Part shown: positions 1-64,000 of the stretch, in pieces
Numbering within the stretch: the stretch's first letter is position 1
Layout of the letters: each line of letters begins with the position of its first letter
Assembly: GCF_023055435.1 (NCBI RefSeq)
Contig: NW_025964112.1
Location: forward strand, 21,204,001-21,268,000
Reading direction: 5' to 3'
Origin: Haliotis rufescens
Taxonomy: Eukaryota
DNA: 64,000 nucleotides
Notes under the pieces: generated by a model
Seen by the model: the letters and a program-made list of their open reading frames with translations, nothing else
Told to the model about the DNA's origin: nothing
Database searches by the model: none
Translations under genes and position numbers: made by a program

Positions 1-63
1 GTACACTCATTTCTTACACTGGAAGTATAGCAGGTACACACATTTCTTACACTGGAAGTATAG
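1..63. repeat. 33-bp tandem repeat (two copies visible, cut by the window edge)
   Basis: gtacacWcatttcttacactggaagtatag occurs at 1 and 34. Confidence 0.7.
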
Positions 64-899
64 AGTAGCTCGGAGTCAGTATACGGTGTCTGAGTGGGGT
101 ATTCATGTTAAACTGTGGCATGGTATCTCAGTGGATTAGCACTATTAATCAGCATCAGTCCAGACTAGTACAAGCAGCCCCACACACACACACACACATA
201 CGCATGTGCATGCACGTCGCTATATAAGTGCAATAATCTTTATTGGTAAGGATTTTCCGCTCTATCACGAGACAACAACAGCAGTCCTTGAGGGACATTT
301 TACTGATTGATACCAGCACCTGCAAGGAAGTTCAGAGAATGAGAATACTTCCTAAATGTTGCACTTCACTGTAGTGTCCACTTTTCCCTCCATCAGCCAG
401 CTGTCAAGTGTTTACTCATCTTTGTCGTTACTGTTTTCTCCTAAATATATTCATGGGACATCATTGACCCATGTATCCTCAGTTGACTCATGAGGCATTC
501 ATTCAGTCACACAAGTCGGAAGCTGTTTTGATACAGTCAGATAGCCAAGTTTGTTTACTTTAGTATGCAGAATAGCTATGACATAATGTTGCAACGTGAT
601 TGATAATGGCTCATCTGGAAAAAGAGGGCATTATCAAGTTAAAGTAACACACACTTTGCCTGAAAACTTGCAGGCCATAGTATACTTCCATCCATTTTAG
701 CTGCAACCAATATATATAGAGGGTGTATGGTATAAAAGTATAAAACAATTTTCTATTTCACTTAAAAAACAATTACATGTACACAAACTTACATGGGTGT
801 TCACAGTGATAACTAATTTGATGTTAAAGCATTGTTTTCAACTCATCAAAAATGTTCCAGATTACATTCAGAAGAATAAACTCCTATGATAGATTGCTG

Positions 900-1565
900 A
901 AATGCTGAAATATACTACTGAGGATCATGTATTCAAATTTTTTAAATATGATATTGGCTATCATGTGTTGAAAATGTTGACTTGTACTACTGTGGATCAT
1001 GTGTTGAGATATACTACTGTGGATCATGTGTTGAATTATACAACTATGGATCCTCTGTTGAATTATGCTACTGTGTATCGTGTGTTGCAAATGTTGAATT
1101 ATGCTACTCTGGATCATGTGTTGAAATATACTACTATGGATCCTGTGTTGAATTATACTACTGTGGATCGTGTGTTGCAAATGTTGAATTATACTACTGT
1201 GGATTGTGTGTTGCAAATGTTGAATTATACTGCTGTGGATCATGTGTTGCAAATGTTGAATTATACTACTGTGGATCGTGTGTTGCAAATGTTGAATTAT
1301 ACTACTGTGGATCCTGTGTTGCAAATGTTGAATTATACTACTGTGAATCCTGTGTTGCAAATGTTGAAATATACTTCTGTGGATCCTGTGTTGCAAATGT
1401 TGAAATATACTACTGTGTATCGTGTGTTGCAAATGTTGAAATATACTACTGTGGATCGTGTGTTGCAAATGTTGAATTATACTACTGTGGATCCTGTATT
1501 GCAAATGTTGAAATATACTACTGTGGATCATGTGTTGCAAATGTTGCAACATGATACTGGAGATC
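900..1565. repeat. Minisatellite, 36-bp unit with 27-bp variants
   Basis: atactactgtggatcNtgtgttgcaaatgttgaaWt repeated; explains the three overlapping ORFs at 884-1684. Confidence 0.95.
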
Positions 1566-3469
1566 GCATGTGAGGTCCTGCAAGAACTCCATAAGTTTGA
1601 AACTTCTGTTGGAGACATATGGAAAAGATCCTGTGTGAGCACTTCCTGGTGTGTAGATGGGCAGTATCTTGACATGCTAATCAAGCAAGCTTACATCATC
1701 AGATTGTAGAAATTGATATATTGTGAAAGGTGGTTACATATACAGTCAAACACCATTGTGTCAAACTTTGATGTGCCGAACTTGTGGCTCCTGAAGTAAA
1801 AGCTTCAAAATAAAGAATCAAAATAACCTAAATAATGACATTAAAAATACCTATAATTGTAAGGCAGTAGTTTCTGTTAAAAGTTTAAAAAATTGATTTT
1901 GTTCATCTGTTTAAAATATTTCTTCTGGGTGGATCATGTTGTTTAATTCTGGTAATATAATCCTTCTTGAACTGTGACATTGTTGAAATGAGCAAAAGTA
2001 ATCCTGTTTTTCCTGAATCAAGCTGCAGTGTTTTACCATTCTCACAGTCACCATAATTACTGAACACTTGTCATTATAGATAATAAGTCAGTGTCATGAT
2101 GTGCACCTAATCTAAATGCCTGAATGGCAGACAGGAGTAGGGATCAAAGACTGATAAGGTTGAAGAATTATTTCCCAAAATATCTCACACTTCAAAGCCC
2201 TATGTTTAGAACACACAGTTGTTCCACACAAAAATGCCAACTAACAAACCCAGTACACAGAAACACAAAGTATATCCAAGCCAACTCCAAGGCAGCAAAT
2301 CAACATTCCTTTCAGCACAAGTGTTCAGGGTAGGACAAACCTGTAACAAGTCATGGCAGTGACTAAAACTGAAGCAACTTCTTTCATACACTTGCTTAGG
2401 TCTCCACAACAAATTGATGCACATGAAAAAGATGGATAATCACATCATTATAAACATCTTTTGATAAAGTTATCATTCCTAGTTGTATATGTCCATAGGT
2501 GCTTCAGTGGTGAGTTTATATATGGATTGGCAAATGATTGTTTTGATTTTGAATCATGACACACAGACGGAAATTGAGTCTATGTTCAGGTTGGCATTCC
2601 TGCGAAAAATGTGTGAGCAGGACTTGCTAGAAATAGCCCTATGACGAAGTTGAGTGAGTGTTGCAGCGAGTCTAGCTGCCTCACAGAGGAGGGAGGGAAG
2701 CTTCCACTATGACTAATTTAGGACTGCCGAGGGAAGAAGTCTTCTGGATCAAGTTTCAGGAAGACAGCCCAGGTGCTTCATGAGAGGAGGGGTGCTAAGG
2801 CAGTGGTTGGAAGGGGAGAGGATGAGATAAACCAATACAGTAGTGGTTGGAGGCGGTGGGCAGAGGACGAATCACATGGATAGTGGTGGGAGAGGGGAGT
2901 ATGGGCAGTGGTTGGAGGTGGGGGGAAGAATCAAGACAGCAGTTGGAGGTACAGGGCGACAGGGAAAGAGGATCAGTTCAAAGGCCATTGTTGGTGGGGG
3001 AAAGAATATATACCATAGGCAGTGGTTGATAGGCAGAGTGCACTACACCAGTGATTTTACAGCTATTTTTGTTGCAGGTTCTGTATGAAAAACAAGTTAT
3101 AACTGTTTGATGCTGTTTGTTGAAGTTCAGAATTGTCGCTAATTTGCTGTGAGTGAATGTAAGGTATTGGCGAAAGAGCAAGACTCTGAGCAGGGTCAGT
3201 GGTTTGCGGAATTGTAATATGTAAGGAATGGGGCAGTTAGGAAGTTAGTTACAACTGTATGTAGTACACAAGGAGCATGCTGTCTTCCATATTGTCAATG
3301 GTTGGAGTAGCACTGAGATCAGAGATTGTGTGCAACCAAGGGTGTAATGTCCATGTGTGTATGTGGTTGCATGATGCTTTGTAAGATCAAGCAATGTAAG
3401 CTGTGTTAAAGTAGGGTTGAGCTATCCTGAGAGTGTAACTTGTCACTTGAACAGTAATATCAGACCATA

Positions 3470-4667
3470 AAACCCAACACACCACCCTCAGTTACATCAG
3501 ACCCTCACACCCAACACACCACCCTCAGTTACATCAGACTCTCACACCCAACACACCTCCCTCAGTTACATCAGACCCTCACACCCAACACACCATCCTC
3601 AGTTACACAAGACCCCCACACCCAACACATCACCCTCAGTTACATCAGACTCTCACACCCAACACACCTCCCTCAGTTACATCAGACCTTCACACCCAAC
3701 ACACCACCGTCAGTTACATCAGACCCTGACACCCAACACACCTCCCTCAGTTACATCAGACCCTCACACCCAACACACCACCTTAAGTTACATCAGACCC
3801 TCACTCCCCACACACTATCAGACTCTCACACCCAACACACCACCCTCAGTTACATCAGACCCTCACACCCAACACACCACCCTCAGTTACATCAGACCCT
3901 CACACCCAACACACCAAGGTCAGTTACATCAGACTCTCACATCCAACACACCACCCTCAGTTACATCAGACCCTCACTCCCCACACACTATCAGACTCTC
4001 ACACCCAACACACCACCCTCAGTTACATCAGACTCTCACACCCAACACACCCCCCTTAGTTACATCAGACCCTCACACCCAACACACCACCCTCAGTTAC
4101 ATCAGACCCTCACACCCAACACACCAAGGTCAGTTACATCAGACCCTCACACCCAACACACCACCCTCAGTTACATCAGACCCTCACACCCAACACACCA
4201 AGGTCAGTTACATCAGACCCTCACACCCAACACACCAAGGTCAGTTACATCAGACTCTCACACCCAACACACCACCCTCAGTTACATCAGACTCTCACAC
4301 CCAACACACCACCCTCAGTTACATCAGACCCTCACACCCAACACACCAAGGTCAGTTACATCAGACTCTCACACCCAACACACCACCGTGAGTTACATCA
4401 GACTCACACCCAACACACCACCCTCAGTTACATCAGACCCTCACACCCAACACACCTACCTCAGTTACATCAGACCCTCACACCCAACACATTGTCAGAC
4501 TCTCACACCCAACACACCACCCTCAGTTACATCAGACCCTCACACCCAACACACAACCCTCAGTTACATCAGACCCTCACACCCAACACACTATCAGACT
4601 CTCACACCCAACACACCACCCTCAGTTACATAAGACCCTCACACCCAACACACCACCCTCAGTAACA
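3470..4667. repeat. Minisatellite, 37-bp AC-rich unit
   Basis: cagttacatcagaccctcacacccaacacaccaccct, ~30 copies plus shorter variants. Confidence 0.95.
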
Positions 4668-6104
4668 TGGCAGATACTGTAGCTGGCTGAAGGGCCCTGA
4701 CTACTCTCCAACAGTGGATGCTACCAGGGCAGAGGACTGCCCTTGGAATGTTGATGCCGGTGGGATAGGATTACTTTGAAAATACGATCCCATAAAAGGA
4801 ATTAACACAATCACTTCTTGATAAAGTTTATCTTTGTTACATATTTCCCAAAGCAAGGTGACACAAAGTATTTTTATAAACTACTTCTATTTGGTATTGG
4901 TCTCTGTAAGATGCATTTACTTATTAGCAAATGAAAATTATAGCTTCACAACATATCAATCAAGTGTTGTTTTTAGTTTCAAAGTATTTAAGCATTCCCT
5001 GGTTGACACATTAAAGTAGTGCAGCAGGTTGTTATCACGTGATGTATGAGAGAGGAACAAGGGAGGAAGAATATATCTGTATCAAAATACTGGGAAAGAT
5101 AACAATGCTGCAGTGAAAACTTGGGAGGAGGGAGAGGGTGTGACGATTGCACTTAAATTTGGCCCTAGTGAATGATAATTCACTGCTTGAATATAAACTT
5201 GCCAATGTTTGAACGCACATTTTGAAACATCCACAACCTATTTTAATATATTCATGTGTATAGGTAGACAGCATTAGTATAAAAATGATGTGCATTGTAG
5301 GTATAACATTCTCTTTATGTTGAATACTCTATCAGAACACATGCTTCAGGATAGCAGTATGTCACTCAAAGTAATCAAACATGTGGTATTTCGTGTTGGA
5401 GCTATACTTCATCGTTTAAATTATCCGCATTGCCTTGTTGTAAAATTGCAGTCATCCATTGTTTCTCTGGAGCCAGTCTGTTCATGTGGGATGCCAAGAC
5501 AATGAATAGCTATCGATGGGTCATGCTGTGTGAAATAAAACAGACTGACTTTACTGGATCCGTGAATTAGATGCAGAAGCATCTCTAGATTTTGTGGTGT
5601 AAAAAAATCAATAAGTGCAATCAGTTTTGATAGTATCTGGTTATTTTTACTATGCTTAATTTATTGTTCATGCAGAGATCCATAAAAGTTGATTATGATT
5701 AGAAACACTTTTTACCCCAGACTGTGCGGTGTGTTTTAACCCAGTCTTTTGGTACTTATCCAAGTATTGATGCATGATGTGATACAGACATGATCACACA
5801 GTGATTTGAGGAGGATACTGGATTTATGCATGGATGTATGAAAAATGAATCAGCTGTGTCCTCTACAATTATTATAGAGTAGAATTGTAGAGTATATGGG
5901 ATTCATGTTCATGTAAGGAGAAAGAAGTGTAGAAATATCCTGTCTCTTTCACCTTGAACAACTAGATAGGAGCCCATTTTATAACTCCACCTACAAACAC
6001 AAGAATCATAGTGGATTGCCACATTCTAAAACATGTAAGCAATCTGTGTAATATTAATCTTGTGATGCCCACTCTCTGTGTAGCAGATTACTTGTCTTCA
6101 TTAA

Positions 6105-6309
6105 CCAGGATTAACCGAAGATCCGGGATAGAATAGGTCTTCAGCAACTAATGCTTGTCGTAAGAGGCGCCTAATGGCATCATTGTAACCCAATTGCGTG
6201 GATCGATGCTCATGACGTCAATCACTGGATTGTCTAGTATTTACAGACCACCATCATATAGCTGGAATATTGCTGAGTGTGGCGTTAAACAACAAACAAA
6301 CAAACAAAA
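6105..6309 (+). mobile_element. SINE-like retroposon with target-site duplication
   Basis: Flanked by a perfect 15-bp direct repeat ACTTGTCTTCATTAA (6090-6104, 6310-6324); ends ..gctggaatattgctgagtgtggcgttaaa + (CAAA)n tail. Confidence 0.8.
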
Positions 6310-6636
6310 ACTTGTCTTCATTAAAACAATAGCTAATGCACACACAATTACCAATTTAATTTAGTGCATCCTGCATTGATGTAGAATATATGTTGTGGCC
6401 TTGATGGCCAGAACACACCAATTGTTTACTCTTTCCTAAGAGAGATAGATTGGAGATATGTTATGGTCAACCAAAGTAACAACAGCCACAGACCAACTGG
6501 ATAGCACAAACATAATGGTGTTGTCTCCTGATACACACAACCTTGGTTGACTTCCCATGAGGTACTAAAACCACTCGCTGCTGTCACCAGCATGAATCAA
6601 TGGTCTGTATGTAATAAAGCATTCTCTACTTCACAG

Positions 6637-6839
6637 CAATGTGACAGACAACATGCAGAAGGTATGCATCTCGATATCCCCTGGCATCCCACTGCGAGGT
6701 GACATCCTGATGAAGTGCTACCACAAGAAGACCCGCACAGGACAGCGCGAGATGATCTGGAGGTGTCAGTTCCACACCTGTGCTATCTCCGACTACAACC
6801 TTGTCTTCACCAAGCAGGAGCTGGACGATGCAATCAATG
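6637..6839 (+). CDS. TNS: Tensin exon, PTEN-type C2 domain
   Basis: ttcacag|C AAT GTG; [67 protein letters not shown]; donor G|gtgagc. Confidence 0.95.
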
Positions 6840-9800
6840 GTGAGCTTTCTTCATTTTCATTGACCATCACAGGAAATATCATGTATCTTGTATGTTTGAA
6901 CCCCAGAATTCTCCTTGGTAGCAGCCAAACTAAGACAAGCATTATGGAACATGTTGAACATGCTGTCAAAGACTGTGTTATCTTGTTGATGTCTGGATTA
7001 GAGTTCAGTTGAGTATGGCTAGTTCTTGAAGTTAATGGCAGTCTAATGACTCTCCTCCAATGTCTGGCTACATTAGTGTGTCTTCTGACTTTGTCACTAC
7101 ATTGGTTGTCTGATCCTCCAGACCAACCTGCCGGTGCCTGCTACCAGCTAAAGGGTTGGGATGGGGCCACATTTATTGCCCAGGGATCTGTACTGTTTAC
7201 ACCCCAGCCACCCTGTACTATTTGTGGATACTCCATTCTGAACTGACAGGGAATGTGTTACGTGGAAATATATTTGTTGCCTTAATCTGGGTATCAGTTA
7301 TCACTCTTATCTAAGTATTTACTTCAAGCTGTGTCGAACTTTTGTAAAGATGTGTGAAAAGTGTGTGAATCAAGAATCTTAACCTCATAATTCAGTTGAT
7401 TAATGAAAAAGATATGACTTCAGATTGTAATGCTAATTACCTGACATTGGACCCATGGTAATTCATGAGATGAACTGATTGCTGTAGTTGATTGTTTATA
7501 GTACATATTCTACTGAAATGCTCCTGTGTTTCAAGGTTGTAGGCGGCTTCAGTACTTGCTTAGTCACTTATCTCACTGATTACATGTCTGAAGGCTGCAC
7601 TTCTTCTGGATGGGCAAACACTCAACATGAAACACGATGCTAAAACCCACCCTTCTCTATCAGACATATGAGGATAAGTTGAAATATGGGACAGGAACCA
7701 CTGGAAATGTTGCAGGAAATAATATTATGACATCTGTTACAAGCACTGCTTGTACCTGATACACATATACTGAGGAAGCTTTTGAGGTCTGACATTGATC
7801 GATGAATGACAGGAAGCTATATCTGAAGTGTAGAGCTGTGTGATAAAGTTGTGATAGAGAGGAAGTTGTTCCCCAGCCTCCTCCGTGTGGCTCATGCTGG
7901 TCGACACATCATCTGTATACTGCTGGGGTAGCAAGATACAGGAGCATCTCTTGGCTGAACCAATTTCAAGTTCCAGGACCGGAGAATAATTTGCATCAAA
8001 TATTTGGGATGTACTTCATGAAGAGTGAACCTGTTTTGACAAAATGATTTCTAGTTTTGCATCACACACACAACTTAGTTCTATGACTTATATGATCAGT
8101 GTATATATGCATCAAAGAAAGAAAAAGTTTTGATTTCAGAATGTGTGAAAATCTATGCTTGCAGACGCTCTTGTATGAATTCAAAAGCAGAAATTATTGT
8201 GTCTTGTACCATTTGGTAATACAAGTTGCCAGGGTCCTTCCCATATTCATTCTTGGTTCTGCTGGCTTCAGTACAATGCAGTTTTATTTGTACAACCTGT
8301 CAGACTGAGCTGGGGCGCCTCGTTAGCATCAGGATGTTGGCATGCATGGTTGGGAGCAGGAGTGTAAGCCTAACACACTGAAGTTGCCAAGCCAGTGACC
8401 AGACCAGAATGTCATTACCCATTATGGAATTATTGTTATACATCATGTACACTTGGCTCTGTCAAATGCGAAACTTCTCATCTGGGAAACTGTTTCAGTC
8501 AATTGGTCAGACAGACAGGCCAGTACCTAGATGCACCTGCTGCTTGTCCACAAAGTCTGTTCCCATGTTAAGTGCAGATTCTGTGTAGAATGCCCTATGA
8601 CCAAATACCATCATCATTGACTCTACTGGGTGGATTGTCTTTACCTTGTGTTTATGTAACTTCTGACCGTACACTACATCAAAAGATGTATTGCCCTGGT
8701 TGCCCTGATGTGGACAGATTGCTTACCAGCATTACATCTCATTGCGTCTTTACCTCATGGCTCATTTCATAAGGGTCATTTCTTGGTGTCACGTCTCTTC
8801 TTGGTGTCGCATCTCATGGTATGACTGCAGCATTATTACACACAGCATGATCCACTCACTGCACCCCTTCATTATGCCGCTGGAGGTAAGTGCATATGCT
8901 TAATGTTCACCCCATCAACACATGCACTCAGGGTACTGGTGGACACACATGTTTTTGTGTACATGTCTGTTTTCTTGTATGTTTACATAAAAATGAATGC
9001 TCCCCTGATGCATGATAAGCGAGGTCAGTGTTCTGGAAAGGATCTTCAGTTGGCAGTACTCTTTACTATGCTGCTTCCCTGATGGACCCAACAGATGCCA
9101 TCATTACCTCTGGCCAGTGCTATGTCACATTCACTCACTAACTCAACTGGTATAGGTTATAAAGTATGTTATTTACCCTGATTCACCCAAAGTGGGTTAA
9201 AATATTTTCATTAGACACTTAACACGTTCCCTTCTTAAAACAGTATAGAATGTGGACAGTTTCAACTGTGTTCTCCTTTTAATGTTATGAGTTCTACCCC
9301 AGAATGTTAACTCACCAAACATCTGCAGTATACATAATTAGTACCTCAGTTAGGCTGTAACATACACCTTTGCACTGTCATGCACACGCATGCCCTCAGT
9401 ATGTGGTACATTATGTCACTGTGTGTTATGCACATGAGCTGTTCCCTAGTGCTTGTTGGGTCACACATTCCTGTAACAGGTCAGTTACAAACATGTGCTC
9501 ACTGCACTTACTGATCAGAATATATTCATAATACATTGACTCAGCTACTTACAAAATCCCTACAGTGCCAGTATGGTGTTAAGGAGGCATTACAGCATAT
9601 CCATGCATTTCATATTTGACAAGAAGAAAAACTGTCACTGGATATGTATCTTTTAGAAGCTTAGTTATTTACTGTATGTATTTAGACATACAGTAGAGCA
9701 TGGATATAACAAACTACAAGGGACCGGAGAAATCAGTTCATTATATACGTTGTTTGTTATATACGATTTCGCTCAGAGACGTCCACCATCTCGGCTAAAG

Positions 9801-12800
9801 CAAAACACAATACACATACACGTTTATACACGTTTCCTCCCGCATCTACCGATAATTAAGTTAAAAAGTACCCAATGATAGGATCAATGTTTGTTTTACA
9901 GACAAGACTGGTCCAAATTACATGGACAGGTAAGATTAACATAATGCAAGTTTAACAAGGTCAAATCATCACCAGTGATTGTGTTTTGATTCTCCGCGAT
10001 TGTGTTGATTGCATACAGCCAATTGTCAGTGACACTTGACACTGAGTGAGTTTCTCAGTTTGCTATACACGTCACTAATTAGTGGAGATAGGCCCTGTTG
10101 GTGATCAGATTTCAGTTTACTATATACGTTAGTTCGCTGTAGAGAGTTTGTTATGTACGTAAATTCTATATGTTAATATATATCTAATAGATAAATCAGG
10201 GCTTTTTTAACAGTTTGTCGTATTCGTTTGTTCGCGCTCCCCGTTTACGTTATATCCGTGTATAGACTTTCAGGCTACTGACTTCATATGTGTCAAAATG
10301 GAAAAACCAATATTATTGTCCACTGTTGTGTGGCTCCTTCACTAGGTTATAGTCAATACTGTATCCATAGCAGCATGTGAGTTAGCCTTGTCTTCCATCT
10401 CCCTGTGTCCAGGTGGTACCACTGATACACCCTGCATACCTGTCTGATCTGGTCTCTTCCTACCTATGTGCTGCATCCACTGGCCCCTGTGGGGAAGCAG
10501 GTGCTCTTTCTCTGTTCAATGTGTTACACACTAGTATCCCAGTGTATGGGGAAACTTACACATTGCAGGTCCATCAGTGTGTGGCATGTCTGACTGTTCC
10601 TTCAAGGTAGAGTGCTTTATGTACAACCTTCATGGTTTCTGTCTTGTTTCTGATGTTCCCATGTTCTCATCATTTGTGACAAGTGGTTGTTGTACACTGT
10701 CATCTTGTACAGGGCAGTTTGCTGTAGCACTTCCTGAATGTGATTGATTCTGTGAAAAGGAACACCCCAGAGACATGCTCATTGTCTGTTGTGTGTAATA
10801 AGATATCTTAATTAGTGCCTTGCATCAATGCTGAGTAGTGATTTCTGTTCTACTCTTTTCCCAAATATTGCCAAATGTGTTGAATATCAACAGTCAGGTA
10901 ATCATTTCTGCTCTGAATTGTGCCCCTTCTCTACTGTTTGTTATACGTCAGTAGTCTTCCCAGTTTCATGTAACAGGTAGGTACTTCAGCTCTACATAGT
11001 ACCCACTGTTCTAATCTGTGGTCAGTGGTCTCCACAGTGGTGTGTAATAGGTGATTATTTCTGCTCTACATAGTACCCACTGTTCTAATCTGTGGTCAGT
11101 GGTCTCCACAGTGGTGTGTAATAGGTGATTATTTCTGCTCTACATAGTACCCACTGTTCTAATCTGTGTGGTCAGTGGTCTCCACAGTGGTGTGTAAAAG
11201 GTAATTATTTCTGCTCTACATAGTACCCACTGTTCTAATCTGTGGTCAGTGGTCCCCACAGTGGTGTGTAAAAGGTGATTATATCTGCTCTACATGGTAC
11301 CCACTTCTCCAGTGTGTTGCACATCAGCAGTGTCCTGAACAACTCTGTTACAATTAGGAGGGGTGTTGTAATAAAGCAGTTGTTCATCCATATATCTTAT
11401 CCTTACTTATCACTCCAACTAAATTCGTCTCAGAAAAATTATCTGTAACAGGTAGTTATTTCTGTTCTACAGTGTACACAAGACTTCCCAAATGTGTTGC
11501 ACATCAGCCGTCTCCACATTGTCCTGTATCATACTGTAGTTGCATATTAGTATGGTTCACTTGCCTCTACAAACACCCAGCAAGAGAGAATAGCTACTCT
11601 GGTGTTGGGTTACAGGGATTTGTCTGCAGGGACTACTGAGCCCTTTCTTTTTCACCTTTCACCCAAGGTGCAATAAAATGTTCCAGTGCTGATGGGTAGC
11701 TGAGTGTAACACAAGAGGAAATGTGGCCTAGGTGGCTTCTACATACTGAAGTTAACTGTTTCCATTATCTTGCTGCAGATAGCTATACATTCATGATCTG
11801 AATGCCTGTGTATGACCACCTGCCTCGATCAGTTGGAATACTTGGAAACTGTAATACAGTAAGTTAGATAATGTAGCTGACAGCTTCTTTTCATGGTTTG
11901 AAGATAGTTTGCATTTGATATATATATATCTAGAGACTCTTTTTGAGATTTTTACTTCAATATTCAGTGTGCAGTAGTTTGACTATTGGATTATCATAAG
12001 GCCTTTTCAGCAGACGTTCAAATTGCAAAGAATTGAATTGAGCACTTGAGGATTTGTGGCTATCCCAAGAAATCCAATGTTTTAGGTTAGCCTAGATTCT
12101 CAATTAAATGGGACTGCAGGTGGGCAAGACTCTTGATAACTGGTAACCCCTGTAAGTCTCTGTTTGGATTTGTCAGCTCTTATCATTTCAACAGCTTATT
12201 TCTCAGCCAGCCCTGGTCAGGAAATAAAGGTGGTGAAATGTCTTCTCTGACAATTCTTTGAGTGGGTAATCCTGACAACGTCAGCACACAAGTTCCGACA
12301 AAGCCAACAGGTTCCGCAGTTTGGGGTGTTGGAATGTTCTATCATGTTATGGATTGTGGACCAGCTATAGCTACGTATATATCAAAGCTGGAGGGAGGGA
12401 AGCAAGGGCCCTCCAGGAAATAAATGGCTCCTTTGCTATGACCTTTCATGCCATTAAGCTAGTGATGGGGCAGAAGAGGGACTGATTCATCAAGACGTGA
12501 GCTAATTTGGTAGCATGCTATTTCTGTCAGCATGAGACAGTTATTGAATATTAACCATATACTTGTTCCATTTAAATCCCATAGTGTTGTTCACAACTTA
12601 AATTGTTGGAGGTGTTGAGTTTCATTTTGACTGTCTAATGTAGTGTTCTGAAAGTGGATTGGAAGTTGACATTTGGGAGCGGTTCCAACAATTCAGCCAT
12701 CAACATAGTTTCAGGATTACTGGTTAGCTGCGATTTATACCTGGTGAGATCACCTGCCGTTGGTTCTCAGAAAGTGGCTGTTACAGTCAGGAGAGATACA

Positions 12801-15800
12801 GTCTGTTGAAATTACTTATCTAGGAAATAACTTATCTAAGGAAAATATGGAACTAATATAAATAAATATTGGTTTTCTGATGGCTTATAAAGAACTTTCT
12901 TGAATGAGAGTATTCCCAAGTTTGTCTCAGTATCTACAAACTGCATACTTTCCTGTCATAGATGCAGTCAGGCATCATAGATTTCTTATCTGATATTTTA
13001 CATAAGAAACTGACATGTTCGAGGAATAGTTCATCAGGTCTATGGTTTCACCATACTTTCCGTATTACACCCCATTCCTCCACTAGCTGTGCCCACCTGA
13101 GGCTAAAACACAACACCTAAAGTCTCTTATCCTATGATCTGTTAGTAGCCATTATTGTAATAATAACTGACAACAGCAGATGGAGAATTGGCCAGAGACA
13201 TGATTGCCCGACCCATGGCGCTATAAAGGGGAGGTATAATCGCCCCCTCTGCTGAGTCCAGAATGGGATGCAGATCTGTACAGCAGCATTCCCAATGCCT
13301 GACACCATCCCACTATCAACAGGTTCCTCACAAGTGGCAACTCTTGGGGTTGCCACGGTGATCCACGGATGTCGGCCATCTTGGAACTATCTCTGAGAGG
13401 GGGAAGTTTTGTGAGTTCTCATGGCTTGGCTGCTCAGAGCCTAAACTCCTCGGATAAAGTAGTTTTGTTTCGTCTGGAATTATTTCTTCATTGTAGAAGG
13501 ATGTGAAGTGATATCATGTATTTTGAGGATGGATTAAGGACTAAGTTGTTTGTTTTGTGACAAGTTCGTTGGATTGCATATCTGCCTTCTGGGATACCTC
13601 TAGCAGTGTGAAGGCAAGTTTCTCATTGGTGTGTTCATGTGGAAACAGGTAATGTCATGATCATGAAATCAAAATAATAACATGAAGAACATGGTTATAT
13701 GCATGATACAAATCATGTAACATATGTTTATTTCAATGAGACTTGTTGAAAACTTTGAAACCAATTAGTTCTCACCCAAAATGATATGCCTGATGCATTG
13801 ACATGTTGATAATATGGATTTATATGATTGTACTAAGACATTTGGTCTAACAGAATTGGGTAGGGTAGAGGAAGCCAGGGTTTTTGCCAGGGATGTTTTT
13901 GTGAAGTTATTGTATGTGTTGTGCAGAATACTGGTCTTGATACCTACAGGTTGAAACAAGTACACCAACACCCACAGCAAATGTCAGACTCCCATTACAT
14001 ACAGTCAAACTCTTTGATGCTCAGAATCTGCCAGAAATCTCAATTGTAATGAGAATCACATTTGTACAGGTTTATCAATTGTTGCTAGAAGTGTTTCCAA
14101 GATTTGTTTTGAATTTGGGTGGATGGCGTCAAATGTGATTCATGTGACCTGATTTCTGCAACCTCCACGGTGCCCTCCCTCCCTTCCTCTCCCCCTCTCC
14201 CCCACCCCACCTCTCCAGATGTCAGTGTGTATGCACATGTGAGTAAAGGCCATACACTAGATGGGCAGTCAGGCTGCTGGCATTAACATAACTGCAGGCT
14301 CTGTTGGGAGGTTAATGATAAAAGTAGGACATGATATCACATAAGCTATCATTTTCAAACAGGACTGGACAGTCTCAGCAGAATGTCAGTACAGGAACAT
14401 AATTTTGAGTTGTGCAGCTTAAATGGCATTAAAATAAGTTTCAAATAAATCAGGTACATGTTGTACATTGATTCCACTGTTTGACTGGCCACAAACGTTA
14501 ATCAAACGATACTCTGACAGCTCAGATTCTGTTTGGAATGCCTGGGTAGTACCATAATACCAGAATCAAATCAGTTTCCACTGACTTTGTTCATGCTGTG
14601 AGGTTCAAGTGCTCATTCCTCTTCATCTCGTTGTTATGGACAGCAACAAGACTTGGAGTTTATTTCTCTGCAACAAGATAGGCATTCAGTGCATATGTCG
14701 AAATTATCAAGACATACACCAGAGATTTTCTGTCTTGTGTAGCTGACATATTTAAATGATTAGGTAAGTTAGCACTCATGTTCATATTCAGAGCACCATG
14801 TTCAAAATGGAAACTTTATGAACATATATCTCATGGTTAGTTCAACAGTGTGTTTCGGATGTTGGCACACATTTTCTATTGTACATAGTATTCATTTTGC
14901 ATCTGTATGTTTATGTTTCAGATCCACGGTTCCCTGATTCAGGAAAAGTAGAATTTGTGTTTGGTCCACGGTCTGATGGTTTGGTTTCAGGTGAGTACTT
15001 CTATGTCCTTCTACTGTATAATGTATAACTAGTGTGTCCAGCAGAGAACAACTTCTATGTCCTTCTACTGCATAATGTATAACTAGTGTGTCCAGTGAGG
15101 GAGAACTTCTATGTCCTTCTACTGCATAATGAATAACTAGTGTGTCCAGTGAGGGAGAACTTCTATGTCCTTCTACTGTATAATGTATAACTACTGTGTC
15201 CAGTGAGGGAGAACTTCTATGTCCTTCTACTGTATAATGTATAACTAGTGTGTCCAGTGAGGGACAACTTCTATGTCCTTCTACTGTATAATGTATAACT
15301 AGTGTGTCCAGTGAGGGAGAACTTCTATGTCCTTCTACTGTATAATGTATAACTAGTGTGTCCAGCAGGGGATAACTTCTATGTCCTTCTAGTGTATAAT
15401 GTATAACTAGTGTGTCCAGTGAGGGAGAACTTCTATGTCCTTCTACTGTATAATGTATAACTAGTGTGTCCAGTGAGGGAGAACTTCTATGTCCTTCTAC
15501 TGTATAATGTATATCTAGTCAGTCCAGTGGGGGAGAACTTCTATGTCCTTCTACTGTATAATGTATAACTAGTGTGTCCAGCAGGGGAGAACTTCTATGT
15601 CCTTCTACTGTATAATGTATAACTAGTGTGTCCAGTGAGGGAGAACTTCTATGTCCTTCTACTGTATAATGAATAACTAGTGTGTCCAGCAGGGGAGAAC
15701 TTCTATGTCCTTCTACTGTATAATGTATAACTAGTGTGTCCAGTGAGGGAGAACTTCTATGTCCTTCTACTGTATAATGTATAACTAGTGTGTCCAGTGA

Positions 15801-18800
15801 GGGAGAACTTCTATGTCCTTCTACTGTATAATGTATAACTAGTGTGTTCAGCGGGGGAGAACTTCTATGTCCTTCTACTGTGTAATGTATAACTAGTGTG
15901 TCCAGCAGGGCAGAACGTCTATGTCCTTCTACTGTATAATGTATAACTAGTGTGTCCAGCAGGGCAGAACGTCTATGTCCTTCTACTGTATAATGTATAA
16001 CTAGTGTGTCCAGTGAGGGAGAACTTCTATATCCTTCTACTGTGTAATGTATATCTAGTCAGTCCAGTGGGGGAGAACTTGTATGTCCTTCTACTGTATA
16101 ATGTATAACTAGTGTGTCCAGCAGGGGAGAACTTCTATGTCCTTCTACTGTGTAATGTAAAACTAGTGTGTTCAGCAGGGGAGAACTTCTATGTCCTTCT
16201 ACTGTATAATGTATAACTAGTGTGTCCAGCAGGGCAGAACGTCTATGTCCTTCTACTGTATATTGTATAACTAGTGTGTCCAGTGAGGGAGAACTTCTAT
16301 GTCCTTCTACTGTATAATGTATAACTAGTGTGTCCAGCAGGGGAGAACTTCTATGTCCTTCTACTGTGTAATGTAAAACTAGTGTGTTCAGCAGGGGAGA
16401 ACTTCTATGTCCTTCTACTGTATAATGTATAACTAGTGTGTTCAGCGGGGGAGAACTTCTATGTCCTTCTACTGTGTAATGTTTATCTAGTGTGTCCAGT
16501 GAGGAAGAACTTCTATGTCCTACGACTGTATAATGTATAACTAGTGTGTCCAGCAGGGGAGAACTTGTATGTCCTTCTACTGTATAATGTATAACTAGTG
16601 TGTTCAGCGGGGGAGAACTTCTCTGTCCTTCTGTTGTATAATGTATAACTAGTGTGTTCAGCAGGGGAGAACTTGTATGTCCTTCTACTGTATAATGTAT
16701 AACTAGTGTGGCCAGCAGGGGAGAACTTCTATGTCCTTCTACTGTATAATGTATAACAAGTGTGTCCAGCAGGGGAGAACTTCTATGTCCTTCTACTGTA
16801 TAATGTATAACAAGTGTGTCCAGCAGGGGAGAACTTCTATGTCCTTCTACTGTATAATGTATAACTAGTGTGTTCAGCAGGGGAGAACTTCTATGTCCTT
16901 CTACTGTATAATGTATAACTAGTGTGTCCAGCAGGGGAGAACTTCTATGTCCTTCTACTGTATAATGTATAACTAGTGTGTTCAGCAGGGGAGAACTTCT
17001 ATGTCCTTCTTCTGTATAATGTATAACTAGTGTGTTCAGCGGGGGAGAACTTCTATGTCCTTCTACTGTATAATGTATAACTAGTGTGTCCAGTGAGGGA
17101 GAACTTCTATCTCCTTCTACTGTATAATGTATAACTAGTGTGTCCAGCAAGGGACAACTTCTATGTCCTTCTACTGTATAATGTATAACTAGTGTGTCCA
17201 GTGAGGGACAACTTCTATGTCCTTCTACTGTATAATGTATAACTAGTGTGTCCAGTGAGGGAGAACTTCTATGTCCTTCTACTGTATAATGTATAACTAG
17301 TGTGTCCAGTGAGGGACAACTTCTATGTCCTTCTACTGTATAATGTATAACTACTGTGTCCAGCAGGGAACAACTTCTATGTCCTTCCACTGATAAAGGT
17401 ATAACTAGTGTCTCCAGCAGGGCAGATTGTCTATGTCCTTCTACTGTATAATGTATAACTAGTTTGTCCAGCAGGGGACAACTTCTATGTCCTTCTACTG
17501 TATAATGTATAACTAGTGTGTCCAGTGAGGGACAACTTCTATGTCCTTCTACTGTATAATGTATAACTAGTGTGTCCAGTGAGGGACAACTTCTATGTCC
17601 TTCCACTGCATAATGTATAACTAGTGTGTCCAACAGGGAACAACTTCTATGTCCTTCTACTGTATAATGTATAACTAGTGTGTCCAGCAGGGCAGAACGT
17701 CTATGTCCTTCTGTTGTATAATGTATAACTAGTGTGTCCAGCAGGGCAGAACGTCTATGTCCTTCTGTTGTATAATGTATAACTAGTGTGTCCAGCAGGG
17801 CAGAACGTCTATGTCCTTCTGTTGTATAATGTATAACTAGTGTGTCCAGCAGGGCAGAACGTCTATGTCCTCCTACTGTATATTGTATAACTAGTGTGTC
17901 CAGTGAGGGAGAACTTCTATGTCCTTCTACTGTATAATGTATAACTAGTGTGTCCAGCAGGGGAGAACTTCTATGTCCTTCTACTGTGTAATGTAAAACT
18001 AGTGTGTTCAGCAGGGGAGAACTTCTATGTCCTTCTACTGTATAATGTATAACTAGTGTGTTCAGCGGGGGAGAACTTCTATGTCCTTCTACTGTGTAAT
18101 GTTTATCTAGTGTGTCCAGTGAGGAAGAACTTCTATGTCCTACGACTGTATAATGTATAACTAGTGTGTCCAGCAGGGGAGAACTTGTATGTCCTTCTAC
18201 TGTATAATGTATAACTAGTGTGTTCAGCGGGGGAGAACTTCTCTGTCCTTCTGTTGTATAATGTATAACTAGTGTGTTCAGCAGGGGAGAACTTGTATGT
18301 CCTTCTACTGTATAATGTATAACTAGTGTGGCCAGCAGGGGAGAACTTCTATGTCCTTCTACTGTATAATGTATAAGTAGTGTGTCCAGCAGGGGAGAAC
18401 TTCTATGTCCTTCTACTGTATAATGTATAACAAGTGTGTCCAGCAGGGGAGAACTTCTATGTCCTTCTACTGTATAATGTATAACTAGTGTGTTCAGCAG
18501 GGGAGAACTTCTATGTCCTTCTACTGTATAATGTATAACTAGTGTGTCCAGCAGGGGAGAACTTCTATGTCCTTCTACTGTATAATGTATAACTAGTGTG
18601 TCCAGCAGGGGAGAACTTCTATGTCCTTCTACTGTGTAATGTAAAACTAGTGTGTTCAGCAGGGGAGAACTTCTATGTCCTTCTACTGTATAATGTATAA
18701 CTAGTGTGTTCAGCGGGGGAGAACTTCTATGTCCTTCTACTGTGTAATGTTTATCTAGTGTGTCCAGTGAGGAAGAACTTCTATGTCCTACGACTGTATA

Positions 18801-21800
18801 ATGTATAACTAGTGTGTCCAGCAGGGGAGAACTTGTATGTCCTTCTACTGTATAATGTATAACTAGTGTGTTCAGCGGGGGAGAACTTCTCTGTCCTTCT
18901 GTTGTATAATGTATAACTAGTGTGTTCAGCAGGGGAGAACTTGTATGTCCTTCTACTGTATAATGTATAACTAGTGTGTCCAGCAGGGGAGAACTTCTAT
19001 GTCCTTCTACTGTATAATGTATAAGTAGTGTGTCCAGCAGGGGAGAACTTCTATGTCCTTCTACTGTATAATGTATAACAAGTGTGTCCAGCAGGGGAGA
19101 ACTTCTATGTCCTTCTACTGTATAATGTATAACTAGTGTGTTCAGCAGGGGAGAACTTCTATGTCCTTCTACTGTATAATGTATAACTAGTGTGTCCAGC
19201 AGGGGAGAACTTCTATGTCCTTCTACTGTATAATGTATAACTAGTGTGTTCAGCAGGGGAGAACTTCTATCTCCTTCTACTGTATAATGTATAACTAGTG
19301 TGTCCAGCAAGGGACAACTTCTATGTCCTTCTACTGTATAATGTATAACTAGTGTGTCCAGTGAGGGACAACTTCGATGTCCTTCTACTGTATAATGTAT
19401 AACTAGTCAGTCCAGCAGGGGACAACTTCTATGTCCTTCTACTGTATAATGTATAACTACTGTGTCCAGCCGGGAACAACTTCTATGTCCTTCCACTGAT
19501 AAAGGTATAACTAGTGTCTCCAGCAGGGCAGATTGTCTATGTCCTTCTCCTGTATAATGTATAACTAGTTTGTCCAGCAGGGGACAACTTCTATGTCCTT
19601 CTACTGTATAATGTATAACTAGTGTGTCCAGTGAGGGACAACTTCTATGTCCTTCTACTGTATAATGTATAACTAGTGTGTCCAGTGAGGGACAACTTCT
19701 ATGTCCTTCCACTGCATAATGTATAACTAGTGTGTCCAACAGGGAACAACTTCTATGTCCTTCTACTGTATAATGTATAACTAGTGTGTCCAGCAGGGCA
19801 GAACGTCTATGTCCTTCTGTTGTATAATGTATAACTAGTGTGTCCAGCAGGGCAGAACGTCTATGTCCTTCTGTTGTATAATGTATAACTAGTGTGTCCA
19901 GCAGGGGAGAACGTCTATGTCCTTCTGTTGCATAATGTATAACTAGTGAGTCCAGTGGGGGAGAACTTCTATGTCCTTCTACTGTATAATGTATAACTAG
20001 TGTGTCCAGTGGGGGACAACTTCTATGTCCTTCCACTGCATAATGTATAACTAGTGAGTCCAGTGGGGGAGAACTTCTATGTCCTTCTACTGTATAATGT
20101 ATAACTAGTGAGTCCAGTGGGGGAGAACTTCTATGTCCTTCTACTGTATAATGTATAACTTGTGTGTTCAGCGGGGGAGAACTTCTATGTCCTTCTACTG
20201 TATAATGTTTATCTAGTGTGTCCAGTGAGGAAGAACTTCTATGTCCTACGACTGTATAATGTATAACTAGTGTGTCCAGCAGGGGAGAACTTGTATGTCC
20301 TTCTACTGTATAATGTATAACTAGTGTGTTCAGCGGGGGAGAACTTCTCTGTCCTTCTGTTGTATAATGTATAACTAGTGTGTTCAGCAGGGGAGAACTT
20401 GTATGTCCTTCTACTGTATAATGTATAACTAGTGTGTCCAGCAGGGGAGAACTTCTATGTCCTTCTACTGTATAATGTATAAGTAGTGTGTCCAGCAGGG
20501 GAGAACTTCTATGTCCTTCTACTGTATAATGTATAACAAGTGTGTCCAGCAGGGGAGAACTTCTATGTCCTTCTACTGTATAATGTATAACTAGTGTGTT
20601 CAGCAGGGGAGAACTTCTATGTCCTTCTACTGTATAATGTATAACTAGTGTGTCCAGCAGGGGAGAACTTCTATGTCCTTCTACTGTATAATGTATAACT
20701 AGTGTGTTCAGCAGGGGAGAACTTCTATCTCCTTCTACTGTATAATGTATAACTAGTGTGTCCAGCAAGGGACAACTTCTATGTCCTTCTACTGTATAAT
20801 GTATAACTAGTGTGTCCAGTGAGGGACAACTTCTATGTCCTTCTACTGTATAATGTATAACTAGTGTGTCCAGTGAGGGACAACTTCGATGTCCTTCTAC
20901 TGTATAATGTATAACTAGTCAGTCCAGCAGGGGACAACTTCTATGTCCTTCTACTGTATAATGTATAACTACTGTGTCCAGCAGGGAACAACTTCTATGT
21001 CCTTCCACTGATAAAGGTATAACTAGTGTCTCCAGCAGGGCAGATTGTCTATGTCCTTCTACTGTATAATGTATAACTAGTTTGTCCAGCAGGGGACAAC
21101 TTCTATGTCCTTCTACTGTATAATGTATAACTAGTGTGTCCAGTGAGGGACAACTTCTATGTCCTTCTACTGTATAATGTATAACTAGTGTGTCCAGTGA
21201 GGGACAACTTCTATGTCCTTCCACTGCATAATGTATAACTAGTGTGTCCAACAGGGAACAACTTCTATGTCCTTCTACTGTATAATGTATAACTAGTGTG
21301 TCCAGCAGGGCAGAACGTCTATGTCCTTCTGTTGTATAATGTATAACTAGTGTGTCCAGCAGGGCAGAACGTCTATGTCCTTCTGTTGTATAATGTATAA
21401 CTAGTGTGTCCAGCAGGGCAGAACGTCTATGTCCTTCTGTTGTATAATGTATAACTAGTGTGTCCAGCAGGGCAGAACGTCTATGTCCTCCTACTGTATA
21501 TTGTATAACTAGTGTGTCCAGTGAGGGAGAACTTCTATGTCCTTCTACTGTATAATGTATAACTAGTGTGTCCAGCAGGGGAGAACTTCTATGTCCTTCT
21601 ACTGTGTAATGTAAAACTAGTGTGTTCAGCAGGGGAGAACTTCTATGTCCTTCTACTGTATAATGTATAACTAGTGTGTTCAGCGGGGGAGAACTTCTAT
21701 GTCCTTCTACTGTGTAATGTTTATCTAGTGTGTCCAGTGAGGAAGAACTTCTATGTCCTACGACTGTATAATGTATAACTAGTGTGTCCAGCAGGGGAGA

Positions 21801-24800
21801 ACTTGTATGTCCTTCTACTGTATAATGTATAACTAGTGTGTTCAGCGGGGGAGAACTTCTCTGTCCTTCTGTTGTATAATGTATAACTAGTGTGTTCAGC
21901 AGGGGAGAACTTGTATGTCCTTCTACTGTATAATGTATAACTAGTGTGGCCAGCAGGGGAGAACTTCTATGTCCTTCTACTGTATAATGTATAAGTAGTG
22001 TGTCCAGCAGGGGAGAACTTCTATGTCCTTCTACTGTATAATGTATAACAAGTGTGTCCAGCAGGGGAGAACTTCTATGTCCTTCTACTGTATAATGTAT
22101 AACTAGTGTGTTCAGCAGGGGAGAACTTCTATGTCCTTCTACTGTATAATGTATAACTAGTGTGTCCAGCAGGGGAGAACTTCTATGTCCTTCTACTGTA
22201 TAATGTATAACTAGTGTGTCCAGCAGGGGAGAACTTCTATGTCCTTCTACTGTGTAATGTAAAACTAGTGTGTTCAGCAGGGGAGAACTTCTATGTCCTT
22301 CTACTGTATAATGTATAACTAGTGTGTTCAGCGGGGGAGAACTTCTATGTCCTTCTACTGTGTAATGTTTATCTAGTGTGTCCAGTGAGGAAGAACTTCT
22401 ATGTCCTACGACTGTATAATGTATAACTAGTGTGTCCAGCAGGGGAGAACTTGTATGTCCTTCTACTGTATAATGTATAACTAGTGTGTTCAGCGGGGGA
22501 GAACTTCTCTGTCCTTCTGTTGTATAATGTATAACTAGTGTGTTCAGCAGGGGAGAACTTGTATGTCCTTCTACTGTATAATGTATAACTAGTGTGTCCA
22601 GCAGGGGAGAACTTCTATGTCCTTCTACTGTATAATGTATAAGTAGTGTGTCCAGCAGGGGAGAACTTCTATGTCCTTCTACTGTATAATGTATAACAAG
22701 TGTGTCCAGCAGGGGAGAACTTCTATGTCCTTCTACTGTATAATGTATAACTAGTGTGTTCAGCAGGGGAGAACTTCTATGTCCTTCTACTGTATAATGT
22801 ATAACTAGTGTGTCCAGCAGGGGAGAACTTCTATGTCCTTCTACTGTATAATGTATAACTAGTGTGTTCAGCAGGGGAGAACTTCTATCTCCTTCTACTG
22901 TATAATGTATAACTAGTGTGTCCAGCAAGGGACAACTTCTATGTCCTTCTACTGTATAATGTATAACTAGTGTGTCCAGTGAGGGACAACTTCTATGTCC
23001 TTCTACTGTATAATGTATAACTAGTGTGTCCAGTGAGGGACAACTTCGATGTCCTTCTACTGTATAATGTATAACTAGTCAGTCCAGCAGGGGACAACTT
23101 CTATGTCCTTCTTCTGTATAATGTATAACTACTGTGTCCAGCACGGAACAACTTCTATGTCCTTCCACTGATAAAGGTATAACTAGTGTCTCCAGCAGGG
23201 CAGATTGTCTATGTCCTTCTCCTGTATAATGTATAACTAGTTTGTCCAGCAGGGGACAACTTCTATGTCCTTCTACTGTATAATGTATAACTAGTGTGTC
23301 CAGTGAGGGACAACTTCTATGTCCTTCTACTGTATAATGTATAACTAGTGTGTCCAGTGAGGGACAACTTCTATGTCCTTCCACTGCATAATGTATAACT
23401 AGTGTGTCCAACAGGGAACAACTTCTATGTCCTTCTACTGTATAATGTATAACTAGTGTGTCCAGCAGGGCAGAACGTCTATGTCCTTCTGTTGTATAAT
23501 GTATAACTAGTGTGTCCAGCAGGGCAGAACGTCTATGTCCTTCTGTTGTATAATGTATAACTAGTGTGTCCAGCAGGGGAGAACGTCTATGTCCTTCCAC
23601 TGCATAATGTATAACTAGTGAGTCCAGTGGGGGAGAACTTCTATGTCCTTCTACTGTATAATGTATAACTTGTGTGTTCAGCGGGGGAGAACTTCTTTGT
23701 CCTTCTGTTGTATAATGTATAACTAGTGTGTCCAGCAGGGGAGAACTTCTATGTCCTACGACTGTATAATGTATAACTAGTGTGTCCAGCAGAGGAGAAC
23801 TTCTATGTCCTTCTGTTGTATAATGTATAACTAGTGTGTTCAGTGAGGGTGAACTTCTATGTCCTTCTACTGTATAATGTATAACTAGTGTGTCCAGTGA
23901 GGGACAACTTCTATGTCCTTCTACTGTATAATGTATAACTAGTCAGTCCACCAGGGGACAACTTCTATGTCCTTCTACTGTATAACGTATAACTAGTGTG
24001 TCCAGTGAGGGTGAACTTCTATGTCCTTCTACTGTATAATGTATAACTAGTGTGTCCAGCAAGGGACAACTTCTATGTCCTTCTACTGTATAATGTATAA
24101 CTAGTGTGTCCAGTGAGGGACAACTTCTATGTCCTTCTACTGTATAATGTATAACTAGTGTGTCCAGTGAGGGAGAACTTCTATGTCCTTCTACTGTATA
24201 ATGTATAACTAGTGTGTCCAGCAGGGGACAACTTCTATGTCCTTCTACTGTATAATGTATAACTAGTGTGTCCAGTGAGGGACAACTTCTATGTCCTTCT
24301 ACTGTATAATGTATAACTAGTGTGTCCAGTGAGGGACAACTTCTATGTCCTTCTACTGTATAATGTATAACTAGTGTGTCCAGTGAGGGAGAACTTCTAT
24401 GTCCTTCTACTGTATAATGTATAACTAGTGTGTCCAGCAAGGGACAACTTCTATGTCCTTCTACTGTATAATGTATAACTACTGTGTCCAGTGAGGGACA
24501 ACTTCTATGTCCTACGACTTTATAATGTATAACTAGTGAATCCAGTGGGTGAGAACATCTATGTCCTTCTGTTGCATAATGTATAACTAGTGTGTCCAGC
24601 AGGGGACAACTTCTATGTCCTTCTACTGTATAATGTATATCTAGTCAGTCCAGTGGGGGAGAAGTTCTATGTCCTTCTACTGTGTAATGTATAACTAGTG
24701 TGTTCAGCAGGGGAGAACTTCTATGTCCTTCTACTGTGTAATGTATAACTAGTGTGTTCAGCAGGGGAGAACTTCTATGTCCTTCTACTGTGTAATGTAT

Positions 24801-27800
24801 AACTAGTGTGTTCAGCAGGGGAGAACTTCTATGTCCTTCTACTGTGTAATGTATAACTAGTGTGTTCAGCAGGGGAGAACTTCTATGTCCTTCTACTGTA
24901 TAATGTATAACTAGTGTGTCCAGTGGGGGAGAACTTCTATGTCCTTCCACTGTATAATGTATAACTAGTGTGTTCAGCAGGGGAGAACTTCTATGTCCTT
25001 CTACTGTATAATGTATATCTAGTCAGTCCAGTGGGGGAGAAGTTCTATGTCCTTCTACTGTGTAATGTATAACTAGTGTGTTCAGCAGGGGAGAACTTCT
25101 ATGTCCTTCTACTGTGTAATGTATAACTAGTGTGTTCAGCAGGGGAGAACTTCTATGTCCTTCTACTGTATAATGTATAACTAGTGTGTCCAGTGGGGGA
25201 GAACTTCTATGTCCTTCCACTGTATAATGTATAACTAGTGTGTTCAGCAGGGGAGAACTTCTTTGTCCTTCTACTGTATAATGTATATCTAGTCAGTCCA
25301 GTGGGGGAGAAGTTCTATGTCCTTCTACTGTATAATGTATAACTAGTGTTTCCAGTGGGGGAGAACTTCTATATCCTTCTACTGTGTAATGTATATCTAG
25401 TCTGTCCAGCAGGGGAGAACGTCTATGTCCTTCTGTTGTATAATGTATAACTAGTCTGTCCAGCAGGGAAGAACTTCTATGTCCTTCTACTGTATAATGT
25501 ATAACTAGTGTGTTCAGCAGGGGGAGAACTTCTATGTCCTTCTACTTCTTAATGTATAACTGGTTTGTCCAGCAAGACGGCAGGCACAATGATCAACACA
25601 CAGATCTTGAGTCCATACTGGATAACAGATCTCAGCCACAGAAAATGTTGTGTTCATCTTTCTAAACTCCACCAAAGTGACCTCAAACTAAATATTGAAT
25701 TAGGAAGACACTCCAGACCTCCAGTACCTTTAAATCAACGACTTTGTTCTTATTGTGCCATATATTGATTATAGCAAATAATGACTTCAACACCATAAAT
25801 AATATGTCANNNNNNNNNNNNNNNNNNNNNNNNNNNNNNNNNNNNNNNNNNNNNNNNNNNNNNNNNNNNNNNNNNNNNNNNNNNNNNNNNNNNNNNNNNN
25901 NNNNNNNNNNNNNNNNNNNNNNNNNNNNNNNNNNNNNTTCTGTAAGTACTCTCTACAGGTATGTTTGTGTCAATTGATCATGTGTATGTCTACAAAATTG
26001 CCTCTGTTCCATGATTGAATGTTTCTTGCAGTAAATATATTCTATTTTATCTTATCTTACTGGATCCGGAAACAAATATTTGAAAGGCTATTCCAGTATC
26101 TAAATATGTATACAAGTTGGGTCTACTTCAGTATTCCCTTCTTGTGTTCTACCTCAAATAGCAAATGATTCCACTAGGTCAAAGTGACCCAAATTAATTA
26201 CACAGACTGTGAGCTCCAGTAATAAACAACATTTTAGCATTAGTAGTGGTTGCCAAAGAACACTATTACTGTTTTGTCTTGCTAGCTAAACATCCAAACG
26301 TCTTAACCAAGACTACAGCCGGACTAATACTACCTAGTAAAACTAAACTGAAAAATCATTACAAGTTTCATGTATGACCTCAACTAAAATTTCAGAGCAG
26401 TTTGACAGGGCTTGTTTACTGATTCCCTTGTACAGTTGCCAATAACAATAACACATACATTTCATGGAAGGGTTGAAGTGGGCAAAAACTAATTATTGCA
26501 CATCAACATGAAGTAGCATTGCTGTAACATCCCACCGTTTCCGACTCTTAGCATATGTGTATAAAACTGTGCAACCAAATCTGCAAGTGTTTGTTAGTGG
26601 CAGTCTTTTCTCAGTGCTGACTCACCTTCACAATGAAGGTGAACCTTGATGATGCCTGTCCCATTTTTAGCAGCACATTTTTTTGTAAATAGATTGGTTT
26701 GCAAAGATGCACTGGGTGGTGGTATGCACTGATTGTGGTCCTGCCAACAGTATTAGGACATAGTTAGAAGTACAAAAACTGCAGCCGAGCGTAGCTGAAA
26801 TAAACATGATAAGGTATGGGATGGAATGTTCAGAATCTTGTCAGGGACTTGGCTTGTCACTCAGAATGAAATCAACATATGAAATCTACAAGTAAATGAT
26901 AAAGTATGTTTATGTAGACTGCTATTAAGGCTGAGTGTTTGGCAGCAAACAGTTTTAGACTTCCTGGGAGGTGGTTGCCCATGTTTGGAACACATCACTT
27001 GGTTGTCGGTAACATAGTCACAATTCAAACCCTGCAAACCATTTAGTTGTCAGCATGGAGTCAGCTGTTTAAGTCTGTCTCCCAGGCCCTTAGTACAAAC
27101 TGCAAAAGGAATCCAGTTCAAGTCAGAATGATTTGGCAAATCTAGATTGCCTCAGCTCTAGGAAATGAAGCATTGTTCTGGTCTCCATTTGGATATTATA
27201 TATTTTGTAGATATTTAATTCTAAATAAGATAAATCGATTTCTGAGGTTAAATGTTAGTCTCTCAACTGTTTATGACATGGTTCATATCACAGTATTCAG
27301 CAACAATTAGCAAACAAAAGTCTGTGTTCTTGGTTATGTTTACAGTTCATAGTGGTGAAATTGCCAAGTACAAACATTACCGATGAAAATATATTAAGGT
27401 TTTTCTTGAAAACATTTTCCTAAAATATTCCCCAATAATTTGTCAAATTCTAGAAGTGGTCTTACATATACTAGCATCATTAGACTGAGATACTACTATT
27501 GTCATTAGACTGAGATCCATATCAAACCAGAGGCTGCTACATTTGTGAAATAAGGGGAAATATATGTTTGCCAAGCAGTGTAATTTATATAGGTAATAAA
27601 TGTGACCCACATATAGATATCAGAACCACCCATGCTGTTGAAAGCTGATATGGCCTGTGACCACGTGTAATAGATCAAGGTTAACCAAGCCCACACTTCT
27701 ACAGTTGGACCAAGCTCAGACAGTTTCCATAGTTACATCATTTTGTAATTTAACCTTGAAAGTTGAATGGCATCATGCAATTTATACAGGGCTGTTCATT

Positions 27801-30800
27801 GTTATACATTTTGATCTGTGAAAATGGGGATGGTGAATCACTAATATTGATTGTAGTTCTACTGGTAAGAAGTCTTAGATGTTTCATTGGTGGAGTAGAA
27901 GAACATTTTATGAATTGGAAAATTGGAATGACTGATTGAAGACCCTATTGAAGTTCAAGTACATGCAGTAGGGCCATTGTATTCCAAGTGATGTCTGGCT
28001 CTTGCTTGGCCTGACTGAATAAGCTCATTTACTTCCCTTAATTAACCAGCCAGACTGAGATATTACGCACCTTCATGGAAGCAATGAGCACTAGTGAGAA
28101 CAAACAGGAAGTGTTGACTGGTTGGGGAGAGGTGTAGAGGCCCCCAGCAGGGAGGTAGATAAGACAAGTCTGCCTCAGGAGTCCACAGATTCCAGGCTGC
28201 TGAAGTCTTACCTACTGCCTGGCTGTCCAACTATGCGTAGCTTCTTTCATGGCAGGCATCCATGAAGACAAACACATGTCTCCAGTGCAAGGAGTTTGGC
28301 AGTTTTGATCTGCAACTGTTTAAACAGTATGTAACTGAATGTTCAGCTGAAAGTGAAATTGGAACGGTTGGAACATGTTTCTGGATTTGAGGTCCTATAC
28401 AAAGGGGTACAATAGTCTTGTGGTGGCACAGACAAATGGATGTGAGAAATGTGATATGATTAGAGGAAGTATGGAAGATGACAATCATGGGGAGGTCTAT
28501 GGGGGCTCCAAAACATTAGGGTTTCATTACAGAATTTGATAGCTCATCTGATGAGATAGTTTAAGAATACATGTAGTTGACTATTTATGTTTTTAGCTCA
28601 CCCGACTGTACGTTAGTGAGCTACAAACCCATTTGGTTCTATCTTTTGTATTTGTTATTACCCTGACGTGTGGATCTTATATGTCATAGAAATACTTCAA
28701 TCTTGTGTAATGAACAAAATTATTCACTCTTGGCATTAAATATTAACTCAATTTAAAGAAATCACTTGGACTCAAGGACTCAAAGCATATGTCAAGGACA
28801 ATTGAGAGATGACTTTATTGAATACAGACCATGCTATTATTGGCGGATGTCTGGTCCAATGTCCAGGCAACTTTATTTGCTGTGCAGAGATGCAACCCTC
28901 AGACATGCCAGAACCCTAGGATCATGGGTTAGATAACTTAGAATCCCCAAGTCGCCCTGATTATGTTTCTAGGTTCATCAGCACATACATATGCCCACTG
29001 ATGTTTCCAAAGTGGTAAACATCTTGGACCTGCATTACTGCTTTCCTCCTGCATCAAGCTGACGTACCATAATATGACTAAATACTGTTAAACCCAACTC
29101 ACTCAGTGCACTCATTCTTGAATATTTAATTGGGCTTCTGGTAGCTCATCTGGAGTTTTGACATTAAAATGATTTATCCCGGCAAGATATTGGTTGGTTG
29201 CATTTGGGATGCAACATTTTGTCCTGGTGGGTGCAATTTTGTGTATGTGGTTCTTGATTGTCTATATTTGGAAGTTTAAGTAAGTAATTATTATAATGAG
29301 TAAATACTGACAAAGTGACCTTATTTAGAGAGATTAACAACCATAACTCTAATGTCACATCGTACACCCTAGATAATCAGAGCTCAAATGTCAGCAGAAG
29401 TGATGGAGTTAAGGTATCTGTCGACAACTCTTGTCTACCACAGTAGTGAGGCATTATTGACAACACTTGTCTTCAGTTATAGTGAGGCACTGTTGTCAGT
29501 TCTTGTCTACAGTCCCTATTTACACCAAACTGATTGTTTGTTATTGTCCCCTTGTTCAGTTATCATACAGGCATGTATTATTGACTGCTTCTGTTGTTTT
29601 AGATATTGATAATAAACCTGAATGATTTCCTTGAATTCAGTCTCAGGGTTTAAATCTGATGTGACAGTACCAGTGGACGACGGAGAAGACAACCTAATCC
29701 GTTCGGACAGCTACGAGAACTTCCGGAAGGTCATCGATGACAGTATGTAGTTCTCTGTAGAGGAGTTTTATTTTAAGAAGTTGTAGTGATGCAATGATTG
29801 GTATTTGAAACTTCATCTCTGTCAGATGCTTCCAATCATATTGAGTAAATGCTGTGACAGGGGAGTTAATGTCTTCAGAAGGGATGGTGCAGGAAGTACT
29901 GTGGGATGTTTAATAAGTGGAGTTATCTTTAACAGATGGTTTAAAAGCTGACAGAGATGAGTTTACTGTTCCAATCATTGCACCAGCACAGATTTATATA
30001 GTTCTCCTAACAACTTATTATTTCAAATTTCACCTTCATACGGTCTTGGTGGGTTGGTGACATTTGCACATTACTTTGGGAAGACCGGACCAAACTTTAG
30101 CATGGACCAAATCTGTTTTGCTTCAGCAATCAATCTGCACCATCACATTGTTAACACGCCATCATTCAAAATCTGTCCCATCATCTCATGTAAGACCTTC
30201 AAGACCTTCAAGAGCTTTTTGATGATCGTGCAACATCATATATGCTGCTGTCACTTGACTGGTCCAATCATTCTATTAATATTCATGTAAATTTGAATAT
30301 TAATGTTGTTTGTGTTCATCTAAATTGCATTTGATCATTAACTGGTAGCTTTTGTAGCCTAGATAAGGCTTTTTGCTTTGTTGGCTTGTTAGGCCTAACA
30401 AATGTTCATTGCAACTTAAGGATTTTATATGTTCCAACAAGCATGCTCTGACCCCTGAAAAAGTTCAACTGTTGTTTCATATTTGGACATTTGACCATAT
30501 ACTTAACAGCCATGAATTCGTTTCTTACACTAATTTCAAATTTGGTCAAGTTTCTGTCAACAGGAATATGAATGTCAATCAATTTCTGTTTACAGAATTC
30601 AAAATTTCCAAAATCCATAACCGCATGGTGTTTAATCCTTTCAGCTGATATTAATGAAAACGGAATACCACCCGAAGGAATAAGCAAAGTTCGTGTGTCA
30701 AAGGTCGAGCACGAGCAGGGCCCAATAGATGGAAGTTTGTATGCCACGGTAAACAAGAAACGAATCGAGAACCAATCCACCTCATCATCCGTGCTTCATA

Positions 30801-33800
30801 ATGGACCCATGCAAAATGGTTCCCTGACCTCCAGCCTCGACTCTGGTATTTCCACATCCTCTGATCTCCATGGTGACTGCATGTCTTATATGGTTTCTTA
30901 CAACATTAATTTGCACTTATGTGTCAAAGAAAGGACATGTTGCATGAACAAACATACATCGCCTTGCAATTAAGTTACTGTCATGGATACTCTTGTGTTC
31001 ATGGTAGATTCTAGTAACATTTTACTAATTTACAAGTAGCTATTAGTAATCTTAATTTGTTTCACACTTTAAACAAAAGGTTTAATTGATGTCTATAAGA
31101 AAAAGGTTTCTGTTTGTCAAAATACAAGTACTTGTAATATATAACAGTAATAATTGTAATTTTTGTGGAAATATTTTTTAAATGGATACAATCTTAATTG
31201 CAGCATGTCCTTGTACATTATATTTCTTACAATTTTAATTTGCACTTATTTGTTATATGTGAAAATGCTGTTATGTTCTTACAATTAATTTTGGCGCTTT
31301 TAATCTGCAAAGTATTAAGCATTCATTATGTTCTGCTTTTAGCCCCTGCTACTTTTGCCTTAATCTTACGATGCCAGTGCCAAGCTCTCATAATTCTTTT
31401 TTCCTGTCAAAGTAGTTAAGAGGCAGCTTTCATTCAAATTTGTTTATATCTTCTACACCTGCTCATCCGGTCATCATACTTACAGGAAAATGTTTTCCCA
31501 GGAATTTCTGTTTTTATCTCAGTTTAGGACGACATGAATATGTTATGGTAATAATTCAAGATAATTGCAGATCTGGAAACTCTACCATGATCAATACAGT
31601 GTTACCCAGCCCTGTGTCAGATAATGGTCCAGGTAGCACATCGTAGACTTGTCTGTGCTTACTGTTTGTTTTTTGTGAAGTACCGCCCATATAGCTGCGT
31701 AACTAACTGTGTCATCCAGATTGTTGAAGAGGTGTCTGACCTTGTTTTTGTGTTCAGGGCTTGTATGTGTGATGTAACTAATTGATAACAGAAACAGCAG
31801 TATATATGTGTATGTATGTAATGTATACATGTGATGGAGGATGGATAGATGGATGTGATATCAGCCTTGAAAGGACTTCTCTTTGTGACCCATATTGAAT
31901 GCATGGGGTACTTAACAAAGCAATTATTGCTGGAATAGTTCATCTGCATACATGTGATCATGGTTTTGCCCAGAAGAGAACAAACATAGTCTTATTGTAG
32001 ATTCCAGCATTCCTTGCAGAGAAAAGTGACTGCCCATGTAATTTTTTGCATAAAAAAACATATCGTGAATATAACATATTTTGACTTCAACCATGTGTGT
32101 TGGATATCATATGGCTCTTTTTCGGACTGGTTTTGTCATTTTCTGCGAGAGATCAGGCTCAAAAGATATGTCTATGGCTGGAAAATCGTTGTGTGCTATT
32201 AAATAAGAGTTTCATGATTTTGTGGGTCCACTGATAATGAAATCAGCATGTATCACTGCAAATATGGGCATTTTAATCAGCTCTGAAGTTTAATTTCCAC
32301 TTTGCTTATGATCCTGATAATTGTATTCCAGCTACAACTGTCAGTCAAAGCCACCAAAGCCATTCGCAGTACAACTCGAATGTGAACGAAGTGATTTCAC
32401 CAAGTTACAGGTCTAGTGTCCAATCTTCTAAGACAAATTACGGATCAAGCACAATGCCCAAACAAACAGTGAAAGCATTAGATGAGCGTACACAGCTAGA
32501 TGAACTATTAAGTGACCTGTTACAGGATCAGGTATTTGTATCCTCCAGTCCAACAAGTCCGAAAGATGCCAGTGCTTCAACCATTACCACAACAACACGA
32601 ACATTCACTACATATAACACGATAGACTCTAATCAGCGAAGTCCAAATCAGAATGTTTCTATTCAGAGAGCGGAAGTGACGTACAAAGTTCCTGGAGCCA
32701 AGGAAGAAAAACACCATTACACGATCACAGCTGGCGGTGAACAGGACCTTCGCAAACCTGGGGTTCCTAAAAATGCATTTTCATACACTGCTACCTCCCC
32801 AACAATTGAGGGGAAAACTGTGCAACCTTTAGAAAAAGAACTAATCCGAAATGCGGAAAATATGCCCAGAATGCAAAGTCCTCCTGGACGTGTTCATACT
32901 CTGCCATACAGGACTGATTATGAAAATAAATACAATGAATATTCCTATCACACGTTAGATGGTTCCAGTTTGCAGCAGCGAGAGGTTGATAATGCATCAT
33001 GGTTGCAGCAGCAGCAAGAGAAGCTCAGGGCAAAGAAAGAAGTTCGGTCTCCTCAAGAGAGGCAACTTGTGTCCGAGCTGCGTTCTGCCCAGAACAAATA
33101 CTATACACGACGCACACAGAATGAAGCGGAGGAACAAGCTGTGATGGAAACTTACAAAACACCTGTAGCAAATGGGCCAGTTTCACCTACAAATGTCCAA
33201 TCGTACAACCCCCCTCAGCGAAGTCAGAGCCACGATGGTTTCTGGTCAAATGACACTCAACCATACAATATGCGTCAGCAGATGTCACCAACAGACAACC
33301 ATTTCAACACATACTCTCAGGCTTACTCAGAATCACGACAGTCTTACAACCGTAGCGTATCTAACAAACCACCCCCCTCCCCAACGCTTCAGAGGTCTAT
33401 GATTTCAGCACCCCCTGTGACCCCTCCAGTTCGAACCAGTAGCAAGGAGTTTATGCGATCTCGATCCAACAGTAGCAGCAGCTGGCAACCCCAACAGCAG
33501 CGTCCTCTTCAACGTCAGGCGTCAGAGACACTCTATGACCGGGACTTTGCACCTCAATCAATCCCTCGTTCATACAGTGCCAGTCATTCACCAAGAGCAC
33601 TGTCACCAGAAGAGCAGGGTCTTCAGCAGGCATCCTTCACGACATACCGCACCATCAAGCACATACACCAGGATGATGACAGTATGACCCGGCAGCAGCA
33701 GCCTCCAGTTCAGATGGCGCCAGAGCCTGTGGCACCTCAAACACAACAACATTATGTAACGGAAGTCTTTGTCCATCGGGGACCAAGTAAGTAGTCATGA

Positions 33801-36800
33801 CAATAATCACAGAATTTTATTGTTGCATAATCATGATCACTTGACATTATGAAGTTGTTGTACAGAACTTTTAAAGTAATTTGCTGACTTGAATGCAAGT
33901 GATCTGAAGTTGAAGATTTCTTGTTTTAAAGTGATATTTACCAATCCAGAGGAAACGTCATAATACTTTTCAAAATTATTATCCTTGTTCTTGTATTTTA
34001 AAAACAAAAGAAAAGCATATCTGTAAACCTTTCAATAATTGAATACATGTGGTTGTTGTTAAATAGTCTAATCTTTGTGATGTACAACATCTTTTATGTT
34101 CATATGTCTACAGTCATGATTTTACTGGTGCATCAGACATCATTAATCATTTTTATCTAATGCAATTTCATTGATTCATTATGTTTTTGGTTCATATTAT
34201 TATATGGTTTTATGCAGTGGAAATGTTTTCAGAAGTTTTTGAGAACTTTTAGATGATCATAGGAAAAAATGATAAGCGTAAAGGGAGATAACCTATAAGA
34301 AGGGAGACAAGTCAGTCTTGGCAGTGGTTTTGAAAGTGTCCTCAATCAGTAGAATAGTTTTTCTGCATGCACAGGTAGTTCTCTCTAGCAATCTTCTAGA
34401 TCGTGAAACTATCACATAGAAACTGGGTATTAACTAATAACTATTTCTCAGTGAGTGATGTGTGCGATTTTATAATATATTGGTAGAAAATGAAACCTTT
34501 TTGTGATTAAATTTCTGGTTATATTTCATGTTGTTAAGTAGACCTGTCAGCTTGAATGGCTTCTAAAAACTTGTAAGGATCTATCATGCATGTTGAATCA
34601 ATTCCTACTTGATTATTATAATAAATCAAGTTTTCATATTGATCTACATTAATCTACGTTAATTATATGATATTTGTTTACACTTTCATTAGATATATTA
34701 CAGATTTCACACTCCCAACATGTTCATCATTACTTGACAGTATTTATTTTACGTATAAATGGGATTAAGAATAAAAACAAAATAGGTCTGTGTGTGTATA
34801 CGACCATTTTCTAGGACTCGCACATCTGCATGGTCTTCCTGTGATTTCTAGGTGCAGTTAGCCAGACACAAGAGAAAGTATCCAAGGACAAGACTGATGG
34901 CATCAGTACAGCAACCCGCCTGGAGGAACTGGAACGGTCCCTCATGGCCGCTGAAGAGTCCATCAAGGCATCGGTGCCACAGCAGTTCTCACAGCAGAAA
35001 CAGGAAGAGGTATTTTTACGGCATGAGACGCGACAGGTGGAATCCCACAGCAGCGTGAGTAATCAGAGCAGCTACACCAGCAACACCACGACGTCCCGCA
35101 GCATGCTGCCCCGGAGTGCATCCCCTGTCTGGGATAATGTTAATATCTATGTATGTATTGTGTATAACCCATCTTTCCCATCTCGCAGAAGCATTTCAGC
35201 TGGAAAAGATAGGATTATATTTTTTCAGTTTTCAATTATTGACAATAATAATGTCAATACTGTAATATTGAAGCTGGTCACAGTTTTTTTAGAAATCTTC
35301 TTTCTTTTGGCCGTGTCTAAATTTGAAAGATGCTACCTGATTCAAATTGTGAGTGCCCAATGCATTTAGCCATTGTAATATTTAGCAGCTGAAATGCTTG
35401 TGCCTTCTGTCTCTGTCCTGGCAGAAGTTTCTTCCGAGCAAATATGAGATTTCATTCAGTACAACAGAGTTGTTTTTTCTTACGATTGATCCATCCATTG
35501 AGAATACTATATAACTGTTAAAACTAATGAAATAATGAAACATTTTATACAGTATTGTGTTGAAAGTAATGGAGTCAAATGGTTTGTCCTGTTACTGTAA
35601 GGTACGTACTAAATTGTCGTAATACTTTCCACTCAAATTCCCCAATGTTAGATGTTGTCACGCCTAAATATACTCTAATTAAGTCCTCAGACTGACCAAT
35701 TCAGCATGTTTGTTCTGGCAAACTTATTCTTTCTGAATTGTATTCATTGACATAACTGTATTTGTCATCTATATTGCATGAGGGTGTGAAATATTTACCT
35801 CGGAACAGTTAATATATTGTATGCTTGTGAACACTTTTATCATTATATGGCATGTCCCAGCAGTGATAGTTGGTTGAATGACAAAAGATTACTGACAGGA
35901 ATGATTTGTGAATTACTCTGTTTGAATATTCCCCATGATCAATGTGCTCATTAAAATAATATAACAATAACTGTAAAGTCTTTAAACACAGTTGCCTAAC
36001 TAGCATGGACTATCGCCATTTAATCTGATTGATGCAAATTGCTATTTGTCAACGTGCATGTTGATTGGTCATGGTCTGTGTTTTATGAAATCAATCAGTA
36101 TACTGACATATCTGTTTGCTGTGAGTGATACTTTGGATTGTGCAAGACTCTCAAATGAGCTTATTTAGATCATACGTGGAGCATTTTTTCAACCATTGAT
36201 AAGTGAATGTGGATAAATCACACTATTCTCAAAGCTGTGCTCATTTATCATTACATCTTTTTGGTCTTTCTGAATAATGATTTCATTGATGCTATGGACA
36301 CATCGCATCTGTCATGGCATTCTGAAAATAGGGTCTTAATGAAAGTGAGGTATTTTCCATTGTTTGCTGTATGGATCAGCACACCTAAATCATCACAACT
36401 TTGGCATGTTATCCAAACATTTTGAGAACAGTCTCTCTATTTTTCTTACCGAGTCAGTTCTTTCATTTCAATTATTACAAAAATTGGATCAGAGGGAAGG
36501 CTGGAACCCTTTGACATGTCTTTGAAAAGACATGTTTCTTTTTGTTAATTCATTTTTACTTTTAACAAATCAACATTACTTTTTGAGGGATCAGTTTTCA
36601 AAAAGATAATTTATTAAGTTTGTTAAGAAAATTTATTCTGAGCACCGAAACTATGACTATGTAAACCAAATCATAAGAAGAAGAAGGCCGAAGTGTCACC
36701 TTTTCACCATGTGTGACTAGATAGTGGTGCCGTGGTCCGTGGTCTCAGCTTGGCTTGGGTCTGCAGTAACTGGGCAGACTCCTGTTTGTCTTCCCAGGAT

Positions 36801-39800
36801 CAGGGGAATGAGAACCAGGCAGCTGTTTCTGACCTGGAAAACAACCTTTAATCAAACACACAATTTTCATGGCTCACTTCAATAAATGTTTTCATGCATT
36901 GTTGTAGCAAATGTCTGTAAGTTCTTATATTAGTACAACAAGTTCTGTTGATGGTTGAAGTAGTCATTGACAGGTTTCAGGCCATCAGCTATTTGGTCAA
37001 AGAGCAGATCAGACTTGTACTGTATATTTCCGGGGAAGGTTGTGTCAGTCTCAGTCTTGTACTTTTTTATTCCAGGTAATATTTTGACATGGTGTTTTTA
37101 ACTAAACAATGTATGTTATGTCTGATTAGAACCATTGTTGACAGTTGCACTTGATTCAATTCTATGTTGAGATTTTCCTTGGATAGTTTAGGTATACATT
37201 ATACACCCTCATGAGCAATTCCCATCTTGACAATTTCAATAATGTTGCAGCTGTTATCATCCCAACTTGTGTGAAGTCAGCGGTAAATGGTAAACTGACC
37301 ATTATTTAGCTATTTTGTTTTCCATTCTGTGTGAGTCAGTTATAGTGTATACAACCATGCCAAGTTTGCACTTCCCATGGTATAATAGCAAGGTAATTAC
37401 CAACCGGGTCTGTATTTATGATACCAGTTTACAAATGGCAATGTGGCTTGGCCATGAATAGGATCTAGGTCATACAGGGTCACAATTTGGGGGAAAGGTT
37501 TGCAATGTGAAATTAATATATCAGGTCCAATAGAGAGAAGGTGTGAGTGGCAAGATGATAGCGTGTTGAGGAGAAAAAAGGTAGGCAATTTCTTCTTGGT
37601 AATGTAGATTTTGGTGTGTTACTTTTGGATCTTGTAGTTGGGCTTGTTTATATAGCTGGAATTGTTTTGGTGGAAATGTTTAGATATTGAAGTCTGGCTG
37701 AGAGTTTCAGGTCAGGGCGGTTTAAACAATGAGACACTTGTTGAAAATAAGGAAAAGTTTCATCTGTTTTAAATATAACTGCATTGGGGTAAGCTGATTT
37801 TTAATGACCTTAACCTACTACCTTTTCTGTTTAAAGTTGGTAAATTCTGCACAGAATGTAGTTCACTTAGGTGTAGTGTTACAATGTCTGACTTGAGTAC
37901 AGTCTGGAGATGGGGATAGACATGGTTTTTATGTTTTATTTTGTTGTATTATTCTGTGTAAAAAATTTGACCTTACCATGTGCAAAAGAGTAGCAAATCC
38001 TGATTAAGAGATTAAATGCATTCATTATGCTGACACACATATGTGAAGAAATTATGAGCTATTACATTTGATATTTGCTCTCTAGGCACCATTACAAGAA
38101 TGTAAATTGCACAATCTCTTTATACAGTGGAATAAGTGTAGACGGTGGTACAGGAACTATTGTAGAGAATGTGATGATGTTCAGATGAGGCATTTATACC
38201 ATGCAGAGAAATAGTATGGATTCTGAGAATATTTCCTGAAAAGGATATACAATATACAAGAAGAAGATGAAAGCCACAAGTTCCGAATCTTCTGTGGAAG
38301 GTGTGGAAGTGCTGACTGCGCTGTGTGTATCACCAGATGAGTGTCTGATGTCTGCAACTACAGGCATGGTGTCTGATGTCGAGTTGGACTTTGTCACAGC
38401 TAACATGCTTTGTGAGGCATTACAATGTAGACAATCTCCTGCTTCCACTGCCGAGTCTGACACCTTCCTTGTTGATGGTCCATATTGTCCTCAAGACTCT
38501 GTAGACATGGCTGACATGCCTGTCAACTTTGTTTCAAATGTGTTGCTGAAGGAGTTTTCCGACCTCTCTGTTGAGGGGGTGTTTGTAGATTCTCACACTA
38601 ATTTCAAATCAGACAGATATGAGGATGAAAATTTGGTATTTGATCATCAGTTTTCTGGTTGCACAGCTGATGTGTATGGTTGTATGTCAAACAACTTATT
38701 TGACCTTTACCCAGTGATGATGTCTGCAGACAACACAGCCTTGACACGAAACATGCAGACTTGTCATCTGCCTGACGATGAACCTGATTATCCTACCTGT
38801 TTGTCCGAATTGTCTGTTGGGCCGTTGTCTGCCGAATTGTCCCAGATAGCCGATCAGTCATCCCACTATTTCATGCCAATCAGTACATCTGAATGTGGCA
38901 GTCAACTGTCTGCAGACACATCCACACAGTGTCTGGGTCCCTATAGTCACACATCTCATGATAGATTATCAACAGATGTGTCTGATCTGTCAAATACTGA
39001 AGATATTAGTGAAACAAGAGCCAAGTTTGAAGAAGCTGTTCTTCTGCTAGACTTCCTCCAGGTAGTGATGTAACTACTGTTAGCTCTGTTAAGTAACTCA
39101 AGTGGTAAGCGACAGCCAGTATTTAAGTGTTTATTCATTGCTTGGATCTGTGTCGTATATCTATGGATATTGTATCATTTAAGTGTAATGTTTGGAGTCT
39201 TGCACATGACTGCTTTCCGTGAATACACCCTATCCTGTCAAATCAGTTTCTCCCCAAACACTTGTGTCCTGTGCACACCTTTCCATAAACTTTTTACCAT
39301 TAAACTGCTTAAGCTTTTGGTAGTTACTCAGATTCATAAGAATGAATATAGATAGTTCAATGTGTATAAATATGTATCATATTTGTTTCTGAAATACAAT
39401 TAAAATCCTTAGCATTGATCTTGAATAGTTTGAAACAGCCTGAAACTTAAAAGTTTGCATACTTGGACTATGCATCAGTGTCTTATGCAGTTCATGAACA
39501 TAAAGACATAGTTAAATGGGAAATCATTAAATGGGTTTTATGGAAATTGAAAATGAAATTATATTACAAAGAAACCTGGTCAGAATACTGGCTTAATTTC
39601 TATGTGATAATTATGAAAGTTGATATGGTATCGACTGAAAACTTATTTGACTTGAATGAAAGGTTATTATGTAACATATTTATCAGTGTTAAAGCTACTT
39701 TTTCCAGAGCCAGATCCAGAGGCCGGAACAAGGACCACCTCCAAAACAGATCCGCGAGGTGGAAGAGGACCGGATCATGCTCCGTCCCATAGGGCCAGGA

Positions 39801-42800
39801 GTGCAGACTCTGGAGCCAGAGAGCCACATGGGAACTCTGGGACGCCCCACCACACCCGGCTTTCCAACATCGCCAGGTACGTTAGTCGATACACCGCTTC
39901 ATGCTGGCACTACCACATGGAGGAGGGCATGAAATGTCTATTTGTAATATACTACTCAACATTTTCTATGGACCAGAATTGTCATCTTTAGTCCAAGGTG
40001 TGATCCTTATCAAATGTTGAGTAGTATACTTGCTACCACTGGAAACAAGGGTTTGCTTGGTGTGTGGAAATGTGTTTTATATCTGAAATATCAGAGAAAA
40101 ACATCCTCCAACATGCAAAATCAAACTAATGAGAATGAATATTTTGATTTGTGGTAGTTGATTAGTGTATTTCAAGGCACCCCATCCTCCAAAATAAATT
40201 AACAAAATAAGAATCATTAAATATGTTAACTCATCTGTTAGTTATTACATATTCCCCGTTTTGAAAGCTGAAATATATTGTCTTTGTTTGCCTTGAACAA
40301 CACACTGTGGAATGACTAAACTAGTATTACAGTATGTACATAGTCATCATTAATTATGGGACTACATAATGTCATTAGTTCCTGGTTTGTGTTGGTTTTT
40401 GGTGTATATATGATTAGTTGTTTTCAAAGCATGAGTCCTTTTCATTGGTGTCAAGCATGTATGCATGTGTTATTGCAAGGAATAAATTCTGCTTCGGAAG
40501 CATCGAGCATGACGGTTGACCATGACAAAGGCAATGTTTCCGAGACTGCAGCCACTAACAGTCACACACAGTGGATTACGTATCCTAGCAACCCGAATGT
40601 GGAAGCTGATTTTGAGACCATAACATGATTTGTGCTCGATTTGTGAGAATCCATCTAGATTTAGTTAACTGCATGTTACAATTTGTGTTTTGCTTGTTTC
40701 TAGTTACCCCTCCATTCCCAGTTTCACCAAGGACTCCTTATTCAAATTCAGGTAAAACCTAACAAAGCTGAATTTTTGACCGTGCACTTTGTCCTGACTT
40801 TACCACTAATTAGGCTTGTGGCATGGTGATTGTGAACACTGAATACTAGTATCTAACATTTGCCACATGGAAAATATGCATGTGTAATATCCCACTGTCG
40901 TTGAGAAATATTTTTGTCATCCTGTCATGTGGCAAGCGTTCGTCATTTGCAGTCTGTGTAACTTTGACCTGCATGCTGGGATTGAGTGGCCTTGTTTAGT
41001 TCACTTATAGTTCTCACTGGTGCTGGTCTCTCTTTTGTGTTGGTCTTCCATTTTCTAAGTTTTCTTTCTGTATTCTTCTGAAAAAATGCTCTGCATTTTG
41101 AATGTTTTCACCTATTGTTCTTTTGGGGTTTATTAGTTTCTTTCTTGCCTAGAAAAAAAATGAATGTTACAGTTGATATTAAGATGCTGAAAAGTATTAT
41201 GTTTTGTTGCAGTAGATGATTATTTGAATAGTTGGCCTGAAGGAATATACAATTTCATACTGATATTTGGAAACCAACAATAAAGGTTCCTGGTGCACGA
41301 TTAATTCACACCTAATATCACCTAATATTATTTTGTTTCAGATGCATAAAAGCCATGTTACATATTCTTTACTGACCATTCTGATTGCTGAAACATGCAT
41401 AACTAATACAAACATCCTTATGTTTTTGCTAATGACCACTCATGATAATTATGAACAAAACTTATCAACCTTATTCATCAAATAACAGCAGGCGCTTCGT
41501 TGTTGCTAATATTGTAAAAAAAATTGCTGTTTTATATTAGTTATCTGAAATCTTTTTATTCAGTACTGATACTGAAAACTCCACTAATCAACATTGTGTT
41601 AACATTTAACATTTTTATTATTTGGTTGTGTTCAAAAAGAATTCTTCAGCTTTGAACCTGTTGACAGTATGGTTCATGAAAGGAATAATCATGTAAATAT
41701 ATTTATGTTGAAATTGGATCATGAGTTCGGTATGTGTTGAACCAGATTTTATCACTTGATCATGTGATTATTTGAACTTTTATATCATTGTAAAGTATAT
41801 GTAAGTAGATTACTGGCTTTTGTGCATAATGAAATGTTGTGGACACTTCACAGGTCATGTTGGTGAAAATCTCCTTCTGTTAGCAACAACATTTTGGTTT
41901 GGCGCAATGAATAACTCACTGTTGTTCAGACAAAAGGTGACCCATCAGTCCATATGTCTCCAAGCAAGGACAAAATAAGCCACCTGATGGCATTGTGAAA
42001 GTGCCTCAATGCTGTGAAGTGTCCAGTGTAGACTAAACTTGTAGTTTTCATCAATTTTGCATGTAGTTTTTTTTGCTTGTGCGGATTTAACTGCATCTTG
42101 CCTCTCTCCTGCCTCTCTCTCTCAGCCCCCCCGACCCCAGGGGTAGTCTCCCCCGTCACCCCGACTGCTGGCATGTCCGACAGAGAGGTCACTCACATGC
42201 GGCACGGAGCACGGGCTCCGGTGTTTCGCAGTTCTGACCCAATGTACGCTTCTATCCCAGAAGATGCAGCACTAGGGGACTTTGCAGGTAGACTTGGTAG
42301 ATTTGTGGGGTTACCAATTATTTCTGCATTTCCAAAACTTTTTGGAGTTTAGGCACTTTAATGAGTATATAACAAACCACCAATAAGATCAATTTTAAAT
42401 GAGATGTTGAGATGGTTTGCATGCAGAGATCATCAAATACTGAAATAAGGGAGAACTGTTTTAGAGTAACCTTCTGACATACCAAGAAAGATGATCAGAT
42501 AGTTACAGCAGTTGTGTCAAATTATTTGTGTCCTCTAGTTGTCAAATACCAGAAAGTTCTGTAAATGTGGTAAAATCCTATGCACAATCTGTCATTGTTG
42601 GAGATGTGCGGCATGAGTCATGAAAAGTTTATGTGTGTCAAGCTAGTTGTGAAACGACTAGCCTCTAGCCACTGCCTCAAGCAATGACTGATGTGTGCAT
42701 GTTGTAAATCTTCTACATGCAAGGGAGAAGTGTCATGCAGTAAAGTATCATATTCAAAGACTGGCAGAATTATGTAGTGAAGTAAGCTGATGTGATTCAT

Positions 42801-45800
42801 GGTGAATGTTACTCCACGCTTGGCTTCAGTAGAGTACTTTTGTAGTGTTTTGTCACAAGCTTTGATGCATTGGAAACTAAGTGTTAAGGTAATAGTTACA
42901 GTTTGTTTACTGGTATATATTTTGAAATATAGTTTCCACATGTCTAATGAAGAGTTGAAATATGTGGCTGATTGTAAATTATGTTTGAAATATTGGGTTA
43001 TTTGCACATACTAACTTTGACCAGTATTCACTAACACTGAAGGAATTTGTTTCAAATCTTTCTATGGGTGATGGACCTTTGTTGAATAGAAATGTTATGA
43101 ATTATTCTAGTGTTCAGATGCTTATATTTATGTATATTGAACATGCTTGAAAGTTGTTAGTTCCAACTAATGAGTTATGTCCTCTTGGTGGGATCAGGTG
43201 GCCTTGTCAGCCCAACTGGAACTTTGAGCCATCAGCAGATGCAGCATACAATGACCCAGCAACATCAGCAACAACAGCAGCAGCAACAGTTGCAACAACA
43301 GCAGCAACAGTTCCAGCAGCAGCAACAACAACAACAGGTTCAACAGCAGCATTTTCAAAATGTGCAAACTCAGCAGTATCAGCAACACCAACAGTTCACA
43401 AACAACAGTGATGGGACTCTGAAGATTGATACCAGTCCACACATGCTTATCTCCCCTCGTAGCCCCTCTTCAGCTGGGAGGTAAGAAATATATAGCTATC
43501 ATTTTATATTTACCAATAGTAATTAGGATATATGTTATTAAATCATAGATAAATACGAAAATTGCCTGTCCAATTTAAAAAAATAATTTTACCATTGAAT
43601 CTTTCGGGTTATAACAATGTTACCAAAATAAACTGGCCATAAATCTAGTATGAGATACGGGTCAAGAATGTAGTCACTTTTTTATATCACATTAATGACA
43701 TTCATTGTTTGAATGAAGAAGCTAGACAATACCCATGGAGATTGCTGTGAATGATGTTGACCTGTCCCCTCGTGTTGTTTCAGCCCCCCTTCCCCCAACA
43801 GCAGCCTCAACACCCTGCGTCAGCAGCTGAGTGCCGCGCACAACATGTCTACTGGCGCCCTCTCCCCAGGCCCCCACTCCATGACCGGACAAAGCTCCCC
43901 CAGCGTGTACTTCGGCATGTCACGGCGAGGCAGTCTGTCCTCTCTCGCAGGTAACACAATGCATGCATCACTTACACATAATTACATGCTAGGATTTTAG
44001 TGTACAGGAAAACATCTGTCAACGTATTTAAATGATGTAAAAGGTGCAACATCAGACTTGTGTTATATCTTGGGCCTTTGGGTTTTTGGCATACTTTGAT
44101 GCAAGTAAATATGTTTATTAGGTATACAGAGAATGTGATAGTGATTTATTTGGCACATACGGTAATTAACCCTGCCACCCTCACTGACATGCACCAATTT
44201 CACTGTTTGTATGTACAGAGGATATCCCAAACTTCACAAAGCAATGTATTTCCTTCATAACAACTAACTTCAAAAGGTCTAAATCCTTGTTATTGTACCT
44301 GAATTGCCAGCCCCTTGGTTTGACCATTGTTGACATTATAAATTGTTTGTAGTGAAGGAACAGATTCAAGGATGTCATGACATATTCACCTTGTATCTAT
44401 TGATTCACTCATGTAGAATACGGTCTTAAGATATATTGTACTCCTTTTATTAGTGCAGTCTACTTTGTTTGGAGTAATGCATGGTGGTTTGACTTTCAGA
44501 TGTTGACATGGTAAATAACACTGCCAGATTTGTGAAAGACACCTCAAAGTACTGGTACAAGCCCAACATCACCAGAGAAGAAGGTATGTGAAGCTATAAC
44601 ATTCAAAATGTAGTTTGAAAAAGATTACATGGCTCGTGCTGAGTGTGGATGAACTGCAAGAAGCCCATGAATATCATGTTTCTGTTCTCTGCTGCAGCTA
44701 TTGTCCTACTGAAGGACAAACAACCAGGAACATTTGTGATCCGTGACAGCAATTCCTTCCCAGGAGCCTTTGGCCTGGCGCTGAAGGTGGCCACGGTCCC
44801 TCCCAACGTCCAGACCAAGACGTCGGGCGACCCTCTAGCTGACCTAGTGAGGCACTTCCTCATTGAACCTACACCTAAAGGTGTTCGACTGCGTGGATGC
44901 AGCAATGAGCCAGTCTTTGGTAAGAGTTGGGCTTTACAATCTGTTGAGAAAACAAGGAATGTTGGACATGACATTCATTTCTAGGCAAATATGGATGGAA
45001 AGGATGAAAATCTTATCAGTTTAAAATGGTCTACAGGGAATATCTATTGTTCTGTATTGATATGCTAAACCTAATTACCTTAAGTATCCACATGGAGTCC
45101 ATCGTCATTTCAAATGATGATACAGATGAGAAATCCCCTGGTGGAGACTGACAGTATGTTTGTGTTTGTTTGTGCAGGTAGCCTAGCAGCCCTAGTGTAC
45201 CAACACTCCATCACCCCTCTGGCTCTGCCCTGTAAACTCAATCTACCAGATGCAGGTGAGCAATACACACACTGTATTATTAGGAAATATTGATGGTGTC
45301 AGCTGTTTTATAACACTGTGAAGGCATCTGTCCTCAGCCAAGACTGATGTGAAACATGTTAATCTGCAGATTACCTGGGCGAGGTGCAGAGTGCTGAAAG
45401 TCCTCGCAGCACAGAAATGCCAAGTTCAGCGGCTGCTCTGTTGGCACAGGGTGCAGGTAGGTTCATCTGCTATTGACCTTCATCTGCTAATTTTCATATT
45501 TTGAACCTCTGCTACAAGTCTTCACATGTAACTCATAGGTCTAAGGCGCCACAATTCACTGTGCAGAGTTATGTCCCTTAGATGGTGCCAGATCGTGCTG
45601 GGTGGTGATAATGATTCTTGGTGTATCGATCACCACTATAACGTTGCTGGTGGGTTTCTCCAAAGCACCAACCTACATCATGAAGCTGTATAAGGTGGCT
45701 TTGACCCCAACTGACAATGACTACCACTGTCTGTTGGGACAGAACAGAACATGTGTATGTGCGGCCATTCGTCAAAAAATACAAAGTTGAAAAAAAGGAC

Positions 45801-48800
45801 AAAAGTACCCTTTTAAGGTCAAATATGACGAATAAAGAACTAAATGTTACTACTAAAGGTCAAAATACAATATTAATAGTCAAATGTTACCAAAAGACAT
45901 CATAAGAAAAGAAAGAACAATGTGTACGAAAGAACGTTAGTGATCACGAAAGGACGTTTTCAATAAAGAACGTCAGTGAGCACAAAAGGACGTTTTCAAT
46001 AAAGAACGTCAGTGAGCACGAAAGGACGTTGACAATAAAGAACGCCAGATGGCGCTGCAATTTGTAAAACATTCCGAGTTTAATCGGCTTGTTCCGCCGT
46101 GTATAGTATATGATAACTGCATGCCGAGGTGCACAATGTGTTACGTCATTCCTTGTGCACTCACCGTCTGACGTCACACATATATATATACATGTATTTA
46201 TAATGTATAATGTACACATTGTGTATAAACATGTTGCGTTAAGCTTTGTCACCGCTTAGGGCCTTTTCATAAATACAGTATACTGTGTAACCCAACATCT
46301 GCCTAACATTGGTACATGCTTTTTGTGTACAATCTTCAAAAAACACTCACTTAACGCTAAACTAGGATTCATCTACAGAGATCCAATAACTGTTCATGCT
46401 TGGTGCAACACGAGGGTGCTATGATGCCGAGTTTTGTTTCAGACGCACATTTTCATCTGAAAAGTGAACGTTGTGCAAGAGTTTGTTTTATTTAACAGCT
46501 TTTCGGAAACTGTGTGCGAACAAAATGCTGCCTAATATCTGAACAACAAATATATATACCAAATGGATTTGTATGCATATGTATAACTTACACATTTGTT
46601 AGGAAAAATAGCTCTCCATAAATAAAGAAAATCGAGTTTCATCTATGACGCCAGCGTTTGTTTTCAAACCATATTTATTTCGCTTGTTTACATCCACATT
46701 TATATGTGTGACGTCAGACGGTGAGTGCACGAGGAATGACGTAATACATTGTGCACCTCGGCATGCAGTTATCATATACACGGCGGAACAAGCCGATTAA
46801 ACTCGGAATGTTTTACAAATTTCAGCACCATCTGGCGTTCTTTATGTCAACGTCCTTTCGTGCTCACTGACGTTCTTTATTGAAAACATCCTTTCGTGCT
46901 CACTGACGTTCTTTATTGAAAACGTCCTTTCGTGATCACTAACGTTCTTTAGTACACATTGTTCTTTCTTTTCTTATGACGTCTATTGTAACATTTGACT
47001 ATTAATATTGTATTTTGACCTTTAGTAGTAACATTTAGTTCTTTATTCGTCATATTTGACCTTAATTGCGTACAATTGTCCTTTTTTTCAACTTTGTATT
47101 TTTTGACCAAATGGCCGCCCAAACATGTGGACTTAAGGATCTTTACCCAAACATGAAAAGTATTGTCATGAATTTGTGCATACAATATTGCTATAAAGAA
47201 CAATGTTGAACACTTAAGAGTTTTATCATGGAAAGCAGTAAGCAGAGGAATTGATGTGATGGTGTTTGTGTTGGTAGCATGCAATGTGATCTTCATCAAC
47301 TCTGTGGACATGGAATCTCTGACTGGACCACAAGCCATAGCTCGGGCTCTCAAGGTCACCCTGGAATCTAACCCAAACCCTGTCACCACAGCTGTGCACT
47401 TCAAGGTGTCCAATCAGGGCATCACGCTCACGGACAACAACAGGAAGTGAGTGTTTACGCTCAGCTACCAACAAATAAAACTTGCTCCAGTTAACTGTTA
47501 TTAATGCTGTTAGTTCTGAGGCAAAGCTGCTTGATAAAGGAATTGACACAGGGACATTTTGCATGCAACAATGATGTAAAATGTACGAACATCAAATATC
47601 TTGATTTATCTGTCCAGGGTAGAGTTAAACTACTTTGGTGGCTTTGGTGTCCAACTGCCTGAACTGTTCTTGTTTGGTTGGACAGCCATCTAGAGCAGAA
47701 ACTATGAAAGTTGCTTGGTCTGTCCTCATTATGCTGCATATGATGTTTTTTTACGAAACTTAACATTGTTGTGATTCTCTAACTCATGCACTCAATCTGT
47801 TACCTCCAGGTTGTTCTTCCGTCGTCACTACCCAGTTTCAGCTGTTACCTTCTGTGGCATGGACCCAGATAGCAGGAAGTAAGTACATTACAGGCGGCAT
47901 CATCAGTGGGAACTGAGAGGGGGGTCTAGTCATGTAGTACTGGGGGACATGGCAGTCCCTGTCATCTCAATGCGCATCTTCCCCAGGCAAGGGAGTTACA
48001 TGACTGTAAAAGTCCAGTTTTTACCCTTTGCTGAACTAAGCTGGAATTTCGGGGTTTGATCGTAGCACCACCAGTGGCTATTACAAGTTACGTCTCTTCT
48101 ACGTCCTTCCTCCTGACCACTCAGATTCCACCTACTATATTACTTGCATTTGCTTCAAATAGAATGGTGCCACCTTCTGATTGATAATCAAGATCTTTAT
48201 TGTAATACAATGGGTCTTTCCTTGCGAAGTGAGCATCATCATTAAACACATGAAAGGATTTAGAAATTATCTGTCGACGCCCATTTGATAGTAAACATGC
48301 TGTGCAAATCCTTCAATCAACGGAATGTAGTAGCCATGTTGTTTATGATCCAGATGTCGATTTCGTTAAGCTATAATTCTTGTGAATACCTCACCTCTAT
48401 CACATCAGTGCCATAAATTCCTGTTTATGCTGAGAACCACACTATAAATTTTTATAAATTTTCAACAGACGTCCACTACACTGCCAACATATCCATAGTT
48501 GTGAGGGAAACCCTATCCCTTGCCAGAGGCGCCACTGCGCATGCGCAAGGCGGGAATCTAGTCACTTCTTTCCTGTGTGTCCAGATGACAACAAGGAAAA
48601 TATTTTGTTGCACATCCGTACACGTGATTGAGTTCCACACTTACAAAGCACATTAGATCTTCTCAAGCTTCATAGGCTACAAGCAGTGAGCAGTCTACAA
48701 GCAGAGAACGGGGGTATAAGAAGATCGGAAGTTCTAGTAAGTAATTAGTTAGAAACGTTTTGTGGGATGAGATCTTCATCTCAAGGACAGACACCCGTCT

Positions 48801-49939
48801 GTTCAGGCTGTGGGCAACACCAGATACCTGGTGACCCTCACCCTAGATGTCTATCATGCAAACAACTGCACACAAAAGTCAAGGTGCAGCTATTGCGAGC
48901 CTCTGTCAAAGGAGAAAATTGACAAGCTCTACAAGGCATGTATCAACAATCCTGATTACAAAGATTACTAGCGCATCAAGTAAAAACAAGTGATTAAGCT
49001 CTTGGTGGCCATATTAATCACGTGGGTTACAAGCGAGTGTCGCGCGAGGGCGCCGTCTCACCTTATGAGGAGAAGAGAACGCGTCGCTCATCCCACTCTC
49101 CCAAAAGTTGAGGAGCAGATGCATTTTACCGGTCAAAAAGAAAGTGCCTCTAACTTGCATCCGGCAACGTATGGTACGGTCGATCATCGAGTTTGGACAG
49201 AAACTAACGATCTTCACCCTCTGCCGCGTTCCCCCTTTTAACTTAATTGAGTTCGGAATTCAATGTCTGTAATGATGTATAAAGCGTAAAAGCGCGAGTG
49301 TCGCGCGAGAGCGCCGTCTCACCTTATGAGGAGAAGAGACCCCGTCGCTCATCCCACTCTCCCAAAAGTTGAGGAGCAGATGCATTTTACCGGTCAAAAA
49401 GAAAGTGCCTCTAACTTGCATCCGGCAACGTCTGGTACGGTCGATCATCGAGTTTGGACAGAAACTAACGATTTTCACCCTCTGCCGCGTTCCCCATTTA
49501 ACTTAAATGAGTTCACGGAAAGAATAACAAAATTCAATGTCTGTTATGATTGACGCACGCATGCAATCTATGACCCGGCTTGGCCATACAGGGGTCGATC
49601 AGATTGATAAAAGCGCATGCAATCAATGTCTCAGAAAATCTCATATCCAAAAGAATCTGTCGCACAACCCCGGCTTGGCCATACAGGGGTCGATCAGATT
49701 GATAAAAGCGCATGCAATCAATGTCTCCGGAAATCTCATATCCAAAAGAATCTGTCGCACAACCCGGGCTTGGCCAACAGGGGTCGATCACAAGATTCAA
49801 GAGACCTAAGGATCTCCCAATAAAGTTGAGGAGCAGATGTACCTCACAGGTTTTTAACTAAAGGGATTCGGAGAAATTAACCAACTCAATGTTGTAATAA
49901 TTGATAAAAGCGCACGCAATCAAGGGCTCAGGAATAAAA

Positions 49940-49995
<56 letters not shown>

Positions 49996-52900
49996 TGCAC
50001 AAACCCGGCATGACCAAACGGGGATTGATAAGCACGAGATTAAGTGAGATATAAGGCTGAATATGGCAGTACTTCCTCATACAGCAGACAAGCAAGCCTA
50101 CGCTGTATCTGATTATTATGAGGACACAGGAGAACAAAAAGAGATAGATTACCTCCCTACCACGTACACCATAGGGCAGATCGTGAATCACGGACATTGC
50201 ATCGCAGTATGCTCAGAAATACACACCATTCACCCTCTAGCCATAAGATAGACGAACTGACAAAGCTCGTGCTAATCAGGATAGAATTCCTAAGCATGCG
50301 CCATCTCATACTGCCGCACAGTCCAGTTACACGGGCGGAGAAGCGAGGGAGATGTTACGTCACTATCACACAGTTATAGAACACGTGATTCCCGCACGGC
50401 CAGTCGTAGATCAGACGACCGGGATTACGCTACCCTCAGCCATATGACCCAGTCTCAGCACAGCCCGAGTAGGGGGTGCGGATCTATTGCTAATACTGTT
50501 TTTTATACAGTGGGGATTCTACTACGGAGGTTAATTATAGACCAAATAATTATACCATTAACATATCATTGCAGAACTCTATAAACTAATGCCCGCCCTT
50601 TAAAACAGATACAAGGACAAAATACCAAGATGACCTTGTTAGAACGTGACGGGTAGGAGGTACCGGTCAGTTGATTCTAGAATTCCTTACCCTTCCCTGT
50701 TCGTCATATATTGATGACGTCATCAAGAATCGAATATTCATTAAATGCTACTTTCGGCACTTAATGTTAGACTGGGTATGCCTGCCATTAATAAGAGTGA
50801 TTACACAAGTTGCCCCTGCGCACAGCAGCCGAGCATCGTTGAACTTTTCTACTAACGTCATACCCCGAACAATCAGAACGTAGGCCTACACTTAGACACC
50901 CCACGGAGATGACACTACAGCAGACCGGTTTAATCAACAGCTCACTGGAACACATTCTGAAGATGCAGGAAGATCTTCAATCAGCAACCGGACTAACGTC
51001 AAGAAGCACAGTTCCTGCTAAAGATGATCATCCCACTTCGCAGAGGAGGAAGCAGAAGCAGTCCCCGAAGGGGATACCACCGGAAATGCCTTCAGACCCT
51101 ACCGACATCGCTTGCCCAATGGACAACGATTTAGAACTACAGAAGATCAAAGATACGACCACATCGAATCCAGTCGAACTAGCCGGTCTCACAGACATCG
51201 ACCCAAGATTACACAAGTTCAGCAAGGGGCTATCAGCACCTTAAAAGAGTCAAGAGACCACTCACGGGTTCTACTCCCCAGTACTCCAGGTACCTACACT
51301 TTGCAGTCAACGGTCAGAGATACCAGTTCAGGGTACTACCATTCGGCATATCCTTAGCCCCATGGTTATTCACCAGGATCACCAATCCCATCATCGGTTT
51401 GCGCCCATATAAGCTCATAAGGCTTCTCGTATATAGACGATTTCCTATTGGCCGATCAGGACAAGCGCAATTAGTTTAAACACAGTGTGCCTCACTACTA
51501 ACAATCTTAGGTTTCCTGGTTCACCCTCTAAAACAGAGCTAGTACCCACACAGGCATCACCTACATAGGCGCAAGATTCTACTCAACAAGGGGCATAGCA
51601 GCACCCACAGAGGACAGATATGCAAGAGTAGAGCACATGATAACAAGCCCACTCGATCAGGCCGTCAAGTCGAGACGCTGGTGGATGTCTCGCCTATGCC
51701 CGCTCACATCTATCCAAGATTTAACCTACAGAGGCACAAGGTCTCAGCCTTTACTGAAGGAGGTTACATGTTTATATGCCTTGGTGGACTCAGTGAGTTG
51801 CAAGATCGAAGTAAGACACATTCCGGGGAAGCTAAATATACTAGCAGATTACCTATCCCGGAAAAACAAGATAGTACCCACAGAATGGTCACTACATCCC
51901 GAGGTGTTCAAGTGGATAACCCAGGTATGGGACAGTCCAAACATAGATCTATTCGCCACATGTCTCAACAACAAACTACCAGTCTATGTCAGCCCGGTAC
52001 CAGACCCACTAGCACTCCAAGTCGATGCGCTCTCCATGGAATGGAAGGGAATGTTTGCTTACGCATTTCCCCCATGGGCTCTCCTAGACAGAGTACTGAG
52101 GAAAATAGAGGAAACGGACTGTGTCATAATCCTCATAGCCCCGGCCTGGCCAAAAAGGGCTTGGTTTCCGAGACTCCTACAACTGCTGCTAGAAGTACCT
52201 CTGAAACTCCCAGTACGTCCCGACCTATTGAGACAACCAAAGACGGACATATTTTACGGCCGCCTCGACAACCTCCATCTTCACGCTTGGAAGTTATCTC
52301 GCATAAGATGCAAGCAGCCGGTTACTCTGAATCAGCTGCACGAAGAGTGGCTAGCTCATGGAGACCAACCTCATCTGCGATATACAATAACAGATGGGAC
52401 AAGTTCGTCGAATGGAGAAGAGGAAAACAGTTACATGGAGATATAACGATACCTATAGTAGCCGATTTCTTGCTCCATCTCAGAAATGACAAGAATTTAC
52501 GACACGGCACTATCGAAGGATATAGATCAGCCCAGTCATCAGTATTACAACACGATGACCTATCTATAGGTACCCATCCAGTACTAAATCGACTTATGAA
52601 GTCTTTTGCCCTGGAAGATATAAAAGTACCACGTACTTTTCCTAAATGGGATCTATCTATAGTATTGTCGGCATTGATGAAAGCACCGTATGAACCCATG
52701 AGTAGTGCGACATTACTATCAGTCTCCAAGAAAACTGCTTTTCTCTTAGCCATGGCTACGGCGGCTCGCGTGTCAGAACAACACGCTATTGACATCTCCA
52801 CTGTAACCCATACCAAAGAATGGAAATCAGTGTCGTTCAGATCGCTCCCTGAATTTATTGCCAAAAACCAGTCGTCAACCTTCGGCCCACTCGGACATCG

Positions 52901-55900
52901 GCAATACACAATTCCAGCCTTAAGTAAAAGTGTGGACTTCCCGGATAGATTGCTTTGCCCCATAAGAGCCTTGAGATATTTTATCACAGCGACTCAACCC
53001 CACAGAAAGCAGAGAAAACGCCTATTTATCTCTTGCAAGCCCTCGTCAGAAAAGGACATCGCAAAGGGCACTAGCGGGATGGCTAAAAACAGCTATCACA
53101 GATAGCTATAAAACGGCACAAATCTCCACTCCGATTTGGGGTAGCTGCAGACCCCACGAAATCAGAGCACTGGCAACAAGCCTAGCCACATGGAATACTG
53201 CATCCATCGAACAAATCGTGGCCAGCTGCCAGTGGAAGTCCCACAACACTTTTTCAAACTTTTACTTACGAGACATACAGACCGATCTAAATGGACTATA
53301 CACTCTGGGGCCTTTGGTGGCTCCCCAGGTGATAGTTACCAAATAAAGTAACCTGTTCCCTCCCTCTTCCAAGAAAGGGAAAAGAGAGGGGGGGGGGGTG
53401 AAGATTTCAGAAGTACCTCAGGAACTCAGGGTAAGTTGTACTTTGTTACTGGACTGCGCTATTGAGTTAGTAAAACAGGGCAAATGTCAACACTGAAATC
53501 AGAGATCGAAGGATTAAGTGATATACGGTAATCTACATGATAGGAAGGTTAATGTATTACCACCGGAAGTGACGTCATAGGAGTCATCACACCGGAGAAA
53601 CGTTAAGATACGTTAAATATCACTATCCAAAAGGGCATTACGGTAAACCACGTCATAAGTGATACGGGAGAATAGTGACACCGGAAGTGACGTCACAGAT
53701 GACGTCATCACCGGAAGTGACGTCACAGATGACGTCATCACAGGAAACGACGTCACTAAAAAGTCTAAGTATCACAAGGGAATATACATATACCCTTCAC
53801 ATGACGCCTTGAAAATTCTATACGTCTAAGTCTTGTAAGTAGACTATTAGACACATCCGTTTAAGACCCCTTTTGGCATATAATCCTTGGTTTTACCACT
53901 TCACTAGCCAAATATCTATGGGATGCTAGATACCAGAACCCGCCGGTCCCTCTGGTGTATACTGGCACTGATGTGATAGAGGTGAGGTATTCACAAGAAT
54001 TATCAAACAATAGTTATCATTGTGAATAATTCTAAGAATACCACCTCTATCACATCAGGAATTAATCCCTCCCACCTCCCCAAATATCTGCATCTAGTTT
54101 ATGAGAGTATGGGTTGAAAGAAGTGACTAGATTCCCGCCTTGCGCATGCGCAGTGGCGCCTCTGGCAAGGGATAGGGTTTCCCTCACAACTATGGATATG
54201 TTGGCAGTGTAGTGGACGTCTGTTGAAAATTTATAAAAATTTATAGTGTGGTTCTCAGCATAAACAGGAATTTATGGCACTGATGTGATAGAGGTGGTAT
54301 TCTTAGAATTATTCACAATGATAACTATTGTTTGATTTTGATTGGACTATGCATTAGCCTATTTCAGCAAGGGTGGAACAGGACTTATTGTCAGTTAGTT
54401 CCCTTGCCTCAGAAAGATGCTAGATGTGTCCCTCTGCATAGTTTCTCTTATAGGTACCAATAACTATATTTGTGATTGGGGTGCCTGGGAGGGATCTATG
54501 ATCATAGGTTCAAATTCTGGTTTGCCCCAATGATGTTTCTAGGTTTGTCAGGACCATCACTGCTTGTGGGTTTCACTGAACTGGTGAACGTCAGACCTGC
54601 ATAATTTTGGGCTTTCCTCCCACATTAGTTGACACCGTGATATAACTGGAATACTGTTCAAAGAGGCATTAAACAATACTCATATAATTGTGGGATACTC
54701 AAATAGTAACTGCTGCTGATATTTTGTCAGTGTCAGCACCTTACTCTGCTCATTGGTTTCACCTAAGTGGTTTATGTGTGTCACTTAAATGGTTCCTCCC
54801 ACGTTAAATGTCACACTGGTGATGGTTACAAACCTTATTCAGTCACAGATGCAGCCTTGTATTTCTAGATGGAAATTTGTATGTAGCCACTGTGTCTTAC
54901 CTGTTTGTTTGGTTGTAGGTGGAAGCGGGAAACAGATGTATCTGGGATGCAAGTTGAAGCCAAGTGAGTTAAACTGGGCTCTGAAATAATAGTTTCAAAT
55001 ATTTTTATTGAATATTGCGGTGCAGACCTCAGTTGTCTAGATAAGAGAACAGTTAAGGAATTACCGCAGATATGACTTGGATACTGTGTTTTTATCAGCC
55101 TAAAAAAAAGTGAGCTTTCTTAGATAACTCTCCCATTCTTAACATACCGATATGTAAATGTTTTCCATCCAGACAATTTTCGGTATTAGGGTCAGCTTAT
55201 TATGAATGGATAAACTATATTACATGTAAATTAATGTAAGATAATTGTCACTGAGTATTATTGCAATTGTTACTTTGTTTTCAATCCTTGCAAAATGGCC
55301 CATAGCAATGTGACGTCATGTGAACGCTTGGTGGCATATAATTGAAGCTGTCATCCATTGTTCATGGTATCCTGATATTATTGTACAGGTTACTGTTATC
55401 TAACATTGTTCCAACAGTAGAGTAATGCCATTTGAAATCAGGAAACCCATATTTTCTCAGTAAAAACATATGTTTAATGTTAAGAATAACCTTCACGTAA
55501 CTCATAATTACAGATTATATGTTGCTTGTTAATTAACATTGTTAATACGCTAGGGACAGTGAATGTGTAATTCCGAGATGCAAGTACGTTGTATAATATG
55601 TGATGGTAGGATAGCCAAGTGGTTAAATCATTGTCTCATCAAACTGAAGACTATGTGAAGACCATACCGGGTATCCCCATGCCATGATATGGCTGGATTA
55701 TTTCCAAAAGTGGCATAAACCCTACTCATGCACTCAATCTATTACAATAATAACTTGACCCACTAAGTTACCCTTTGCATACTGTTTTGTGTCTTCTTCA
55801 GGATCTTTGGCTTTGTAGCCAGGAAACAGGGTGGAGTGTCTGACAATTCATGTCATTTGTTCGCTGAGCTGGATCCCGAACAACCCGCTTCAGCCATCGT

Positions 55901-55949
55901 CAACTTTGTAACGAAGATCATGATTGGTCAAAGCAAGATTAAGTCGTAG
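6637..55949 (+). CDS. TNS: Tensin-family gene, 5'-partial, spliced: join(6637..6839,14922..14990,29641..29742,30645..30872,32332..33786,34852..35054,39708..39876,40704..40751,42126..42287,43198..43480,43784..43950,44500..44583,44698..44919,45178..45255,45370..45456,47278..47446,47810..47878,54919..54963,55802..55949)
   Basis: Every junction is GT-AG with matching phase when translated by hand. Tensin hallmarks occur in the expected order: C2 ([35 protein letters not shown]), [33 protein letters not shown]2 ([31 protein letters not shown]), PTB ([48 protein letters not shown]). Confidence 0.95.
9689..10280. mobile_element. Degenerate MITE-like element
   Basis: Starts TA-CAGTAGAGCATGGATATAAC; imperfect inverted match gttatatccgtg near 10250; more CpG than the surroundings. 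Confidence 0.4.
10975..11305. repeat. 74-bp tandem repeat, ~4.5 copies
   Basis: gctctacatagtacccactgttctaatctgtggtcagtgg at 10989, 11063, 11137, 11213 and (degenerate) 11287. Confidence 0.9.
14922..14990 (+). CDS. TNS: Tensin exon, end of C2 domain
   Basis: tgtttcag|AT CCA CGG; [23 protein letters not shown]; donor CAG|gtgagt. Missed by the ORF track. Confidence 0.93.
14988..25574. repeat. Intronic satellite, 54-bp unit, ~195 copies, with higher-order duplications
   Basis: gtgtgtccagcaggggagaacttctatgtccttctactgtataatgtataacta; source of all the minus-strand [17 protein letters not shown] ORFs. Confidence 0.98.
25625..26060 (+). mobile_element. 3' fragment of a non-LTR retrotransposon (CR1/L2-group-like), interrupted by the gap
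   Basis: [33 protein letters not shown] resembles the C-terminal SxHxLxIExGR..RLCxxC motif; (TCTTA)n-like tail at ~26041-26059. Confidence 0.55.
25810..25937. other. Assembly gap (128 N)
   Basis: Run of N. Confidence 1.
29641..29742 (+). CDS. TNS: Tensin exon after C2 domain
   Basis: gaattcag|; (V)[33 protein letters not shown] resembles the tensin LIRWDSY motif; donor A|gtatgt. Alternative acceptor possible at 29646. Confidence 0.88.
30645..30872 (+). CDS. TNS: Tensin exon
   Basis: cctttcag|CT GAT; contains [17 protein letters not shown] (tensin QGPLDGSLYA motif) and SLDSGIS; donor G|gtgact. Confidence 0.88.
32332..33786 (+). CDS. TNS: Tensin large exon, disordered S/P/Q/T-rich middle region
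   Basis: gtattccag|CT ACA; 1455 nt open frame (ORF 32382..33794); LDELLSDL and [10 protein letters not shown] motifs; donor A|gtaagt. Confidence 0.9.
34852..35054 (+). CDS. TNS: Tensin exon (alternative donor possible at 35150)
   Basis: gatttctag|GT GCA; [52 protein letters not shown]; donor AGC|gtgagt, phase 0. Confidence 0.8.
38267..39061 (+). CDS. Candidate alternative first (or cassette) coding exon of tensin, 265 codons, acidic D/E/S-rich
   Basis: Non-repetitive 268-codon ORF in an AT-rich intron; in-frame TGA 30 nt upstream of the ATG; ends CAG|gtagtg in phase 0, matching the phase-0 acceptor at 39708. Confidence 0.5.
39708..39876 (+). CDS. TNS: Tensin exon, proline-rich
   Basis: tttttccag|AGC CAG; [56 protein letters not shown]; donor G|gtacgt. 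The true frame is not one listed in the ORF track. Confidence 0.82.
40704..40751 (+). CDS. TNS: Tensin 48-nt exon
   Basis: gtttctag|TT ACC; [16 protein letters not shown] matches the tensin FPVSPxTPY motif; donor CAG|gtaaaa. Confidence 0.85.
42126..42287 (+). CDS. TNS: Tensin exon (symmetric phase 1-1, skippable)
   Basis: Strong (CT)n tract + cag; [39 protein letters not shown]; donor CAG|gtagac. Confidence 0.8.
43198..43480 (+). CDS. TNS: Tensin exon with polyglutamine tract
   Basis: ggatcag|GT GGC; [16 protein letters not shown]..poly[24 protein letters not shown]; donor AG|gtaaga. Confidence 0.82.
43240..43395 (+). repeat. Coding CAG/CAA repeat (interrupted poly-Q)
   Basis: cagcaacaacagcagcagcaacag.. 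in frame within the exon. Confidence 0.9.
43784..43950 (+). CDS. TNS: Tensin exon preceding SH2
   Basis: gtttcag|C CCC; [38 protein letters not shown]; donor CAG|gtaaca. Confidence 0.85.
44500..44583 (+). CDS. TNS: Tensin exon, start of SH2 domain
   Basis: [28 protein letters not shown]; donor AAG|gtatgt. Confidence 0.95.
44698..44919 (+). CDS. TNS: Tensin exon, SH2 core
   Basis: [56 protein letters not shown]; donor G|gtaaga. Confidence 0.97.
45178..45255 (+). CDS. TNS: Tensin exon, end of SH2
   Basis: [26 protein letters not shown]; donor CAG|gtgagc. Confidence 0.95.
45370..45456 (+). CDS. TNS: Tensin exon, SH2-PTB linker
   Basis: [29 protein letters not shown] (tensin SAAxLLxQGA motif); donor CAG|gtaggt. 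Confidence 0.92.
45756..47121. mobile_element. Non-autonomous foldback DNA transposon with ~425-bp inverted repeats
   Basis: 45759-46185 is the reverse complement of 46701-47120; internal ~33-bp subrepeats (aaaggacgttttcaataaagaacgtcagtgagcac); AACATGTG on both flanks (45748-45755, 47122-47129). Confidence 0.88.
47278..47446 (+). CDS. TNS: Tensin exon, PTB domain
   Basis: [46 protein letters not shown]; donor AA|gtgagt. Confidence 0.96.
47810..47878 (+). CDS. TNS: Tensin exon, PTB domain
   Basis: [23 protein letters not shown]; donor AA|gtaagt. Confidence 0.96.
48373..48572. repeat. DIRS left inverted terminal repeat
   Basis: 48392-48572 is the reverse complement of 54116-54296 with no mismatch seen by eye. 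Confidence 0.95.
48767..48971 (+). pseudogene. DIRS gag-like N-terminal Cys/His finger remnant
   Basis: [31 protein letters not shown] / frameshift / [18 protein letters not shown].. then TAG. Confidence 0.55.
49033..49514. repeat. ~261-bp direct duplication inside the DIRS element
   Basis: gcgagtgtcgcgcga..acttaaWtgagttc at 49033 and 49294. Confidence 0.9.
49574..49790. repeat. 95-bp tandem repeat inside the DIRS element
   Basis: tggccatacaggggtcgatca at 49581 and 49676, variant at 49771; poly-A run follows at 49943-49990. Confidence 0.85.
51285..52305 (+). pseudogene. DIRS pol remnant: reverse transcriptase, RNase H tail, Dam-like methyltransferase domain
   Basis: [31 protein letters not shown]; YIDDFLL at 51430; [15 protein letters not shown]; [30 protein letters not shown]. 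Frameshifts, and the RT N-terminus and RNase H core are missing. Confidence 0.9.
52308..53346 (+). pseudogene. DIRS tyrosine recombinase with one frameshift near 53070
   Basis: [14 protein letters not shown] (R), CPIRAL, then in a shifted frame [18 protein letters not shown] (HxxR)..[16 protein letters not shown] (W, Y), stop at 53344-53346. Confidence 0.92.
53563..53755. promoter_or_regulatory. Cluster of ETS-CRE composite and CRE motifs in the DIRS 3' non-coding region
   Basis: CCGGAAGTGACGTCA at 53563, 53681, 53711; extra TGACGTCA at 53700 and 53730. Confidence 0.55.
53963..54058. other. DIRS internal complementary region (ICR)
   Basis: First half is complementary to the element's left end, second half to the right-end extension; joined at ..gaattATcaaac.. 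Confidence 0.93.
54116..54336. repeat. DIRS right inverted terminal repeat plus extension
   Basis: Reverse complement of the left ITR followed by an extension (..attcacaatgataactattgtttgat) that matches the ICR. Confidence 0.95.
54919..54963 (+). CDS. TNS: Tensin 45-nt exon, PTB domain
   Basis: ggttgtag|G TGG AAG; [15 protein letters not shown]; donor AA|gtgagt; phase 2-2 fits both neighbours. Confidence 0.88.
55603..55740 (+). mobile_element. Degenerate tRNA-derived SINE remnant
   Basis: A-box-like tagccaagtggttaa; 3' end gatatggctggattatttccaaaagtggcataaac + actca tail resembles the tail at 6255-6290; a similar remnant at ~54490-54685. Confidence 0.45.
55802..55949 (+). CDS. TNS: Tensin last coding exon, end of PTB
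   Basis: [49 protein letters not shown]. Confidence 0.97.
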
Positions 55950-58900
55950 GATCTGATTGGACAACAGCTGGTTCCAAGATTCTCTAGCACGAGCTGTGTA
56001 CTAGCCTTGCTACTCGTCTTTCATTGCCATTGGAGGGAAATTTATTTGATATTACCATCGCTTGGTTGTTACATGACTGCTTTGTTAGGCTTGTGTATTG
56101 ATGAGGAACAGGTTGTGCAAGGGCAATTAGCACATGGAGGATGCAGATTTGGTTGTGCAGGTGTTTCCACATGCAGATCTATGTAAAGGGAACTTTATTC
56201 AAAGAATCTTTTTTGCTCTTGGTTTGTTTTTCCTACTTGCCAAATTTTAACTCTTTTTGGTGTGAACAGAAAGTTATGTGAAAAGGGTTAAGGAGATTTT
56301 GGAGCAAGTATGTAATATCCTGCTAAAACATGCTGAAATATCATGGCCCAAACCTTGCCGGAAGTGTTTAGATTCAACCATGAACCAAGGGGTCATCATG
56401 TGCTATATACTTGTTGGCATATTGTATGGTGAGATATTCATGTTGAAATTGTGTAGATATTTTTCACACATACTAGAAGTTGTTTAAAGTTTTTAACAAT
56501 TTGGGAACCCTTGCTGATTTCGCTGTAACACCCCAGTTTGGCTAATATTGTTGTATATGATCAAGCATTTAAGCTTTTTAACCCTAAAAGTGCTATTCTG
56601 TTATGCAAGTAACATGTATGAAGGGTTAAACTCCCCAAAGAAACTGCCAAAGGGCAGATAGCCGATAAGGAACTGCCCTTCTCGAAATTGTACAAATATA
56701 TTATCCATCCGTTGCCTTTTGTCATTTAAAGTGCTAAATGTCGGTTTATTTACCTCGTATATATATTTGTACTGTATGATCAGTTTAACTTAAGCTCATA
56801 CGAGAAGTTTTGGCTAGGTAATATATTTTGAATCTTGTAAGTTAAAAAAAACATTGTAGACTTGTGTTTGTTTGTTACTGGATATTCTACATATAGATTA
56901 AGGCTATGCCAGCTTCTTGTGTGAATAAATTCTCTGTATATTGTTGTCTCATGTAGAAAGTGAAATATATGTCAGTTGTTGTCATGTAGATACGGACAGA
57001 AGGTCAAGGACAACCACAAAATGGGCAAACTGTTGTCCTTATGTTTGAAATGTATGCTGAAAGTCTTATAATGAGTTTGACCTTAATGTACCTCGTCTGC
57101 TATGTCTCCACAATGTATTGGTGCTATTAAACTCATTCTATGGGAGACACTCTTGATGGACTGAAATTGACAGGTAAGTGTGAAATGACTACCAGGCAAT
57201 AACAATGTATACAGGTCAGTAACTGTGGCCGGACATATATTTACTGTAGGCATTTCTGTAGTGAAATGGACTTGATTTATACATTACATTGATATTGTCT
57301 GTAATGTACAGCCTCATGTTAGGTGCTTGACTAGATTCCTGTCTGTGTATAAATATGTTCATATATCGATTGAGTGATGCTAACGTGTAACACACTCATG
57401 ACCTTAACCTACAATGATGTGGCTACTACCCACAATGCAAGAGCAAAACACTGACCCTGACCTTGAGGAGTGGGCTTATTGTTCATGGCATTTCATTCGA
57501 ATGGGATAACTAGTTTGAAATCATTGTGGCCTTATTCGTAATGCAGGTCAAAGTTGAAAGGTCATTTTACGTACACTACACCATATAGGCAGCCGAGCTT
57601 GCTTCTGTAATATATTATACATACATATATATTTACGTATGTTTCAAGGTTGTAGCATTGCTTTAAATGGATTTCTTGTTACTGATGAATATTTGCATCT
57701 AGTGTATTTATGTAATCGATGGCACCGACTTCGTTGAAGTGCAATGGTATCATCGATCATGTGACCACTCTTTGTGATCACTTGATCATGATTTTACGGT
57801 AGTGAGCCATTTTATGATATAGCTGTGTATAGCTCTATATTAACTTAATTGTTGTTGGTTCTTTATAGCATTGTGTTCTGATGGCATGGTTGAGTTATTG
57901 TCCTGAGTTTACTGTAGCAGGATTATTTTATTAGAGTTATCAGTTGCATGCCTCTCCACCTAGACAAACATCGTTTCCAGTGCACTTTTGTGGGTATTTC
58001 TTCAACTAAATATTCACATCTTTGCCACACTCAAAACCACCACCTGTGACTTTGGGTTGGGTGAATGTAATTTTAACTCAGTTTGGATCTGATATTTTGA
58101 GATTATGGTCAGAACAAAGTATAGATTGACGACTTTTAACCCCAAAGTTACTTTTTATTTAAAGTTTGTATCTTCTCTGTGCCATGTAATAGCGGTGATG
58201 CCACAAGCTACCTGTTCAAAGTAAATTACATATACACTACTACTTACTACAGTTAGAAGGCGTTTATTTATTCAACAAAATTGTAGTTATTCATTAGTGG
58301 TTGGCAAGGGCAGACAATGATGCAGTCAGCAGAATGTGGAAGCCAGTTAACTAGGTCAGTGTGACCTACTTCCTTGTGACTTGGTCACCATGAAAGTTCT
58401 TAGGTAGTAGGGTCAGTGTGATCAATTTTTAGTGTGACCTGATTCCATGCCATAAGGGTCAAGTTGATTTATTTCATTGGAAGTTGGGTTAAAGTTACCT
58501 AGTTCTCTTGATTTAGGTCAATGTGACCTACTTCCATGATGATGAAGGTTACAGAGATATTTATTACAATATAGGTCATAATAGGGATAGTGAATTTTAC
58601 TGACATTTATGAGTGGTGAGGGAAATACTATTGCAGTAGATATTTCCATGTAATGCTTCCCAAATATCGTGATAATAATGGCAAACCAAATTGTGGTTCA
58701 GACATAATAACAGATCTGGGAAATTGGGCATATCCAATGTTGAGAAAATCTAAAGATGTTATACATATACAGTACCTTTTTGATCTTACAAACCACTGCA
58801 ATAGGTATCTCAAAAACGTCTCCCAATTTTGTGAAACATACAATATTACATATTAGATGTATGATATATATAATACGCATGCGGCCAGACGACAAGGATT

Positions 58901-59330
58901 TAAATATTTGTCAATAAAACCACAAACAAGCTTCACTAAAGATTGGGCATCAGCTTTGTCCAAAGAACAATCTTATCAATCTGTGTCAAATCAGAAACTT
59001 GTAAAATGAATCTTGTTAAAGTTGCCAGTGATTTCTGAATTTTGATGCAGTGAAGGCAACAGGAATGAAGTGTACTGAATGGTTGAGCCCAATCTTTAGT
59101 TTCTGTCCCTCCAAGTGTTACCAAGGCTGAAGGAGGGCAGAAAGCTCACAGAGGCGGTCGCCATGTTTGACCGACCCTCTAGTTGGCCAAGAAGTATAAT
59201 GTATGTATGTACACAGTACTGCTATCTTAAAATAGCTTCGTAGTTGGAACTGATGGAGTGTTTATCTATTCCGTTACTGCATCGGAGAAGTGATATCACT
59301 ATGAATAAATCATCTTTGTATAAATCTTTG
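55950..59330 (+). other. Probable long 3' UTR of tensin
   Basis: AU/GU-rich and largely free of intact repeats; AATAAA at 56924, 58913 and 59304. Confidence 0.5.
59304..59309 (+). terminator. Candidate polyadenylation signal
   Basis: AATAAA followed ~20 nt later by a GT/T-rich tract (tttgtttgttttcttttcc). Confidence 0.45.
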
Positions 59331-60123
59331 TTTGTTTTCTTTTCCTTTCAGATTGGGAATGAATGACAATATGTAGACAATGCCCATTTGCACTTAGTGA
59401 TACTTAGTCCCTTGACTATAAGTCTGTTTTAAGTTATGAGAGTTTGGACTGTCATAGCACTACATTCTATTTGTGAATGTGATTTCTTTGAACAGTATTT
59501 CTATTGTATCATGGCCGGTCACATGAAGCCCATGAGTGACACAGGTCACGGCCATTTACGATTTAGTGAAACCCACGAGCAAGGATTATTACTGGGACAA
59601 ATATGAGATATGAACACATGACCAGCGGACCCCGGATATGGAAGTAACTGTGCACAGCCAACTAAGCACCTCATGCCACGGTGTCCCCTGTGCTCATTCA
59701 TGGAGAGTAAGTCTGAAAGACTGAACCCACTGGTTGCTTGTGTTGGCAGTCACCCACAATTTCAAGATGTTCATCTTTTCATATAAAAAGTGACATGGTA
59801 AACTTAATCTATTTAAAGTCAAACTGCACATACTACTTGATCTCATTTGCATAAACTCAATACAAAAACTTATCCATAATCATTAATATTTAAAGAAAAA
59901 GCAGTCTTTTGAAACAAAGCCAAACAAATGCAGAGTTTTTATTATGTATGACTATTGTTACCGAAAATAATCGAGTTAATAAAAATTGTATGTGTATTAG
60001 TGCAAATATCACTTCATGCGCACCAGTATATATAGTTTACATCATCCATTGTTGGCATCATTTGAATGTTATTGTGAAATATAAGATAGCTACACAAGAA
60101 ATCGCAAAGAATGAAGCATGACA

Positions 60124-61565
60124 TTATTATCCCCCGCCGCGCGAAAGCGCGAAGCGGGGGATATAGTATTCACGACCGTCCGTCCGTCCGTACGTCCGTC
60201 CGTCCGTACGTCCCACCTGTTTGTTGCCGCGATATCTCAAGAACTAAACACTGGATTGTCTTCATATTTGGAACTATGGTGTATATACAGACTCCGCAGA
60301 CACCAGTCGGTTTTGGTGACCTTGATCCCATTTTCAAGGTCACAGCAGACAAATCTGCTTTTAGAGTTGGAAAACGGTGTTGCCGCGATATCTCAAGAAC
60401 TAAACACTGGATTGTCTTCATATTTGGAACTATGGTGTATATACAGACTCCGCAGACACCAGTCGGTTTTGGTGACCTTGATCCCATTTTCAAGGTCACA
60501 GCAGACAAATCTGCTTTTAGAGTTGGAAAACGGTGTTGCCGCGATATCTCAAGAACTAAACACTGGATTGTCTTCATATTTGGAACTATGGTGTATATAC
60601 AGACACCGCAGACACCAGTCGGTTTTGGTGACCTTGACCCCATTTTCAAGGTCACAGCAGGCAAATCTGCTTTTGGAGTTGGAAAACGGTGTTGCCGCGA
60701 TATCTCAAGAACTAAACACTGGATTGTCTTCATATTTGGAACTATGGTGTATATACAGACTCCGCAGACACCAGTCGGTTTTGGTGACCTTGATCCCATT
60801 TTCAAGGTCACAGCAGACAAATCTGCTTTTAGAGTTGGAAAACGGTGTTGCCGCGATATCTCAAGAACTGAACACTGGATTGTCTTCATATTTGGAACTA
60901 TGGTGTATATACAGACACCGCAGACACCAGTCGGTTTTGGTGACCTTGACCCCATTTTCAAGGTCACAGCAGGCAAATCTGCTTTTAGAGTTGGAAAACG
61001 GTGTTGCCGCGATATCTCAAGAACTAAACACTGGATTGTCTTCATATTTGGAACTATAGTGTATATACAGACTCCGCAGACACCAGTCGGTTTTGGTGAC
61101 CTTGATCCCATTTTCAAGGTCACAGCAGGCAAATCTGCTTTTAGAGTTGGAAAACGGTGTTGCCGCGATATCTCAAGAACTAAACCTCTCGATTGTCTTC
61201 ATATTTGGAACTATGGTGTATATACAGACACCAGTCGGTTTTGGTGACCTTGACCCCATTTTCAAGGTCACAGCAGGCAAATCTGCTTTTGGAGTTGGAA
61301 AACGGTGTTGCCGCGATATCTCAAGAACTAATCGCTGGATTGTCTTCATATTTGGAACTATAGTGTATATACAGACACCGCATACACCTGTCAGATTTGG
61401 TGACCTTGGCCCCATTTTCAAGGTCACAGCAGGCAAATCTGTTTTTGGAGTTGGAAAACGGTGTTGCCACAATATCTCAAGAACTAATCGCTGGATTGTC
61501 TTCATATTTGGTACTATGGTGTATATGGCGGGGGATATTTCGTCACTCTGTGACAAATACTTGTT
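60124..61565 (+). mobile_element. Helentron/DINE-1-like non-autonomous element carrying ~8.3 copies of a 156-bp repeat
   Basis: 5' atcccccgc..gcgggggat stem, (GTCC)n microsatellite, 156-bp tandem array, 3' gcgggggata subterminal inverted repeat, terminal hairpin gtcac-tct-gtgac, T-rich ends. Confidence 0.8.
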
Positions 61566-62207
61566 TCTAGAGAGTCGGAACATATACTCACAACTTGATG
61601 ACATTGTCTCCAGACATTGTAAATTGGATGACATTATTATTGACAGGGAATTGTCTGGTGAGTTGTTCCCCATAGATGTAGGTGGGCAAAACAGATAAAA
61701 GCTATGGCCGAACGATCGCATCCAAGGGCAAGATATGACTATCGGTATTAGGAAAAAGGTACACGACAATCAACATGAAAACTCTGAGAATATCTGAGAA
61801 ATACCAAACTTAACCCCCTTGTTCATAAAATAGCCTTGTCCAACATTGCCGATGTTGGATTGTATTCCGTGAGTAATCATTATTTAAATACAGGTAAATA
61901 TTTTTAAAGCTTGTACATTTTATTAACATTGTAGGCTGTACATAATGTTGATATCTCAATATAATGACTCATGGTCGTTGTTTGCTGTACAATAAAACAC
62001 TGCAGACAGTGCCTCTCATTGTTTATTCTCCCAACAGTGTTTTAGTGTACAATAAACAATGACCACAAGTCGTTTATTTCTTAAATAAGGTTGCGATCAG
62101 TGCACTTTTCTAAAGGGGAGCTCGAAAAGATAAGGAACTAATTGGTAAAAGAAATTATTACACTCAACATACTGATTTTACAAAACTTGTGTAAGAATTC
62201 ATATATA

Positions 62208-63258
62208 CTCTGCAAAAAAAGTGATGCCAATATCCATAGTAATACCTAAAATGAATTCGGCATTTCTGCATGGATTGGGATTGATTTGTGTGGAAAAAAT
62301 TAGGTACTGCAGCAATTTTGTGGAAAGATGGAAAAATCGCAAAAACAAAACCACGTGGGAGCCAAGCGCCGAAACACACCAACATGAAATGCACTTGCAA
62401 CATCACTTGTTGGGCTGTAGAAATGTGTTTTCATTTGCATGCCATCATAACTTTACAGCAATTGAACAGCGCAAACATGCAACTGATGGAAGCCAAATGC
62501 AACAACGCCATCGGCTGACTGCATACACGGGAATCATCTTCGGCCATAGCCAGGATTTCCACGTTACACTAAGCACCATTACAAGACTGGAACCATTATC
62601 AGACACACCGGACAACACTTGACCTTCCCAGATCCGGTCGACCACATATCACAACTTGAGCACAAGACAGATTCATACGCCTGTCACTTATGTGACAGAA
62701 CTACCACGGCCACCTCTACAACTACGGCAATACAATCATTGTGTATGATATCAGCCCAGAAATTCAAGGGTATTTAACGGCACATCGTTACACGGGGGAG
62801 ACAAACAAACGAACAAACGAACGTCATTTTCCAAAAAGACAACACCGGACCTCACATGGCAAGACTGACAACAGCCTTTTTGAGGAATCCCACATCCAGG
62901 TCCTGCCATGGCCTTCAAGGTATCAAGATTTAACCCAATCAAACATTTATGGGATGCACTGGATCAACGCCTGCGACAACCACAGAACCTCTTGACAGTT
63001 GGCACAAGCATTGGAGTGGGTGAACATTCCCAAGGCCACATTTCAGGATCTGATTGCCTCCATGGGACGACAGTCAGTTTTTTACTCTAATGGTTGATAT
63101 TGAGCACAGATGACCTTCTCCTTGAATACTAGTATCTACTGTGCCATATGGAATCTGGGTCAATGAGAATGATGTTCACAGATTTTGAACAATCGATTAC
63201 CATCAGTTGATCATATATATGATATATAAAACATACTTCTAAAATCACTTTTGCATAG
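62208..63258 (+). mobile_element. Degenerate Tc1/mariner transposon
   Basis: TA-flanked TIRs (ctctgcaaaaaaagtgat / atcacttttgcatag); transposase remnants FQKDNTGPHMAR and VLPWPSRYQDLNPIKHLWDALDQRLR (QDNARPH and WPxxSPDLNPIEHLW motifs). Confidence 0.88.
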
Positions 63259-64000
63259 TATACTACCCATGCTCTTTCTAGTTTAAGTACAACAATTGTT
63301 ACTCATGAAGTAAGAAGAGTCTGGTTGTCTTGATTATCTCCCAAAACAAATTTCTTTGGGTGTAAAAGGGAAAACAGCAGTGAAAATTATATCGATGTGA
63401 AGTTACATGAAACATGACTTTTCCATTGGACGAGAGATCTGTCACATGACTACACAACTGAAGTTCATGAGTGTCTGAATGACACAGATTGACGTTCATT
63501 CATTTTTCATGTGACTGTATTCTTGAAAGGACATAAACACTGACAGACTACATCCACATTCCTGAGGAAACCCCTAGAAATTCCCTAACACAAATACATA
63601 CAGAAGCATAGTTTCTGATCATTTAGACCCTTAAATCTTGAACTTACTGTTTAAGAATACATAGGGATAAGTCAGAGTTTGATTGCATGCCCGTTCAAGG
63701 ATATCCTCGCTACAACCCAGCCTACAGAACATAAAAAAGAAAACCACATCCAACTATTGTAGTATTGACTCAGTCCGTGTCTCGACTAGTGACAGATAGA
63801 TAAAAAGGTAAACTGCTGTAGACTTACACATCTTTACAACCACCTTTCAATGATTAGCCAAATGATCAGTGATGACTAACACATGTAATAGCCACAGGTT
63901 CATTAACAATTCATTAACATCATTCAGGGATGTGAGCAGGTTTTCCGGAAAAAAAAAGAGGAAATGTCTAGGGGGGTCTGGGGGCTTGCCAGAAATGTTT

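Follow-up and report, generated by a model that had tools for sequence, protein, structure and literature searches.

Insertion junctions point to a one-sided crossover at the edge of a 6-base target spacer in DIRS1 retrotransposons of Haliotis rufescens

The element at 48373-54336 (plus strand, 5964 bp, coordinates and letters verified in the sequence) of the window, the 64,000-nucleotide stretch of Haliotis rufescens DNA analysed here, is as such an ordinary member of the DIRS1 group. What is new here is the geometry of insertion: a dyad target, a 6-base register and a crossover at the right edge of the spacer, which, judging from genomic junctions, is one-sided in six families. We consider it probable that the recombinase integrates these elements by exchanging one strand only, the minus (cDNA) strand, where the 6-base spacer of an A-rich/T-rich dyad target has its right edge. 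By analogy with integrons and CTXphi, replication or host enzymes likely resolve that single exchange.

The element, its copies and the empty site

The assignment to DIRS1 made in an earlier note is borne out by the inverted ITRs, right extension, ICR, RT/RNase H and tyrosine recombinase. Ngaro and PAT elements were considered and rejected, the terminal repeats being inverted rather than split direct. The copy and its surroundings comprise the following features.

47277..47447, +, upstream exon of the host gene, PTB profile positions 1-59
48364..48372, +, host flank, target positions -11 to -3
48373..54336, +, complete DIRS1 copy of defective chimeric sublineage B, 5964 bp
48373..48374, +, left AT, final two bases of the 6-bp target spacer, probably host-derived
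48375..48391, +, left ITR, divergent part; start of the element
48392..48572, +, left ITR, conserved part, 181 nt, 100% complementary to the right ITR
48573..51736, +, 5' half, old and decayed (68-91% to intact copies), gag broken
49033-49508, +, 261-bp duplication in the decayed 5' half
49574-49790, +, 95-bp tandem in the decayed 5' half
49943-49990, +, A48 run in the decayed 5' half
near 51216-51443, +, RT remnant in the decayed 5' half, E 2.8e-5
51731..51736, +, deletion joint, about 385 bases of pol gone; switch to the young 3' half
51737..53346, +, 3' coding half, young (98-100% to intact copies), carrying the pol end and the recombinase frame
53963..54058, +, ICR, reverse complement of the right end (57) and left end (41)
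54116..54296, +, right ITR, conserved part
54297..54336, +, divergent part of the right ITR and right extension, closing in an element-derived AT (54335-54336)
54337..54341, +, host right arm of the target, preference D-T-T-T-G, here TTTGA
55791..55937, +, downstream PTB exon of the host gene, profile positions 81-130

The ICR is 100% complementary to the element's first 41 and last 57 bases, which share one AT (54002-54003), just as the earlier note had read it: right end, AT, left end. This junction is intact, with the AT encoded, in 52/52 complete copies of the family to which the element belongs (the window-copy family). On the right side 40 further bases lie beyond the conserved ITR arm, and this divergent ITR and extension can fold back on the left end. 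The first 9 bases of the divergent left ITR are invariant in 60/60 copies; the left dinucleotide varies in 6/60 left ends.

The heading of the same note suggests a readable element, but intactness is confined to the ends: the gag and pol frames are interrupted, and a frameshift near 53070 disrupts the tyrosine recombinase. Its longest frames are 304 and 520 codons, compared with 720/806/1034 in the 7 of 52 complete copies that retain three open frames. Missing three uninterrupted frames, it is not autonomous, and it would have been moved in trans by the proteins of intact copies, which measure 6.63 kb. The defective chimeric sublineage that includes it makes up 21 of the 52 complete copies, and its deletion joint is common to 20 copies. 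The host gene is tensin-like (SH2+PTB), and the insertion lies in its sense orientation with PTB exons on either side.

An intact copy (L099) matches RVT_1 (Pfam, E 1.7e-22) and, below the curated cut-off, RT_RNaseH (E 0.0033). The tyrosine recombinase occupies a third, overlapping frame, with a Phage_integrase match (Pfam, E 0.0049). A putative methyltransferase-like region lies at the pol end, within 51737..53346; Pfam gave no methyltransferase match at E 0.05, and DLFA and FPPW motifs are present, which may belong to such a domain. Residues R175, K207, H305, R308, W331 and Y341 are each found in at least 90% of 49 recombinase sequences. Searching the recombinase sequence against the PDB gave no match, but a fold search with the model (pLDDT 88.6) did, with Cre/Tre (Z 19.8, rmsd 4.5, 294 aligned) closer than the integron integrase (Z 14.9). 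As modelled, the recombinase has a Cre-like fold with the catalytic residues.

Exact end matches in the genome, 60 left and 53 right, are above chance, since reversed control patterns gave 0. The left boundary is fixed by the finding that a search pattern moved 9 bases inward returns the identical 60 genomic places. On the evidence of these exact ends and of the copies with three open frames, the window-copy family is young. The boundaries are sharp, and a true TSD is absent. The predicted empty site with a single AT was recovered in run X8, where one public contig at single-copy depth (12) joins 48372 to 54335 and represents the empty allele; its shorter side has 35 letters, 2 letters fit either side, and it holds one AT. 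Paralogous empty sites also carry a single 2-base spacer. Joints near the insertion point with a side of 21-22 came from a high-copy flank repeat and were left out, and among the joints listed for runs X6 and X10 none crosses the element. Two joins in run X5 span the element but have other letters in between, and may be paralogous repeats or other alleles; a further join in run X8, at lower depth, may likewise be a paralogous repeat or another allele. Among the contig joints listed, none corresponds to a circle junction, which counts neither for nor against circles.

Target site and position of the crossover

Targets of the window-copy family follow the pattern AAH-[6 bases ending in AT]-DTT, i.e. 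AAH-[nnnnAT]-DTT. The left arm has A at -9 in 36/58 sites and at -8 in 43/58, with G at -7 in 2/58; on the right, C at +3 occurs in 0/60 and T fills +4, +5 and +6 in 54, 44 and 38 of 60. This flanking bias is position-specific and mirror-symmetric. The window copy's own site reads GTT at -9..-7, so the AAH arm of most family sites is absent there. Among 38 registers tested, the 6-bp register scores highest (dot 33.3, r 0.84); a 9-bp register slightly exceeds it in r (0.87) but scores lower. For five other families (F2-F6, 38 sites) the 6-bp register is again best (dot 21.0, r 0.68), with 7 bp and 5 bp close behind at 17.8 and 15.0. In F4, F5 and F6 the circle junction is itself an AAH-6-DTT dyad; in the window-copy family, F2 and F3 it has no AAH left arm.

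The two sides of these insertions differ in what they keep. Right ends retain the element's spacer, with 4 mismatches in 1248 bases for the window-copy family and 2 in 228 for the others, and that spacer appears on the left flank in none of the sites (0/58 and 0/38, or 0/96 in total). Departures from the circle among 90 paired copies affect the left dinucleotide in 31/90 and the right in 3/90 (p 5.6e-8). Carried-over spacer bases of the Tn916 type were rejected, none being present in left flanks.

The AT had been proposed as a 2-bp core at which this family recombines. The crossover does lie there, but the AT is the right edge of the 6-bp spacer rather than a free-standing core. Nor is it unique to the family, as F5 and F6 in the same genome also have AT and 2-bp junctions have been published for BfDIRS2 and AmDIRS1 (PMC3266345, Table 3). 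AT stands at the right end in 58/60 copies of the window-copy family and is common to element and target at 53/58 targets. At 3 of the 38 sites of F2-F6 neither core base matches, and base identity at the core position is, on these alignments, preferred but not required. Two copies (L114 and L140) keep AT at the left end but show GT or TT at the right end; either a point mutation or a crossover that now and then falls to the left of the A may account for them.

The claim that there is no TSD is upheld by 6 of 52 paired copies in which the left dinucleotide is not AT but the right one is, a pattern that duplication cannot produce. An empty site with one AT and a filled site with two are formally TSD-like, as if staggered cutting at a preferred AT had produced a 2-bp duplication. 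The AT is, however, encoded by the ICR in every complete copy, and the left and right dinucleotides differ in 8/52 paired copies and in most copies of the other families, which already contradicts this explanation; in addition, the element has no DDE integrase match (Pfam). We rejected a true TSD on these mismatched pairs and regard the explanation as hardly credible.

Models of integration

In the mechanism that we favor, a single exchange on the cDNA strand, the AAH and DTT tracts would be the two recombinase half-sites. Going by tyrosine-recombinase chemistry, the bottom strand would be cut at the right spacer edge, and this strand would be first-strand cDNA. One or two bases beside the cut would be tested for pairing, which would account for the AT shared by element and target. 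The second exchange would then be blocked by spacer mismatch, leaving replication or host resolvases to complete the insertion. The donor is probably folded single-stranded cDNA, its junction either paired with the ICR or folded as an ITR-end hairpin. In Dictyostelium, DIRS-1 cDNA in cells is antisense and single-stranded, and the circle junction could not be amplified (PMC7192593). As a general feature the end hairpin was rejected: compared with shuffles it stands out clearly in F5 only (z -3.6), with -2.0 in the window-copy family and -0.8 to -1.4 in the four others.

Genomic junctions cannot tell a single-stranded from a double-stranded donor, and a double-stranded circle that undergoes one exchange at the right edge, with host nucleases or replication then resolving the Holliday junction, accounts equally well for the one-sided crossover. 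It differs from the favored reading in donor form only, and it keeps the double-stranded circle that the published model has as intermediate (PMC7192593). Such a circle would carry two identical 96-bp sites, yet no ICR-split or permuted copy was found by hand count among 66 distinct places, 7 of them additional to the earlier copies and all 7 with an intact ICR. Of the ICR matches 66/67 are intact, and one hit (L131) is an inverted extension of a left ITR; the left end is fused to the right end in 0/60 copies, and no integration at the ICR was found among the copies examined. The double-stranded circle therefore needs an extra rule, such as outer ITR determinants or cis loading, by which the ICR is avoided, and Dictyostelium yielded single-stranded cDNA only (PMC7192593). 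We judge this alternative unlikely.

Recombination of the Tn916/Tn1549 type is a full two-strand exchange across a mismatched spacer. If the same happened here over the 6-bp spacer, repair would always have to keep the minus-strand product, since unbiased segregation would leave the element's spacer on the left in about half of the sites and it is never seen there. This account, which fits the 6-bp dyad, the tolerance of mismatch beside the cut and the two copies departing on the right, is in our view quite improbable. The published model taken literally, in which junction and target are identical over a short stretch of 3 bp (2 bp in this case) and the flank bias is due only to DNA shape or AT-richness, strikes us as less probable again. 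The shared AT at most targets speaks for it, as do the identical start and end triplets in 18/26 elements with 3-bp junctions (hand count, PMC3266345, Table 3). Against it, the three bases to the right of the cut are identical to the start of the element in 0/60 sites of the window-copy family and 4/38 of the other families, some sites match at neither core base, and the bias has the positional, mirror-symmetric form described above.

Known systems and wider meaning

More tentatively, DIRS1 elements in general may integrate as integron cassettes and CTXphi do: folded minus-strand cDNA would form one duplex site, only that strand would be exchanged at an AAH-6-DTT dyad, the ICR would be the complementary strand of the attachment site and not just a template, and the NTT "circular junction" would mostly be a binding arm. 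If true, this would be single-strand, replication-resolved tyrosine-recombinase integration in animals. The proposed steps resemble integron attC x attI recombination, with one strand exchanged, a folded single-stranded donor and replicative resolution (PMC3458562); the window-copy family is unlike an integron in being a retroelement with many degenerate targets and a recombinase fold nearer Cre. When XerC joins CTXphi attP(+) to dif, a pair of inverted sites on the same single strand folds up as a single duplex site and overlap mismatch blocks the second exchange, as we propose for DIRS, although CTXphi uses the host XerCD and one chromosomal site whereas DIRS uses its own recombinase and many targets (PMC3442271). 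Cre-loxP and the Tn1549 integrase, both PDB matches, share with DIRS the two-domain tyrosine recombinase fold and a dyad around a short spacer. Cre requires full spacer identity, and both Cre and the Tn1549 integrase exchange two strand pairs. Unlike these systems, the DIRS insertions here have no carried-over spacer bases.

The terms integron, CTX and XerC are absent from PMC7192593, according to which experiments had not addressed DIRS recombinase specificity as of 2020. Among the papers listed by literature searches, no title or abstract opening describes for DIRS a 6-bp dyad target or the exchange of a single strand; target preferences may already be on record in Poulter and Butler 2015, Goodwin and Poulter 2001, Poulter and Goodwin 2005, Cappello 1985 or the supplements to PMC3266345 and PMC7192593. 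The accepted DIRS model rests on end triplets from single elements; about 100 young insertions in six families give cut position, spacer length, half-site motif and strand, and with them predictions for an oligonucleotide assay. The window-copy family lends itself to this: its own left end is unlike the preferred target arm, so that core pairing and protein preference can be told apart. A recombinase able to place 6 kb into short degenerate sites without a TSD should also be of interest to genome engineers.

Compared with the DIRS1-like elements described in PMC3266345 (DIRS-1 of Dictyostelium, the molluscan LgDIRS1-3 and AcaDIRS1-2, and BfDIRS2), the window-copy family has the same ITRs with conserved and divergent parts, the same right extension, two-part ICR and lack of a TSD, and the same gag, pol and overlapping tyrosine recombinase frames. 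It ends in AT rather than NTT, and the bases it shares with the target form one edge of a 6-bp spacer instead of a 3-bp identity core. The NTT triplet, which forms the 3-bp circular junction in 23/28 elements there, is common but not universal; it is absent from the ends of the window-copy family, where only AT is shared, and membership in DIRS1 stands because the same source lists members without NTT. The family also has a long ORF overlap that the same paper did not see in its molluscs, and its intact copies are longer than any of the 28 elements tabulated there (up to 6283 bp).

The element and its family

The window copy of the DIRS1 element (48373-54336, plus strand) sits inside a tensin-like SH2+PTB gene and runs in the gene's own sense, with a PTB exon on either side. 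Its parts and neighbours, in window positions, are as follows.

14988-25574: 54-bp tandem repeat, 196 copies over 10.6 kb at 91% matches; its minus strand holds long open frames
32277-33794 and 34845-35369: large low-complexity exons that may be part of the tensin-like gene
44643-55946 (+): SH2 and PTB exons of the tensin-like gene
45929-46951: Foldback-like element of about 1 kb, with inverted arms of 36-bp tandem units
48373-48374: AT opening the left end
49943-49990: run of 48 A lying in one of the element's 95-bp repeat units
53963-54058: internal complementary region (ICR)
54335-54336: AT closing the right end
54470-54674: high-copy repeat, also at L108 and L132 (two other family loci), with a motif resembling a tRNA B-box
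60222-61526: 156-bp tandem unit x 8.4, 95% matches, with a CCGT microsatellite upstream

The ends and ICR are as the earlier note described them, the reverse complement of the ICR reading exactly as right end, one AT and left end. The inverted terminal repeat (ITR) has 181 conserved nucleotides with fully complementary arms, and the two parts of the ICR measure 41 and 57 nt. The recombinase frame shifts near 53070, and the window copy is not autonomous; across its 3' half it is 99.9% identical to the copy at L149. Since such runs in sister copies do not exceed 19, the A run must have expanded recently or be an artefact of the reads, and is not a poly(A) tail.

Pattern searches found at least 60 exact left ends and at least 53 exact right ends in the genome, counts that are lower bounds (40 of 793 candidates were scored in one search); reversed control patterns gave no genome matches, and a pattern shifted nine bases inward found the identical 60 places. 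All 60 left-end loci were retrieved, with a right end within 8.4 kb in 52. Three left ends are tandem pieces of a single insertion, and removing two left 58 independent left flanks; eight extra right ends brought the right flanks to 60.

Three intact frames (720, 806 and 1034 codons) are present in seven of the 52 copies, five of which are 99.91-99.98% identical, and a profile search of one intact copy matched RT and RNase H. Among 49 sequences, 90% or more keep each of the recombinase residues R, K, H, R, W and Y. In a fold search, the model of the intact copy's recombinase (pLDDT 88.6) matched Cre/Tre (Z 19.8), XerH (Z 16.4) and the integron and Tn1549 integrases (Z 14.9). A DIRS recombinase carrying the source label Haliotis cracherodii has a 97% match in this genome, which makes an abalone or something near it the likely host. 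The element shows the DIRS1 features tested, except for the common NTT ends; for the methyltransferase domain, Pfam gave no hit at E 0.05, and DLFA and FPPW motifs are present. The element as such is real and ordinary. The earlier note's proposal, a family that recombines at AT and may be undescribed, holds for the DIRS1 identity and the AT; two-base junctions in DIRS1 elements are already reported in PMC3266345.

Target sites and junctions

Numbering target positions from the AT, we found A at -9 in 36 and at -8 in 43 of the 58 left flanks, and G at -7 in only two. In the 60 right flanks C never occurs at +3, and T occupies +4, +5 and +6 in 54, 44 and 38 respectively. Among 38 mirror registers tested, the best pairs -9 to -7 with +3 to +5 around a 6-base spacer ending in AT. 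The resulting dyad, AAH-6-DTT, is present in 33 of 52 targets and in 474 of 5783 background AT sites, the motif having been set after these data were viewed. As an independent test, 40 loci of other DIRS1 families were retrieved; 38, from five families (F2-F6), have both ends, while L200 and L213 were left out, their left ends not having been found. Each family has a single cut point, which marks both the limit of the invariant right end and the beginning of the invariant left end. The pattern recurs in these 38 targets: 27 have A at -9, none has C after the cut, and 31 carry T as third base. A spacer of 6 once more scores best, with 7 and 5 near it. Circle junctions form the dyad in three of the five other families and lack it in the window family, F2 and F3; the window copy's own target lacks the left arm.

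The crossover is one-sided. The element's spacer appears in none of the left flanks (0/58 in the window family, 0/38 in the others), and right ends retain it, with four mismatches in 1248 bases and two in 228 respectively. In the pooled junctions, the dinucleotide immediately left of the cut differs from the circle at 31 of 90 left junctions versus 3 of 90 right junctions. Among the titles and abstract openings listed in our literature searches, we found no description of this target geometry or of a one-sided crossover for DIRS elements; PMC13465315, PMC8969392 and bioRxiv 10.64898/2026.05.21.726589 describe DIRS elements in general terms.

The flanks of 15 of the 52 copies recur elsewhere in the retrieved DNA, always with a gap of two bases (0-6 were allowed), AT being the commonest gap dinucleotide in 13. 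At the window locus, one contig of single-copy depth from sequencing run X8 links 48372 to 54335, two letters at the join being ambiguous; three other runs yielded no clean join, X5 among them giving two joins across the element with other letters in between. The copies at L108 and L132 are inserted at the same AT of the B-box-like repeat family, a recurrent target.

Strand exchange and the form of the donor

As a population, the DIRS1 insertions are useful footprints with which the mechanism of integration can be put to the test. Tyrosine recombinases cut the bottom strand at the right spacer edge, beside which the released 5' end has to pair. Strand exchange via 5'-OH ends is described in PMC3442271. 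The bottom strand would be the minus (cDNA) strand in the window family's insertions, and we lean towards a single minus-strand exchange with a donor that is probably single-stranded. Integrons and CTXphi are established to make one exchange, with the second blocked and the product resolved by replication (PMC3458562, PMC3442271); by analogy, a DIRS1 insertion would exchange one strand, the second exchange would be blocked, and replication would resolve the product. A folded single strand, its junction paired to the ICR, would present only one site. The other candidate fold, a hairpin at the ITR end, clearly beats shuffles only in F5. PMC7192593 reports that Dictyostelium DIRS-1 minus-strand cDNA was found single-stranded and that circle-junction inverse PCR failed.

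The same single exchange from a duplex donor seems unlikely, though not negligible. Two identical 96-bp sites would be available on a duplex circle, yet none of the 60 left-end loci has a left end fused to a right end, and ICR matches are intact in 66 of 67 cases (overlapping loci not merged). Two exchanges followed by biased repair we consider quite doubtful. Less credible still is a literal model of short identity, a 3-bp match, as the three bases just right of the cut are identical to the element start in none of 60 sites in the window family and in 4 of 38 in the others, where three sites match at neither core base; the insertions speak instead for a 6-base spacer with 0-2 bases matched. 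In Table 3 of PMC3266345, our hand count of the 26 elements whose junction is 3 bp gave seven matching at the start only, one at the end only and 18 at both; six of the seven start-only elements have ends reading N-D-T, which is consistent with a cut just left of a DT(T) arm, though the annotators picked triplets that match. Target-site duplication at the AT can hardly be entertained: the ICR carries AT in 52 of 52 copies, and the end dinucleotide departs from AT on the left in six of 52 and on the right in two, never both in one copy. These observations exclude duplication, as the earlier note had maintained.

Recombination between copies

Of the 52 copies, 21, the window copy among them, form a sublineage whose 5' half is decayed (68-91% identity to intact copies); a single deletion joint in pol is common to 20 of these. 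Because the 3' part is 94-100% like intact copies in 19 of the 21, and that of L126 and L147, mostly 86-94%, is an older state, the sequences indicate that the defective lineage has taken up the young 3' half together with the ends, template switching being the probable route. In the 5' part of L121, an intact three-frame copy, a patch at about positions 200-500 comes from the defective sublineage, and recombination therefore ran both ways.

One insertion into a minisatellite, L093-L095 (G000:C1:41970237-41973183), has its first kilobase triplicated in tandem together with the host repeat. At L131 (G000:C201:734389), the left terminus is extended by about 90 bases reverse-copied from inside the right end, likely a template switch past the ITR; L211 is similar, with ITRs of about 510 bases. 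F2 and F3 (L193-L212, L229-L231) have nearly identical termini and ICR although their recombinases match P0020, a recombinase query, at about 97% and 62-76%, which suggests end exchange or cross-mobilisation.
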